The notes below the pieces were generated by a model. The model saw only the letters and a program-made list of their open reading frames with translations, ran no database searches and had not been told where the DNA came from. The translations under genes and the position numbers were made by a program. This document shows positions 1 to 64,000 of a stretch of DNA of 64,000 nt, in pieces. This DNA is from Azolla caroliniana (lineage: Eukaryota; Plantae; Polypodiophyta): assembly GCA_043228905.1 (NCBI GenBank), contig JBHGNT010000016.1, positions 17,298,001 through 17,362,000 of the forward strand, written 5' to 3'. Numbering within the stretch: the first letter of the stretch is position 1; each line of letters starts with the position of its first letter.

Positions 1-1830
1 TTCATTGATAATTAGTGTGGGGGTATGGCAAGTATATCTAAGTTTAAAGATACTGGGTGAGGTGGTTTTTTTAGTTTTTTCTTTGAAGAGGAGAGTGTGT
101 CTAAGGGAGTAAGGGTGTTTTCTAAAGTTCTTTAGAATATAATGCTTGGGATAACCTCGGGCCCTAACTCTCGTAAAGAATGTCTTTGCATATTTAAGTA
201 ACCTAGGGATGTGCTTTCTCTAACCATATATCTTTTTAATTCATTCAAAACGAAACTATTTTTAACATGGAGAGGGTGATTGGAAGAATAAGGGATGTAT
301 TGATATGTATTAAGTGTTTTTTGAAAGCAATTAAAAGTGAATCTATTATTATCTAGTTTAAAAAGGGTAGTTTCGTGTAAGAAGTATGTATGGTTAGTTT
401 GATAGAGTTTTGCGTAGTGTTACTATAGAAGTTTAGGTATTCGAACAGTTGGGGTTTAGTACCAGTCCAGATGCCAAAGGCATCATCAATATACCTAGTG
501 AAATAGAAAAGGTGGGGTGATGGATTGGAATTTTCTAGATATGAGAGGAAGAGACATACGTAAACAACGGAAAAATTACTGCCCATGGCTGTTCCTTTTA
601 CCTGTTGATAATTTGGTTGTTGAAATTTAGGAAGTGGTATTCTAAAGTGAGGGTGCTAAGGGTATAAATCAAATTACTTTTTTGGTTCGAAAAGTGGGGG
701 GAAATAAGATTTTATAGGATTGAGAGTCTTAGTTTTGGTGGGATGCTAGGGTAGAGGAGTTCAACATCAAAAGAAAAAATGAAGCTATTGGGTGGTGTTA
801 TAAGTTGTTTGAAGGTTTGGACAAGAGAATGGGAGTCCCTAAGATATTGTTTTTGACATAGAAGTATAGGGAGGAGTTGATGGTGAAGCTATTTAGACGT
901 TTGTTCAAATAATGAACCATTATATGAGCAAATTGGTCTATAGCTAACGAGGGTTTTATGTACTTTTGGTAGGAAGTACATATTAGGCACTGAGGAACCT
1001 TTAGGAGGTTTGTGTAGGATAAATTGTATTTCTACGAGAGACAAGATATTAAGGTTACGGTTGACTATGTCATGTAGTCGACTTAAAAGTTCTTCTAATG
1101 GGAGACTATTAACTTTTTCATATGTAGTGATGTCAGATAAATGTTCTAGGCCTTTATCTAGGTATGTTTTTTTATCAAGGACACAAACTCCGATGTTTTT
1201 TTCCGCTGGTAGGATGATTATTTGTTTGTTTTTTCTAAGGCTGGTTAGTGCTATTTGAAGGTGTAGTGGTATTTTGGTATTAGGTAGTATATTATTATGG
1301 AGGTTTGTGGAGAGAGAGATATTGTGTTTATGGAGTATAGACTCTAATGGTGGATACTTAGTAGGAGGGTTCCAATTCGGGTTGGGTAGTTTGAAGGGAT
1401 TAGAGGGGAGGGAGTTGAAGTCTTTAAAGAAATGTTTAAGCCTCAAGGATCTACTAAGGTTTTGGTATTCTTGAAGAATGGATTGGTTAGTTGGTGGGGG
1501 GCAGGGGGGTATAAACTTAAGTCCTAGGTTTAAAAGTTTGATTTCTAATTTACTAAGGGCATAATTTGAAAGATTATGAATTTTTCTTTTTAAGATGGGA
1601 GTCGTGTTTATGGTCGGAGTAAGTGGTTTCCAAAACTTGTATCTAAACCTTTTAGTGCGTGATTTAGTGTAAGGGGAGAAGGGGTAATGGGAGTTTTTTC
1701 TACCTAGCTACATGTACGTATCACACGTTAAAGGGGACCTATCTAGTATGTCAAAGAGACGTTTACACGGGTGTAAGGCGTGCTTAAACCGTTTACTAAT
1801 TCGTTTAGCACGCCTCGTTACACGTTTTTT
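1..1830 (-). pseudogene. PLE reverse transcriptase (frameshifts and premature stops)
   Basis: Manual translation gives, in order: basic KKRVTRRAKR; IHNLSNYALSKLEIKLLNLGLKFIP; IIILPAEKNIGVCVLDK (ADK-type motif); MYFLPKVHK..RPI; FSFDVELLYPSIP; QQVKGTAMGSNFS; RYIDD; LPFL; thumb QKTLNTYQYIPYSSNHP..ELKRY..RARGYP. These match Penelope-like RTs. No GIY-YIG domain is seen within the window. Confidence 0.9.
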
Positions 1831-2078
1831 GGTTTAGACGTATAAGTTGGAGTTTTAGTTATGGGGTGACAGGGGGGTTTATATGAGTTGTGTGAGTTTG
1901 ATTTATTATATGGGTGGGTGGCAGGGGCGGATAGGTTTAAATTAGGAAAAAGAGGAGGGGTATTAGATGTAAATAGGGAGGGGTTCTTATTCATATTATG
2001 TGAAAATAAGGGGGTGGTGGCATGTGTGGAATTATTAAGAATGGAGAGGGGGTTATGGGAGGACTATGTGAAAATATT

Positions 2079-2103
2079 GGGGGGGGGGGGGGGGGGGGGG
2101 GGG
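2079..2103 (+). repeat. Poly-G tract (~25 nt; poly-Pro in the PLE upstream frame, probable frameshift site)
   Basis: Homopolymer seen directly. Confidence 0.9.
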
Positions 2104-3120
2104 TGAGGTTGGGGCTATATTAGAGATTGGGGGAGGGGTAAGACCAGAATTATACAAATTGTTGGGGGGAAATTTAGGGTGAGGATCATTACAAAAAGGG
2201 GGCATGGGGTTAAATAGGGGAATATTGGAAAGTAACGAGGGGGTATACAAAGAATTAGTAGAAAGTGTGGGGGGAGGGTTTTGAGAGTGAATGGGGTATG
2301 GGTGTGGTGGCCATGAATAAGGAAAGGGTGTTGGGATCTTGGTGTGGAAAAGGGATGGGCTATGCTGTTGCCCCAATGTACGAGGAGGGAAAGAAAATTG
2401 AGGGGGAAAGGAGGGATGAGAGGTCTCGAGGGGCTTCGTATACAGAGGAGGGCTGAGGAGCAGAGGAGGAAGGTGAGAATGGGGGAGATGGACTTTGTTG
2501 TAATCGAATGCATGACCAGAGGCCAGAACATTGTTGTAGCCCACATGTGCGTTAATCCCATCGTACTGTTGCTGGTTGTGTTGGGCCGACGAGAATCTAG
2601 GAGGTGCGGTCGATGAGTGGAGGCTATGGATCAGAGACGGGGGTGCTCCGTGTGCGGCATGTGGCCAAGGATGCGTATAGTGGTTAATGTCTTTGTTGCC
2701 GCCAAAAAGTGATGATGGTGGTGGTTGATGGAGATCTTGGGGTGGATGATTATAGTGGTTGATGTCTTTGTTGCTGCTGAAAAGTGATGATGGTGATCGT
2801 TGATGGAGATCTTGTGGTGGATGATGCGAAGGACATGTACGAAGGGAAGCATGTGTGGTAAAGTTGGAGTTCGGGTTATGGTGAGGGTAGGCCGAGTTTG
2901 TGTTCGGGCCTACCCAAATCTCGTTGGATCTATAGAAAAGTAATTTTGGGTTTCGATGGTTGAGGTTGTGAGGATACGGGTTCATGCTAACTTCATTATT
3001 ATTTATGTTGCAGATGAATTGAGGATGGTTGCGGTGGTTGGATGATGCACGGTGAATTTGTGGTGGAGGAGGCTTCAAGTTAGGGTTTGTGTTAGTGTTA
3101 GTTTTTAGGTTGTGAATTGT

Positions 3121-3222
3121 TTTAGAGTTAGGGTTAGGATTAGGGTTACGGTTGGGGTTTGTTCTCAAGTTAGGGTTAGGGTTTGTTCTCAAGTTAGGGT
3201 TAGGGTTTGTTCTCAAGTTAGG
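3121..3222 (+). repeat. 24-bp tandem repeat x3 (GTTAGGGTTAGGGTTTGTTCTCAA) plus TTAGGG-like hexamers, encoding NPNLRTNP/NP repeats
   Basis: Seen directly in the sequence and in the 2053..3396 translation. Confidence 0.85.
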
Positions 3223-3643
3223 ATTATTGTGCTGAGATGTATACTGAAATTTGTTATATTGTACTTTCTCAAAACTATCGACAACTTTTTCAATATCATC
3301 ATCTAACTCCATATCTATGTCTATCTCTCTAATATGGTGCTTGTGTGTGTTCTGAGTGTTGTCATTTATTGATTGGGCTTTATCTTTTCTTTGCATAGCA
3401 GTAGCCCTAAAGGCTTCCCTATAAGTGAATGAGAGAGCTATAGTATTACATTCTTTTAGAATATTAATCGCTAACTCTTCTTGGAAAATTTCAAGTTATT
3501 TGCTAAATGAGTTTGGGCTTGATTCGAGTTCCTCTACTTCGTCAAAACAAACATGGGCTTTTAGGAGATTAGCAATCTTGAGTATATTAGATCGCACAGT
3601 TATAGGAAAGTTACCTACTCTTTTTGTGTAGTAATGGACAAGA

Positions 3644-6600
3644 TGTTAGAAAACAGGTCCCTCCGGATGGGAAGTGAGAAGAACAGTGCTGAAGAACAGG
3701 AAACCGGATGAGGAGTACCCGGCTACGGATGACCCGGTGAGAACCGGATGATGAGTGCCCGGCAAGCGCCGGATGATGCAGGCCCGATGAAGAGTGATCA
3801 CCGGATGAAGGGACATATTTGTAAATATGTTTCTGAGAGTCCATCGGGGCTATATTTGTAAATAGCCGAAAAGTCATATTAGTATAAATATGACTTAGGG
3901 CAAACAGAGAATACAGTGTTGTTGTCATTCTTGTTGGTGCAAGACTTGAGAGCGTGTAATAGTGTATAGAGAGAGAGAGAGCGAGGAAGAGGTCGCTGCC
4001 TCTATTGTAACCGCCGCTTGAGGCGAAGATCGTGAGCACGAGGTCGTTGCCTCCGTGAGCTCGCTATTGTACATTCTGATATAGTGATAGTTTGTAGTCT
4101 GTGGGCTGCCGTGGTTTTTCCCTAGTTTGGGTTTTCCACGCTAACATCTTGTGTACTCCTCTCTCCATTGTGTCGTGCTTTCATTTCCCGTTTTCTGTGT
4201 ATGATTCTAAGCTCGGTTGTGGCTGAGCGTTGCGCATAGGGAGCATGCAGTTCCTGTCAAAGTGGAATCAGAGCGAAACGACACAGAAAATGGACGATTC
4301 GTTGGGTGGCATGTTCAAGCTCACCGGCTCCAACTATTCGGTGTGGAAGTCGAAGATGAGGGACATGCTCGTGGTTAAAGATCTTTGGTTGCCGGTTCAG
4401 TTCGGGCACAAGAGACCGGACAAAATCGACGCCACGATATGGGAGGTGATGCACATGAAGACAACGATGTACATACGGTGCTTCATCGACATGAGCCTAT
4501 ACAACAACTTCAATGAAGAGAGCAAGGCTCATGAGCTCTGGGAGAAGATCGACATTATGTTTCAAAACAAAAATGTTGTTAATCAAGTTTCGGTATTCCG
4601 GAAGCTAGTAAGACTCCGGTACCAAGATGGCTCCAGCATGGCGGAGCACATGAATGCCTTCCAGGGGCTGATCCACCAGGAAACATCATTGGAAGTACCT
4701 CTCGCCGATAAGGTACTAGCGCTACTCCTGCTCGGTTCCCTCCCGGATAGCTGGGAGACATTGGTTGTCAGTTTGGGCAACGCCGGGCCGGAAGGGAAAC
4801 AATTATCCCTAGCAAGAGTGAAGTCGAGCTTGCTAGATGAGGAGGCACGTCGGAAAGATAAGGATATGAGCTCCGACTCCAAAGCGCTCCTTACCGAATC
4901 GGAACGCGGAAGACATAGAAACCGTAGTCCCCAGAACTGGGAAAAGTCGGGGACACGATCAAAGTCAAGGGGGAGGCCTACTTGCTTCTATTGTGGCAAG
5001 GCGGGACACTTCCAAAAGAATTGTCGGCATTTCCATAAAGACAAGGAAACCGACGGTACCAATTCGAAGTGGACACCGGACCGGAACGGTAAAGACCGGA
5101 GGGGAACGGACCGGAAGGGAACGACGGCAATCGCGGCAAGTGAAGAAGAGTTGATGCTCATCACCGAGGAAAGTGAGTTAAACCTTGCCGGCGACGAGAT
5201 GACCTGGGTGGTCGACTCCGGAGCGTCGTTCCACCTTACCCCGGACCAGAAATCCTTCTCATCCTACTCAGTCATTGATCATGGCTGTGTCCGGATGGGG
5301 AATGAACGTACATGCCGAATTGTCGGCATAGGAGACGTGTGGCTGTCAACACCAACCAAATGCAAGATGCTGGTGAAGGATGTCTGACACGTTTCGGAGG
5401 TTCGTCTGAACCTGATATCAGCCGGTCGGCTAGATGATGAAGGCTACACGGGTAGCATCCGGAACGGTGTTATGAAGTTCAGCAAAGGGAGCCTGATTGT
5501 GGCTTAGGCCCGGAAGGTAAACACACTGTACTTGATGAATGCCCGATTATGTCTGGAGGAAGTGAACGTGGCATCCGACACTCCCGGTGAGTTGTGGCAC
5601 AAAAGGTTGTGTCACATGAGCGAGAAGGGGATGAAGAGGCTTGCAAACGACAACCTCATTCCAGTGAAGAACGTGCACTTGGAGAAGTGCACTGATTGTC
5701 TGGCCGGAAAGCAAAACTAGACCTCCTTCCGATCGAGGCCACCGATGAGACGTAATGCACCACTGGAGTTGGTGCATACTGATGTGTGTCAAGTGGACAC
5801 GAAGTCACATGCAAGATCGCAGTACTTCATGACGTTCTTAGATGACCATAGACGGAAGCTGTGGGCCACACCATTGAAGACGAAGGAACAAGTGCTATCC
5901 GTCTTCAAAGAGCTCCACGCGAGAGTGGAAAGAGAAACCGGTCGGAAGCTGAAGGCGGTTCGAGCAGATAACGGAGGTGAATACCGGGGGCAGTTCGAGG
6001 AGTACTGTCGCTGGAAGGGAATCCGGCTCGAATTTACCGTGCCAAAGACGCCGGAACTAAACGGGCTGGCCGAGAGGATGAACCGGACCATAATGGAGAG
6101 GGTCCGGAGTATGCTAGTGCATGCAAAACTACCCAAGGTGTTTTGGGCTAAGGCGCTGTCCACAACGACGTATGTGATAAACAGATCACCCTCAGTACCC
6201 TTGGACGGAGACACGCCACAAAGAGTCTGGACTGGTAAGGAAGTGTCCTACCGGCATCTGAAAGTATTCGGGTGTCTTGCGTATGTGCATGTAGCTAAGG
6301 ACCGGAGAGGAAAACTAGATTCGAAGACCTAGCCATGCATATTCCTTGGTTATGGTGACGATGAGTTCGGCTACCGAGTGTGGGACCTGGTCGACAAGAA
6401 GGTATTCCGGAGTCGAGATATTATCTTCATGGAGGACAAGACACTCGCCGACTGGGAGTTGGAGAAGAAGATAATGAACTCCGAGTCGATCGGTAAGGAT
6501 CGATTCTACGATGAGCAAACCCAACCGGCAAGAGACCGGTTAGCACTCGAGGAACTAGACGGTTACGGTGAGGATACCGAACTGGTAGAAGAAGAAGTAG

Positions 6601-8732
6601 AGGAAGTTGGAACCGGAACCGGCCAAGACCCCGAATCGGATTCGGATGAATATCAAATGGAGGAGCCAGTTACTGAAGCCCAAAGACGGAGATATCCTCT
6701 CAGAGAGAGAAGGCCCCCCCGAAGATTTCCGGACTCAGAGCATGTGCTGCTGACCGATGAGGGAGAGCCAGAAAGCTTCGAAGAAGCGAAGGATGACACC
6801 CACAGCCGAAAATGGTTAAGTGCCATGCAGGATGAGATGGATTCCCTACATGAGAACCATATGTACAAATTGATGGAGTTGCCGAAAGGAAAGCGGGCAC
6901 TCCAAAACAAGTGGGTGTACAAGTTGAAACCGGGAGATGCCGACAACCCCCTGAGATACAAAGCCAGGATCATGGTGAAGGGATTCCAACAGAAGAAGGG
7001 CGTGGACTTCGACGAGATATTTGCCCCGGTAGTAAAGATGACCTCCATCCAGACGGTGTTGAGTATAGTGGCAAGCATGGACCTCGAGGTAGAGCAACTA
7101 GATGTGAAGACGGCATTTCGTCACGGTGACCTCGAAGAGGAGATCTACATGCAGCAACCAGAAGGATTCACGGAGAAAGGGAAGGAGCACCTGGTTTGCC
7201 GGTTGAAGAAGAGCCTCTACGGACTGAAGCAGGCTCCCCGACAATGGTACCGAAAGTTCGACTCCTTCATGACCGATCAAGGGTACCACAAAACGCAGGC
7301 CGATCATTGCGTGTTTGTGAAGAAGTTCGAAGGAGGCGACTTCCTGATACTCCTTCTGTACGTGGTCGACATGTTGATCGTTGGACGGGACCAAGCCAAA
7401 ATACGGATGCTGAAGAAGGCTCTCAACCGGACCTTCTCAATGAAAGTCTTGGGTCCGGCAAGACAGATGTTGGGGATGCATATTATCCGGAACCGGTCAG
7501 TGAAGCATTTGTGGCTATCACAGGAGAAGTACGTGACAAAGGTGCTTCACCGGTTCAACATGTCAGATGCGAAACCGGTCAGATCGACACTCTTGGCAAA
7601 CTGCAGATTATCCGGTAGGCAAAGCCCGAAGACGAAAATAGATAAGGCAGATATGATGAAGGTTCCATATGCCTCTCCCGTCGGGGGCTTAATGTACGCA
7701 GTGGTTTGTACCCGACCGGATATAGGATACCCAGTCGGAGTGGTGAGCCGGTTTATGAGCAATCCCGGTAGGGAGCACTGGAACGCGGTCAAATGGATAC
7801 TCCGTTACTTAAAGGGCACTTCGAACATGTGTCTCCGATTCGGCTCCGGTAAACGTCAACTTGACGGTTTTACCGACTTGGACATGTCAGCTGATGTGGA
7901 TACGAGCTGGTCTACATCTAGGTACGTAATGACATATGCAGGGGGAGATGTTTCGTGGCAGTCGAGACTGCAGAAGACGGTTGCGTTGTCAACCACGGAG
8001 GCGGAGTACATGGCGGCTGTGGAAGCCGGCAAGGAAATATTATGGATGAAGGACTTCATCGGAGAGCTCGGTATCCGGCAAGATGAATACCCGCTCTATT
8101 GCTATAGTCAAAGTGCCATCCACCTTGCTAAGAATGCGGCCTACCATTCCCGGACGAAGCATATCCAACGTAGGTATCACTGGATCCGAGAAAGAGTAGA
8201 TGACCAGGAGTTCGCACTGACGAAGATCCACACGGCCGAGAACGGGTCAGATATGCTCACCAAAGTACTGACACCTGACAAGCTGGATGCATGTCGAAAG
8301 CGGGTCGGACTAGTAAGACATCCCATGCCGGAGTGAAGGGGGAGTTTGTTAGGAAACAAGTCCCTTTGGATGCGAAGTGAGAAGAACAGTGCTGAAGAAC
8401 AGGAAACCGGATGAGGAGTACGCGGCTACGGATGACCCGGTGAGAACCGGATGATGAAGACCCGGTGAGAACCGGATGAGGAGTACCCGACTACGGATGA
8501 TCCGATGAGAACCGGATGATGAGTGCCCGGCAAGCGCCGGATGATGCAGGCCCGGTGAAGAGTGATCACCAGATGAAGGGACATATTTGTAAATATGTTT
8601 CTGAGAGTCCATCGGGGCTATATTTGTAAATAGCCGAAAAGTCATATTAGTATAAATATGACTTAGGGCAAACAGAGAATACAGTGTTGTTGTCATTCTT
8701 GTTGGTGCAAGACTTGAGAGCGTGTAATAGTG

Positions 8733-8766
<34 letters not shown>

Positions 8767-9037
8767 GAGGTCGTTGCCTCTATTGTAACCGCCGCTTGAG
8801 GCGAAGATTGTGAGCACGAGGTCGTTGCCTCCGTGAGCTCACTATTGTACATTCTGATATAGTGATAGTTTGCAGTCTGTGGGCTGCCGTGGTTTTTCCC
8901 TAGTTTGGGTTTTCCACGCTAACATCCTGTGTACTCCTCTCTGCATTGTGTCGTGCTTTCATTTCCCGTTTTCTGTGTATGATTCTAAGTTCGGTTGTGG
9001 CTGAGCGTTGCGCATAGGGAGCGTGCAGTTCCTGTCA
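3644..9037 (+). mobile_element. Full-length Ty1/copia LTR retrotransposon (Tnt1/Tork-like), degenerate; family A copy 1
   Basis: LTRs at 3644-4259 and 8347-9037 (TG..CA); TSD CAAGA at 3639-3643 and 9038-9042; PBS TGGAATCAGAGC (tRNA-iMet type, one mismatch) at 4263; PPT GAAGGGGGAG before 8347; gag-CCHC-PR-IN-RT-RH order. Confidence 0.97.
4289..8336 (+). pseudogene. Copia gag-pol polyprotein with in-frame stops (~5385, 5505, 5718, 6330)
   Basis: Motifs CFYCGKAGHFQKNC, WVVDSGAS, LWHKRLCH, VHTDVC..ADNGGEY..NGLAERMNRT, YVVD (YVDD variant) and TEAEY..SDMLTK. Confidence 0.95.
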
Positions 9038-9678
9038 CAAGACTATCTAAATGCTTAACATATGTGCTAGTGAGGTCTTTACTATATTGTGTTGTGATGG
9101 AAGTAAACCCTAGTTGTAGGCTTTTATTAATATCTTCCTACTCAATAATTAGTCTAGAGGGGTAGATTCTCAAGCTATGAGGGGCTATATTTTGAGAATT
9201 TAGGTTTGACATACGAGTGTATGTCTATTTAGCTTTTTCTGCTTTTCGATAGAGGTTTTTAAACTCTTCGATTATCCTACACTTATAATCTTCAAAGTGT
9301 TGGGAAATTAGCGGTGATTCATTGGAGATTACTTGGGTACTAGTAGTTTTTGGAGGGGTTGGAGTAGTTGAAACTATTATAGCTTGTGGTCTTTTAGTTG
9401 GATGTTTGTTGGCGCTTCTAGGTTTCATAGGAGTGGGTGTGGTGGAATTAGCCGCTGCAAAAGTCATCATCTGTTGTGGAGGGAACTCAGCATTGAATGG
9501 TGATTCGATGTGAGTCGAAGTATCACTATTATGGGTTCCAAACTCCGATGATAAGCCCTCCATAGAAAATACGATCTAGCCTTTTTTGTTATTAACCGGT
9601 CGGTTGTAGCAAGGAGTGCGGGCGACTTTGTGATATGGTAGATAATGTCATAGGAAAAGAAGATATTCTGAGCATAGA

Positions 9679-9681
<3 letters not shown>

Positions 9682-9717
<36 letters not shown>
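9682..9717 (+). repeat. (GA)n microsatellite, i.e. (CT)n in the PLE leader between ribozyme and ATG
   Basis: Seen directly. Confidence 0.9.
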
Positions 9718-9720
<3 letters not shown>

Positions 9721-9741
9721 TTTGATTAAAATTAAAGGAAA

Positions 9742-9796
9742 GACCTTATGTAGCAAACTAGTTTCGCTCGCTTAGAGCTCATCAGTGCAAAAGGTC
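9742..9796 (-). ncRNA. Minimal type I hammerhead ribozyme
   Basis: Minus-strand RNA reads GACCUU-UU-GCA-CUGAUGA-GCUC-UAAGC-GAGC-GAAA-C-UA-G-U-U|UGC-UACAU-AAGGUC. It has an intact catalytic core, a 4-bp stem II, a stem I of 3+6 bp with an internal loop, and a palindromic stem III region AAACUAGUUU. Confidence 0.9.
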
Positions 9797-11485
9797 ATGT
9801 AAATACAAAAGGTGGTTTATATAGGATGTTGAGAATGGTAAAGGGAGGGGAAAGAGGGAGTGGGGTGTAATAAGAGTGTAAATAGATGGAGGGCTGTAAG
9901 GATTTAAGGTGGAAGATCTTGATGATAGAGGGGGTGGTGATAAAGGGGAAAATGAGTTGGTGATAGGAAGATTGATAGGGTGATAAGACATATGAGTGAG
10001 TGATATAGGGTGATAAGGGGAAATGAATGAGTGATAGGGTATGTAATTATAAGTACGTAAACATAAGATGGTGAGAAAGTGAAAAGAAAAGAAGGGAATA
10101 AGAAGGGAAAGGAAGGAAAAGAAAAAGGAAGTTAGTAAGAGGTGGTGGGGAGAAGGTTTGAGGGAAAAGAGGGAGTAGAAAAAGGTAGTGAGAGGTATAG
10201 GGGAGGGGGAAGGGAGAAAAAAGGGAGAGAGAGAGAGAGAGAGAGAAAAGGAATGAGTGAGATATAAAATAGTAGTAAGGGGGAGGGGGCTGATGACAGT
10301 GACGTACGTGATTAATAGATCACCCTTCGCACCCTTGGAAGGAGACACACCACAGAGAGTATGGACCAGTAAAGACGTGTCTTACCGGCATCTGAAGGTG
10401 TTCGGGTGGCTCACTTATGTGCATGTTGCAAAGGACAAGAGAGAAAACTTGGATCCAAAGTCCAGGCCATGCATATTCCTCGGATATGGCGATGATGAGT
10501 TTGGCTACCGTGTGTGGGACTTGGTCGACAAGAAGGTCTTCAGGAGTCGAGACATAGTCTTCGTTGAAGACAAGACTATTGCCGACCGGGAGTCAAAGAG
10601 GAAGATAGTGCAGTCCGGGCCGACAAACAAAGATTAGTTGAAGGACACAAGGACTTACCCGGTCGGAAACCGGATGTTAACTGGTAACTGGATGACACTC
10701 CACGAACCGGACGGATTCAGACAAGAAACCAAACCGACCAAAGAAGAAGAAGAAGAAGAAGAAGAAGACACCGAAAACGGACAAGATCCTGAATCATATT
10801 CGGATGAAGAACAAACGGAGGAACTGGTAATTGAAGAACAAGGATGGAGATACCCTCTCAAAGAGAGAAGAGCTCCCGAGAGATTTCCGGATGCAGAGCA
10901 CGTATTGATGAACGATGAGGGGGAGCCAGAAAACTTCGAAGAAGCAAAGAAAGACACCCACAACGGCAAGTGGTTGAGTGCCATGTAGGACTAGATGGAT
11001 TCCCTTCATGAGAACCACAGATACAAACTAACAGAGTTGCCAAAAGGAAAGAGGACACTTCAGAACAAGTTGTCGCGACCCAATCTTCGAAGACAAGGTC
11101 GATTTGGAAGAAAAGAAGATAATAACAAACGAGAAGACGTTTACAAGACAAAAATACAAGAATTTCTATTACCGGAAACCGAGATTACAAGGTTGCTGAA
11201 GACTGGTGTTGAACCGGAATGGTTCAACACTAAGCAGATCTTCGACTTATATATTGTACATCAGAATGTGCATGATCGCCATTTGGCATACATGCTGTGC
11301 GCCACTTGGTGTACAGGGTGCATGCCATTTGGCGGTCATTTAATGTGTCTAGTACTTTAGAGTTCTTGAATAATAATAATATGAAAATGCATTCATTAAT
11401 GAAAATGAGTTGGTGCAATGGCTGAAGTGTAAGACCATTGTTTGAAGGTCACAAGTTCGAACCTTGATATTCACATTTTGTGACA

Positions 11486-14400
11486 GCATCCCCTCCTTTG
11501 ACGACGAGTTCCATGAGTCGCAATGCATGAACTAGGTTTTGGTTTATGGGGATAACGAAGATGAAACTCTTGTATAAGTTCACAGGCATTAGTGACGTTC
11601 GTTGCAAGTTCCCATGTCTGATCCGCAGGCGTGTATCCCAGCCAATCTACTAGATAATATAACTTATTGCGGATGACCTTAGAGTCCAAAATAGCTTCTA
11701 CTTCATATTCATGTCCTTCAGCAAGTTGAACCGGAGGTGGTGGTGGGATAACCCGATTTGGAATAGAACTTGATGTCCATGGTTCTAATAATGAAACATG
11801 AAATATTGGATGAAAACGCATATGTGAAGGTAGGTCCAGACGAAATGCAACATTGTTGACTTGATGAGAGATTACAAATGGACCTAGACGTTGGAAATCC
11901 AATTTGGCACTTGGTCGAGTAGTTTTCACATTGCGACGCAATAAGCAGACACGATCACCAACTTTAAACTTAGGGTCTTCAAGTGAAGAATCTAAGCGAT
12001 GTTTATCCGCCACCTTCTTGTACTTGGCGTGAGCATGAAGCAAATTGTGAGAAAGGTTGGTTTGAATTTCTTTGAGTTTTTCTAGACGATCTTTGACCGT
12101 GGGATTTTTTGAGACTTTTGGACATTCGAGCATCATTCATCGAGGATGATATCCTGTGTTTGCAAAGAACGGAGTGAGTCCCGTAGAAGAATGGATGTAA
12201 GCAAATTCTGCCATATGTAAGAAATCCATCCAATCATCTTGTTGATAGTTGATAAAGCAACGGAGATATTGTTCTAATGTTTGATTTGTGCGTTCCGTTT
12301 GCCCATCGGTTTGAGGATGGTAGCTTGAAGATAGTTTACAAGAAATTCCAAGGCTCTCAAGTAAGTGTGTCCAAAACTTTGCAATAAATTGTGGTCCACA
12401 ATCACTAATGATTTCATCTGGAAGGCCATGGTGCTTGAAAACTTCTCGCATAACAAGACTTGTCAATTCTTGACTAGTAAAAGTTTTTCTAAATGGAAGA
12501 AAATATGCCATTTTCGTAAAGCGATCCACCACTGTAAGAATTGCATCATAGCCTTGGGAAGATGGGAGATCTGTGATGAAATCGATAGAAATGGATTTCC
12601 ACGGACCATCTGGAATGGGCAATGGGTGCAACAAACCATATGGCCGATGTCGAGGCATCTTTGATCGACAACATACATCACAAGTAGAAACATAGTCTAT
12701 GACAAATTGACGAACCTGAGGCCACCAATAGTTTCGGGTAATTAGCTCTAATGTTTTCAAAACTCCGAAATGTCCAGCTAACGGTGAATCATGGCAGTGA
12801 TGCAAGACTTAAAGTCCAAAAGGTCCATCGGGAATATAAGTACGGTTGTTTCGAAAAAGCAATCCATCATGCCAACTGAAGTTCCCATAATCCATGCGAG
12901 AAGACTTGGAGCATGAACAAGAAGCACAATCTGGAACAATGTGGTCTAAAATATCTTGTGCAAAATCATCTGAACCAATGCTCGAGCGAATAGAATCAAG
13001 AAATTTTGAATCCAAAGTTATCTCAACAACATTTGTCACCATTAATCGTAGACGACTAGGGCTCAAAAGGACTTGTTCTTGATTGTCGTAAGTTGGGTCC
13101 CCCGGTTTTGGTGCAAAATAAGAGCTTCTTGATAAGGCGTCAACTTTACCTTGTGTTCCTGGTCGATATGTTATCACAAAATACAACCCTGTTAGAAATT
13201 GTGCCCACCGAGCTTGCCGTCGATTTAGAACTCGAGCATTTTGAAAGTATGTGAGGTTTTTATGATCGTTGTAAACAATAATTTGGTGGGGAGAACCTTC
13301 CAAGAAGTGACGCCATTGTTCAAAAGAATCAACAATTGCCAACAATTCTTTGTCATGGATTTCATAATTGATTTCTGTAGGTTCAAACTTTCTTGAAAGA
13401 AATGCAACTGGATGTAATTTCTCATCATCCGCTACTTGCGATAGAACACTTCCTAGTGCAAAATCAGATGCATCCGCTTCTATGATAAACGGCTTTTTAA
13501 GGTCAACGTGGACCAAAATGGGAGCAGATGTAAATGCTTGCTTCAAGCTATCAAATGCATCAGCTGCGCTTGATGTCCATACAAATGGTCGGTTCTTCTG
13601 TGTTAGTTCCGTGAGGGGCAAAACAACTTTTGAGTAACTCTTGATGAATTTGCGGTAGAAATTCGCAAATCCCAAGAAACATTGTAGATCACGAACTGAG
13701 CCTGGTGTCTTCCAATCTAGAATTGTTTGTACTTTCTTTGGATCCATAAAAATACCTTCTGGAGAGACCATATACCCTAGAAACTCGGCTTGATTGCGGT
13801 CAAAGCAACACTTCTCTAGTTTGGCATAAAGACCAAATTCCCGTAATCGTTGTAGAACTTGTCGGACATGATTATTATGCTCCTCTTGTGTCTTTGAGTA
13901 GATTAGTATGTCATCCAAGTAAATTATCATGAAGATATTGAGGAAATCTCGAAAGATATCATCTGCCATATGTTGGAAAACTGATGGAGCATTTGTAAGC
14001 CCGAATGGCATTACTGTGTACTCAAAGTGACCATATCGTGTGCGAAAAGCAATTTTCCATTCATCACCAGGTCGAGTACGAACAAGGTTGTAAGCTCCTT
14101 GTAAGTCTAGCCTTGTGAAGTATTTGGCCCCATTGAGACGTTCCAAGAGATTTGGAATCAATGGTAGAGCATATCGATTTCGAATCATAACCTTGTTCAA
14201 GCCTCGATAGTCTACGACCAAACGTAAAGAGCCATCTTTCTTCTTAACAAAAAAAATAGGAGTGCCAGCAGGAGTTCAGGAATGTCGAATAAAGCCATTT
14301 GCAAGATTCTCATCAATATATTCTCGAAGAACTTTCAATTCTGACGGCGAAAGGTTATAAATTGGTCCCCATGGTGGTTCCTTCTCAGCATGCAAATCAA

Positions 14401-15110
14401 TGGGACAATCATATGGGCGATGATCAGGAAGTGTTGTGGCCTTTACCTTATCAAACACATTGGAAAATTCTTCATACTTTGATGGCAAATGGACCTCTGA
14501 ATCTTGTGGGTTTGAGAATGGGGTTATGACCACTGCAAACACAAACATATCTTCTATTGTAGCTTCTTTATGTAATCTTTTGAGAGAGATAGTTGATATA
14601 TGTCTTGGTGTTAGCTTTGAGGTTGATGTGGTGATGAGCCTTAAAGTGTTGTCTCGTGAGTCTATGATTTCCCGCTTCTTCCAATCAATCTTTGGATTAT
14701 GAAGTTCAAACTACGGCAACCCAAGAACAATTGGATGTTCGGGACTGCTTATGATATTAAAAGATATTGCAGTAGCTAAATTACCAAGAACTACACGAAT
14801 AGGCTCTGATTCTTCAGTAATATCTCCTGATGCAATAGAATGTCCATCAATTACTGCTACTGATGTTGGACGAGGAAGTTTATAGAGTAGAATTTCTTGT
14901 GTTGTGGCAAAATCCCGATCCATGAAACATGAGTGAGCTCCTGAATCCAAGAGCGCAGATGCAAAAACTTGATGACATCTTGATGTGTTGAGTTGAACTT
15001 GCGCTGTGAAAACTTCACTGACTTAGTTCAATGAAATGGAACCTAAGCTCGGAACAAGTTATATATGCTTTGGTTGGTCCAACCAAATGGCTCCGATTTT
15101 GGCTGGACTT
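11486..15110 (-). pseudogene. Chromovirus pol: protease, RT, RNase H, integrase, chromodomain
   Basis: Motifs LLDSGA; MPFGLTNAP..YLDD; EADASDFALG..DKELLAI; HDSPLAGHFG..CDVC; YHPQTDGQTER; GPF; YEVEAILDSK..YYLVDWLGY..TWE. Confidence 0.95.
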
Positions 15111-15121
15111 ACTTGTTTAAC
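15050..15121 (-). promoter_or_regulatory. Predicted -1 ribosomal frameshift signal (slippery G_UUA_AAC plus H-type pseudoknot)
   Basis: The pol frame is -1 relative to gag at the heptamer. A 6-nt spacer precedes stem 1 GUCCAGCCAAA/UUUGGUUGGAC, and loop CGGAGC pairs with downstream GUUCCG. Confidence 0.75.
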
Positions 15122-16172
15122 AGCTCATCAAGTTGGCTTAGAACATCAAAACTATTGGATTGAGGGTTGTTGACAAGAGTTCTTGGTTTATTGGCTTTGA
15201 CTGGAGAACATGAATCAAAATTCTCAATAGCACCTACTTGATTTAATTGTCTCTTTGGTCGATGTGGACAATGTATTGCTATATGTCCTGGACCACCACA
15301 ATATAGGCAAAGTCGATTTGCTCGACGTCGTTGTTTCTCGGCTTCGGACAAAGGACCTCGACGACGTGCTGCATCAATCTCCATTGGAGTAGGTCCATTA
15401 AAAGAATTAGGATTAGGAACTTGCACTGGTCCTAAAGGTGGTGAGGCTAATGGTGAGGCATATGTTTGCTCAGATCTAAGGCGTGTCCACGTTTGTTGGC
15501 GCTCAGAACGTCTTTCGAACAAACGATTGTGACATCGAACTACACGGCTAATAGCTTCTGTTAGTGATTTGGGTTCATCATGAAATGTTAAGAGCAAGTC
15601 TTTAACATCATTACGCAAACCATGCCGAAACAAGTCCATCATCGTTGCTTCATCCCAAGGGATATCACAAGCATGAAGACGAAAATCAGCTGTGTAAGCT
15701 GAGGCTGGCCGATCTCCTTGGCGCAACCTACGTATCTTGTTTATTGTTGTTCTTACACTATCAATATCACCAAAACTAGCTTGGAATTCGTTGATAAAGG
15801 TATCAAAGTTTTCTAGTATTGGGGATTTCTTCTCTAGCAATGGTGCAAACCATGCTAGTGCGGTTCCTGTCAATAATGTTCCAACTAACCCCACTCGAGT
15901 TGCATCAGTTGGATATCGGTTGGGATGCATATGAATTATAAGGCGTACAAACTTTGAGAGGTTGAAGCTTTTTGTCGAAGAGATAACACAATAACTTCAA
16001 GTTGTTGGACACGTTTCGAGAGTTCCTCATGTTGTTGTGCCTTTTCAACGCTCACTTGTTGCAAGTCACCAAGAAGTTTATGATTCTCTTGTTCCAATGC
16101 AACAAATTTTGTTGTTAGGAGGTCAAGTTCTGAGAGAATACGCATATACTCTTGTTTACTAACGATCTCCAT
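15109..16172 (-). pseudogene. Chromovirus gag (coiled-coil N-terminus, capsid, CCHC)
   Basis: LTGTALAWF, LRQG, PTPMEID..RRANRLCLYCGGPGHIAIHC, as in sushi/PEG10-like gags. The frame is broken near 15933. Confidence 0.9.
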
Positions 16173-16218
16173 TGTGACGGAAAAACTTCACTAGATACTC
16201 GAGAAAAAAAAAAGTGGG

Positions 16219-16230
16219 ATTCCGGTTCAA
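16219..16230 (-). promoter_or_regulatory. Self-priming primer-binding site (Tf1 type)
   Basis: TTGAACCGGAAT lies 2 nt after the 5' LTR and is exactly complementary to ATTCCGGTTCAA in the LTR (16382-16371). That LTR sequence starts 33 nt downstream of TATATAA (16415-16409). There is no TGG tRNA-type PBS. Confidence 0.85.
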
Positions 16231-16628
16231 ACTATCGCGACCCAAGCTTCGAAGACAAGGTCGATTTGGAAGAAAAGAAGATAATAACAAACGAGAAGAC
16301 GTTTACAAGACAAAAATACAAGAATTTCTATTACCGGAAACCGAGATTACAAGGTTGCTGAAGACTAGTGTTGAACCGGAATGGTTCAACACTAAGCAAA
16401 TCTTCGACTTATATATTGTACATCAGAATGTGCATGATCGCCATTTGGCATACATGCTGTGCGCCACTTGGCGTACAGGGTGCATGCCATTTGGTGGTCA
16501 TTTAATGTGTCTAGTGCTCTAGAGTTCTTGAATAATAATAATATGAAAATGTATTTATTAATGAAAATGAGTTGGTGCAATGGCTGAAGTGTAAGACCAT
16601 TGTTTGAAGGTCACAAGTTCACACCTTG

Positions 16629-19600
16629 TAAAAAGAATGGCGTGCGGAACCAATATAAGAAAACCGAACAACAGAAAACGCAGGTTTAATGGAAAGCTTA
16701 GGTTTGCACAGTACGCACGGGAGAGACAGAGAGAGAGTAAACACAAGAACTTAATTCAAAGAGAGAATACTCAATCTATACATAGGATGTGCTCAGTGAG
16801 CAATTTTATACAAGTCCTGACAGTTGGGCTGACACAAGTACTGACAGTACTTGAATGCTCATAAATGAGCTTCGACTCTTACTCCCAAAACTATTGCTTA
16901 CGAGGAATATCTCTCTAACAGAGTTTCGGATTACGCACCGATACGGCCTTCCTACGCACCTGTTTGTGTACCGGTTTACACACTCATTTTACGCACCGAT
17001 CCGGCCGATGTTGAGCTTGTCTTCCAACACTCCCCCTCAAGGTCAACTTGAGGTTCCGCCTGCTCCGCCGGATCTACGCTCCGGCTTCTCCCGGCTCCAC
17101 TCCTTGCTCGCGCTCCTCGACCTGTTCGACTCCGCACGCTTCGACCCTTCCGGTCGGCTTGTTTGCTCCCATGACCCTTCTCACCTTCATTGTTGTTGTG
17201 GTGTTGGCGCCTCTTATGCCGCCTTCTCTTCCGCTTGGCCCTTGGTTGATTCAGCGTATCCGAATCAAACATTCGAACTGACTCGGCTACCTCCGATCGG
17301 TTTTCGCTCTCGTCCGAGTTGGCTGTCTCCAACTCATCTTCAGTCTTCTCGCCCTTGACGGCGTCATCTCCCCCACGCTTGGTTGGCTTCGGCTCTTTCT
17401 TCTGGCTGCTCCCCTTATGTCCGCTTTCGGACTCTTCCGCGGATCTGCCCTCGGCTTCTTTAGCCGATCCGAAGTCGAATTCATCATCCGACTCGGCGCT
17501 ACAGTCTTTTCCGCTCCTTTCCTGCTCCCTTCCGTGGTCATTTGGGACATCTTTCACCCTCAACTTCGGCACGTTGAGGTGACACAACCCAAGCGCACCC
17601 GGAAATTGCCGCAACTTGTCCAGACCAAGAGGCTTGGTGAAGATGTCGGTTGTCTGCCGATCTATCGGAACATACTGAAGTTCGACTTCACTAGAAAGGA
17701 CACGCTCACGGACAAAATGGTAGTGCACCTCAATGTGCTTGGTCCGTGCGTGGAAGACTAGGTTCTGCGCGAGCTGGATGCTACTGAGGTTGTCGCAGGA
17801 GATCGTCGTCGGATCGGACACCTCCACCTGCAGATCCTTAAGTAGCCGCTTCAACCACAGGGCTTCGCATGTCGTGACAACCGCTCCTCGGTACTCAGCT
17901 TCGGTGCTCGACAATGCAAATGTCGGCTACTTCTTACTGCTCCACGGGATTGCGACACTCCCAAGAGAGAACGCGTATCCGGACGTGGATCGGCGATCGG
18001 CGGTGTTGCCAGCCCAATCGGCATCGGTGTAGCCGACCAATTGTGGGGCTAGACCGGTTCAAAATAGCAGTCCTCGGTCCTTAGTGCCGCTTACGTACCG
18101 CAGTACGCGTTGCGCACACTGAAGGTGCTACTCGGTAGGTCGCACCATAAACTGACTGAGCACCCCGACTAGATAACTAAGATCGGGTTGGGTGATGGTC
18201 AAGTATATGAGGCTGCCGACTATCTATCGGAACCTCGTCAGGTCGCATACCTTTCCGGACTCGGGGCGAAGCTTGACGGTTCTATCCAGAGGAGCTGAGA
18301 CGGACTTACAGTCAGCCATCCCAAATTTGAAGAGCATATTCAACGTGTAATGACATTGGCTGATCAGTATGCCTTCGGGGGTGCGGATCATTTTGACCTC
18401 GAGGAAGTAATGAAGGTCCCCCAGGTCCTTCATGTTGAATGATGCCGCAAGCTGGAGCTTCACGCGGTCGATTTCACCTAGGTCGGTGCCGGTGATGACC
18501 AAGTCATCAACATATAGTAAAATACTAACTGGCCCGAGTCGACCTTTTCGGATGAACAAGGAAGAGTCTGATTGTGACGTTGCAAAGCCCATCCGACGCA
18601 GTTGCTGCGTGATCTTCGCGTTCCAGGCACGCGGGGCTTGCTTCAGTCCGTAAAGGGACTTCTTCAATCGACACACCACCGAAGTGTTCGTTCCGGAGTG
18701 AAATCCGGGGGGCTGTACCATGTACACCTGTTCCTCAAGCTCACCTTGCAGGAACGCATTCTTTACATCCATCTAATGTAAGTGCCACCCCTTTCTCGCA
18801 GCTACCGCGACCAAAACACGGACGGTAGCCTTTCGCCACTAACCGGCCCTTGTATCAGTTGACCGAGCCGTCGGTGTTGTACTTGACCTTGTACACCCAC
18901 TTGCATCCGATTGGCTTCACACCCTTCGGTGCGTCAACCAGGTCCCAGGTCTCGTTTTCCGCCAATGGGTGCATCTCTTCCTCCATCGCGGCGCGCCAAT
19001 TCGCATCCTGAGCCGCTTCTGCGTAGCTCTCTAGCTCACGCACTTCCGCTACATGGGTCATGTACGCATAACGATGCGCCATGTACTCGTTCTATCCGAA
19101 CCGCACAACTAGGTTCTTTTGGCGGGTAGATCGGTGTAATCGGTCATTAGCCGATGTCGAGGTCTTCTTGGCCGACGCGGACTTCGCTCCATCACGACTT
19201 CCCTCGGAGTCGGACTCGCGTCGATCCGACTCATTCCTATCCGTGCCGTAATCCGACACCTTCTTCTTCCCTTTTTCTTAAGCGTGAGCCATCTCCTTGG
19301 CTTCCTGCGCGGGGAATGTACGGCCGAGTCTCCACTACTCGCCGGCTCTTCATCAGACTGGTCGAAACGACTCAGTCGTCCATTCGATCCAGTTAACCAA
19401 AACGAAATCAGACTTTGTTCGGGGGTCCTGATTTTAGGCTCATCCGGAGGCATCTCGGTCTCATTGAATTCATCATCAGAAGCTAGATTGGAAGTGAGGT
19501 CCGGAGTTGGAGGCAAGTACCAGGACACGGACTCGTCCAACACAACGTCGCGGCTCACGCGGGCTTGTTTGGTGCGAGGGTTATAGCACTTATAGCCCTT

Positions 19601-22306
19601 CTGCTCGTCCGAATAGCCGACCAAGATACACTTCTCGGCTTTCGTGTCCAGCTTCCTCCGTTTCTCCTTTGGCACATGCACATACGCAATGCTACCGAAA
19701 ACTCGTAAGTGTCGCAGGTTCGGCTTCCTTCCGAAATATAGCTCATGCGCCGACACTTTGTCTCTGATCCGATTCTGGATGTATACCGAGGTCCTTACCG
19801 CCTCGGCCCAGTAGAACTTGGGCAAGCTCTTCTCCTCGAGCATTGCCTGTGCCGCTTCCACAACCGACAGATTTTCCCTCTCGGCCATGCCATTTTGCTA
19901 CGGCATGTATCTACAACTGAATTCATGCCGAATTCCAATTTGTTGTAAATAACTGTTGAATTGACCGGAAAAATATTCTTTTTCGCCATCCGACCGCAGG
20001 CACTTGATCTTTCTTCCTGTTTCCGTTTCCACGAACCCTTTGAGGTCCAGGAAATAGTCGAAGACTTCAATCTTCCTCTCAATGAGGTAGATCCACGTGT
20101 GCCGCGTGTAGTTGTCGATGAAAGAGATGAAATATCGGCTCCCGCCAAGACTCACATTTTGTGTTGGCCCCCACACATCGGAGTGTATCAAGTCGAGCTT
20201 GTTCCGGCTCCGGTTACGCTCATTGGGGAAGGGAAGTCCACGTTGCTTCCCAAGCTGACATGCTTCACAAATTTGTGCCTTCCAGCCACTAAATTTGGGC
20301 AATCCGAGCACCACCTGTTTCGATTGCAAGTCCTGAAGTCGCTGGTAGTTGACGTGGCCTATTCGCTTGTGCCATAAGTCGATGTCCGACTCGACTTTCT
20401 GTCCCTTCGCGAACATTGCGGTGCCACCGTCAATAGAGTCGAGGATGAACATCCTCCCATCTCTGCGCCCTTGCACAATAATACGGCCTTCTTCCTCAAT
20501 GAAACACCCGAGATGCGTAAACCGAACCTGCATCCCCTGGTCGACGATCTGCCCGACTGACACCAGGTTCTTTGTGATTGTCGGGATGTGTAACACGTTC
20601 ATGAGTTTCCCGTTCTGCCCAACATGGCTCAAGGGAACTTCACCGACATTCGCAATCGGATGCGGAGTGTCGTCTCCAGTTGCGACTACACCTTGTTGCG
20701 TCAGTTTCTCAAGATATGAGAACCACTCCTCATGGCACGTCATGTGGTTTGACGCGCCGAAGTCGACATACCACACCTCGTTCAATTTCAGGGCGGACTG
20801 CTTCATTGAGTTTGGTTCATGTCTCATCATGAAGGCTGACCGTTTTTCGGCTTCTCCGGATCCTTCGGCGTAGTGCGATCGCTGCTGGTTTCCTTTATCG
20901 GTATGTCCGGAACCAGATCCAGAACCGGACCTCTCCGACTCGGCGCGCTTTTTCCAGCACTCGCTCTCCCTGTGGCCTTTCTTACCACAGTACCAACATT
21001 CCGCGACGGATTTCCCTTGCTGGTTCTCGTCGCCCCGACTCCCCCTGTTTTCGGAGGGTTCGGAATTGCTGTCGGCATCACTTCGGTGCCTTCTTCCTTG
21101 ATCCCGTCGGCCGCCTCCATTGCGTACCGACTCGCCTCATCCGCCACGACCACGGGGCCTATCTCCCTCCGTGTACAACATCTTGTTTTCGGCATACATG
21201 CTTGTCGACACACCCGAGTGGTTCTCCTCTATAAGGAGCATCGACTGTAAGTCGAAAAAGGACGGCGTATTCTCCCAGGTACACACAACAGTTCGGAACG
21301 CCCCGAACTTCGACGCCAAACCCTCGAGACAGACTTGGACCATCTCGTATTCCTCGATATTCACATCGATGGAAGCTAGGGAGTCGCATATGTCCTTAAT
21401 CCTCGAGGTATAGTCAACCACCGACAAATCGCGTTGCCGTAGGTTGTGGTGCTCTTGTCGAAGCTGAAGCTTCCTAGTTGTGGTGCTCCTAGCGAAAATC
21501 TTCTTCAGATTTTCCCATGCACCCTTTGGCGTTTTTGCATCCCGAATGTAGCTTAATAGTTGTTCACGCACACAAGACGCGAAGCAGTACAACACTCTGC
21601 TCGCCGATTGTTCCCACGCCGGGAAGTCTTTGTGTGTCGAATTGGGTGTTGTGTTATTTGAACCATCGACATAGCTCCAGTAACTGTGTCCGAGCAGGTA
21701 CTGGTGCATCTTGTAAGACCAAGACGCGTGGTTGTTTCTGTCGAGCTTCTCCGTGAGAAGCGAGCCAACCATTCCTCTGTCCATTGGTTTTCTTGTTCTT
21801 CTTCGTTGGTTTTTCCTTCAAGCAAAGTCGGCTATAGAGGTTCTCAACCCTCGCGCTCTAATACCATGAAAAGAATGGCGTACGAAAGCAATATAGGAAA
21901 ACCGAACAACAGAAAACGCAGGTTTAATGGAAAGCTTAGGTTTGCACAGTACGCACGGGAGAGACAGAGAGAGAGTAAACACAAGAACTTAATTCAAAAA
22001 GATAATACTCAATCTGTACATAGGATGTGCTCAGTGAGCACTTTTATACAAGCCCTGACAGTCGGGCTGACACAAGTATTGACAGTACTTGACTGCTCAT
22101 AAATGAGCTTCGACTCTTAGTCCCAAAACTATTCCTTACGAGGAATATCTCTCTAACGGCCTTTCGGATTATGCACCGATACGGCCTTCCTACGCATTGA
22201 TTTGCGTACCGGTTTACACACCCGTTTTACGCACCGATCTGGCCTAACCGATCCGATCCTCGGCTTGCTCAACCGATCCGGCCGATGTTGAGCTTGTCTC
22301 TCAACA
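16629..22306 (-). mobile_element. Full-length Ty1/copia (Ale/RE1-like), degenerate; family B copy 1
   Basis: LTRs at 16629-17029 and 21867-22306; TSD CCTTG at 16624-16628 and 22307-22311; PBS TGGTATTAGAGC at 21866-21855; PPT TTGAGGGGGAG; gag 21784 through RH ~17570 (LWHKRIGH, IHSDVWGP, LLYVDD, TEAEYR). Confidence 0.95.
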
Positions 22307-24000
22307 CCTTGATATTCACATTTTGTGACACAAGTGGGTGTACAAGCTGAAACCGGGAGACGTCGGAAATCCACCAAGGTACAAGGCCTGGATTGTGGTG
22401 AAGGTTTTCCAGCAGAGGAAAGGAGTGGACTTCTATGAGATCTTTGCGCTGGTAGTATAGATGACATGCATTCAAACTGTGTTGAGCATAGCGGCAAGCA
22501 GGGACCTCGAGGTTGAACAACTCGATGTCAAGACAACATTCCTCCACGGGGGCCTCGAGGAGGAGATCTACATGCAGCAACCAGAGGGATTCATGAAGAA
22601 GGGGAAGGAGCACTTGGTATGTTGGTTGAAGAAGAGCTTATACGGACTGAAGCAAGCTCCCCGACAATGGTACAGGAAGTTCGACTCCTTCATGACCGAC
22701 CAAGGGTAACACAAGACACAAGCCGATCACTACGTGTTTGTGAAGAAATTTGACGGAGAAGACTTCCTGATACTCCTCCTATATATGGATGACATGTTGA
22801 TCGTCAGACCGGACTGAACCAAAATCGGGATGCTGAAGAAGGCCTTGAACCGGAACTTCTCTATGAAAGACTTGGGTCTGGTAAGATAGATACTGGGGAT
22901 GCACATAGTCTGGGACCGGACGAAGAAGCTATTGTGGTTGTCACAAGAGAAGTACATGACAAAGGTGCTCCAACGGTTCAACATGTCGGATGCGAAGCCG
23001 ATTGGGTTGACACTTCCGGCAAACTGCAAGTTGTCCAGAAAGCAGAGCCTGAAGACAAAGGTAGAGATGTCAGATATGATGAAGATACCACATGCCTCTA
23101 CCGTTGGAAGCTTGATGTACGCGATGGTGTACACCCGACCATATATCGGATACGTAGTTGGAGTGGTCAGCCGGTTGATGAGCAATCCGGGAAGAGAACA
23201 TTGGAATACAGTCAAGTGGATACTTCGGTACTTGAAAGGCACCTCGAATATGTGTCTCCGATTTGGCTCAAGTAAACCCGAGCAGGAAGGCTTTACGGAT
23301 TCGGACATGTTGACTGATGTGGATACCAGCCGGTCTACATCTGGATACGTCATGACATATGTAGGGGGAGCCATGTCGTGGCAATAGAGGCTGCAGAAAT
23401 CCATTGCACTATCAACAACAGAAGCGGAGTACATAACAGCTGTAGAAGTTGGCAAGGAAGTAATTTGGATGAAGGACTTCATCGGAAAGCTAGGAATACG
23501 AGAGGAGGAATATCGGCTCTACTGCGATAGCCAAAGTGCCATCCATCTTTCAATGAACGCAACCTATCATTCCCAAACCAAGCACATCGAGAGAAGATAT
23601 CACTAGCTCCGGAAGAAGGTAGAAGATCAAGACTTCGTGCTGAAGAAGATCCACACGGAGGAGAAGGGGTCGGACATGCTGACCAAGGTGCTGGTAGCCG
23701 ACAAACTGAACACGTGCCAGAGACGGATCGGGTTGACAAGACATTCCATGCCACAATGAAGGGGGAGTTTGTTGGGAATTCGGTCCGTCCAAATGGGAAC
23801 CAGATGAGAACCGGATGAGCCAAAGGAAGGAACCAGACCGGATGGATCTTGTGTGAACCGGATCCATGAATATATCTGTAAATACGTTTCTAGTGTGCTT
23901 GTAAAGGCTATATTTGTAAATAGTCCTAAAGTCATATAAGTATAAATATGACTTAGGGAAACCACAATGTAACAATATATGTGAGATAGTAGTTGTTGTG

Positions 24001-24031
<31 letters not shown>

Positions 24032-24302
24032 GAGAAGTTGAACCAGTTTCTTTTGTAACCGCCGGTTGACGAAGATACAAAGGTCGAGGTAGTTGACTCT
24101 GAGTCTCCCATTGTACTCTTTTTCTCCTATAGTGACAGTAGGAGTCTGTGGGATCCTGTGGTTTTCCCTATTAGGGTTTTCCATGTAAATATCATGTGCC
24201 CTCTATTGTTATTTCTATAAGTGCATTAATCTCCATTTCTGTTTTGGTTTTGTCCTTCCATTAATTGTTTGAGTCTCAGTTGTGGCCAAGCGCTATTCCG
24301 CA

Positions 24303-24825
24303 CGTTTTGAAGCATTGATCTGGGAGTGGCTTCGTCAGGCAATCGGTGATGTTCACCTCAGTGTTGATCTTCCAGATTTTGAGCTTCTTTTCGGTTATTA
24401 GCTCTCGGATGTGATGATACCGCACCTCAATGTGTTTCTTCTTCACGTGAAAGACGGGGTTGTTGATGAGGTGCATTGTGCTTTGTGAGTTGCAATAGAT
24501 GGTTGACACTAGTCGCTCGGTTTGATTCGTAGCCGAAAAATCGGTAGTTTGTCGGTGCAGCCAGATCACTTCCTTCGCTGCCTCTGGCATTTCTATGTAC
24601 TCGGCCTTTTTGGTCGATAGGGCCGAGCACTGTTGGAGTTTTGACCTCCATGATATAGCGTCACCATCATAGGAGAAGATGTAGCCTGATGTCGACATCT
24701 GATTATCCGGATTTCGAGCATAGTCGGAGTCGGTGTAGCCTTCGACTTCGATCGATCTTTCCGAACAGAAAGTCAAATGTGCATATTCAATCGATCTTTC
24801 CAAATTGAAAGTCAAATGCACTCAC
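24303..24825 (-). mobile_element. Old copia RNase H fragment (target of the copia ending at ~24302)
   Basis: GYTDSDYA..STSGYIF..AISWRSKLQ..AEY..KHIEVRYH..DCLTKPL. Confidence 0.85.
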
Positions 24826-26619
24826 GTCTTGGCCGTATTAAATTTACTAAGAATGTCACGAATGGGTTAGTGTTTTGACGGTAGATACATTTAGAACATA
24901 TAAAAGAGAGCGTCTAGGTGATCACAACTATGAGAAAGAGGACAAAGTGCTCTAACATAGATTATGAGACAAAGACAGGAATCATGGTTGAAGAAGAAAA
25001 ACTAAAGAGGCCCAAAAGTTATTTTTATAGTTCTTTTACAAAGAGATTATTCCGTTTCACATTAGGGTGTCCATTTGCATTAAACCTCTATAGTTAACTC
25101 AAAATTTCTCCCCGAGTTTAGGTCTTAGACTTGCAATTCGATGATAAGAATGCCAATGTTTTCAATGCCCTAATATAGCGGGTCCAGACTCTTGGGTATA
25201 CACTGCCAAGCCTTTGTCCAAAAGGGCTGATGAGGGTGCTAGAGGAAAGGGAAAAAGAAGGGTTGAGGCAAAGGTTGACATGGTGGGAAGATAATCAAAT
25301 AGGAGAAGACGGTGGATGGTGTGAGATAGAGGGTATGGAGGATATGGAGAGAAGTGGTTGATGTGGGGTATTGTGAAGAAAGCAAGAAGAATGATGGTGG
25401 ACTAGTGTGATCCAGTTGAATAATGGTGAATATGTCCTAGAAATCTCAAAAATATCCTTGGCCATTTGTTGAAAAATTGCTAGCACTCTTTTGTGAGCGA
25501 AAATGCATAAATGTACATTCAAAATGTCCATATCAAGTGTGAAATATAGTATTCCAATTAACGTTCAGACAAATCAGAAGTAGATTATATACTCAAAGAT
25601 CAACCTTTGTGAAGTGTTTAGCTCAAAAAGGGTTGAGATGATAGGGAAGGTATACCAATTTGGAATTGTGCATTTATTTAATCCTCGATTATGTATGACC
25701 AATCTTTCTTCTAAACAAAGAATATTAGTATAACAACAAAAGATCTAGAATGTCGAATGAACCCATTTGCCAATTTTGTTTGATATATTGTTGGATAACT
25801 TTAAGTCCTGGTAGCATTAATGTTATAAAGCGGTTGAAGATCAATTCAACAACCATATGGTTGATGTTATGAGAGCGAACTAGCATCTTTCTTAGCAAAG
25901 AACTATTTGACTTCTTGATTCTTGATTGGAAGTTACGTGGACTCCTACGTTTGTGGACTAGGCAATGACATTTTTATGACCATATATATAAACATTTCTT
26001 TTGCATAGGTCAACCAACCCTCTCTTCTTTTTGCACATTTCTTTCTCACTTACTTCATAACAAAAACGTATCTTATTGACAATGTGCCACACTTATATCG
26101 ACTTACATTTTGCTTATGTACAATTGGTGACAGTTTGAAATTGTATCATTTTCTTGTTTAAGTATTAATTGAATTTCATTGTTTGTGTCTCCCTTTCTAT
26201 GTTTTTGTTGAATATTCATTCAGAACTCAAAGATGTACACCCTGCTTGCTTATATTGAAAAGTGGCAACAACTTGATATTCAAAGGTGCTAGAGAGATTT
26301 ATATTGAAAGGCAAAAAGTAGTCTAAGAATGGTTCTATATGCAAACGCTTTGTACAAGACGGAGGAGATTCAATTCAATGTTTCTTAGAGGAACAAAATT
26401 CAATTCAATGTTGTTGTGGAAGTTTTTCCAATAAAGCGGAACCCACAACTAAATGTCTATAAGTCCAAAGGTAGGGGCTATTTGCGTCATTGTTGCACTA
26501 CCTTTTATCTGTTGTTCCTATGCCACTACCAAGGAGTAGCATAAGAAAATAAATGAAATAAAAAACCTTTCCTCTTTTTGGCTGAAAATATCAGAAAAAC
26601 AATGTGAAAGAAACACACA

Positions 26620-27006
26620 GAGACTAAGGAAAATCAAAGAGAGAGAGAGAGAGTAATATCGATCAAAAAGGACACAAGGGACAGAAGTGAAGGAATCTTG
26701 AGACACTGTTCATCTCAACAAGCACCACAACAGACTTCTATTATCTATGGAAGACTTCGCTTCTCCATCAATTTCACGCATTGCTCACATATACATGTAA
26801 ATCTTCATACCTTCTTCTTAGTGCTAAGTCAAGGTAGAAGCAAGACAACAAGAAACTCATATCGAGGGCGGTTCATGAGGTGCTCCAAACATCCATAGAT
26901 GCTAATATCCTTTGCTTCTACATGTATGGTGAAAATGTTTTTCACTTCAAACCAAGTTTGTCGTAAAGTTGATGGTTCAATGTTTCCACCATGACAGTGA
27001 AGAAAT
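26620..27006. repeat. Dispersed repeat of unknown class, copy 1 (similar to 39420-39796)
   Basis: Colinear blocks such as ACTTCTATTATCT, AAATCTTCATAC, TTCTTAGTGCTAAGTCAAG, ATGTATGGTGAAAAT and AAACCAAGTTTG are shared with 39420-39796. Confidence 0.75.
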
Positions 27007-27879
27007 TGTTGGGGAAGCACAAGAAAATACTACACTTCGACACGGAAGCTAACAAATCTTTTCCCCATTTGTGTTGTAAAATAGAAGATAGTAATAAAAA
27101 AACCAAAACTAATCTTGATAGCAATTCAACAAGAAACTCCACACTTGAACACTAACAAGATCAAAGAGACACTAGATTTACGTGGAAAAGCCCGATGTGG
27201 GGGAAAACCAAGAGCCCGTTCACAATGGCAACAAATTCCACTAATAAACAATAATCTAGTGGGTACAACAGGTTTTTATCTCTAGTTCAAAACTAGAGGC
27301 TTTACAATCTTCAAGTTAAGTCCTTGGATCAACAAATCATCATAAATAGTGACAAACTTCATAAATTCAAATATTCCGATCAGAGCAGAATCTACGAAGA
27401 TAGAGAGATAAAAATCAATAATCCAACAATTGGATTTGAAGAGATAGTATCAAGAACAAGTCATTAAACTTTGGCCATGATTGGAGGTCGTTTGGTCATC
27501 GATTGGAGCAAGACTAGTAGTAGGCTACTCTAAATCTATCTTCTATCCCTCTCTCTCTTTTCTTTCTTTTTCCTTGTTCTTTTTACTGTATTCTCAGAAA
27601 ATAGAAATAGTAATTGTAAAGAATCAAGAGTGATTATGTACAGTGGAAGGACTATGTGTGTGTGTGTGTGCACGTGAAACAAGAGAGAGAGTGAGTGAGA
27701 GAGAACTATAACAAGAAACTATATATTACATCCAACAGTAACCGAGTTACAAAAAGGTTGGTTTAAGTACCAACTAGGCTAGGGCAAGTGCCCTTTCAAC
27801 TATTTACAAAACTAGCATGGTATGTCCATGAGCTAGTGTGAAAACTATCTCTTTGGGAAGTTCAGTTCGACTCTCAACA
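27007..27879 (-). mobile_element. Probable copia-type LTR remnant
   Basis: TGTTG start and TCAACA end, followed by a pyrimidine tract. It contains TTTACGTGGAAAAGCCC..GGAAAACCA, the reverse of the U5 motif in the other copia LTRs here. No TSD was found. Confidence 0.5.
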
Positions 27880-28678
27880 CGCCCCTTCGAACACAACTTC
27901 CATCTGTCAAAATTTTGTTTTGGTTCGGTCTTCAAAGTTCATCTTCCGGCTTTCGTAATCCTCCAACTCATAGTTAAAACGCCCTAATAGTAACAACGTT
28001 GGTAGTGCCTTTATATAGAATACCACCAATACACTTACGGTTTCCTTCGCATGAAGGAAACCATATTCCTAAGAAGTACTAACTATTTATATATATTAAT
28101 ATATTAATTTTTGCTTGATATTTTCCACAGTATTTCCATATATTTATATGATGTCTTGCTACTGAATATCGATTTCCTCGACTTACTCGTCATTGTCGAG
28201 CTGGCTCCATATTTCCAAGACTTTGCATCGGCTTCCCATTGATGCATGTCCTGCTCTAGCTCTAGCTCTTCTAACCCCATCTTCTCACTTGGAATTAAGA
28301 AACCCATTTGTTGGTAATCATCAATGGGGGCATGGGGTATGACATCCACCTTCCCTTCCGGCATCTGCACCACATTGCTCATGCTTGGCCGGCTCCTGGG
28401 ATTGCTTTGGACGCACAACATGGCCACCTGCACCATCCTCATGGCTTGCTCCTTGTCGTATATCTTCATACCGATTCCGTGGTTCATGAGCTTCTCATCC
28501 ACCAGCTCCATCACACCTTCTCCATGATTTGATCACATTTCCCGCCTTTTCCTCAATGGCCTCCAATCTTTCACTCTCCTCCCGCTCACAATCTCGAGCA
28601 ACATAATCCCGTAGCCGTATACATCACACTTCACACTTCTCCGTGATGGCTACCTCTGTTAGCCACTCGGGAGCTAAG

Positions 28679-29434
28679 TGTAGGGAACTGCACGCTCCCT
28701 ATACGCAACGCTCGGCCATGATCGAGCTTAGAATCATACACAGAAAACGGGAAATAAAGCACGACACGAAGAAGAGAGGTGTACGCAGGATGTTTACGTG
28801 GAAAACCCAAACTAAGGGAAAAACCACGGTAGCCCACAGGCTGCAAACTATCACTATGTTAGAATGTACAACAGTGAGTTCACGGAGGCAACGACCTCGT
28901 GCTCACGATCCTCGCCACAAGCGGCGGTTACAACAGAGGCAACGACCTCTTTCTCTCTCTCTCTCACTGTACATAGTTACACGCTCTCTCTTTTCTTGCA
29001 CCAACAAGAATGACAACAACAATAGTCTAAAAGTTTGCCCTAAGTCATATTTATACTAATATGACTTTTTGGCTATTTACAAATATAGCCTCGATGGACT
29101 CTCAGAAACATATTTACGAATATGTCTCTTCATCCGGTGAGCATTCCTCACCGGGTCTGCACCATCCGGCTCTCCGTAGCCGGGTACTCCTCATCCGGTC
29201 TTCACCGGGTCTGCACCATCTGGCTCTCCGTAGCCGGGTACTCCTCATCCGGTCTTCACCGGGTCTGCACCATCTGGCTCTCCGTAGCCGGGTACTCCTC
29301 ATCCAGTCTTCACCGGGTCTGCACCATCCGGCTCTCCGTAGCCGGGTACTCCTCATCCGGTTTCGGCCTCAGCCGAGTTTGTTCATCGGCATTGTTCTTC
29401 TCCCTTCCCATCCGGAGGGACCTGTCTCCCAACA
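28679..29434 (-). mobile_element. Solo LTR of copia family A inserted in the kinase GTPEYL-APE motif
   Basis: TG..CA termini; TSD CTAAG at 28674-28678 and 29435-29439; clear similarity to LTR 3644-4259; internal 57-bp tandem repeat, about 4 copies. Confidence 0.95.
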
Positions 29435-30215
29435 CTAAGTACTCCGGGGTTCCCCTCATCATGTTCACCACCGCACTCTATTGGTCTCATACCGAAATCC
29501 GATATCTTTGGGAAGAACTCGACTCCCAGAAGTATATTCTACGGCTTTAGATCCAAGTGTATGATTTTGTCCTCACACTCTTCATGCAAGTAGGTCAAGA
29601 CTTTAGCAACACCCTAAGCTATTTTGAACCTGCATTGCCACGGCAAGATCGGTCCGGGCTTCTTATTGGCCATAATCTTCTCGGGTTCTGTAGTAAATTT
29701 GGACGTTTTACTGAAGATGCAAGCATCTAAAGAGCCGTTTTCGATGTATTCATACACGAGGAGCTTGTGCGTGGCACCTTCCAGGCAGAAGCCAACCAAG
29801 CGAACAAGTTGAAGATGGTGAGTCCGGCCCAAGATTGAAACCTCAGCTATGAACTCTTTGTTACCCTATTGACCTCCTTCGATGAGTTGCTTTACGGCTA
29901 TGAGCGTGCCATCCTCCATAGCTCCTCGAAAGACATTACCGAATCCACCGGCCCCAAGGGGTCCGAGAAACCACAAGTTTATTCCTACATCTCCTTTCAT
30001 GTGAATCGTCAGGCCTTCAAGCCCAGAAGTGAGTCGCCGAGGACCTCTTTTTCGATCTCATAATCTTCCAGTTTTCTGGCTTGTAATCTATCTCCTGCGC
30101 ACATGTCCTCCACCCACCAATACGGTGATGGCAAGCACAAAGACACCTACTAATACTCCTATTGCGATGTACGAATGAATACTGTTTGGAGTTGCACTCG
30201 GTGTATTGGGGGAGT

Positions 30216-30961
30216 TGACCGAAAAGCCCACTTGAAGCTGGTTGAAATCGGTCGAAAAGCCGAAACGAGAGTCGGCTGGTTGGCCAAAATCGGTCAAAAA
30301 GCTGAAACAAGAGTCAGTTGGCCGAATTCGATCAAAAAGCCAAAATGGGATTCGGTCGAATGGTATATATATATGTATTCATATATATGTATATGATATA
30401 ATGAGTTAGTATATATAGTGAGAGTCCAACTAACCACGTTTGTATGTGGGATAACTCATTGAGAGTAAAAACAGTGAGAGAAGTGCGAAAGTGAACTTAA
30501 GTGAGTAAGTGAGCGTGTGAGGTGTAGGTGAACGTGTTGCAAGAGTAGATCGACACAGAGAACGACACAGAGAACGATAGTGTGTAACATAGTAGTGGTT
30601 GTGCAAGTCACATATCTTAGAAGTTGAGCATGAGAGGAAACAAAGAAACGACAGTGAAATAGAGAAGAAGAGAAGCTTTGTAAGCTTCAAAAGTGACAGA
30701 TACCTACACGTTAGGGTTTGGTGCACTCGCTGAAATTGTGGTTTCAGATAACAACTTGAGAGTACATCCATACCAAATCAGGTTCAATCATTCCATGCTT
30801 GTATTTCTTCTTGTTTCATAGTGGAAATTTCTGTTCGTTGTGGTTTTACCCTGAAATCAGGGTTTTCCATGTAAATCGTGTGCTCCTTGTTTTTTGTTTT
30901 GTTTGTCTCTTTTGTTTGTGTCTCAATATATTAGTGGTTTATGTCTGAGTAAAATTTGTCA
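30216..30961 (+). mobile_element. Probable solo LTR between the PAN and TM parts of the kinase gene
   Basis: TGAC..GTCA termini, internal short repeats and the U5 motif GTGGTTTTACCC..GGGTTTTCCATGTAAA. The flanks GGAGT/GGCCT match only partly, so boundaries are approximate. Confidence 0.6.
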
Positions 30962-31533
30962 GGCCTTCCATGAATTTCAAGTATCGTATGAATTCTTCCT
31001 CAGTTGTAGAAGCATTGAATAAGACGTTGGCTATGGGACCTTGGATGAGGAAACAAGAACCATTGGGTTTCGACTCCCAGAATGCGGCCGTGCAACGTAG
31101 TTGCCCAGACAATGATTTTCTTAGTTGTCTTGAGCATCAATTCCGGTGTGGCGGTGTCTCTAATAACATAAGTAAATACTTATTCCCCATGATGACATGA
31201 AGTAGGTCTGGACAGCAGCAACAACCATGGCAATGCTTCCTATTCTTGGTAGTTAAACACTCCATCACCATGTCTCTCCTATACATATCACATACATGTA
31301 TAATATGGTCTCCTATATAACCCACATGTTTGAGTTAGAGGTTCAAAAAGTGCTCTTTGTATCCTCTTTGTAAATGTTTACTATGACTAAATGGTAATCC
31401 AAAATGATGCGTTAATTTTCGTTTGTTGTGATTTCTAACTTTTCGTGCATACTCATTCTCAACTGTTTGCTTTATTTTAAGATGTTTACATAAAATAGTT
31501 TGAAATTTGACTTTCTCACAACAATAACTCCAA

Positions 31534-32647
31534 CAATAACTCCCATTCGATGAGTGTCTCTGGGGTGTGCTTGACCAAATGTTGGTCAAGCACACCCCAG
31601 AGACACTCATCGAATGGGCTAGACAACCCTTATTTTGGAATCCTAAGGTGCGAACAAGCGATGACATGATGTTAGGGCAGCTTAAGGGCCTGGCATGGGG
31701 AAAGTTGGCGCAAACAGGGCTTCACTCTATAGACGATTGGAGACGCATGGTTTCTCCAAGGGGAGCCCAGGAGGACCCATTCCCTCCCCTCAAGGGAGCT
31801 ATGCGATAGCTGAGGCAGTTGATAGGGTTCCGTTGGGGACTATGCGAGAAGATGCATGGTTCGGTCTCTTTGATGAGGCTGGAATGGTTAAGTTGGTGAA
31901 GGGTGTGAGTCGATTGGGAAAAGATACATTTTTTGGGGAGAGGCAAAGTAGGGGCACTTGGCTTCCGGTTCGAATGGTGGCGGAGGTTGATAACATTTGG
32001 AAGACAGACCCAGATGTTACTAAGGTGGAACCCCATTGGAAGTTATGGGTATATGGTTCTCGTCCCCTCGTTGAACTAGAATGGGACCCAGGGGATTTCA
32101 GGTGGAAACATGGTGACAAACTCTGCCACTTCTTTGAATATAGCACTAAATTGGGGTGGACTTTACAATTGCAGCTCGCTGGTCCCATTCGTAATGGATG
32201 GCGAACATTGGGCATCCCTGACGAGGTGCTCATTACCTTTTGGAAGGGTCTTTGGCGTCTCCACATGCCTAAAAAAATCAAGCTCTTTTGGTGGCAGATT
32301 GGTCACAATGTGATTCTGTTGAGCGGCAAGCTCAACCGAAGCCGGATCGGCTGAATAAGCTGGAGCCGGTAAGCGAGACGGATCGGGCGAAACGGATCGG
32401 TATGACAGTGAGCAACCGAACCGGCAAGCAGTGGAGGCCGGGTGCAATCCGTAACCGGCAGTCCAATCGGAAGCCTAGAATAGGATAGACTACTAGGTAT
32501 CTATAGTCTCGTAGTAAGTGTCAGATGCTCGTGTGAGCATTGAAGTACATGGTACTTCTGTCAGTCCCAAGAGGACTTGTATAAATAGTGCTACTTAGCA
32601 CAGTGTGTATGAGTAGAGTCTTAATATAGTTTTGGAAATTACGTTCT

Positions 32648-32684
<37 letters not shown>

Positions 32685-35600
32685 TGTTCTCTGTTTTACA
32701 CTTCCGCAAACACTTACGTTTACATGGTATCAGAGCGCGAGGGTTGAGAACCTCTGCTGCAGACATTTACTCTTGAGAAGAAAACCCTAACAGGTCGAAA
32801 ACATACACAGTAGAAGACATGGATAGAGGCATGGCTACGTCGCTCCCGGTGGAAAAGCTCGACAGGAGCAACTATGCATCCTGGTCTTCCAAGATGCACC
32901 AGTACCTGCTTGGACACGGGTACTGGAGTTATGTCGAAGGAGCAAATGATGCGGCGCGAGACTCGGCACACAAGGACTTCCCGGTATGGGAACAGGCGGC
33001 AAGCAGGGTGATGTACTGCTTCGCATCCAGTGTCGGCGATCAGCTGCTCAGCCACATCCGTGACGCCAAGACACCGAAGGATGCTTGGGGGAACCTGAAA
33101 AAGGTTTTCGCCGCAAGCACCACTGCCCGGAAGCTGCAACTCAGACAGGAGTTGAGCAATGTTCAACAGAGGAACATGTCCGTGGCAGACTACACGGGCC
33201 GGAGAAAGGAGATTTGCAACTCACTCGCCTCTATCAATGTTACCGTAGAGGAAGACGAGATGGTGCAGGTATGTCTCGGAGGCCTAGCGTCCAAGTTCGG
33301 AGCGTTCCGGACTGCGGTGTGTACAAGGGAGAATACCCCCTCATTCTTCGACTTACAGTCGATGCTCCTTGTAGAGGAGAACCACGCCGGTGCATCTACC
33401 AGTGCATCCCTAGACAGCCGAATGCTGTACACGGGAACGGATCGGCACTGTGGGCGTGCTGGAAGAGGTGGGTCGTCACGCAATGGAGGCGGCCGACAAG
33501 AGCAGGAACGGAGGCACTATGAGTGTGCCGACAGCAGTTCCGGGACTTCCACAAGCAGGGGGAGTCAAGGCGGTGCCGGAGGCCGGCAAGACAAATCCGC
33601 TACAGAATGCTGGTACTGTGGCAAAAAAGGCCACAGGGAAAGCGAGTGTTGGAGAAAGCGTACCGATTCGGACAAATCCGGATCCGGCAAGACCGGTAAG
33701 GATGGCCGACAAAACTTGCACTACGCAAACGGATCAGGAGGATCCGGAACCGGAAAGGCCGGCAAGGGGCCAGCCTTGGTGATGAATCACAAGGCAAACT
33801 CAATGAAGAAGACCACTTCCAAAACGGAGGAAGTGTGGTATGTTGATTCCGGCGCGTCGAACCACATGACGAGCCACAAAGACTGGTTCTCCTTTCTGGA
33901 GAAACCGGATCAACCAGGAGTAGTCGAAACCGGAGACGACACTCCTCACCCAATTGTGCACGTCGGAGAAGTCCCTCTAAGCCACGTTGGTGTTCGTCGG
34001 TCAGATTGTCGACTAGGGGATGCAGGTGCGGTTTACGCACCTCGGGTGCTTCATTGAGGATGAGAGCGAAGTCATTGCGCAAGGGCGCAGAGACGGGAGG
34101 ATGTTTATCCTCGACACCAATGACGTTGGCACCGCTCTGTTCGCGAAATGACAGAAGGTGGAGTCGGACATCGACCTGTGGCACAAGCGGATAGGCCACG
34201 TCAACTACCGGAGGCTTCAAGATCTGCAAACGAAACAAGTCGTTTTCGGTTTGCCGAAGTTCAGCGGCCGGAGAGCCGAAATTTGTGAAGCCTGCCAACT
34301 TGGGAAGCAACACCGGCTTCCATTCCCCACCAAACGGAACCGGAGCCGTAACAAGCTCGATCTCATCCATTCGGATGTGTGGGGACCGGCACAAAGTGTA
34401 AGCCTTGGCGGGAGCCGATACTTTGTCTCCTTCATCGACGACTATACTCGGCATACTTGGATCTACCTCATTGAGCGGAAGAGCGAAGTCTTCGACTGTT
34501 TCCGGAGCCTCCAGAAGATGGTGGAACGGGAATCAGAGAGGAAGATCAAATGCCTTCGGTCGGATGGCGGAAAGGAATATTTTTCCAGCCAATTCACTAG
34601 TTATCTGCAGCAGAAGGGAATTCGGCGAGAGTTCAGCTGCAGATACACACCAGAGCAGAACGGTGTGGCCGAAAGGAAGAACCGGACACTCGTCGAAGCG
34701 GCAAGGACAATGCTGGAGGAGAAGAGCATGCCCCGGTTCTACTAGGCGGAGGCGGTCCGGACGGCCGTCTACATACAAAACCGCATTGGTGACAAGGTGT
34801 CAGCTCATGAGCTGTATTTCGGGCGCAAGCCGAACTTGAGACACCTTCGGATATTCGGCAGCATAACGTATGTGCATGTGCCGGATCAAAAGCGGAGAAA
34901 GCTAGATGCAAAATTGGAAAAATGCATTCTAGTCGGCTATGCTGAAGAGCAAAAGGGGTATAAGTGCTATAACCCCCGGACGAAGGAAGTCCGAGTTAGC
35001 CGGGATGTCGAGTTCGACGAATCGGCATCCTGGTACTCCGTACCGACTCCGACTTCCGATCCCGACCCAATGTCCGAAGATCAGGCCAGTGAGCCTGAAT
35101 CAGCCCTGGCAGAGGACGATGAAGCTGGGACTCAAGATGAGAGTCCGGAATCGTTACGGTTGAGTAGACCGAACGAGCGACTGAGTCGGTTGGACCAGTC
35201 GGATGAAGAGACGGCAAGTGGTGGAGACTCTGCCGTGCTCTCCCCGCGCAACGAACCGAGGAAACGGTTCACGCGCAAAGAGAAGGGGAAGAGGAAGATG
35301 CCGGAATTTGAAACCGGCAACGATGAGTCGGATCGGTGCGTATCCGACTCCGGAAGGGAGAAAGGCACATCTTCGGCAATGAAGACCAAACTGGCCAAGA
35401 AGGGCCTCAATTCAGGTGACGGTGCGTTGCGCCGATCAACCCGTCAAAAGGATCCCATCGTGCGGTACGGGTACAATGAATACATGACGCAGCATTATGC
35501 GTACATGACTAAGGTGACAGAAGTGCGCGAGCCGGAGAGCTACGTAGAAGCGGCAAAGGACACAAATTGGCGTGCCGCTATGGACGAAGAAATGCGGGCA

Positions 35601-38600
35601 CTCGATGCCAACGAAACTTGGGACCTAGTTGATCCTCCCCGTCACTGTAAACCGATCGGATGCAAGTGGGTGTACAAGGTCAAGTACAACGCCGACGGTT
35701 CTGTTAACCGGTACAAAGCCCGGTTAGTGGCGAAGGGATACGCGCAGACCCACGGAATCGACTATGATGAGACCTTCGCTCATGTGGCGAAGATGACGAC
35801 GGTTCGTGTGGTACTGGCGGTTGCTGCGGCAAGGGGGTGGCATCTTCACCAGATTGATGTGAAGAATGCCTTCCTTCAAGGAGAGCTTGAAGAAGAAGTC
35901 TTTATGACTCAGCCCCCCGGATTTCACTCGGAGATGAACAAATCGGCGGTATGCCGACTGAAGAAGTCGCTTTACGGCTTGAAGCAAGCCCCCCAAGCCT
36001 GGAACGCGAAAATCACGCACCGGTTGCGTAAGCTGGGGTTTGCTGTCTCTAAGTCGGACTCTTCGTTGTTCATCCGGCAAGGCTCTGACGGTCCGGTATG
36101 TATACTCTTGTATGTGGATGATTTAGTCATCACCGGACCGGGTCTTCCCGAAATCAACCGCGTCATGTCCCAGTTGTCGGACGCATTCGAAGTGAAGGAC
36201 CTGGGGGACCTCCATTATTTTCTTGGGATCGAAGTGATCCGGACCCCCGACGGCATATTGCTCTCACAACGACATTACGTTCGGCATGACGGATTGCCGA
36301 CCTGTCTCCACACCCCTGGATCGGAACCAGAAGCTCCGTCCCAACTCCGGACCGGCCTACAATGAGAAACGGTTCCGACGGGTTGTCGGAAGCCTGATCT
36401 ACTTAACCATCACCCGACCCGACATCAGCTATCCGGTCGACATGGTAAGTCAGTTCATGCAGAAGCCGACCGTGGAGCACCTTCAGTGCGCGCAAAGAAT
36501 ATTACGGTATGTCAGCGGCACTAAGGACTGGGGACTGCTATACCGGCGAGGTATACCCGAAGAGCTTGTCGGTTACACCGATGCTGACTGGGCCGACGAT
36601 GCGTCTGATCGCCGCTCCACTTCCGGATACATGTTTTCTATAGGTAGCGCGGCCGTTGCGTGGAGCAGCAAGAAGCAGCCCACGGTGGCTTTGTCAAGCA
36701 CTGAGGCTGAGTACCGGGCCACTACCGTTGCCACTTGTGAAGCCATCTGGCTTCGGCGACTGCTGCGAGACTTGCGGATCGAGGTGCCGACCCCGATCCC
36801 GATTTACTGCGATAACATGAGCAGCCTGCAACTCGCCAGGAACCCTGTGTTCCATGCTCGCACAAAGCACATCGAGGTGCACTACCACTTCGTGCGTGAG
36901 CGGGTCCTGAGCGATGAAGTTGACCTATGGTATGTTCATACGGATTGGCAAGTTGCCGACATCTTCACCAAGCCGCTCGGATCAGACAAGTTGCAACACT
37001 TTACCGACATGCTTGGTATTCAGCATCTCGACGTGCCGCACTTGAGGGGGAGAAGCAAGGGCAAAGTCCCTATCGAAACGGGCAAAGGCAAAAAAACTGT
37101 TGAACCCGTCGGTAAGAGGAGAGCCGGAAGAAGAGGAGACAAGAAGATGAAGGAAGCCGAGTCGACGAAGGAAGTCGACACATCCGAATAGGTCGGAGCA
37201 AGCGGTTGTGAAGAAGAGTTGTGCACTCAAGAAGAGAAGTGCATGCTGTGCGGAGGTCATCACGACGGTACTGACCATGATGCGGAGTCGAATGGAGAAT
37301 TCGATTTCGGTTCACCGGCTGAAGAAGCCAAGGGAAGCATGGAGAAGGCCAAGACTCAGAAGTGGTCCGATGTTGTGAGAGGCCTGAAGCCGGAAGTCGA
37401 ATCGGAGTGTACCGATTCGGACAAGAGCTGGAACGAGTCGGAGACAGCTGACTCGGATCGACAGATGGACCCGGATGAGTCGGATCGACTGAAGGCCAAG
37501 GGGACACGGACACAGCGGAAGTCGATGCCATCGTGGGAAAACCAATGGATCGACAAGTGTCGGAGTCACAACAACGTGACTGCTGAGATGGGCCTATTGA
37601 GCAGACATGTCGACCAAGAGGGTCGAGGCGCGCAGAACCAAAGGGGTCGCGGCAAACGGGACCGGACCGGACGAGGAGCGCGAGCAAGGCGGAGTGACAC
37701 CAGGAGAAGTCGGTTGAAAGAACCGACTGCCACAGAGGTCGACACTACGACCCCACCTCAGGTTGAGCTTGAGGGGGAGTGTTGAGCGGCAAGCTCAACC
37801 GGAGCCGGATCGGCTGAATAAGCCGGAGCCGGTAAGCGAGACGGATCGGGCGAAACGGATCGGTATGACGGTGAGCAACCGAACCGACAAGCAGTGGAGG
37901 CCGGGTGCAATCCGTAACCGGCAGTCCAATCGAAGCCTAGAATAGGATAGACTACTAGGTATCTATAGTCTCGTAGTAAGTGTCAGATGCTCGTGTGAGC
38001 ATTGAAGTACATGGTACTTCTGTCAGTCCCAAGAGGACTTGTATAAATAGTGCTACTTAGCACAATGTGTATGAGTAGAGTCTTAATATAATTTTGGAAA
38101 TTACGTTTTGCTCTCTCTCTCTCTCTCTCTGTGTTGTTCTCTGTTTTACGCTTCCGCAAACACTTACGTTTACAGATTCCTGTTGGGGAATGGCTTGGTA
38201 AAAGGGGCGGCCCAATAGGATGCCCACTTTGCTCTTCACCCATTGAGTCTCTGAGACACTGTCTTTGGGATTGCCCTCAAGCTCAAAAGGTATGGGACAG
38301 AGTCACTCGCCTCCTAGCGGCATGTGAAGTGGTTGGAACAGCCTCGTGGAGTGCTGCGGCATGGATTGACCTCTTGACTGATAGGTGGACGGACGCCTTT
38401 AATGAGGATACTTGGTGCTATGTATGCACGGGAGGCCAAATCGGCAAGATCCGCGTCAAGAGAGACTTGTTGTCCGCATCCCCTAGGTTCCTGGAAATTT
38501 GGAGGTTGATTGCGGGCTTCACCTTATGGTATGTCTGGAAAGCACGATGCTTAAAGGTTTTCCAAGATCGGGTACAACCCCCAGAGGAAGTGATCATGGA

Positions 38601-39030
38601 TATCTAGTTCGCACTTATCAGCTGCCTACGAGTGCAATTAGATGAGGTTTGCAACCACTCCAATGACGTGGCCACTACCCGGTTGCGCTTTTGGCAGAAA
38701 TGGCAGAACACGTCTATGGTGACGCCTGGAGAAAGTGGACCGAGGTGGAACTACCAGCCCCCACGATGGTTGTTTCCTTCTTTCACGCCTCCCTCCCTTC
38801 AATGTAGGCCCCGGGAGTCGGCTCATTTTGGCCGACACTAAAGGCCACTGCTTTTAGGTATAGGTATCTACTTACTTTAGGTAGTCGGTTTGAAAAACTA
38901 TGTAAGTAGTCTCATTTTCTTGATCTTGATCTGAGGGAGATTCCCTGTTTTGTGTATAAGCTTCCTTGTATAGTCTCCTTGTAATAATCCTTCCTAACTA
39001 ATGGGAAAGTAGCTTTATTTTGGAAAAAAA
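31534..39030 (+). mobile_element. 5'-truncated L1-type LINE (ORF2 C-terminus with zf-RVT), split by copia 32317-38174
   Basis: FWKGLWRLHMPKKIKLFWWQIGHNVI|PVGEWL..CPLC..ESLRHCLWDC..WYVWKARC; A-tail at 39024-39032; TSD AATAACTCCAA at 31523-31533 and 39031-39041. Confidence 0.9.
32317..38174 (+). mobile_element. Full-length Ty1/copia (Ale/RE1-like); family B copy 2
   Basis: LTRs at 32317-32724 and 37780-38174; TSD GATTC; PBS TGGTATCAGAGC at 32725; PPT TTGAGGGGGAG; gag-pol 32819-37785 with small deletions and stops. Confidence 0.97.
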
Positions 39031-39419
39031 AATAACTCCAAGCTTAACTTTACTTGGGCTCTATTCTATGTTTGTAACATTGGTGACATTTATTGTTCCA
39101 ATATTCTTTATTACGGGAGTTTTGTTAATATCAAATGTTTATCATTTTGACAACTTCAATGTAAGTTGTAACATAAAACATTATTTAGCCAAGTTTCATA
39201 GCTTCTACAAAGAAACATCATTTCTTCAATTTGAGAATGAAAAATGTTATCAATAAAAAAAAGGAATAATGTAGTCACAGTAAATTATCTTCCATTAATC
39301 ACATTGTTGTAATTTTAATTATGTTCTATACCTTAATCATATAGATCAGATGTCAAGAATATCCGAAAGACTGAAACTAAAACCCAGCATGAATGAAACA
39401 CAGCGACTAAGGAAAGACA

Positions 39420-39796
39420 TATTTGAAGGGGGGAGAGAGGCAGATCGATCAGAAAGCGCACAAGGGACCAAAAGTGAAGGAAGCTTGACAGACTGTTGAT
39501 CTGAACAAGCATCACAACCCACTTCTATTATCTGTAGAAGACTTCTTCTCATTGCTCACATAGACAAGTAAATCTTCATACTTTCTTCTTAGTGCTAAGT
39601 CAAGATCGAAGTAGCACAACAAGCAACATATATCGAGGTTGGTTCTTTTTTATGTAATTGGAAGGCGACGTACTCCAAAAATCCACGGATGCCAATACCC
39701 TTTGCTTCCAAATGTATGGTGAAAATATTTTCACTTGAAACCAAGTTTGCCATAAACTTGATGCTTCAATAAATCCACCATGATGGTGAAGAAATT
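39420..39796. repeat. Dispersed repeat of unknown class, copy 2
   Basis: Similarity to 26620-27006. Confidence 0.75.
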
Positions 39797-40149
39797 TCAG
39801 ACATTGGCACTGTCAATCATTTTGTAAGACTAAAGTGCCCAAGGTTTTCGTTGTATTTTCATTCTCGTATCTAATAAACGGAAATTAAGGGAAAAAGAAA
39901 CGATTTCATTTCCTTGTGTGTACTTCTCAATTAGTTTTTGACAAACTTTTCCCCAACAATTTCGTAGGTTGTGCAAATAGGACAGAGGAGTTTTGATGGA
40001 TAGAATATTGCAATTGCGACAAGCTTTTTACAATTACTATTATGCATGAGAAATATAAAGAGTGTTATTGAATGGTCCATCAGAATCACATGTTTTTCTT
40101 CTTGTTCTTTTTATACAAATGATTAGTAACATCGAGACATTTGAAATAG

Positions 40150-40320
40150 GTAATATAGATTTTTGAGATGTTTTTCCGAGTGGACTACCACATGGGTTAC
40201 CTCCTAAACCTAATAAATACCATCTTATAGATATTGTACCTAGCGTTGCACCAATAAGTATACCTCCTTATCGCTTAAGTCGATCCGAAGAGGATGAGGT
40301 ATCTAAGCAACTCAAGGACT
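40150..40320 (+). mobile_element. Old gypsy pol fragment (pre-RT region)
   Basis: LPHGLPPK..HLIDIVPSVAPISIPPYRLSRSEEDEVSKQLKD. Probably the same element as the integrase fragment at 58166-58620. Confidence 0.7.
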
Positions 40321-40700
40321 CGCATTACGCATAGACGCCTATTCGTTGTTCCACAACCACTTGGAGGTTTAGGTCGAAGGACTGACCGTGGATCGTGTTC
40401 CTAATCGGCAACACTTTTGGCACGCTTGGTGATATGTGTCTTCTCACAGACAAGCAACGACGAATGGATGTTTAGCCGCAGACGCCCCAAAGAACCAACA
40501 TGACAAGACTGGCCAATAACAAGGTCCGTCACACGCTAGGCAAAAGAACGCGTATGGCAAAAGCCTCGCCTCAGCAACCTCAGTACTACCTGCCGTGATT
40601 ACAAAGGTGATACTTCGCTTTCCAAATACCTCGACGAGACGCGGGGACTACGTTCACCACAGCCACCCTGTGGTCTTTCCCGAACCGCCGTAGCCCCCAG

Positions 40701-43700
40701 CATGGCCTTTGCCTACCCCCGCTTTAACAGCGAAACTGATGCCGCAACTCATATTCGCATGTTCCTTAATGTCTAGAATGCGAAGCACATGGCGCAGAGC
40801 CTTTCGGAGGCAGTAGCGCACCAGTCGAAAATGACGGAGTTTGGGTTAACATTGGATGGGCGAGCGGCGTTTTGGCATCCACAAATGGATTTACCAGCAA
40901 TAACAACCTTCGATCAGCTGCAATCCGCTCTCTTGCGGTTCTTCCATCGGAGGGTTCCACAACGCGAAATCCTCGGACAATTCTACACGATTAAGCAACT
41001 GCCGACCGAGACGATAACAGACTTCAGCTTATGTTTTCAAACTTTACGACGGAAACTAGAACGGAGCCCCGCAGAGGACGAGTCTCGAGAAACATTTGTG
41101 GCAGCATTACGCTGACCCATCCGGGCAACGCTCAACAACAATAGCGTGAAAGGGGAAACGGCAGATATGGTCATTGAACGAGCATTACAACTCGAGTTGG
41201 ACGAGGAGGAGGAAAGGTTTTCTATGTCCTCCTTACGACAAGCATTACTCTAGGACGAGGAACGCCAGTTTCGTCAAGCAATCCATTGCACGATTTGCTT
41301 AAACTCGGGGCATTCCGCAGTGGAGTGCAATATGCGAATCCACTGCCCAATCTGCCACTCGAAGGCTCACACATTTGACCAATGCGAATACAATATGTTG
41401 AACAGAGCCACTCGCGCAGTCCGCAGCATGGACACCCAGCGTCCACCACACCGGACTGAACAAAGGAGGCAAGAAGACCGACCACAGTATAGGGATCGCA
41501 ACCCACAGGATGACCGACATCACCGAAATCGCCGAAATCACAACAATTCCGAGGATGACAAACCAGAGGCCGAGGATTATCGTGGACATCCGAGTTATGC
41601 TAAAGGGGGTCGGCACTACAAGAATCACCGGTCGACAAACAAACGAGGCGGCTTCAATGGTTATTGTGGTAAGCCGCGACAATATCGAGATCACCGCCAT
41701 TACGATGAAAGCTCGGGAGATGAGTGACACCAGGAACAACGACGGGACCAACAACAACCACCGCATACATTCCGACAAACGAGGCCGGACCGCGAGGAGC
41801 AAGTAGCACCAAGGGAGCGGCACACACCACCAGGAGCCGAGAAGGGTGAATCAAGCATCCATTGTTTTATTTGTCAGCAGCCCGAACATTATGCCACGCA
41901 ATGCCCAGCACGCAAGGGAAAGGGGCCCGCTGTGAATACGATTACGGCGGAAGTGCAGTAAGTCATGACACGCCAACAAACAAAAACGGCTGATTGGGCT
42001 TCGCAAGACGAGATACGCCGACAAACCCAAGCATGGGTGGAAAAAGCAACCACGACCAATACAGAGCTCATGCGGAAGGAGTCCACGAACGCGAAGGAGA
42101 CCAGTCCCGGACCCCATTTGGCAGGCGTTAACTCCTCCGCATTTCTGAAAAGCAGAGGACGAAAGACCGGTCCCGGACCCCATTTGGCAGGCGTTAGCGG
42201 GCTGTGAGATAACGTTAACCATGGAGAAACTACTGCAGCTAGTCCCACGCTTCCGCCAGACCATGGAAGAATGGGTGACAGGCATACTTGGGGTGAGTGT
42301 CACTACAAACCTTACAGACGTTAGCGATGGACCACCGGTAATGGATCAGCACAACCCGGCTATTACATTAATATTACACGGACATGAAATTCCTGGATGC
42401 GTAATCGACAACGGCTCAGGCGTCAATGTAATTAGCGCGAAAACTTGTGAGCAGTTAGGCATTTCAGAATGGGAGGCTTGCCCATTCTGGCTCCGAATGG
42501 CAGATACCCGGTCAGTACGACCATTGGGGTTAATTCGCAAAATAGGCATTATCGTGGGCGGACACCACTTTGACATCTCGGTGGTCATCCTCGCCTTGGA
42601 CGCCCTAGGGGTGTACCTAGTGCTTCTGGGCAGACCATGGCTTCGGGCAACAAATATCAAGCAGAGCTGGCAACACAAATGTATCAGTTTCCGACACGGA
42701 CGCACCAAGGTTCGCATACCTACAGAAGGAAGCACACCACAACTCAAGGGTATAACACCATTATACGTAGAAGATATAAATATGCTGGCTGAGGTGGAGG
42801 ATGCAGAATTAGAGGCATACCTAGATGAGCACCCATGGATCATTCCCCTGTTCAAAATCGACGTCATCGAACCGCGGCAGGATATGCCACGACCGCTATT
42901 CTCCACGACGAGGCTTACGAACCAAACCTAGAGTCGATATTGGAACTCAGCGGAGCACGGGTGGCATTCCAAAGGGAAATGGAGATTTCACGACGAGTCA
43001 CCGCTTCCGCCCTGGAAGAAGTAAATGTGGGTACAAAATCGGAGCCCCGTTTCCTCTCCATCACAAAGGAATTAAGGCCGGACCAGAGAAACATGATGAT
43101 CGCACTACTCACGGAATATAAGGATGTGTTCGCTTGGGCACACGAGGACATGAAGGGGTTAGATCCCAAGTTCTATCAACATAAGATCAATTTAGCAACC
43201 GACGCGAAACCCGTCCAGCAGCGCCACTACCGCATGAACCCGAACTACGCGACCCCCGTGAAAGAAGAAATTGACAAGCTCCTGAAGGCGGGGTTCATCC
43301 GACCAATTAAACAAGCGACATGGTTAAGCCCGATAGTGGTCATTCCAAAGAAAAACGGCAAAATACGGGAATGCGTAGATTACTGAAAATTAATGTCGTA
43401 ACCATTACGGACGCATTTCCCTTACCCTTCACCGATAGCGTACAGGACGTCGTCGCAGGACATGAGATGTACAATTTTTTAGATGGCTTCAGTGGCTATA
43501 ACCAGGTACGCATGCATCCGGAGGACCAAGAAAAGACGACATTTGTCACAGACTGGGGAGTATATGTGGCAGTCGTCATGATGTTCGGGCTAAAGACGGC
43601 GCCGGCAACATTTCAACGGACAATTACGGAGATCTTTGGGGAATACATTCCGGCGTTCATGCAAGTTTTTTTAGACGACTTTGTGGTATATGGGAGAACA

Positions 43701-45810
43701 ATAGACCATTTTACACACTTACAACTCTGCCTGGAAAGTTGCCGCAGCACACGCTTAAGCTTGAATCCCGCGAAATGTGCTTTCGGCGTGACCAGCGGGA
43801 CTCTCTTAGGCCATATAGTCAGCAAGGAGGGAATAACAGTTGATCCGAACAAGATCTCCGCGATTACACAAGCCAAAACTCCGACAAACGCCAAATCGCT
43901 CAGCCGGTTTTTAGGACAAATACGGTGGCATAGTCGGATGATGCGGTATATGGCGAACTTCGCCACGCCGTTACATGTTGTCGTACATCGGACTCCTTTC
44001 CAATGGACTGCAACGGAGGATAAGGCCTATGAGGCACTTAAGATAATGCTCACACAGGCCCCCGTCGTACAACCACCAGTTTGGGCGAAGCCATTCCACG
44101 TGTTCGTCGATGCCTCAGACATAGCAATAGGAAGTGCACTAATGCAGCTCACTGAACCAAACTGGTACCGGCCAGTATACTACGCTAGTCGCATATTATT
44201 AACTGCAGAGCGTAACTATTCCACAACGGAGCGGGAGGCGCTAGGGATGATCTATAGCATCAATAAATTCCGGCATTATTTACTAGGAAGGAAATTCACG
44301 TTCCACGTGGATCATTCGGCGCTGCTGTATTTGGTGGATGCTGCTGCTCCAAGAATTTGATTTCGTAATCCAGCACTGACCAGGGATGCAACACGCAGTG
44401 GCAAATTTTTTGAGCAGACTCGAGAATGGAGAAACAATACAGAAATATGACGACGATTTTCCGGATGCCGACATCCTGCGGGTAGCAGCACTAGCAGAAA
44501 GAATGGAATCGACCTTTCCGGACCGGTGGCTTATGGAAATGACGTACTTTTTGACTACGGGTCTGCCTCCACCACAATTATGCACAGACTAGAAGAAACA
44601 ACTAGCCGTCTGAAGCCGTCACTTCTGCCTCGTCGAGGGCATTTTATATCACAAAGGAAGTGACGGCATTTGGCGACGTGGGGTACGTCAGGATGAGAAG
44701 GAAGCAGTTTTACGGGAGGCACACTGCGGCACGGTAGGCGGCCATTACGCGGGCGATGTTATAGCCCGGAAAGTATGGCATGCGGGCTTATGGTGGCCAA
44801 CAACGCAGAAGGACGCAACCGAGTATTGTAGAAAGTGTGATTTGTGTCAACGGATGGGCCAACCCGCGGAGGGCGCAAGGATGCCACACTAGCCCGTATT
44901 ACCGCTAGACCCCTTCCAAAAGTGGGAATTGGATTTTGTGGGCCCCTTCACACTGACGGCAGCTCGTACGGGCAATAAATACATATTGGTAGCCACGGAT
45001 TATTGCACCAAGTGGGTAGAAGCAAGGGCACTACGTGAAAATACGGCAGCCATCACAACTAGATTCCTTTACGAGCAAATCTGGTACCTGTTTGGCTGTT
45101 TGATTGACCTTATTAGTGACCAAGGGAGTCACTTTCTCAATATGGTGGTTCGGGAACTAACACATCATTACGCCGTAGTCCATAAGAAGAGTACGCCATA
45201 TTATCCGTAGGCGAATGGGTTAGCAGAATACAACAACAAGACGTTGCAGACCATTTTGAAGAAAATCTTCAATGAAAATAGAACGGACTGGGATACCAAA
45301 TTACAGAGTGCGTTATGGGCGTACAGAACCAGCTACAAAACAAGCATATAGTCAACACCGTTTCGATTAGCATTTGGGCTAGAGGTTCTGATGCTGGTCG
45401 AATTTCAGGTACCCAGTTTGCGAATTCAGGTACGGAACCGACTATCAAGAGCCAAGTCGGAGGAGGTACGGCTCCACCAACTCCTCGAACTCGGGGAAAA
45501 ACGCGTACACAACATGGCTATGTTGGAGCAGGAACAACGACCGCGTAAAGCATTTGTGGATCCACATCGGAACGCAAGGGAAAAGGAGTTCGCCGTGGGT
45601 CGAGCGATGCTGGTTTTCCAAACTCGCATGGGCCATATGCTAGGGAAATTACAATTCCGCTCGATCAGGCCATACTGGATAATTGGAGCGGAACAAGGCA
45701 CGTTCCAACTAGGTACGCTGGCCGGGGAAGTAGTACGGCAAAAGGTGAATGGGTTTCGGCTCAAACCTTACCTAGGCCCTACATCACCTAACCCATTCAC
45801 CGCCGAATAG
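40701..45810 (+). pseudogene. Athila-like gag-pol
   Basis: Fragmented ORFs from 40789..41115 to 45391..45810 carrying the motifs listed for the element. Confidence 0.9.
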
Positions 45811-47616
45811 GACAGAGCCGGAGAACCTACAGTGTAAATGGACGGCCCCACTTGTACCATAATGTAAAAATAGGTTGTAGATAACCGTTACTGGATAATT
45901 GGAGCGGAACAAGGCACGTTCCAACTAGGTACGCTGGCCGGGAAAGTAGTACGGCAAAATGTGAATGGGTTTCGGCTCAAACCTTACCTAGGCCCTACAT
46001 CACCTAACCCATTCACCGCCGAATAGGACAAAGCCGGAGAACCTACAGTGTAAATGGACGGCCCCACTTGTACCATAATGTAAAAATAGGTTGTAGATAA
46101 CCGTTACTGGATAATTGGAGCGGAACAAGGCACGTTCCAACTAGGTACGCTGGCCGGGGAAGTAATACGGCAAAAGGTGAATGGGTTTCGGCTCAAACCT
46201 TACCTAGGCCCTACATCACCTAACCCATTCACCGCCGAATAGGACAGAGCCAGAGAACCTACAGTGTAAATGGACGGCCCCACTTGTACCATAATGTAAA
46301 AATAGGTTGTAGATAACCGTTACTGGATAATTGGAGCGGAACAAGGCACGTTCCAACTAGGTACGCTGGCCGGGGAAGTAGTACGGCAAAAGGTGAATGG
46401 GTTTCGGCTCAAACCTTACCTAGGCCCTACATCACCTAACCCATTCACCGCCGAATAGGACAGAGCCGGAGAACCTACAGTGTAAATGGACGGCCCCACT
46501 TGTACCATAATGTAAAAATAGGTTGTAGATAACCGTTACTGGATAATTGGAGCGGAACAAGGCACGTTCCAACTAGGTACGCTGGCCGGGGAAGTAGTAC
46601 GGCAAAAGGTGAATGGGTTTCGGCTCAAACCTTACCTAGGCCCTACATCACCTAACCCATTCACCGCCGAATAGGACAGAGCCGGAGAACCTACAGTGTA
46701 AATGGACGGCCCCACTTGTACCATAATGTAAAAATAGGTTGTAGATAACCGTTACTGGATAATTGGAGCGGAACAAGGCACGTTCCAACTAGGTACGCTG
46801 GCCGGGGAAGTAGTACGGCAAAAGGTGAATGGGTTTCGGCTCAAACCTTACCTAGGCCCTACATCACCTAACCCATTCACCGCCGAATAGGACAGAGCCG
46901 GAGAACCTACAGTGTAAATGGACGGCCCCACTTGTACCATAATGTAAAAATAGGTTGTAGATAACCGTTACTGGATAATTGGAGCGGAACAAGGCACGTT
47001 CCAACTAGGTACGCTGGCCGGGGAAGTAGTACGGCAAAAGGTGAATGGGTTTCGGTTCAAACCTTACCTAGGCCCTACATCACCTAACCCATTCACCACC
47101 GAATAGGACAGAGCCGGAGAACCTACAGTGTAAATGGACGGCCCCACTTGTACCATAATGTAAAAATAGGTTGTAGATAACCGTTACTGGATAATTGGAG
47201 CGGAACAAGGCACGTTCCAACTAGGTACGCTGGCCGGGGAAGTAGTACGGCAAAAGGTGAATGGGTTTCGGCTCAAACCTTACCTAGGCCCTACATCACC
47301 TAACCCATTCACCGCCGAATAGGACAGAGCCGGAGAACCTACAGTGTAAATGGACGGCCCCACTTGTACCATAATGTAAAAATAGGTTGTAGATAACCGT
47401 TACTATATAATTGGAGCGGAACAAGGCACGTTCCAACTAGGTACGCTGGCCGGGGAAGTAGTACGGCAAAAGGTGAATGGGTTTCGGCTCAAACCTTACC
47501 TAGGCCCTACATCACCTAAACCATTCACCGCCGAATAGGACAGAGCCGGAGAACCTACAGTGTAAATGGACGGCCCCACTTGTACCATAATGTAAAAATA
47601 GGTTGTAGATAACCGT
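45673..47616 (+). repeat. Tandem array, 9 x 216 bp, covering the integrase C-terminus and start of the 3' region
   Basis: Unit TACTGGATAATTGGAGCGG...TAGATAACCGT starts at 45673, 45889, 46105, 46321, 46537, 46753, 46969, 47185 and 47401, with only a few substitutions per unit. Confidence 0.97.
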
Positions 47617-48813
47617 TACGAAAGAAAAAAAGAAAAAAAAGAGAAGATAGTGACTATTTAAACGACTAAAGGCATGCACAAACTCATAGTTCAAGAACAC
47701 ACGACACTACGATGGCTCACCACCCAATGAACCCTAAGCCACAAAAGGAAGGAAACAGAAACCCATCTTCTAGCTATCAACATTCTCATCGCTCCTCCCC
47801 CTCACCTTCTCCTCCATCCTATCACAGAGCTTCAGCCCACCGCAACCACCGGTCTCCTTCCCACGAACCCCTCGGCGATGCCAATCTTCATATCTACTGC
47901 CCTACGTCGATGGCTCGTGGAGAAACGCCTGGATGGGTACATCCGGGTCGCAGAAGCACCCCCACACCCGGATGCCATGGACATCGCCAGGAAGCTTAAA
48001 ATCAACACGGTCCCAACTCCTCCATCCGGAAGAAGTTGGACTTGTCATCGCTAGGCGAAAGGCATTTCGAAATACCTCTTGAAGAGGCGTTGCAGCGATA
48101 TTTCGGACCATATTCCTCCTCCGCCAAGGCCTATAGAACGAAGCAGATTCCATATCCCTTCTTCCATGAAGTTGCCAAGTTCCTGCTAGAAGTCAGCTGC
48201 GTACATGTCAAGGCATATAGGATGCCCAAGCAGAAGGCGGGCATCATTATCGATACCTTTGAAGGGCGTGCAGTCGATTGGGGGCTCATCATAGGGCTTG
48301 CGTTAAGGGAAGGCTTGCATGCATATCAGGCAAGCAAAAGCCTCAGGCCGATCATACAATAGTACCTTACGGTACTATTCCCACCCCGAGGCCTGTCGGC
48401 ACCGCAACCCAGCCGACCCAAGCCCCCGCCCCGATTCGCGAAGCGCAGGTTTGCGGAGTTAGCGGCCCTAGAGTGGGAAGAGGAACCCCAACTCGTCCAC
48501 CCAGACCCGAGCACAACACCTACCGACCAGCCGGACACACGGGCAATGCAGGAGGAACAACTGGCACGTTTCGTGGAAGCAGCCCTAGAGCCAGACACCG
48601 AAACACAGCAGGATAGCCCCAGACCGAAACGGCGTAGATTGGACAAGAAAGATGGGCGGGGGTTGGTCAAAGATGTCCCCACGGCGACAAAGACACCGAC
48701 CGAAGGCGATGGCTCCGTAGCTATGGAACCCAATACCACCTTCTAAATCATCGGGGAGCCACGGCCGATCATTACGACCCAGTCCCAACGAGGGAAAGCC
48801 GTATTGACGGCAG

Positions 48814-49420
48814 TGTCGTAGTGTATTTTGTACACTACGTGAAAAAGTAAAAATAATATAACCGATTTAATTACATATAAATAAATAAAATAAGAATATC
48901 AAAATATTTATCACGTGCATAGGGCAGGATTCAAACCTTGTACCTCCACGTAGCCAAACCTCAACTTTACCATTATGCTACCTTATCTTTAGTGTTCTAC
49001 AAATAGATTTAATAACTATAAGTGCTTTATTTGCGCCTACCTTTATTAAAAGGTAAATCATGTATTTTTAGAGTGCGTGAATATTTTATAGAAAAACGCA
49101 AGCAACTAAAAAGTGACTCATGCACATCTAGCGGGCATGAGCACTATATTTAGCAAATAAAAGCAAGGATTAGAAAAGCATCACATGCACATTTAGTGTG
49201 CATGAACATATTAGAAAAAAAAGCATGTAGCTATGCTTAGTCTCTCCCATCACTATATAAGGATGGGGAGCACATTGTAGTTTTTGTTGATTATTTTTCT
49301 ATAATGATCAATCGAATACAATACACTCGTGGGATTCACGAAATTTCTATCTCTCTTTCTAATAATCTATTCATTACTAGCCTCATCTCATATTCTTCTT
49401 TCTCCTAGTCCAAAACCTCA
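48814..49420 (+). mobile_element. AT-rich ~600-bp insertion, probable solo LTR containing a tRNA-like segment
   Basis: Abrupt composition change; CAGTG on both sides (48811-48815 and 49419-49423) overlapping possible TG..CA termini; TATATAAG at ~49254 followed by a CT-rich tract. Confidence 0.65.
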
Positions 49421-50442
49421 GTGGTTCCCACCCGACTCACGCAACGATCCGGAGCCGAAAGCCACGACAGCGGAAAGCGAGGTTTTGGCATATCTGGATA
49501 TCCCGGATACGGCCCATGAGTTCAGCGCCCTCTTACAATTCGGAACTTCTTTTGAGCTCATGGAATTCCTGGCAACACAACAGGTAAAATCCTCCCAACG
49601 AATGGCCGAAGAGCATGCGGAACACCAGATGATCGAGCGTGCCCTAACACAAACGGCGGAGAGCGACGATGAGGACCGGTTAGCCAGGGTCGGCAGACAG
49701 AGGAACGCTGGGGTAAGCCGAGTGGGGATGGAGATACCCCCATTAAACACGGCACTAGTCGAAGTCCATAGGGAACTAGCAAAGGTCAGCACGGGTGCCA
49801 AGGAGATGCCCATTAAAAATAAGAATGTCTGGAAGAAGGTGAAACTAACCCAAGCCGAACTGCAAAAAGCCAACGAACGGATCACGGAGTTGGAAGCTAA
49901 CGTGACTACGGCACAACACGCAACTCTGCCACCAAACCACGCCATCGACACTTTAAAGGAAGAAATTGAGGCTCAGACCGCCATCGCCTCAAAAGCGAAA
50001 AGGGTCGTGCAACTAGTGGAATCAGAAATTGACCGCCTTCGAGCTGAACTACTCCAATCCTCAGACAGAGAAAAGGAGATACGGGCTAACGACCAGAAGG
50101 CAGTAAAAACCTTGGAAGAGAAACTCGCTACGGAGGTAGCTCAGCACATCCGGACAAAAGACGAAAACGCCCAATTACGGGAGGACACGAAGAAATCAGA
50201 GGCGGCAATCGCGGAACTCCGGGCCTTATTAGAGAAAAAGAAGGTATGGTTCGACGAGCAGCTGGTGGTCGAACAAGAAAGAAGGCATCAACTCAAAATC
50301 CGCCTAAACAATGAAATGGGGAAATTAGAAGAACAACATGCAAAGGAATCCCAGCTGTGGGCGGGCCTGAAGGCCACGTACGAAGAAGCGGCGGCAGTTA
50401 AACAACAAGAAATTGCAAACCTCTAGAAGTCGATGGAGGATG

Positions 50443-53400
50443 TGTTGGGATTTCGGTCCCTCCGGATGGGATGTCCGGAGATGAATGACGGCAAGCCCAG
50501 TTGCGGTTACGGAGCCGGATGACGAAGACCCTGGCTACGGAGCCGGATGACGAAGACCCTGGCTACGGAGCCGGATGATGAATACCCCGGCTACGGAGCC
50601 GGATGACGAAGACCCTGGCTACGGAGCCGGATGATGAATACCCCGGCTACGGAGCCGGATGACGAATGTACCCGGAGAGAGATCCGGATGCGGGGACATA
50701 TTTGTGAATATATTTGCCAAGAGCCCTTGAGGCTATATTTGTAAATAGCCCGAAAGTCATATGTGTATAAATATGACTTAGGGCAAACAGTTTGATGTTG
50801 TTGCTCACTTTCTGTTTTGACTGAGAGGAAGCGAAGTGAGAGCAGCCGAGAGAGAGAGAGAGAGAGAGAAAGAGGAAGGAAGAGGTCGACGCCTCTGTGT
50901 AATACCGCCGCCTGTGGCGAGGACAGCGAGCTCAAGGTAGTCGCCTTGCAGCTCGCCATTGTACATTCCCCGCGTATAGGGATAGTTGGAGTCTTGCACT
51001 CCCGTGGTTTTTTCCCATTTAGGGTTTTCCACGTAAAACATCCAGTGTACACTTCTCTCCATTGTTTTCGTGCATTCTTGTATTTCCCGCTTTCTGTGAA
51101 TCGAACCTGTTCCTCGGTTGTGGCCGAGCGCTGTTTTAGCAACAGTTGGTATCAGAGCGACGGTAACACAGAAAATGGAAGGCGGCGGTAGTGGGCCTCC
51201 GGGCATGATGGTGTTGAACTCACAGAACTACGCCGACTGGAAGATAAAGATGGAAGACCTTCTCATCGTCCGAGACCTGTATGAACCGATCGACAATGCC
51301 GAGATACCCAAGGGGGTAATAGAGTCGGAGTGGAAGCTCCTGAACCGGAAAGCCGTAGCGACAATCCGGCAATATGTCGATGTAAGCGTTCTACAACATG
51401 TGGCGAACGACACCAATGCATATGAGATGTGGAAGAAGCTGTCGGGCCTCTACGAGAGGAAGAATGCGTTGAACCGGACCTCCCTGATGAGGAAGATAGT
51501 GAACCTCAAGTACCGGGACGGCGAGAATATGGTGGAACACGTGAGCACGTTCATGGGATTCGTGAACCAGCTTGCGGCGATCAAGTTCCCGTTGGAGGAT
51601 GCAATGCAAGCCATCATTCTGATGTGTACATTGCCGGACAGCTGGGAGAACTTGGTGGTGACTCTCAGCACCTCCTGCACCGAAGATAACTTGTCCCTAC
51701 AAACGGTAAAGACAAGTATTTTGAACGAAGAAGCGCGTCGAAGAGATAAAGAACCGGCCTCCGACTCGAAGGCGTTGGTTACCGAATCGGAACGGGGAAG
51801 ACAATGGAACCGGAGTCCGCAAAGACGGGAGAAGTCGGGGACCCGGTCGCAGTCAAGAGGAAGACCCACATGCTTCCACTGTGGGAAGCCGGGGCACTTC
51901 CGGAAGAATTGTCGGCATTACCGAAAAGACAACGGAGCCGACGACACCGATTCGAAGAAGTCACCGGAGAGAAACGGTGCATACCGGGGAGCCACGGACC
52001 GGAGAGGTCCGGATCGGCGAGGGCAGGACCGGAAAGGAACGACGGCACTCGCGGCAAGTGAAGAGGAGATCATGCTCATCACCGAAGAAGGTGAACTAAA
52101 CACTGCCGGCGATGAGACGACCTGGGTGGTCGATTCTGGAGCGTCATTCCACCTGACCCCGGAGAGAAGATACTTCTCATCCTACACAGCCGGTGAACAT
52201 GGCTGCGTTCGGATGGGAAATGAAGGTACGTGCCGGATTGCCGGCATAGGAGACGTGTGGTTGACAACCCCGACCGGATGCAAAATGCTGCTGAAGGATG
52301 TCTGACACGTTCCGGAGGTTCGATTGAACCTGATTTTGGTCGGGAGGCTAGACGATGAAGGCTACACAGGTAGCATCCGGAACGGCGTAATGAAGTTCAG
52401 CAAGGGGAGCCTGATAGTGGCTCGGGCCCGGAAAGACAACACACTGTACCTAATGAATGCCCGGTTATGTCCGGAAGAGCTGAATGTGGCAGCCGACACT
52501 GCCGGTGAGCTGTGGCACAAGAGACTGTGCCACATGAGTGAGAAGGGGATGAAGAGGCTTGCAGAAGACAACGTTATTCCAGTGAAGCATGTGCACCTGG
52601 AGAGGTGCACCGATTGCCTGGCCGGTAAGCAGAACCGAACCTCCTTCCACTCAAGGCCACCGACGAGACGTAGCGCACCATTGGAGTTGGTGCACACTGA
52701 TGTGTGTCAGGTAGAAACGAAGTCACATGGCGGAGCCCAGTACTTCGTGACTTTCATTGATGATCACAGCCGGAAGCTGTGGACGGCACCGTTGAAGACA
52801 AAGGACCAAGTGTTGTCCGTCTTCAAAGAACTCCACGCGAGAGTGGAAAGAGAATCCGGCAAGAAGCTGAAAGCGATACGAGCGGATAACGGAGGTGAAT
52901 ACCGGGGGCAGTTCGCGGAGTACTGTCACTCGAAGGGAATCCGGCTCGAGTTTACTGTGCCGAAGACGCCGGAACTGAACGGGCTGGCCGAGAGGATGAA
53001 CCGGACCATAATGGAGAGGGTCCGGAGTATGCTGGCGCATGCGGAATTACCCAAGGGGTTTTGGGCTGAGGCGATGTCGACGGCGACATACGTGATAAAT
53101 AGATCACCCTCAGTACCTTTGGACGGAGACACGCCGCAGAGAGTGTGGACCGGTAGGGAAGTGTCCTACCGGCACCTGAAGGTGTTCGGGTGCCTCGCAT
53201 ATGTGCATGTGGCTAAGGACCGGAGAGGAAAGCTAGATCCAAAGACCCGGCCATGCATATTCCTCGGTTACGGCGATGACGAGTTCGGCTACCGAGTATG
53301 GGACCCGGTCGACAAGAAGATATTCCGGAGTCGTGATATCATCTTCATGGAGAACAAGACACTCGCCGACTGGGAGTCGGAGAAGAAGATGAAGAGCTCC

Positions 53401-55908
53401 AAGACGACCGGTGAGGATCAACTCTACGAGGAGCAGTCCCAACCGGCAAGGGACCGGTTAGCACTCGAGGATCCGGCCGAAGACGGTGAAGAAACAGAAC
53501 CGGCCGAAGAAGATGAAAATGATACCGGAACCGGCCCCGATCCCGAAATGGATTCGGATGAAGAAGAATCGGAAGAACCAGTTACCGAAGCTCCAGAACG
53601 GAGATATCCTCTAAGAGAGAGAAGGGCCCCCCGGAGATTTCCGGAACCAGAGCACGTGCTGCTAACCGACGAAGGGGAGCCGGAGAGCTTTGAAGAAGCA
53701 AAGCATGACACCCAGAGCCGCAGGTGGTTGAGTGCCATGCAGGACGAGATGGATTCCCTGCATGAGAACCACACATATGAACTTGTGGAGTTGCCGAAAG
53801 GAAAGCGGGCACTTCGAAACAAGTGTGTGTTCAAGCTGAAACCGGGAGATGCCGGAAACCCCCCGAGATACAAAGCCAGGATCGTGGTGAAGGGGTTCCA
53901 GCAGAAGAAGGGCGTCGACTTCGACGAGATATTTGCCCCGGTAGTGAAGATGACCTCCATCCGGACGGTGCTGAGCATAGCGGCAAGTATGGACCTCGAG
54001 GTAGAACAGATGGACGTGAAGACGGCATTCCTTCACGGTGACCTCGAAGAAGAGATCTACATGCAGCAACCGGAAGGATTCGAGAAGAAAGGGAAGGAGC
54101 ACCTGGTATGCCGGTTGAAGAAGAGCCTTTACGGACTGAAGCAGGCTCCCCGACAATGGTACCGGAAGTTCGACTCCTTCATGACCGACGAAGGGTACCA
54201 CAAAACGCAGTCTGATCACTGCGTGTTTGTGAAGAAGTTCGAAGGAGGAGACTCTCTAATACTCCTCCTGTACGTGGACGACATGTTGATCGTCGGACGG
54301 GACCAGGTCAAGATACGGATGCTGAAGAGGGCGCTTCACCGAACCTTCTCAATGAAGGACCTGGGTCCGGCGAGGCAAATACTGGGGATGCACATCATCC
54401 GGGACCGGAGGAAGAAGCAGTTGTGGCTGTCACAGGAAAAGTACGTGACAAAGGTGCTTCACCGGTTCAACATGACGGAAGCAAGACCGGTCGGGTCAAC
54501 CCTACCGGCAAACTGCAGGTTGTCCAGCAAGCAAAGCCCCAAGACAAAGGCTGAGAAGGAGGACATGATGAAAGTGCCATATGCCTCTGCCGTCGGAAGC
54601 TTGATGTACGCAATGGTGTGTACAAGACCGGACATTGGATATGCAGTTGGAGTGGTGAGCCGGTACATGAGCAATCCCGGCAAAGAGCACTGGAACGCGA
54701 TCAAGTGGATACTCCGATACCTGAAGGGCACGGCAAACGTGAGCCTCCGATTCGGCTCCGGTAAGCCCGAACTCGACGGCTTTACCGATTCGGATTTGTC
54801 GGCTGATGCAGATACTAGCCGGTCCACATCAGGGTATGTGATGACGTATGCAGGTGGAGCTGTTTCGTGGCAGTCGAGGCTGCAGAAGACGGTTGCGCTG
54901 TCAACCACGGAGGCGGAGTACATGGCGGCTGTTGAAGCCGGCAAGGAAATAATATGGATGAAGGACTTCATTAGAGAGCTCGGTATCCGGCAGGAGGAGT
55001 ACCGACTCTACTGCGACAGTCAGAGTGCCATCCACCTTGCGAAGAACGCGGCCTACCATTCCCGGACGAAACACATCCAGCATAGATACCACTGGATCCG
55101 GGAGAGGATAGAAGACGAGGAGTTCGTGCTGACGAAGATCCACACGGACGAGAACGGGTCGGATATGCTGACCAAGGTGCTCACACCCGACAAGCTGGAA
55201 GCATGCCGGAAGAGGATCGGGTTGGAGAGACATCCCATGCCGAAGTGAAGGGGGAGTTTGTTGGGATTTCGGTCCCTCCGGATGGGATGTCCGGAGATGA
55301 ATGACGGCAAGCCCGGTTGCGGTTACGGAGCCGGATGACGAAGACCCTGGCTACGGAGCCGGATGACGAAGACCCTGGCTACGGAGCCGGATGATGAATA
55401 CCCCGGCTACGGAGCCGGATGACGAATGTACCCGGAGAGAGATCCGGATGCGGGGACATATTTGTGAATATATTTGCCAAGAGCCCTTGAGGCTATATTT
55501 GTAAATAGCCCGAAAGTCATATGTGTATAAATATGACTTAGGGCAAACAGTTTGATGTTGTTGCTCACTTTCTGTTTTGACTGAGAGGAAGCGAAGTGAG
55601 AGCAGCCGAGAGAGAGTGAGAGAGAGAGAGAGAAAGAGGAAGGAAGAGGTCGACGCCTCTGTGTAATACCGCCGCCTGTGGCGAGGACAGCGAGCTCAAG
55701 GTAGTCGCCTTGCAGCTCGCCATTGTACATTCCCCGCGTATAGGGATAGTTGGAGTCTTGCACTCCCGTGGTTTTTTCCCATTTAGGGTTTTCCACGTAA
55801 AACATCCAGTGTACACTTCTCTCCATTGTTTTCGTGCATTCTTGTATTTCCCGCTTTCTGTGAATCGAACCTGTTCCTCGGTTGTGGCCGAGCGCTGTTT
55901 TAGCAACA
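50443..55908 (+). mobile_element. Young full-length Ty1/copia (Tnt1/Tork-like); family A copy 2
   Basis: Near-identical LTRs at 50443-51144 and 55259-55908; TSD GGATG; PBS TGGTATCAGAGC at 51147; PPT GAAGGGGGAG. Confidence 0.98.
51175..55248 (+). CDS. Copia gag-pol polyprotein, single frame with one in-frame TGA at 52303-52305
   Basis: ORFs 51118..52305 and 52324..55248 are in the same frame. CCHC, DSG, HHCC, DDE, YVDD and RH motifs are all intact. Confidence 0.85.
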
Positions 55909-57256
55909 GGATGCACGCAACCGTTGCCAGGCCATCACAGATAACGTGCGTATCCTTCTCCAAACAAATCGAGAGAGGTTCACAGCGCAATTGAAAATGG
56001 CGTTGGACAAAGGATGGATGGCATGGGCAACCCAAGCAGCGGAATTGCACGCGTACCGTGCGGACTGGGAGAACCGGCGAAAGGACGACCGAGGTTTCTA
56101 TAAACTAAATGAAGAGAGCATTGCGGCCGTACGAGAGGACCTAGCGCAAGACTATCGTGCGCTAGCGGACCAACACTCCGAAGAACTCGTGCAGCTCTTA
56201 GATGATTTTGGTGAAAGCTAGGAGGAGCTATTTCACCAGATCACACAAGCCGGCAACACGCGAACAAACGAGGAATCCAGCGCGACGCCAATTCCGGGCA
56301 CGGCCGAAGAAGAGGAACCTCATGCCCGATCACCAGAATTTACAACGATGGTGAACAGCGCGGACCGACGAGTGGAGTCCCCCACAGTACCACACAACTA
56401 AACCACTGCCCAAGAGGAGGTTCATCCGCACGAACCCACGCTATCATCGGACCACACGGAGAACGGTGCGGGCCAGGCGGAATCGCCGCCCCACTCCCCG
56501 GAACGTACAAAGACGGCCGACACCACGGAGGAAGTAACGATTGAGACAAAGCCGTGGCCGACTACAAGCACGACGACGGCGGAGCCCAACCCACTAGCTC
56601 AAGAAGAGCCCCACGTACCCGGACCGCCCACACACGACAACTGCGACACCGGGATAAACCGGTCCAACCAAACAAGGGAGCCACACCACGATGCACCTAC
56701 GGGCCCTACAGCCTCCGGACACGGACACCGCAGCAGAGCCAAACATCCGGGCCATTTTGGAAGAGGATTAACAGGATGGGTCTGACGTGCCAGGGCACTG
56801 TCCCACAGGCGTGCCAGGTGTTGTCCGCCGGAATAGTAACCGACGGACAAGAGCATAGGAATAACAAATAATATAAGATCATAACGCATGTAACAGTTCA
56901 CGTAGGAAGCGTGAACGGTTAGATAGCCCCTGCGTATATAAAGGCCATAAAACCTTGGATAGAGAGAGCGTGTAAGTTTGGGAATGTAAAGAAACGTATC
57001 ATAATAAAATTCCATCTTCCCTGAAAGTCTGTGTATAGCTACGGCTAATCCACTGTGTGTCTGGAATACATGAGCGTGTAAGAATGTAAGTGTAACCTTT
57101 GATAAGGAGTCAGTTGTAGTTGTCTCCCTTATACGCTGATAGGTTACAACGAACATTCCCCTACGCATTATGCATAGACGCCTATTCGTTGTTCCACAAC
57201 CACTTGGAGGTCTAGGTCGAAGGACGGACTCGGGACCGTGTTTCTAATCGGCAACA

Positions 57257-58165
57257 CTTGGTTGCAGCAAGTTGATTCACATACCCCATGAATGTGTTGA
57301 TGTGTTCAACAATGCTCTCCCCATCTCTATCTGTATTTCAGCCGTACGATCTTTCGCATCAATGAGGTTTTATTGAGGGCATTCTTCCTCTCGTACGGAC
57401 TTGATAACTTCTGCCACATCTCGTGGGCATTCATGTCGTTCACCACATGCTGAAGAACACTTACATCGACGCATTGTTGGATGGTGGCCACCGCCTTTCT
57501 GTTAAGAAGTTTCCACTCCAACTCTAATACCCCCGGGGTCCTCCATCTTTATCTTCTAATCTGCATAGTTTTGAGAGTTTAGAACTATCATTCCTGGGAA
57601 GCCACTCACACCTCCTTCCATGCTTGCTCCTCAAAGCTCTGATACCAGTTTGTTGAGATCTGATCGTTAATCCTCAAGAGACAAATGCATTGAAATACAT
57701 GACACCTTCGTACAAATGACAATGCACACCTATTTAACGTGGAAACCCTAAAACGGGAGAAAAACCACGGGAGAACAGAATACTCTACTATTGAGTGTAT
57801 CAGCCACGCATGGCTCTTGGCTTCTGTTGTTGCATGCACAACTATGGTGCCACTCACTCTATAACTCTCTACATTCTTACTCTCTTCTTTTTCGTTCTCT
57901 CTCCTTTTCTTGAACAGAGTTTGCCCTAGATGCATTTATAGTAATACATCATATGGGCTATTTACAAATGTAACCCCTACTACACATAACTACTACTATT
58001 ATTATTATAACAATAATAATGATCAACCCTAAGTCAGTCGACTCTCTGTTGTCGACCCTTCGACTGTCGGCTCTCTCCGAAAAGTCGGCTGCTCCACCCA
58101 TGCCTTCAATTGTCCGCTCTCTCAGAACAGTCTACTCCTCCAACTGGAGGGACATATTCCCAACA
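57257..58165 (-). mobile_element. Copia 5' fragment: LTR 57651-58165, PBS 57636-57647, partial gag
   Basis: GCTCTGATACCA on the plus strand; gag EWKLLNRKAVATI..RKNALNKTSLMRKIV, closely similar to the gag at 51175. Confidence 0.9.
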
Positions 58166-58620
58166 AATACATTCTACATTCATTCTCATCTCCACTCAAT
58201 TTTGTTGGCCTAAGATGTGTCCTAACATACATAGCTATGTGACTAAATGTCACCAATGTGAGGTTAACAAAGCTACATAACTTTTACATCCCTACATTCC
58301 CAATAGTAAGTGGGAAAGTATATCAATGGATTTTATTGTTAGCCTTCCTTGCACCCAAAAAGGCCATGATGCCATCTGGGTTGTGGTTGATAGACTATAA
58401 CTAAAATGGCCAGATTTATTGCTACTAAAACCATGGTAATAGTTCCTAAATTGGTTTACAAATTTGTTGACGAGTTATTTCGTTTTTATGGGTTACCGAT
58501 GGATATCGTGAGTGATCGAGATCCAAATTTTACTAGTGACTTCTGGACGCAAGTCTTTAAGAAGGTAGAAACTACGTTGAGCATGAGCTCCACGGCTCAT
58601 CCTCAGTCCTATGGACAGAC
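58166..58620 (+). mobile_element. Old gypsy integrase fragment
   Basis: [55 protein letters not shown]. Confidence 0.85.
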
Positions 58621-61600
58621 TGTTAATGTATCCAGTCACTATTTTGTCTTTTCTTTTTTAATAATATTTATTATTATTATTAGATAGTAATATAAAACAA
58701 AACGAAAGTTTTGTTTCTTTAGTAATTATTACCCTTACTTATGTTATGTTATGTTATGTTATGTAAGTTATGTTTTTTAGTGAGTAAAGAAAATAATAAT
58801 AATAATAATAAAGAGGAAAACAAAACAAAACGATTGTTTTTGTTTTGAGAGAGACAAAGAGAAGAGAGGGTGGAAAGGAGATATATATATATATGGGAAG
58901 AGGTGAGAACAAAGGATGAGTGTGAAGCATTGTGAAGCATAGAGAAGCATAGTCAAGCTCGGTGAAGCTTGGAGAAGCTTGGTGAAGCTTGGTGCTCAAC
59001 TCATCTACTTCCAATATCTTTTCCATCTCCGCTACTCAACATGGGATCTACACGGCTACTACTTCGACTTGTGGACGTTCTTATCCGGGTTTTCTTTTCT
59101 CTTCTTTTCTCTTATATACTTGAGAGATAATCTTATCCCTTTGGATTATTGTACCATCTTTGTCGGTAGTACTATGCTACATAACTCTACTTATTTCTAG
59201 TATATCTAGAAGTAGAATTTGTACTTGTGTTGTATCTCTTTGGTGATAGTGGATTGGTTTTGGACTTTTGTCCCGTGGTTGTTTCCCTCATTGAGGGTTT
59301 TTCCATGTTAAATCTTGTGTAATCTTTGTTGTGTCATTGTGTGTGTTTCTTGTGTTCCTTTTTCATTATAATCGAGCATAAAACGTGACGCATGTTACAC
59401 TCTTATGTGTCTATACCTCATCAAGTGGTATCAGAGCGGAGGTTCTATTTTTTTTGCTCGATTATAAATGGAGGCAAACACATCAACAATGGTTGTTTTA
59501 AATGGCATGAACTATCAAAAATGGAAAGGAAAAATGAAAGATTTGCTTTTCGTTAAAAATATGCATTTACCTATATTCGCAAAGATTATACCCAAAAAGA
59601 AAAATGATGAACAAGTATGTGGTTTCTTTCGTCAATGGGTAGGAGATAATGTCTTGAATCATGTTGTGAATGAAACAAATGCAAAGACTTTGTGGAATAA
59701 ATTAGAAACCTTATATGCTTCTAGAACCGGTAACAATAAGTTGTTTTTACTCAAACAAGTGATGCATTTGAGTTATAACGAAAATAAGTCGGTTTTAGAT
59801 CATTTAAATGAATTTCAAGGATGTTTTGATCAATTGTCTAGCATGGGTATAAACTCTGAAGAAGAAGTTCTTTCTTTATGGTTGCTAAATACTCTTCCCG
59901 AGTCATGGGAAACATTTAGGGTTACTCCAGCTAGTGCAGCTCCTAAGGGAGGTATGACAATGGAACTTGTGAAGAGTGGAATTCTAAATGAAGAAATGCG
60001 GCGAAGGACACAAGGAGCAACATCAAACATGGAAGCCTTCATTGCTAAAAATAGAGGAAGAAGCCAAAAGAGGAGTGATGACCGAAACAACAAAGGTAGA
60101 AGTAGAAGTAAGTCAAAGTCTAAATATAAAGATTTAGTTTGTCCTTTTTGTGGTAAGACAGGTCACATAAAGAAATATTGTTTCAAATGGAAGAAGGAAA
60201 ATAAAGTGTCCAACTACATGAAAGATAAGAAAAATGTGAATGACAATATCGATTCTATTAATGTTGCTTCCTCTAATGATTTACTTGTTGTATGTACAAG
60301 TTACAATGAAGTTAACATAAGTAGCCATGAAACCACTTGGGTTCTTTATAGTGGTGCCTCCCACCATGTTACGTCTAGAAGGGATTTTTTCTCATCTTAC
60401 ACTCCAGGTGACTATGGTGTTGTGAAGATGGGGAATGATGGATTTGCAAAGGTAGTCGGCACAGGAACCATTTGCTTGCAAACCAACACGGGATTCAAGT
60501 TGATTCTACATCAAGTACGACACGTGCCCGATATTAGATTGGATCTAATCTCCACAGGTACATTAGACGACGAGGCTATAACCATGCGTCTCAAAATTGT
60601 AAGGGTTCTTTGATTGTTGCGAAAGCAAATAAACGTTGTCACAATGGTTTATATCTTTTGCAAGCTTTTGTCTCTACTAACTTTATCAATGTAGTTGAAA
60701 ATCAAGATGTTTCAAAATTGTCCCATAAGAGATTGTCCCATATTAGCAAAAAAGAATGCCCTACCAGGTTTAAAAGATGTGAAGTTAGATACATGTGATC
60801 ATTGTTTGGCAGGGAAGGCTAAGAGGATTTCCTTTAAGCATTCTTCTCTTTGACAAAAAGGTATACTCGAGCTAGTGCATTCTGATGTGTGTGGACCCTT
60901 GAAGGTAAGGTCAATGGGTGGAGCACTTTATTTTGTTACTTTCATTGATGATCATTCTAGGAAGCTTTGGGTTCGAATGTTGAAATCAAAAGATCAAGTT
61001 TTTGATGTTTTTAATGAGTTTCACGTTTTTGTTAAGACAGAGACAAGGAAGAAACTGAAATGTATTCGCAGTGATAATGGTGGTGAATACTGTGGATCTT
61101 TTGATGCGTATTGTCGAGAGCAAGGTATCAAACATCAAAGAACCCCTCCTAAGACTCCCCAATTAAATGGTTTGGCCGAAAGAATGAATAGAACCCTAGT
61201 TGAAAGAGTTAGGTGCTTACTCTCAAATGCAAGGTTACCTAAATCATTTTGGGGTGAGGCTTTGAATATTGTTGCACATATCATTAATCTATCTCCTACT
61301 ACCGCATTGCAAGGTGATGTACCAAATAGAGTGTGGTATGGTAAAGCTATCTCCTATGATTACTTACGTGTGTTTGGGTGTAAGTGTTTTGTACATATAC
61401 CCAAGGATGAAAGATCGAAGTTAGATGCTAAATCTAAACAATGCATTTTTATTGGATATGGTCAAGATGATTTTGGTTATAGGTGTTACGATCCTGTGGG
61501 AAAGAAGCTTATTGGGAGTCGTGATGTAGTGTTCATCGAAGACCAAACCATTGAGGACATTGACAAGGCGGAAAGGTCAAGTACCTCTTCAGATGGTGAC

Positions 61601-64000
61601 CTAGTAGATATTGATCCAATTCCTATGATGGATGATGATACACAAGAGAGTGCCTCACAACAAGAGGAGCAACATGAGGATGTTGGTGAGCTATTGATTG
61701 TAGATGATGCTAGTAATGATGTTGTTTTGCCAGAGACAGGTCTTGAGCGGGGGGAGCAGCTTCCACTACAAGAGGCGGCAAATCAACCTTTAAGGAGATC
61801 TACTAGAGAACGACGATCATCCATGAGGTATCCTAGTTCTGAATATGTTCTACTCACTAATGAAGGTGAACCAGAAAGTTTTCATGATGTGCAAACTCTT
61901 AAAGACAAAGATAATTGGGTAGAGGCCATGCATGAAGAAATTAATTCTTTGAAAAAGAACGACACATTTGAGCTAGTTGAACTTCCTAAGGGTAGGAGAG
62001 CTTTGTAAAATAAATGGGTGTTTAAGTTAAAAAGGGGTGATGATAACTTTATAAAATATAAAGCTCATTTGGTAGTAAAAGGATATGATCAAAAGAAAGG
62101 AATTGATTTTGACGAAATTTTCTCACCAATTGTGAAATTCAGCTCAATACGAGTTGTGTTAGGTTTGGTAGCTAGTTTAAACCTTGAACTTGAACAACTT
62201 GATGTGAAAACTGCTTTTTTACATGGTGACCTAGACGAGGAAATATACATGGAACAACTGGAGGGTTTTAAAGAGAAAGGGAAAGAATATTTGGTATGTA
62301 GGTTGGAAAAGAGTCTCTATGGCCTAAAACAAGCACCGCGCCAATGGTATAAAAAGTTTGATTCTTTTATGGTGAATCAAGGTTATAAAAGAAAAAATGC
62401 GGACCATTGTGTGTACATTAAACAATTTGAGGATGGTAATTTTATTATACTTCTTTTGTATGTTGATGATATGCTAATTGTTGGGCAAGACCTAAATATG
62501 ATTAATTGGTTAAAAGTGGAGTTATCTAAGACTTTTGACATGAAAGATTTAGGGCCTTCTAAGCACATTTTAGGTATGCAAATAACTCGTGATAGAGAAT
62601 CAAAGAAATTGTGGCTTTCACAAGAAACCTACATAGAAAGAATCCTCGAAAGGTTCAACATGCAACATTCGAAACCAGTAAGTACTCCTGTTGCCACTCA
62701 CTTTAAATTGAGTAGGAAATGTTGTCCAATTACCGAGGAGGAAAGAGATGAGATGTCATCGATTCCCTATGCCTCAGCGGTTGGATCTTAAATGTATGCT
62801 ATGGTTAGCACACGACCAGATATTGCACACATAGTTGGTACAGTGAGTAGGTATCTCTCTAACCCTGGTAAATCTCATTGGAATGCTGTAAAATGGATTC
62901 TACGGTATTTGAGAGGTACATCTAAGTTGTGCATTTGTTTTGGAGGTTCTAAACCAATTCTTGAAGGCTTTACAGATGCAGACATGGCTGGAGATCTTGA
63001 TGGTAGGAAATCTACATCCAGTTTCTTATTTACTTTTGCAGGGGGAGCTATATCATGGCAATCCAAATTGCAAAAGTGTGTTGCCTTGTCCACTACGGAA
63101 GCTGAATACATTGCGGCAACTGAGGCTGGCAAAGAAATGCTTTGGATGAAAAGGTTTCTTTTAGAATTGGGTATGAGCCAATTAACTTATGTGGTTTTTT
63201 GTGACAGTCAAAGTGCAATGGACCTAAGCAAGAACTCAATGTATCACTCACGGACAAAACACATCGAAGTAAGGTATCATTGGTTACAATTGGTGATTGA
63301 GGAGCAAATGTTGCAACTAGATAAAGTTCATATTGATAACAATGTTGCTGACATGCTAACAAAGGTGGTTCCAAGGGAGAAGCTTGAGTTATGTGCCAAG
63401 CTTGCCGGAATGGAGATAAATTGAGACACAAGCAATTCTCTCCTTGTGTGACCAGAGGGGGAGGTTGTTAATGTATCCGGTCACTATTTTGTCTTTTCTT
63501 TTTTAATAATATTTATTATTATTATTAGATAGTAATATAAAACAAAAGGAAAGTTTTGTTTCTTTAGTAATTATTACCCTTACTTTATTTCTTTAAAAGG
63601 GTAAATGTAAGTTACGTGTTTTAGTGAGTAAAGAAAGAAAAGAAAATAATAATAATAATAATAATAAAGAGGAAAACAAAACAAAACGACCGTTCTTGTT
63701 TTGAGAGAGACAAAGAGAAGAGAGGGTGGAAAGGAGATATATATATATATGGGAAGAGGTGAGAACAAAGGATGAGTGTGAAGCATTGTGAAGCATAGAG
63801 AAGCATAGTCAAGCTTGGTGAAGCTTGGAGAAGCTTTGTGAAGCTTGGTGCTCAACTCATCTACTTCCAATATCTTTTCCATCTCCGCTACTCAACGTGA
63901 GATCTACATGGCTACTACTTCAACTTGTGGACGTTCTTATCCGGGTTTTCTTCTATCTCCTTTTCTCTTATATGCTTGAGAGATAATCTTATCCCTTTGG
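58621..64000 (+). mobile_element. AT-rich Ty1/copia (Tnt1/Tork-like), 3' LTR runs off the window
   Basis: 5' LTR 58621-59423; PBS TGGTATCAGAGC at 59426; gag-pol 59468-63424 with stops and deletions; PPT AGAGGGGGAGG; 3' LTR from 63466. Confidence 0.96.

What the first reader, a model, noticed from the sequence alone, without database searches (positions are those of the whole stretch)
1..10289. Large ribozyme-bearing Penelope-like element with a long extra N-terminal frame in a plant-type genome
Seen: removing the nested copia gives a >4.9-kb minus-strand unit made of a pyrimidine-rich leader, hammerhead, (CT)n, ATG at 9563, a ~700-codon helical then N/P/H-rich frame, a basic patch and a PLE RT. 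Known: PLEs are patchily distributed in land plants (conifer Dryads, Selaginella Athena-type and Chlamys elements), and hammerheads and upstream coiled-coil ORFs occur in some PLE clades. Inference: no GIY-YIG precedes the RT, so this is not the permuted Chlamys/Naiad layout. The combination may define an undescribed plant PLE family.
Basis: partly seen in the sequence, partly recalled or inferred. Interest (0 to 1): 0.85.

Follow-up and report, generated by a model that had tools for sequence, protein, structure and literature searches.

The report
Endonuclease-free plant Penelope leaving telomeres
This is a broken copy of a telomerase-like jumping gene that has no DNA-cutting enzyme, from a plant group already known in spikemoss and conifers; it likely makes its copying enzyme by a ribosomal frameshift, and most of its families have lost the telomere repeats this group is thought to need, so they likely insert at breaks inside chromosomes.

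Summary
A copia (3644-9037, 5-bp target duplication) interrupts a minus-strand Penelope-like element, and the copia-free join occurs in 3 of 4 sequencing runs laid. The reading needs correcting. The element is endonuclease-free: intact relatives end after the RT thumb, and no GIY-YIG appears in 52 related loci. Its RT falls (100/100) with Selaginella, Picea, Ginkgo and Cryptomeria proteins, i.e. the described plant EN-minus (Coprina-group) lineage. The 'long N-terminal frame' is a separate ~780-codon ORF1 that stops three codons after A-AAA-AAC, kept in 40 of 42 junctions across eight families and followed by a hairpin: a likely -1 programmed frameshift into RT. The hammerhead is real, covaries and looks dimer-type. 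The upstream pyrimidine 'leader' is a leftover 3' UTR. Less expected: 20 of 25 leaders lack telomeric repeats, 5 of 6 element ends clustered just past a conserved motif join non-telomeric DNA, and this copy lies internally. The copy is dead. Two unreviewed notes on other DNA of this genome reached a similar assignment. Three key papers could not be read.

The parts
9800..10289 (-). Pyrimidine-rich 3' UTR remnant of a preceding, 5'-truncated unit (upstream pLTR); its 5' end is fused to a copia fragment at about 10289/10290
   Evidence: 72-78% identity to 3' UTRs of L001, L002, L018, L035, L038; junction alignment
9817..9823 (-). TATA-like box 38 nt before the ribozyme core; likely promoter
   Evidence: TATA-like hexamer at 36-39 nt in 33 of 33 hammerhead matches; function inferred
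9742..9796 (-). Type I hammerhead motif, palindromic helix III, GUU triplet, predicted cut between 9756 and 9755
   Evidence: cleavage untested
9682..9717 (-). (CT)18 microsatellite in the leader; no CCCTAAA repeats in this leader
9610..9620 (-). Conserved CGCACTCCTT motif, 53-58 nt before the ORF1 ATG; 3' ends of related copies cluster 29-48 nt past its start
9043..9563 (-). ORF1, first part (ATG 9563; start of helical domain); two premature stops
3644..9037 (+). Nested Ty1/copia retrotransposon with 5-bp target duplication; not part of the element
1818..3643 (-). ORF1, second part: end of helical domain, Asn-Pro repeat, Pro/His-rich low-complexity region, ends KPKNV-stop; one premature stop and one frameshift near the C25 run (2079-2103)
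1824..1830 (-). Slippery heptamer A AAA AAC in the ORF1 frame
   Evidence: 40 of 42 junctions
1775..1816 (-). Hairpin 7-8 nt after the heptamer; likely frameshift stimulator
1..1830 (-). RT frame (-1 to ORF1): basic patch, DKN-type motif (here EKN), RT core YIDD, thumb; three stops and three frameshifts; cut by the window edge about 47 codons before the end seen in relatives

Best explanation
This is a decayed, copia-interrupted copy of an endonuclease-free Penelope-like retroelement of the land-plant (Selaginella/conifer, Coprina-group) lineage, whose intact relatives likely translate ORF1 and, by an occasional -1 ribosomal frameshift, an ORF1-RT fusion, and likely copy their RNA onto existing DNA ends: telomeres in one family, internal breaks in most. 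Shown: unit order TATA - hammerhead - (CT)n - conserved motif - ORF1 - slippery site and hairpin - RT - pyrimidine 3' UTR - hammerhead, in head-to-tail arrays; no endonuclease; tree position; telomere joins in one family and non-telomeric joins in others. Inferred: transcription from the TATA box; self-cleavage as a dimer of two tandem ribozymes; ORF1 in excess as a coiled-coil RNA-packaging protein; RT starting about 30-48 nt past the conserved motif; priming on a free 3'-OH at a break or fork where no telomeric repeat is available; premature stops of copying that give 5'-truncated copies like the one at 10289.
For: EN-free: relatives P0001-6 end 214-222 residues after YxDD (EN+ rows 323-376), and a GIY-YIG profile finds nothing below E 0.2 in six frames of 52 loci plus the window while finding EN+ controls outside its training set. 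Tree: 23-row clade with Selaginella, Picea, Ginkgo, Cryptomeria at 100/100; the 'Selagine1' reference row in Craig et al.'s supplement shares GTAMGSNFAVVYAC with P0100. ORF1 profile hits Cryptomeria proteins LOC131075203/5, whose locus numbers flank RT LOC131075204, and an Adiantum protein. Frameshift: AAAAAAC in 40 of 42 junctions, ORF1 stop 3 codons later in 41 of 42; residues before the first RT Met are conserved with varied codons, so that stretch is read in the RT frame; identical codons at 5 of 12 invariant residues there against 13 of 272 in the rest, Fisher p 3.5e-4, region chosen after seeing it. Ribozyme: distal arms swap GACC/GGTC (18) and GGTC/GACC (14), complementary in 32 of 33; helix III stays palindromic when TA (26) becomes AT (7). 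Ends: L006 joins CCCTAAA repeats at the motif-proximal end and L008 is 5'-capped by them; L014, L029, L034, L037, L038 end at the same distance in non-telomeric DNA; flanks include a homeobox exon and an L1.
Against: No RNA or protein data, so frameshifting, cleavage and transcription are untested. Seven of eight families keep a Met 39 codons into the RT frame, which could start RT on its own. The hairpin core hardly varies, so pairs changed on both sides (3) do not exceed shuffles (190 of 500), and part of its conservation is protein-level. The monomer does not fold into a hammerhead (z -1.45) and five copies have ACA instead of GCA in proximal helix I. The related loci are short-read assemblies of repeats, many redundant, and flanks may be chimeric. 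4 of 10 3' junctions lie outside the cluster. No empty sites were seen. The tree holds no named fungal Coprina, Athena, Dryad, Chlamys or Naiad sequence and is rooted on one long branch.
Confidence: 0.7

Rival explanations
1. Same element, but RT is made separately, by re-initiation at the Met of MWLG or by splicing, not by frameshifting.
For: Met at codon 39 of the RT frame in 7 of 8 families; PLEs are known to keep introns (PMC8557442, passages).
Against: In the P0002 family 5 of 6 loci have their first Met at codon 283, inside the RT; the 39 codons before the Met stay open and conserved at protein level; no invariant AG acceptor before the slippery site; heptamer, spacer and hairpin are placed as in canonical -1 signals (own knowledge).
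Confidence: 0.15
2. All insertions happen at chromosome ends; internal copies such as this one were buried later by chromosome fusion, healing or LTR pile-up.
For: Telomere joins in L006 and L008, and CCCTAAA units in 5 of 25 leaders, including L001 of this element's own RT family and contigs of runs X1 and X3. The Asn-Pro tract is AACCCT in 80 of 119 dipeptides, a telomere-like sequence.
Against: 20 of 25 leaders have no telomeric unit, five motif-proximal 3' ends join ordinary DNA with no telomeric remnant, and the window has no (CCCTAAA)2 in 64 kb.
Confidence: 0.25
3. Internal insertion uses nicks made in trans by another element's endonuclease (an EN+ PLE or an L1).
For: L1 elements with an endonuclease occur in the same hosts (L031); the clade is sister to EN+ rows.
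Against: No EN+ relative appeared among the 52 loci, though that scan was seeded on this family's own motifs; the five junctions show no shared target sequence by eye.
Confidence: 0.15
4. One reading: an undescribed plant PLE clade with one long ORF and possibly a C-terminal endonuclease.
For: The nine-row family group has a long stem (0.56) and no named member; P0010, an unnamed EN-less relative, does have one 1529-residue frame.
Against: Two frames in all eight families; no endonuclease; nests with Selaginella and conifer RTs.
Confidence: 0.05

Closest known systems
EN-minus PLEs of Selaginella moellendorffii (Sm1/Sm2, filed as Coprina) and EN(-)PLEs of Pinus taeda and Picea abies (PMC9033089 table, PMC13159263 and PMC4209133 passages; the original papers of 2007 and 2016 were not held)
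   Same: RT clade, DKN motif, no endonuclease, no insertion in fingers, type I hammerhead in the terminal repeat, related ORF1 in Cryptomeria, telomere joins in one family.
   Different: RT only 37-42% identical to the named plant proteins; eight families; most leaders lack telomeric repeats and join non-telomeric DNA. Whether Sm1/Sm2 have the same frameshift signal I could not check.
Athena / Terminon elements of bdelloid rotifers (PMC8557442 Fig. 1 legend; PMC12477314 and PMC5408684 passages)
   Same: Works like it: coiled-coil ORF1 that can be separated from RT by a frameshift with an RNA structure, hammerhead beside reverse-complement telomeric repeats, tandem chains.
   Different: Different host kingdom; RT groups with plant EN-minus rows (no Athena row was in my tree); unit about 5.5 kb with two frames, no extra enzymes; a hairpin is supported, a pseudoknot is not shown.
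PLE-X (EN-less Chlamys subclade) of Chara and Selaginella (PMC8557442 section 9)
   Same: EN-less, hammerhead-bearing plant PLE with insertions away from telomeres; poses the same open question.
   Different: PLE-X has CxC and an insertion in fingers and targets 28S rDNA in spikemoss; here motif A-to-B spacing is 58, like canonical PLEs.
Poseidon of Anolis (PMC11167929 passages)
   Same: RT starts inside the RNA at fixed sites without homology to the target, giving clustered 3' ends.
   Different: Poseidon has its own GIY-YIG endonuclease in a single ORF.

Membership tests
Penelope-like elements | Telomerase-like PLE RT with DKx motif, RT core and thumb | tested here: met
Penelope-like elements | pLTR from partial tandem arrangement, with hammerhead | tested here: met
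   L001 is head-to-tail
Plant EN-minus PLEs (Coprina group) | No GIY-YIG endonuclease | tested here: met
   the window itself lacks the last ~47 codons
Plant EN-minus PLEs (Coprina group) | RT groups with Selaginella/conifer EN-minus RTs | tested here: met
   100/100; link to the published Selaginella reference by a shared motif only
Plant EN-minus PLEs (Coprina group) | RT groups with fungal Coprina references | not testable with these tools
   no named fungal Coprina protein came up or 40
Plant EN-minus PLEs (Coprina group) | Reverse-complement telomeric repeats near the hammerhead and attachment to chromosome ends | tested here: inconclusive
   met in family P0002 (L006, L008) and partly L001; not met in the window copy or in 20 of 25 leaders
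Athena/Terminon | Coiled-coil ORF1 separated from RT by a frameshift signal | tested here: met
   sequence level only; frameshifting itself untested
Athena/Terminon | RT in the Athena clade | not testable with these tools
   no Athena reference available; nearest rows are plant
Chlamys/Naiad and PLE-X | N-terminal GIY-YIG or CxC motif, insertion in fingers | tested here: not met
   no GIY hit, A-to-B spacing 58; no CxC before the RT in alignment A1
Dryad / Penelope-Poseidon and Neptune (EN+) | C-terminal GIY-YIG in the RT frame | tested here: not met

The most novel reading that the evidence does not exclude
An ancient, vertically inherited vascular-plant lineage of telomerase-like retroelements uses a conserved -1 frameshift to make an ORF1-RT fusion, and several of its families have dropped telomere recognition and spread through chromosome interiors with no endonuclease, starting reverse transcription at a fixed RNA signal on whatever DNA end they meet. 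Telomere-bound and telomere-free sister families coexist, so the switch can be compared directly.
Probability: 0.4. Interest if true: 0.7.

Novelty: new variant of a known kind. Interest (0 to 1): 0.5.

Why it matters
EN-minus PLEs are described as generally restricted to chromosome ends, and how EN-less PLEs reach internal sites is stated as open (PMC8557442, abstract and section 9). Here sister families with and without telomeric repeats, sharing one 3' start zone, make that testable. It also extends a compact frameshift-plus-ribozyme retroelement design, known from rotifer Athena, to land plants, and explains some 'uncharacterized proteins' in conifer and fern annotations as element ORF1 and RT.

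Tried and rejected
No whole genome is held, so no genome-wide copy map and no extension left of position 1. Pfam finds nothing on the window's own broken frames or on ORF1; no solved-structure match by sequence. AlphaFold model of the ORF1 domain is long helices at low confidence (pLDDT 60, pTM 0.25) and Foldseek found no match. The ESM Atlas dynein-tail hits had recognition below threshold and are taken as generic helix likeness. No relatives in viral contigs. No RNA holder listed, which says nothing about expression. Summed contig depths are not copy numbers and were not used. A copia search to place the host gave only 60-65% matches to angiosperm elements, so the host lineage is not established by me. 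A pseudoknot after the slippery site looked possible by eye in one family only and is not claimed. (CT)n targeting as a replacement for telomere targeting was considered: only 2 of 10 3' junctions lie in (CT)n, so not supported. The Ginkgo model's N-terminus matches the ORF1 profile only at E 0.12. [quoted passage not shown] 2017 and Lin et al. 2016 were not held and may cover these points, as may their supplements.
Full report
Observation. The copia runs 3644-9037 with CAAGA duplicated on both sides; its LTRs differ at 17 of 615 aligned bases. Without it, one minus-strand frame runs from ATG 9563 through a helical region into Asn-Pro and Pro/His-rich sequence. Contigs of 3 of the 4 runs laid carry the joint 3637->9037, so the segments are linked in other copies. 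The copy is dead: ORF1 has three premature stops and a frameshift near a C25 run; the RT has three stops and three frameshifts.

No endonuclease. Six intact relatives at 57-86% identity are 620-636 residues long with RT and thumb only. A scan of metagenome contigs gave 52 loci; 43 of 52 fall at 80% identity or more into eight RT families, 9 are more distant. A GIY-YIG profile built from 21 EN+ session proteins finds nothing better than E 0.2 in six frames of the 52 loci and the window, yet finds EN+ proteins it was not built from. Motif A-to-B spacing is 58, so there is no insertion in fingers.

Placement. In a tree of 53 of the 118 RT rows first used plus the window RT, the window groups with P0001 (100/100), within a nine-row family group (100/100), within a 23-row clade holding Selaginella XP_024523476, Picea glauca KUM45112, Ginkgo Gb_11119 and Cryptomeria proteins (100/100), within a 35-row clade none of whose rows hit the GIY profile (100/100), sister to EN+ rows (100/96). 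The root is one long branch, and no named Coprina, Athena, Dryad, Chlamys or Naiad row was available. The tie to the published group is the 'Selagine1' row in Craig et al.'s supplement, which shares GTAMGSNFAVVYAC with the Selaginella protein, and passages that list Sm1/Sm2 as Coprina and EN(-)PLEs in Selaginella, pine and spruce. The ORF1 helical-domain profile hit 30 proteins at E 0.001 or better; of 10 looked up, one cluster holds Cryptomeria LOC131075203 and LOC131075205, numbered on either side of RT LOC131075204, and one is an Adiantum protein. The host is a land plant with TTTAGGG telomere repeats in related loci; an earlier unreviewed note calls it a fern, which I could not confirm.

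Two frames and a likely frameshift. Intact ORF1s are 722-870 residues and end xKNx-stop. Of 43 pattern matches, one (L038:3328) has no RT behind it and was dropped; of the other 42 junctions, 40 have A AAA AAC in the ORF1 frame, the two exceptions being in damaged copies, and 41 stop three codons later. A -1 slip there enters the RT frame, open for about 650-666 codons in intact loci. A hairpin follows after 7-8 nt (z -2.19). In 17 distinct sequences 83.7% of cells pair against 21-45% for slid controls, but two-sided changes (3 pairs) do not beat shuffles (190 of 500), because the core is nearly invariant. Among residues invariant in all eight families, the codon is also identical at 5 of 12 in the first 22 codons and 13 of 272 further on (p 3.5e-4, region picked after the fact). 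Against: 7 of 8 families keep a Met at codon 39; for: the stretch before it is conserved as protein, and 5 of 6 loci of the eighth family have no Met until codon 283. A frameshift between ORF1 and RT is drawn for animal EN-minus PLEs in Craig et al. Fig. 1 (legend read).

Ribozyme and leader. Thirty-three hammerhead cores were found in the loci and window, many redundant; 28 have an intact CTGATGA, 32 have complementary distal arms in two swapped forms (18 and 14), all have a palindromic helix III (TA 26, AT 7; the pattern fixed its outer bases) and a TATA-like hexamer 36-39 nt upstream. A short palindromic helix III is the dimer-forming type, and Selaginella PLEs carry type I hammerheads (PMC4209133 passages). 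Rfam support for the window motif alone is weak and the monomer does not fold as a hammerhead. The 10289-9800 stretch matches relatives' 3' UTRs, and L001 is a head-to-tail tandem, so the window holds a truncated pLTR followed by a full unit.

Where copies sit. A CGCACTCCTT motif lies 53-58 nt before the ORF1 ATG wherever a leader and ATG were both held. I picked out by eye 10 loci where a downstream leader gives way to other DNA (seven printed). Six end 29-48 nt past the motif start: L006 joins CCCTAAA repeats, while L014, L029, L034, L037 and L038 join ordinary DNA. Four end elsewhere: L032 inside ORF1, L011 and L035 in (CT)n, L036 just after the ribozyme. Telomere tracts of four or more units occur in 2 of 52 loci, both in family P0002; CCCTAAA units occur in 5 of 25 leaders measured (L001, L003-L006). 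The window leader has none, its 5' end is fused to a copia fragment, and that side faces 54 kb rich in LTR elements with no (CCCTAAA)2. Since telomere-attached copies point their 5' end to the tip (as in L008), this copy is internal. Caveat: the loci are short-read assemblies of repeats and flanks may be chimeric; no empty site was seen.

Mechanism. Likely: transcription from the TATA box through tandem units; dimer self-cleavage; abundant ORF1 and rare ORF1-RT fusion; RT starts near the conserved motif, as Poseidon RT starts internally without target homology (PMC11167929 passages); the primer is a telomere in family P0002 and a break or fork end in the repeat-less families. All of these steps are inferred. 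Rivals are Met39 or spliced RT (0.15), burial of former chromosome ends (0.25) and nicking in trans (0.15).

Verdict. A member of the known plant EN-minus lineage, working like Athena in its two-frame layout, with one unusual trait: loss of telomeric repeats with internal insertion in most families. Papers seen: PMC8557442 (abstract, passages, section 9, supplement hits); PMC4209133, PMC11167929, PMC9033089, PMC12477314, PMC13159263, PMC5408684, PMC10088271, PMC7046594 (passages). The 2007, 2016 and 2017 primary papers were not held and could already report the frameshift or internal copies, so the novelty rating is provisional.

Noticed in passing
L013:4599, L019:10526, L035:2556: Three different PLE families are joined at their (CT)n or CT-rich tract, through a T run, to the same unrelated sequence; it may be the poly(A) end of a retroposon that targets (GA)n. 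Absent from the window.
   Followed up: partly
window 3122-3226; ORF1 of seven loci: The Asn-Pro repeat of ORF1 is encoded by AACCCT in 80 of 119 dipeptides (about 20 expected from codon use elsewhere in ORF1), the reverse complement of TTAGGG; slippage could explain it.
   Followed up: partly
L018:4411-6855 and L025:3853 onward: Tandem arrays mix families: a unit of one family is followed by the ORF1 or RT of another, suggesting template switching or chimeric assembly.
   Followed up: no
window 11471-14275 (-): Ty3/gypsy element with RT, RNase H, integrase and chromodomain; resembles Tcn1-type elements of non-seed plants from recall, not tested.
   Followed up: partly
window 45673-47619: Nine 216-bp tandem copies at 99% identity, apparently from a retrotransposon integrase tail.
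   Followed up: no
L028:5506 and 5763: Two hammerheads 257 nt apart with no ORF between, a short pLTR tandem that could form the dimer or a non-autonomous unit.
   Followed up: no
P0266 (KUM45112.1): A member of this RT clade is annotated as a Picea glauca 'MTgene'; either a mitochondrial insertion or nuclear contamination of that assembly.
   Followed up: no
L030:6356-7057: A homeodomain exon lies about 700 bp after an element's 3' side.
   Followed up: no

What the first reader, a model, noticed from the sequence alone, without database searches (positions are those of the whole stretch)
9742..9796. Minimal type I hammerhead ribozyme with palindromic stem III upstream of the PLE ORF
Seen: complete CUGAUGA/GAAA core, stem II GCUC/GAGC, stem I GCA/UGC plus GACCUU/AAGGUC, and predicted cleavage after GUU between 9756 and 9755. 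Stem III is almost absent but lies in the perfect palindrome AAACUAGUUU. Known: PLE-associated minimal hammerheads have this form and are thought to cleave as dimers. Inference: it would process the element RNA about 190 nt before the ATG, implying an uncapped transcript and a second ribozyme copy in tandem or in trans. GUU may be a decayed GUC.
Basis: partly seen in the sequence, partly recalled or inferred. Interest (0 to 1): 0.85.

Follow-up and report, generated by a model that had tools for sequence, protein, structure and literature searches.

The report
Hammerhead in plant Penelope element end
This is a real, family-conserved hammerhead RNA motif in the repeated end of a plant Penelope-type jumping gene that lacks a DNA-cutting enzyme; it likely cuts only weakly and in pairs, which is a known kind of system, and it sits a fixed distance behind a TATA box, so the transcript probably begins at the ribozyme.

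Summary
In detail: an intact type I hammerhead on the minus strand (9796-9742), predicted cut between 9756 and 9755; 0 of 300 shuffles gave the descriptor. It lies in the pseudo-LTR of a two-ORF, endonuclease-less Penelope-like element whose RT groups with Selaginella, Cryptomeria and Ginkgo proteins. This copy is dead (Copia insertion, stops, frameshifts). Related loci keep the core, show compensatory changes in stems I and II and place the motif between one unit's RT stop and the next unit's ORF1. GUU is not decay: 32 of 32 family loci have it, and 15 of 56 published PLE hammerheads do. An uncapped mRNA is doubtful: a TATA box lies 36-38 nt before the core in most copies, and no copy ends at the cut site. 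One relative (L006) runs into telomeric repeats at its own CCCTAAA stretch. Cleavage was not tested. Verdict: new member of a known kind. The TATA-ribozyme spacing and a conserved -1 frameshift signal are the testable extras.

The parts
9742..9796 (-). Type I hammerhead motif: two-part stem I, 4-bp stem II, 2-bp stem III in the ACUAGU palindrome; predicted cut 9756/9755 after GUU
9816..9823 (-). TATA box (TATATAAA); first T 38 nt before core C3 and 27 nt before the start of stem I
   Evidence: promoter function inferred
9797..10236 (-). Upstream part of the pseudo-LTR: 3' UTR of a 5'-truncated unit; 76% identical to the RT-to-ribozyme UTR of L062; a Copia-like integrase fragment begins at 10279
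9564..9741 (-). Leader between ribozyme and ORF1: (CT)18 at 9682-9717, invariant 11-nt motif at 9620-9610, small hairpin; no CCCTAAA repeats in this copy
9038..9563 (-). ORF1, 5' part (residues 1-176 of the L062 protein, 89% identical), with in-frame stops
3644..9037 (+). Ty1/Copia element inserted into ORF1; LTRs 97% identical; 5-bp target duplication
1818..3643 (-). ORF1, 3' part: helical N-terminal domain, (Asn-Pro)n tract, Pro-rich tail; frame broken near the poly-C run at 2079-2103; stop at 1820-1818
1775..1830 (-). Predicted -1 frameshift signal: A AAA AAC at 1830-1824, ORF1 stop, hairpin 1816-1803 with 1789-1775
1..1833 (-). ORF2, PLE reverse transcriptase without GIY-YIG domain in intact relatives; here with stops and frameshifts; runs off the left edge

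Best explanation
The motif is the conserved pseudo-LTR hammerhead of an endonuclease-less, two-ORF Penelope-like retroelement of a land plant; it likely cleaves only weakly, as a double hammerhead formed with the second copy one unit downstream, while most RNA likely stays uncut, capped from the adjacent TATA promoter, and serves as mRNA and template. Shown: the motif, its conservation and covariation, its place between RT stop and ORF1 in tandem units, the missing endonuclease, the fixed TATA spacing, and copies whose 3' ends lie past the cut site. Inferred: (1) Pol II starts at or near the 5' edge of stem I, so a unit transcript carries a ribozyme at each end; (2) the two copies pair through ACUAGU and cut after GUU in a fraction of molecules, giving unit-length RNA that may be ligated into a circle; (3) ORF1-RT is made by a -1 frameshift; (4) RT starts downstream of an intact or re-ligated ribozyme, on telomeric overhangs where the leader carries CCCUAAA repeats and at other 3' ends or breaks where it does not, and reads back through the ribozyme to rebuild the pseudo-LTR. 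The copy in this window is a fossil; the function is claimed for the family.
For: Core, stem II base and ACUAGU-UUGC are invariant in 16 aligned distinct family sequences while loop II and the flanks diverge. Outer stem I reads GACC/GGUC in 10 and GGUC/GACC in 6 of 17 distinct sequences (one has a deletion), and the fifth pair of stem II is U-A, C-G or A-U in 11 of those 16. 89.5% of cells paired against 31-43% for slid partners. Contig depth rises several-fold over the motif against its flanks because other subfamilies share it, with most differences in loop II. RT stop, UTR, ribozyme and ORF1 follow each other in L062, L036, L034, L051, L053, L023 and L072; the two ORF1 ends in L062 are only 78% alike, so it is not one collapsed unit. 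Intact RTs are 612-636 aa with no GIY-YIG hit in the three family members scanned and group with Selaginella, Cryptomeria and Ginkgo proteins (SH-like 100). L006 passes from its own CCCTAAA stretch into about nine telomeric repeats at the contig end, where L023 and L072 go on to the ATG. The slippery site and hairpin are conserved in the 9 junctions printed. PMC4209133 reports dimer dependence and low activity for the PLE hammerhead it tested in that way, and the same GAAA-C-UA-GU helix III in an Adineta Athena element.
Against: No cleavage or expression data. The predicted monomer fold pairs core bases wrongly and the pair next to the cut has probability 0.31. The double hammerhead beats two monomers by under 2 kcal/mol in 11 of 17 sequences and loses in 6; in all 17 a different dimer fold is more stable. 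The family rows are kin, so the GACC/GGUC swap may be one event; the stem II base and GAAACUAG were fixed by my search pattern. 5' ends of truncated copies do not pile up at the predicted start (86-550 nt upstream of the cut in the few with a visible boundary). This copy has no telomeric repeat and sits among LTR elements. Rfam score is far below threshold.
Confidence: 0.7

Rival explanations
1. One reading: the ribozyme efficiently cuts read-through transcripts, and the 5'-OH, uncapped product is the working mRNA, translated cap-independently from the 192-nt leader.
For: The ribozyme sits about 190-450 nt before the ORF1 ATG in all subfamilies, with an invariant 11-nt motif 53-56 nt before the ATG. 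Self-cleavage promoted cap-independent translation in fungal and plant reporter assays (PMC13725137, passages). Tandem arrays would give read-through RNA.
Against: A TATA box at fixed spacing points to a capped start at the ribozyme. 2-bp stem III and U17 predict slow cleavage. The leader motif shows no covariation (4 invariant pairs).
Confidence: 0.15
2. The fold is kept as a non-cleaving structure: a recognition or dimerisation signal for ORF1/RT at the RNA ends that supports template switching between the repeated ends, much as the R region of an LTR does.
For: No family copy ends at the cut site; 10 loci leave family homology about 15-290 nt past it. Inactive folds are predicted to be more stable. 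With U17 the palindrome extends to 10 bp and would pair A13 and A14. PMC4209133 leaves non-cleavage roles open.
Against: Every catalytic core base is invariant across subfamilies whose RTs differ by 25-36%, which fits selection on catalysis. Re-ligated circles would also give 3' ends past the cut.
Confidence: 0.12
3. The match is chance, or a decayed relic with no family-level function.
For: Sub-threshold Rfam score, z -1.45, and this element copy is dead.
Against: 0 of 300 shuffles; invariance and compensatory changes across subfamilies; fixed position in the pseudo-LTR.
Confidence: 0.03

Closest known systems
Endonuclease-deficient PLEs of Selaginella moellendorffii and conifers, with type I hammerheads in their pLTRs (PMC4209133 main text; PMC9033089 Table 1 passage; Gladyshev and Arkhipova 2007 only through citing passages)
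   Same: RT groups with a Selaginella protein (37%) and with Cryptomeria and Ginkgo proteins (40-42%); no GIY-YIG domain; type I hammerhead in the pLTR; tandem units; reverse-complement telomeric repeats beside the ribozyme in some subfamilies.
   Different: A separate host lineage and a radiation of several subfamilies; invariant GUU; stem I split into 3 bp plus a variable outer stem; most subfamilies sampled lack telomeric repeats in the leader; this copy lies among LTR elements. I could not see the Selaginella ribozyme sequence (figure not held).
Athena / Terminon elements of bdelloid rotifers (PMC8557442 introduction and Fig 1 legend; PMC12477314 passage; Adineta row of Fig S3 in PMC4209133)
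   Same: No endonuclease; ORF1 separable from RT by a frameshift with an RNA structure; the same C-UA-GU helix III in the Adineta element; C-rich telomeric repeats near the ribozyme.
   Different: Adineta has GUC and a longer stem II; the units here are about 5.5 kb with two ORFs, not giant multi-ORF units; no Athena RT was in my tree.
Minimal hammerheads (min-HHR) of metazoan PLEs (PMC4209133)
   Same: 3-4 bp inner stem I, palindromic stem III region, frequent U17, predicted dimer cleavage.
   Different: min-HHRs lack helix III and often carry an extra base before stem II; here helix III has 2 bp, stem II follows CUGAUGA directly, and an outer stem I covaries.
Penelope of Drosophila virilis promoter (PMC2377424, abstract only)
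   Same: [quoted passage not shown]
   Different: Reported as an internal, TATA-less promoter; here a canonical TATA box stands at a fixed distance before the ribozyme.

Membership tests
Type I hammerhead ribozyme | Conserved core CUGANGA / GAAA / NUH | tested here: met
   invariant in 16 distinct family sequences (CUGAUGA and GAAA were fixed by the search pattern, the UU after G16.2 was not)
Type I hammerhead ribozyme | Three helices around the core, ends in stem I, supported by covariation | tested here: met
   double changes in outer stem I and the stem II extension; stem III (2 bp) never varies, so it gives no covariation evidence
Type I hammerhead ribozyme | Loop I - loop II tertiary contact of fast 'canonical' hammerheads | tested here: inconclusive
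   Loop II and the stem I internal loop vary in length and sequence among subfamilies; no conserved contact is evident
Type I hammerhead ribozyme | Self-cleavage (as monomer or dimer) | not testable with these tools
   Folding energies only
Rfam Hammerhead_HH9 (RF02275) | Gathering score 52 bits | tested here: not met
   20.6 bits, E 0.021; not filed under this family
EN-minus Penelope-like element, land-plant type | PLE-type RT related to plant EN-minus elements | tested here: met
   clade of 23 rows with Selaginella, Cryptomeria and Ginkgo proteins, SH-like 100 (FastTree, midpoint root, 59 chosen rows)
EN-minus Penelope-like element, land-plant type | No GIY-YIG endonuclease | tested here: met
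   RT frames stop at 612-636 aa; no GIY-YIG in P0001, P0002, P0005, while control P0010 scores; none in two ORF1 proteins
EN-minus Penelope-like element, land-plant type | Partial tandems forming pLTRs that hold the hammerhead | tested here: met
EN-minus Penelope-like element, land-plant type | Reverse-complement telomeric repeats beside the ribozyme and attachment to telomeric tracts | tested here: inconclusive
   Present in 5 of 32 loci (L006, L023, L072, L094, L062) and one junction into a repeat tract (L006); absent from this copy; chromosomal position not testable
EN-minus Penelope-like element, land-plant type | Optional ORF1 with coiled coil, joined by a frameshift | tested here: inconclusive
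   Slippery site and hairpin conserved; ORF1 model all-helical but pLDDT 48; frameshifting not measured
Coprina clade (by name) | Monophyly with named Coprina RTs | not tested
   No named Coprina sequence came up or 44
Chlamys / PLE-X of spike mosses | CxC motif and insertion in the fingers domain | tested here: not met
   By inspection of P0001-P0008 against the description in PMC8557442 section 9: no CxC, and motif A to B' spacing like that of P0010
Retrozyme (non-autonomous) | No protein-coding capacity | tested here: not met
   Intact ORF1 and RT in relatives

The most novel reading that the evidence does not exclude
The pseudo-LTR works like a true LTR with a ribozyme as its R region. A TATA box held 36-38 nt before the core starts Pol II inside or at the edge of stem I, so start-site choice switches the 5' ribozyme off (a start at 9788 abolishes the predicted fold, a start at 9796 or earlier keeps it), while the complete 3' copy stays intact. 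In addition, this endonuclease-less plant lineage has largely left the telomeres, with subfamilies that lost the CCCUAAA priming repeats spreading through the chromosomes.
Probability: 0.25. Interest if true: 0.62.

Novelty: new member of a known kind. Interest (0 to 1): 0.3.

Why it matters
Hammerheads in PLE pseudo-LTRs are published, also for plants, so the motif itself is ordinary. What the ribozyme does for the element is still open (PMC8557442 calls it unclear). This family gives a compact test system: intact subfamilies, a sharply placed TATA box, an invariant GUU site, a conserved frameshift signal, and leaders with and without telomeric repeats. Mapping the transcript start and ends would separate the circle model from template switching and show how an element without an endonuclease inserts away from telomeres.

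Tried and rejected
No whole genome is held for this window, so copy number, chromosomal position and the second ribozyme beyond the left edge could not be checked. No RNA holder was listed by the run search; this says nothing on expression. No second hammerhead in the window: next best hit 13.6 bits, E 0.14; the CTGATGA match at 25227 was not recovered by that model. I entered stem II one column off when building model R1 (seen) and recounted with the right register; alignment A4 was fitted to the faulty model and includes 7 matches from distant loci, so the anchored count is the cleaner one, though its 4-bp anchor pairs by construction. No relatives in viral contigs. Host group not settled by my own search: a Copia gag gave only unnamed close hits and 27% angiosperm hits. 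ORF1: no Pfam family, no Atlas hit, low-confidence model (no fold search run), 22 representatives at E up to 1e-10, unnamed, with most weaker hits on the Asn-Pro tract. The leader motif gave no covarying structure. L071 was dropped from the 3'-end count because its partner locus ends there. Rejected: decayed GUC; endonuclease-bearing PLE; PLE-X; retrozyme. Literature searches with no paper holding all terms: Penelope + fern genome + transposable elements + telomer; Penelope-like + hammerhead + TATA + pLTR; none of the 20 listed of 110 fern papers held 'Penelope'. Lin 2016, Arkhipova 2017 and Lunse 2017 are not held, so they, their supplements and Gladyshev 2007 may already describe parts of this.

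Full report
Observation. Rfam finds nothing at gathering score and only a weak HH9 match (20.6 bits, E 0.021). The loose core pattern is at chance level and the folding energy is ordinary (z -1.45). A descriptor with core and all three stems hits once in the window and in 0 of 300 dinucleotide shuffles. A family model finds no second copy in the window.

Surroundings. The window is a nest of Copia and Gypsy elements, which points to a plant. Downstream of the ribozyme, ORF1 starts at 9563. A Copia element with 97% identical LTRs and a 5-bp target duplication interrupts it from 9037 to 3644. ORF1 ends at 1818, and a PLE-type RT runs off the left edge with stops and frameshifts. This copy cannot be active. 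Upstream, 9797-10236 matches the UTR that follows the RT stop in a relative, so the ribozyme sits in a pseudo-LTR made by a 5'-truncated upstream unit.

Element class. Intact relatives encode RTs of 612-636 aa, 57-86% identical to the window's longest RT frame. Three scanned family members have no GIY-YIG domain, while a control protein does. A profile search returns Selaginella (37%), Cryptomeria (40-42%) and Ginkgo proteins as the nearest named hits. In a FastTree tree of 59 rows that I chose from the hits, they form one clade with the family (SH-like 100). No named Coprina or Athena RT was available, so the clade name is not tested. EN-minus PLEs are listed for Selaginella and conifers (PMC9033089, passages). 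My own search did not fix the host group. An earlier AI note on the same genome calls it a fern; I did not verify that.

Family evidence. 32 of them, all the loci of one series of assemblies, continue with UUUGC after the fixed pattern. With the window they give 17 distinct sequences. The rest are mostly hammerheads with a long stem III; three loci (L014, L057, L058; two contigs) are distant PLEs with the same ACUAGU but GUC. In 16 aligned sequences the core, the base of stem II and stem III do not vary. Outer stem I swaps GACC/GGUC for GGUC/GACC in 6 of 16 anchored sequences, and the fifth pair of stem II is U-A in 5, C-G in 5, A-U in 1 and open in 5. On the model-fitted alignment 89.5% of cells pair, against 31-43% with slid partners; 10 of 16 pairs show a double change; 0 of 500 shuffles reach this. 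The rows are kin and that alignment includes 7 distant matches, so these are not independent events. Public contigs laid on the window show depth peaking on the motif, most differences in loop II, and only low-depth C-to-U changes at three conserved positions.

GUU is not decay. It is present in 32 of 32 family loci, and the pattern left these letters free. In Fig S3 of PMC4209133 I count U17 in 24 and GUU in 15 of 56 rows, and the Adineta Athena row has the same C-UA-GU helix (supplement parts 1-2 of 3).

Architecture. In L062, L036, L034, L051, L053, L023 and L072 the order is RT stop, a UTR of about 240-1050 nt, ribozyme, leader, ORF1. L062 gives a unit of about 5.5 kb, and its two ORF1 ends are 78% alike, which argues for a true tandem. 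By this map the second ribozyme should lie about 0.77 kb left of the window. ORF1 overlaps the RT frame at A AAA AAC, followed by the ORF1 stop and a hairpin, in the 9 junctions printed and in the window; the 40 codons before the first RT methionine are conserved as protein. This fits -1 frameshifting (the slippery-site rule is recalled; PMC8557442 Fig 1 legend names a frameshift with pseudoknot for ORF1).

Telomeres. Five of 32 loci carry CCCTAAA repeats in the leader. L006 leaves the element at its own repeat stretch, about 10 nt before the ATG, and continues as about nine perfect repeats to the contig end, in the orientation expected for attachment to a G-rich overhang (model as in PMC8557442 and PMC12477314, passages). 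One contig cannot prove a chromosome end. The window copy has no such repeats, although a telomere-like insert at 9657 is seen in public contigs and in L062.

TATA box. A TATA-like element starts 36-38 nt before core C3 in 32 of 34 motif copies. Three of the 32 are a TTATTAA variant that I added to the pattern; of the other two, one has a deletion (32 nt) and one is cut by the contig end. The spacer sequence differs between subfamilies, and background is 10 matches in 3570 nt. With the usual plant spacing of 25-35 nt (recalled), transcription would start between 9798 and 9788, at or inside stem I. Folding says a start at 9796 or earlier keeps the stems and a start at 9788 loses them. No data here map the start, and the few visible 5' boundaries do not cluster there. 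The Drosophila Penelope promoter was reported as TATA-less (PMC2377424, abstract). A search for Penelope-like + hammerhead + TATA + pLTR found no paper. An unreviewed AI note reports a similar spacing in a shark; it is a lead, not support.

Ends of copies. None of the 32 loci stops at the cut site. Ten leave family homology about 15-290 nt past it, five of them at 186-241 nt near the invariant leader motif and the ATG (blast-defined, some blurred by CT repeats). So the RNAs that were copied had an uncut or re-ligated ribozyme near their 3' end. That fits weak, dimer-dependent cleavage, with circles or homologous template switching rebuilding the pseudo-LTR. PMC4209133 (main text parts 1-2 of 4) found no monomer cleavage and low dimer cleavage for a schistosome motif and proposed circles; PMC6765202 (passages) reviews the same. 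Energies give only weak support: the double hammerhead is -31.8 against -30.0 kcal/mol for two monomers of the window sequence, wins in 11 of 17 sequences, and is always beaten by another dimer fold.

Verdict. A real motif, correctly read, in a known kind of element: a new member of a known kind, interest 0.3. The fixed TATA spacing and the apparent loss of telomeric priming repeats in most subfamilies sampled are the parts worth a bench test.

Noticed in passing
window 9620-9610 (-), and L062, L036, L011, L026, L015, L021, L023: An 11-nt motif is invariant 53-56 nt before the ORF1 ATG in 8 of 8 aligned leaders that otherwise diverge, followed by a small hairpin; several copies end within about 60 nt after it. 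Possible RT start or translation signal; no covariation.
   Followed up: partly
window 3122-3226; ORF1 of L062, L051, L036, L034, L072: The (Asn-Pro)n tract of ORF1 is encoded by AACCCT repeats, that is telomere-like C-strand repeats inside the coding region. It could offer internal annealing sites for telomeric overhangs.
   Followed up: no
window 1830-1775 (-): Conserved -1 frameshift signal (A AAA AAC, stop, hairpin) joining ORF1 to RT.
   Followed up: partly
L017:2987-3306: A 257-bp tandem duplication of the pseudo-LTR end; the second ribozyme has a damaged core.
   Followed up: no
L050, L062, L036 ribozymes: A second UGCA just after the cut site allows an alternative, out-of-register stem I; the window copy differs from L050 by one base that weakens it.
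   Followed up: partly
L014, L057, L058: Distant PLEs (RT 26-28% identical) from other samples with the same ACUAGU helix III but GUC and a two-frame layout; L057 and L058 are one contig with a ribozyme at each end, about 4.2 kb apart.
   Followed up: partly
window 45673-47619: Nine 216-bp tandem copies, 99% alike, of the end of a Gypsy-like coding region; very young amplification or assembly artefact.
   Followed up: no
window 3644-9037 and 50508-56100: Two related, nearly whole Copia elements with internal tandem repeats in their LTRs.
   Followed up: no
L001-L125, about 85 loci: Most other hits to the core pattern are hammerheads with a long stem III in aquatic metagenome contigs, some with two copies about 1.25 kb apart (L028, L046).
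   Followed up: no
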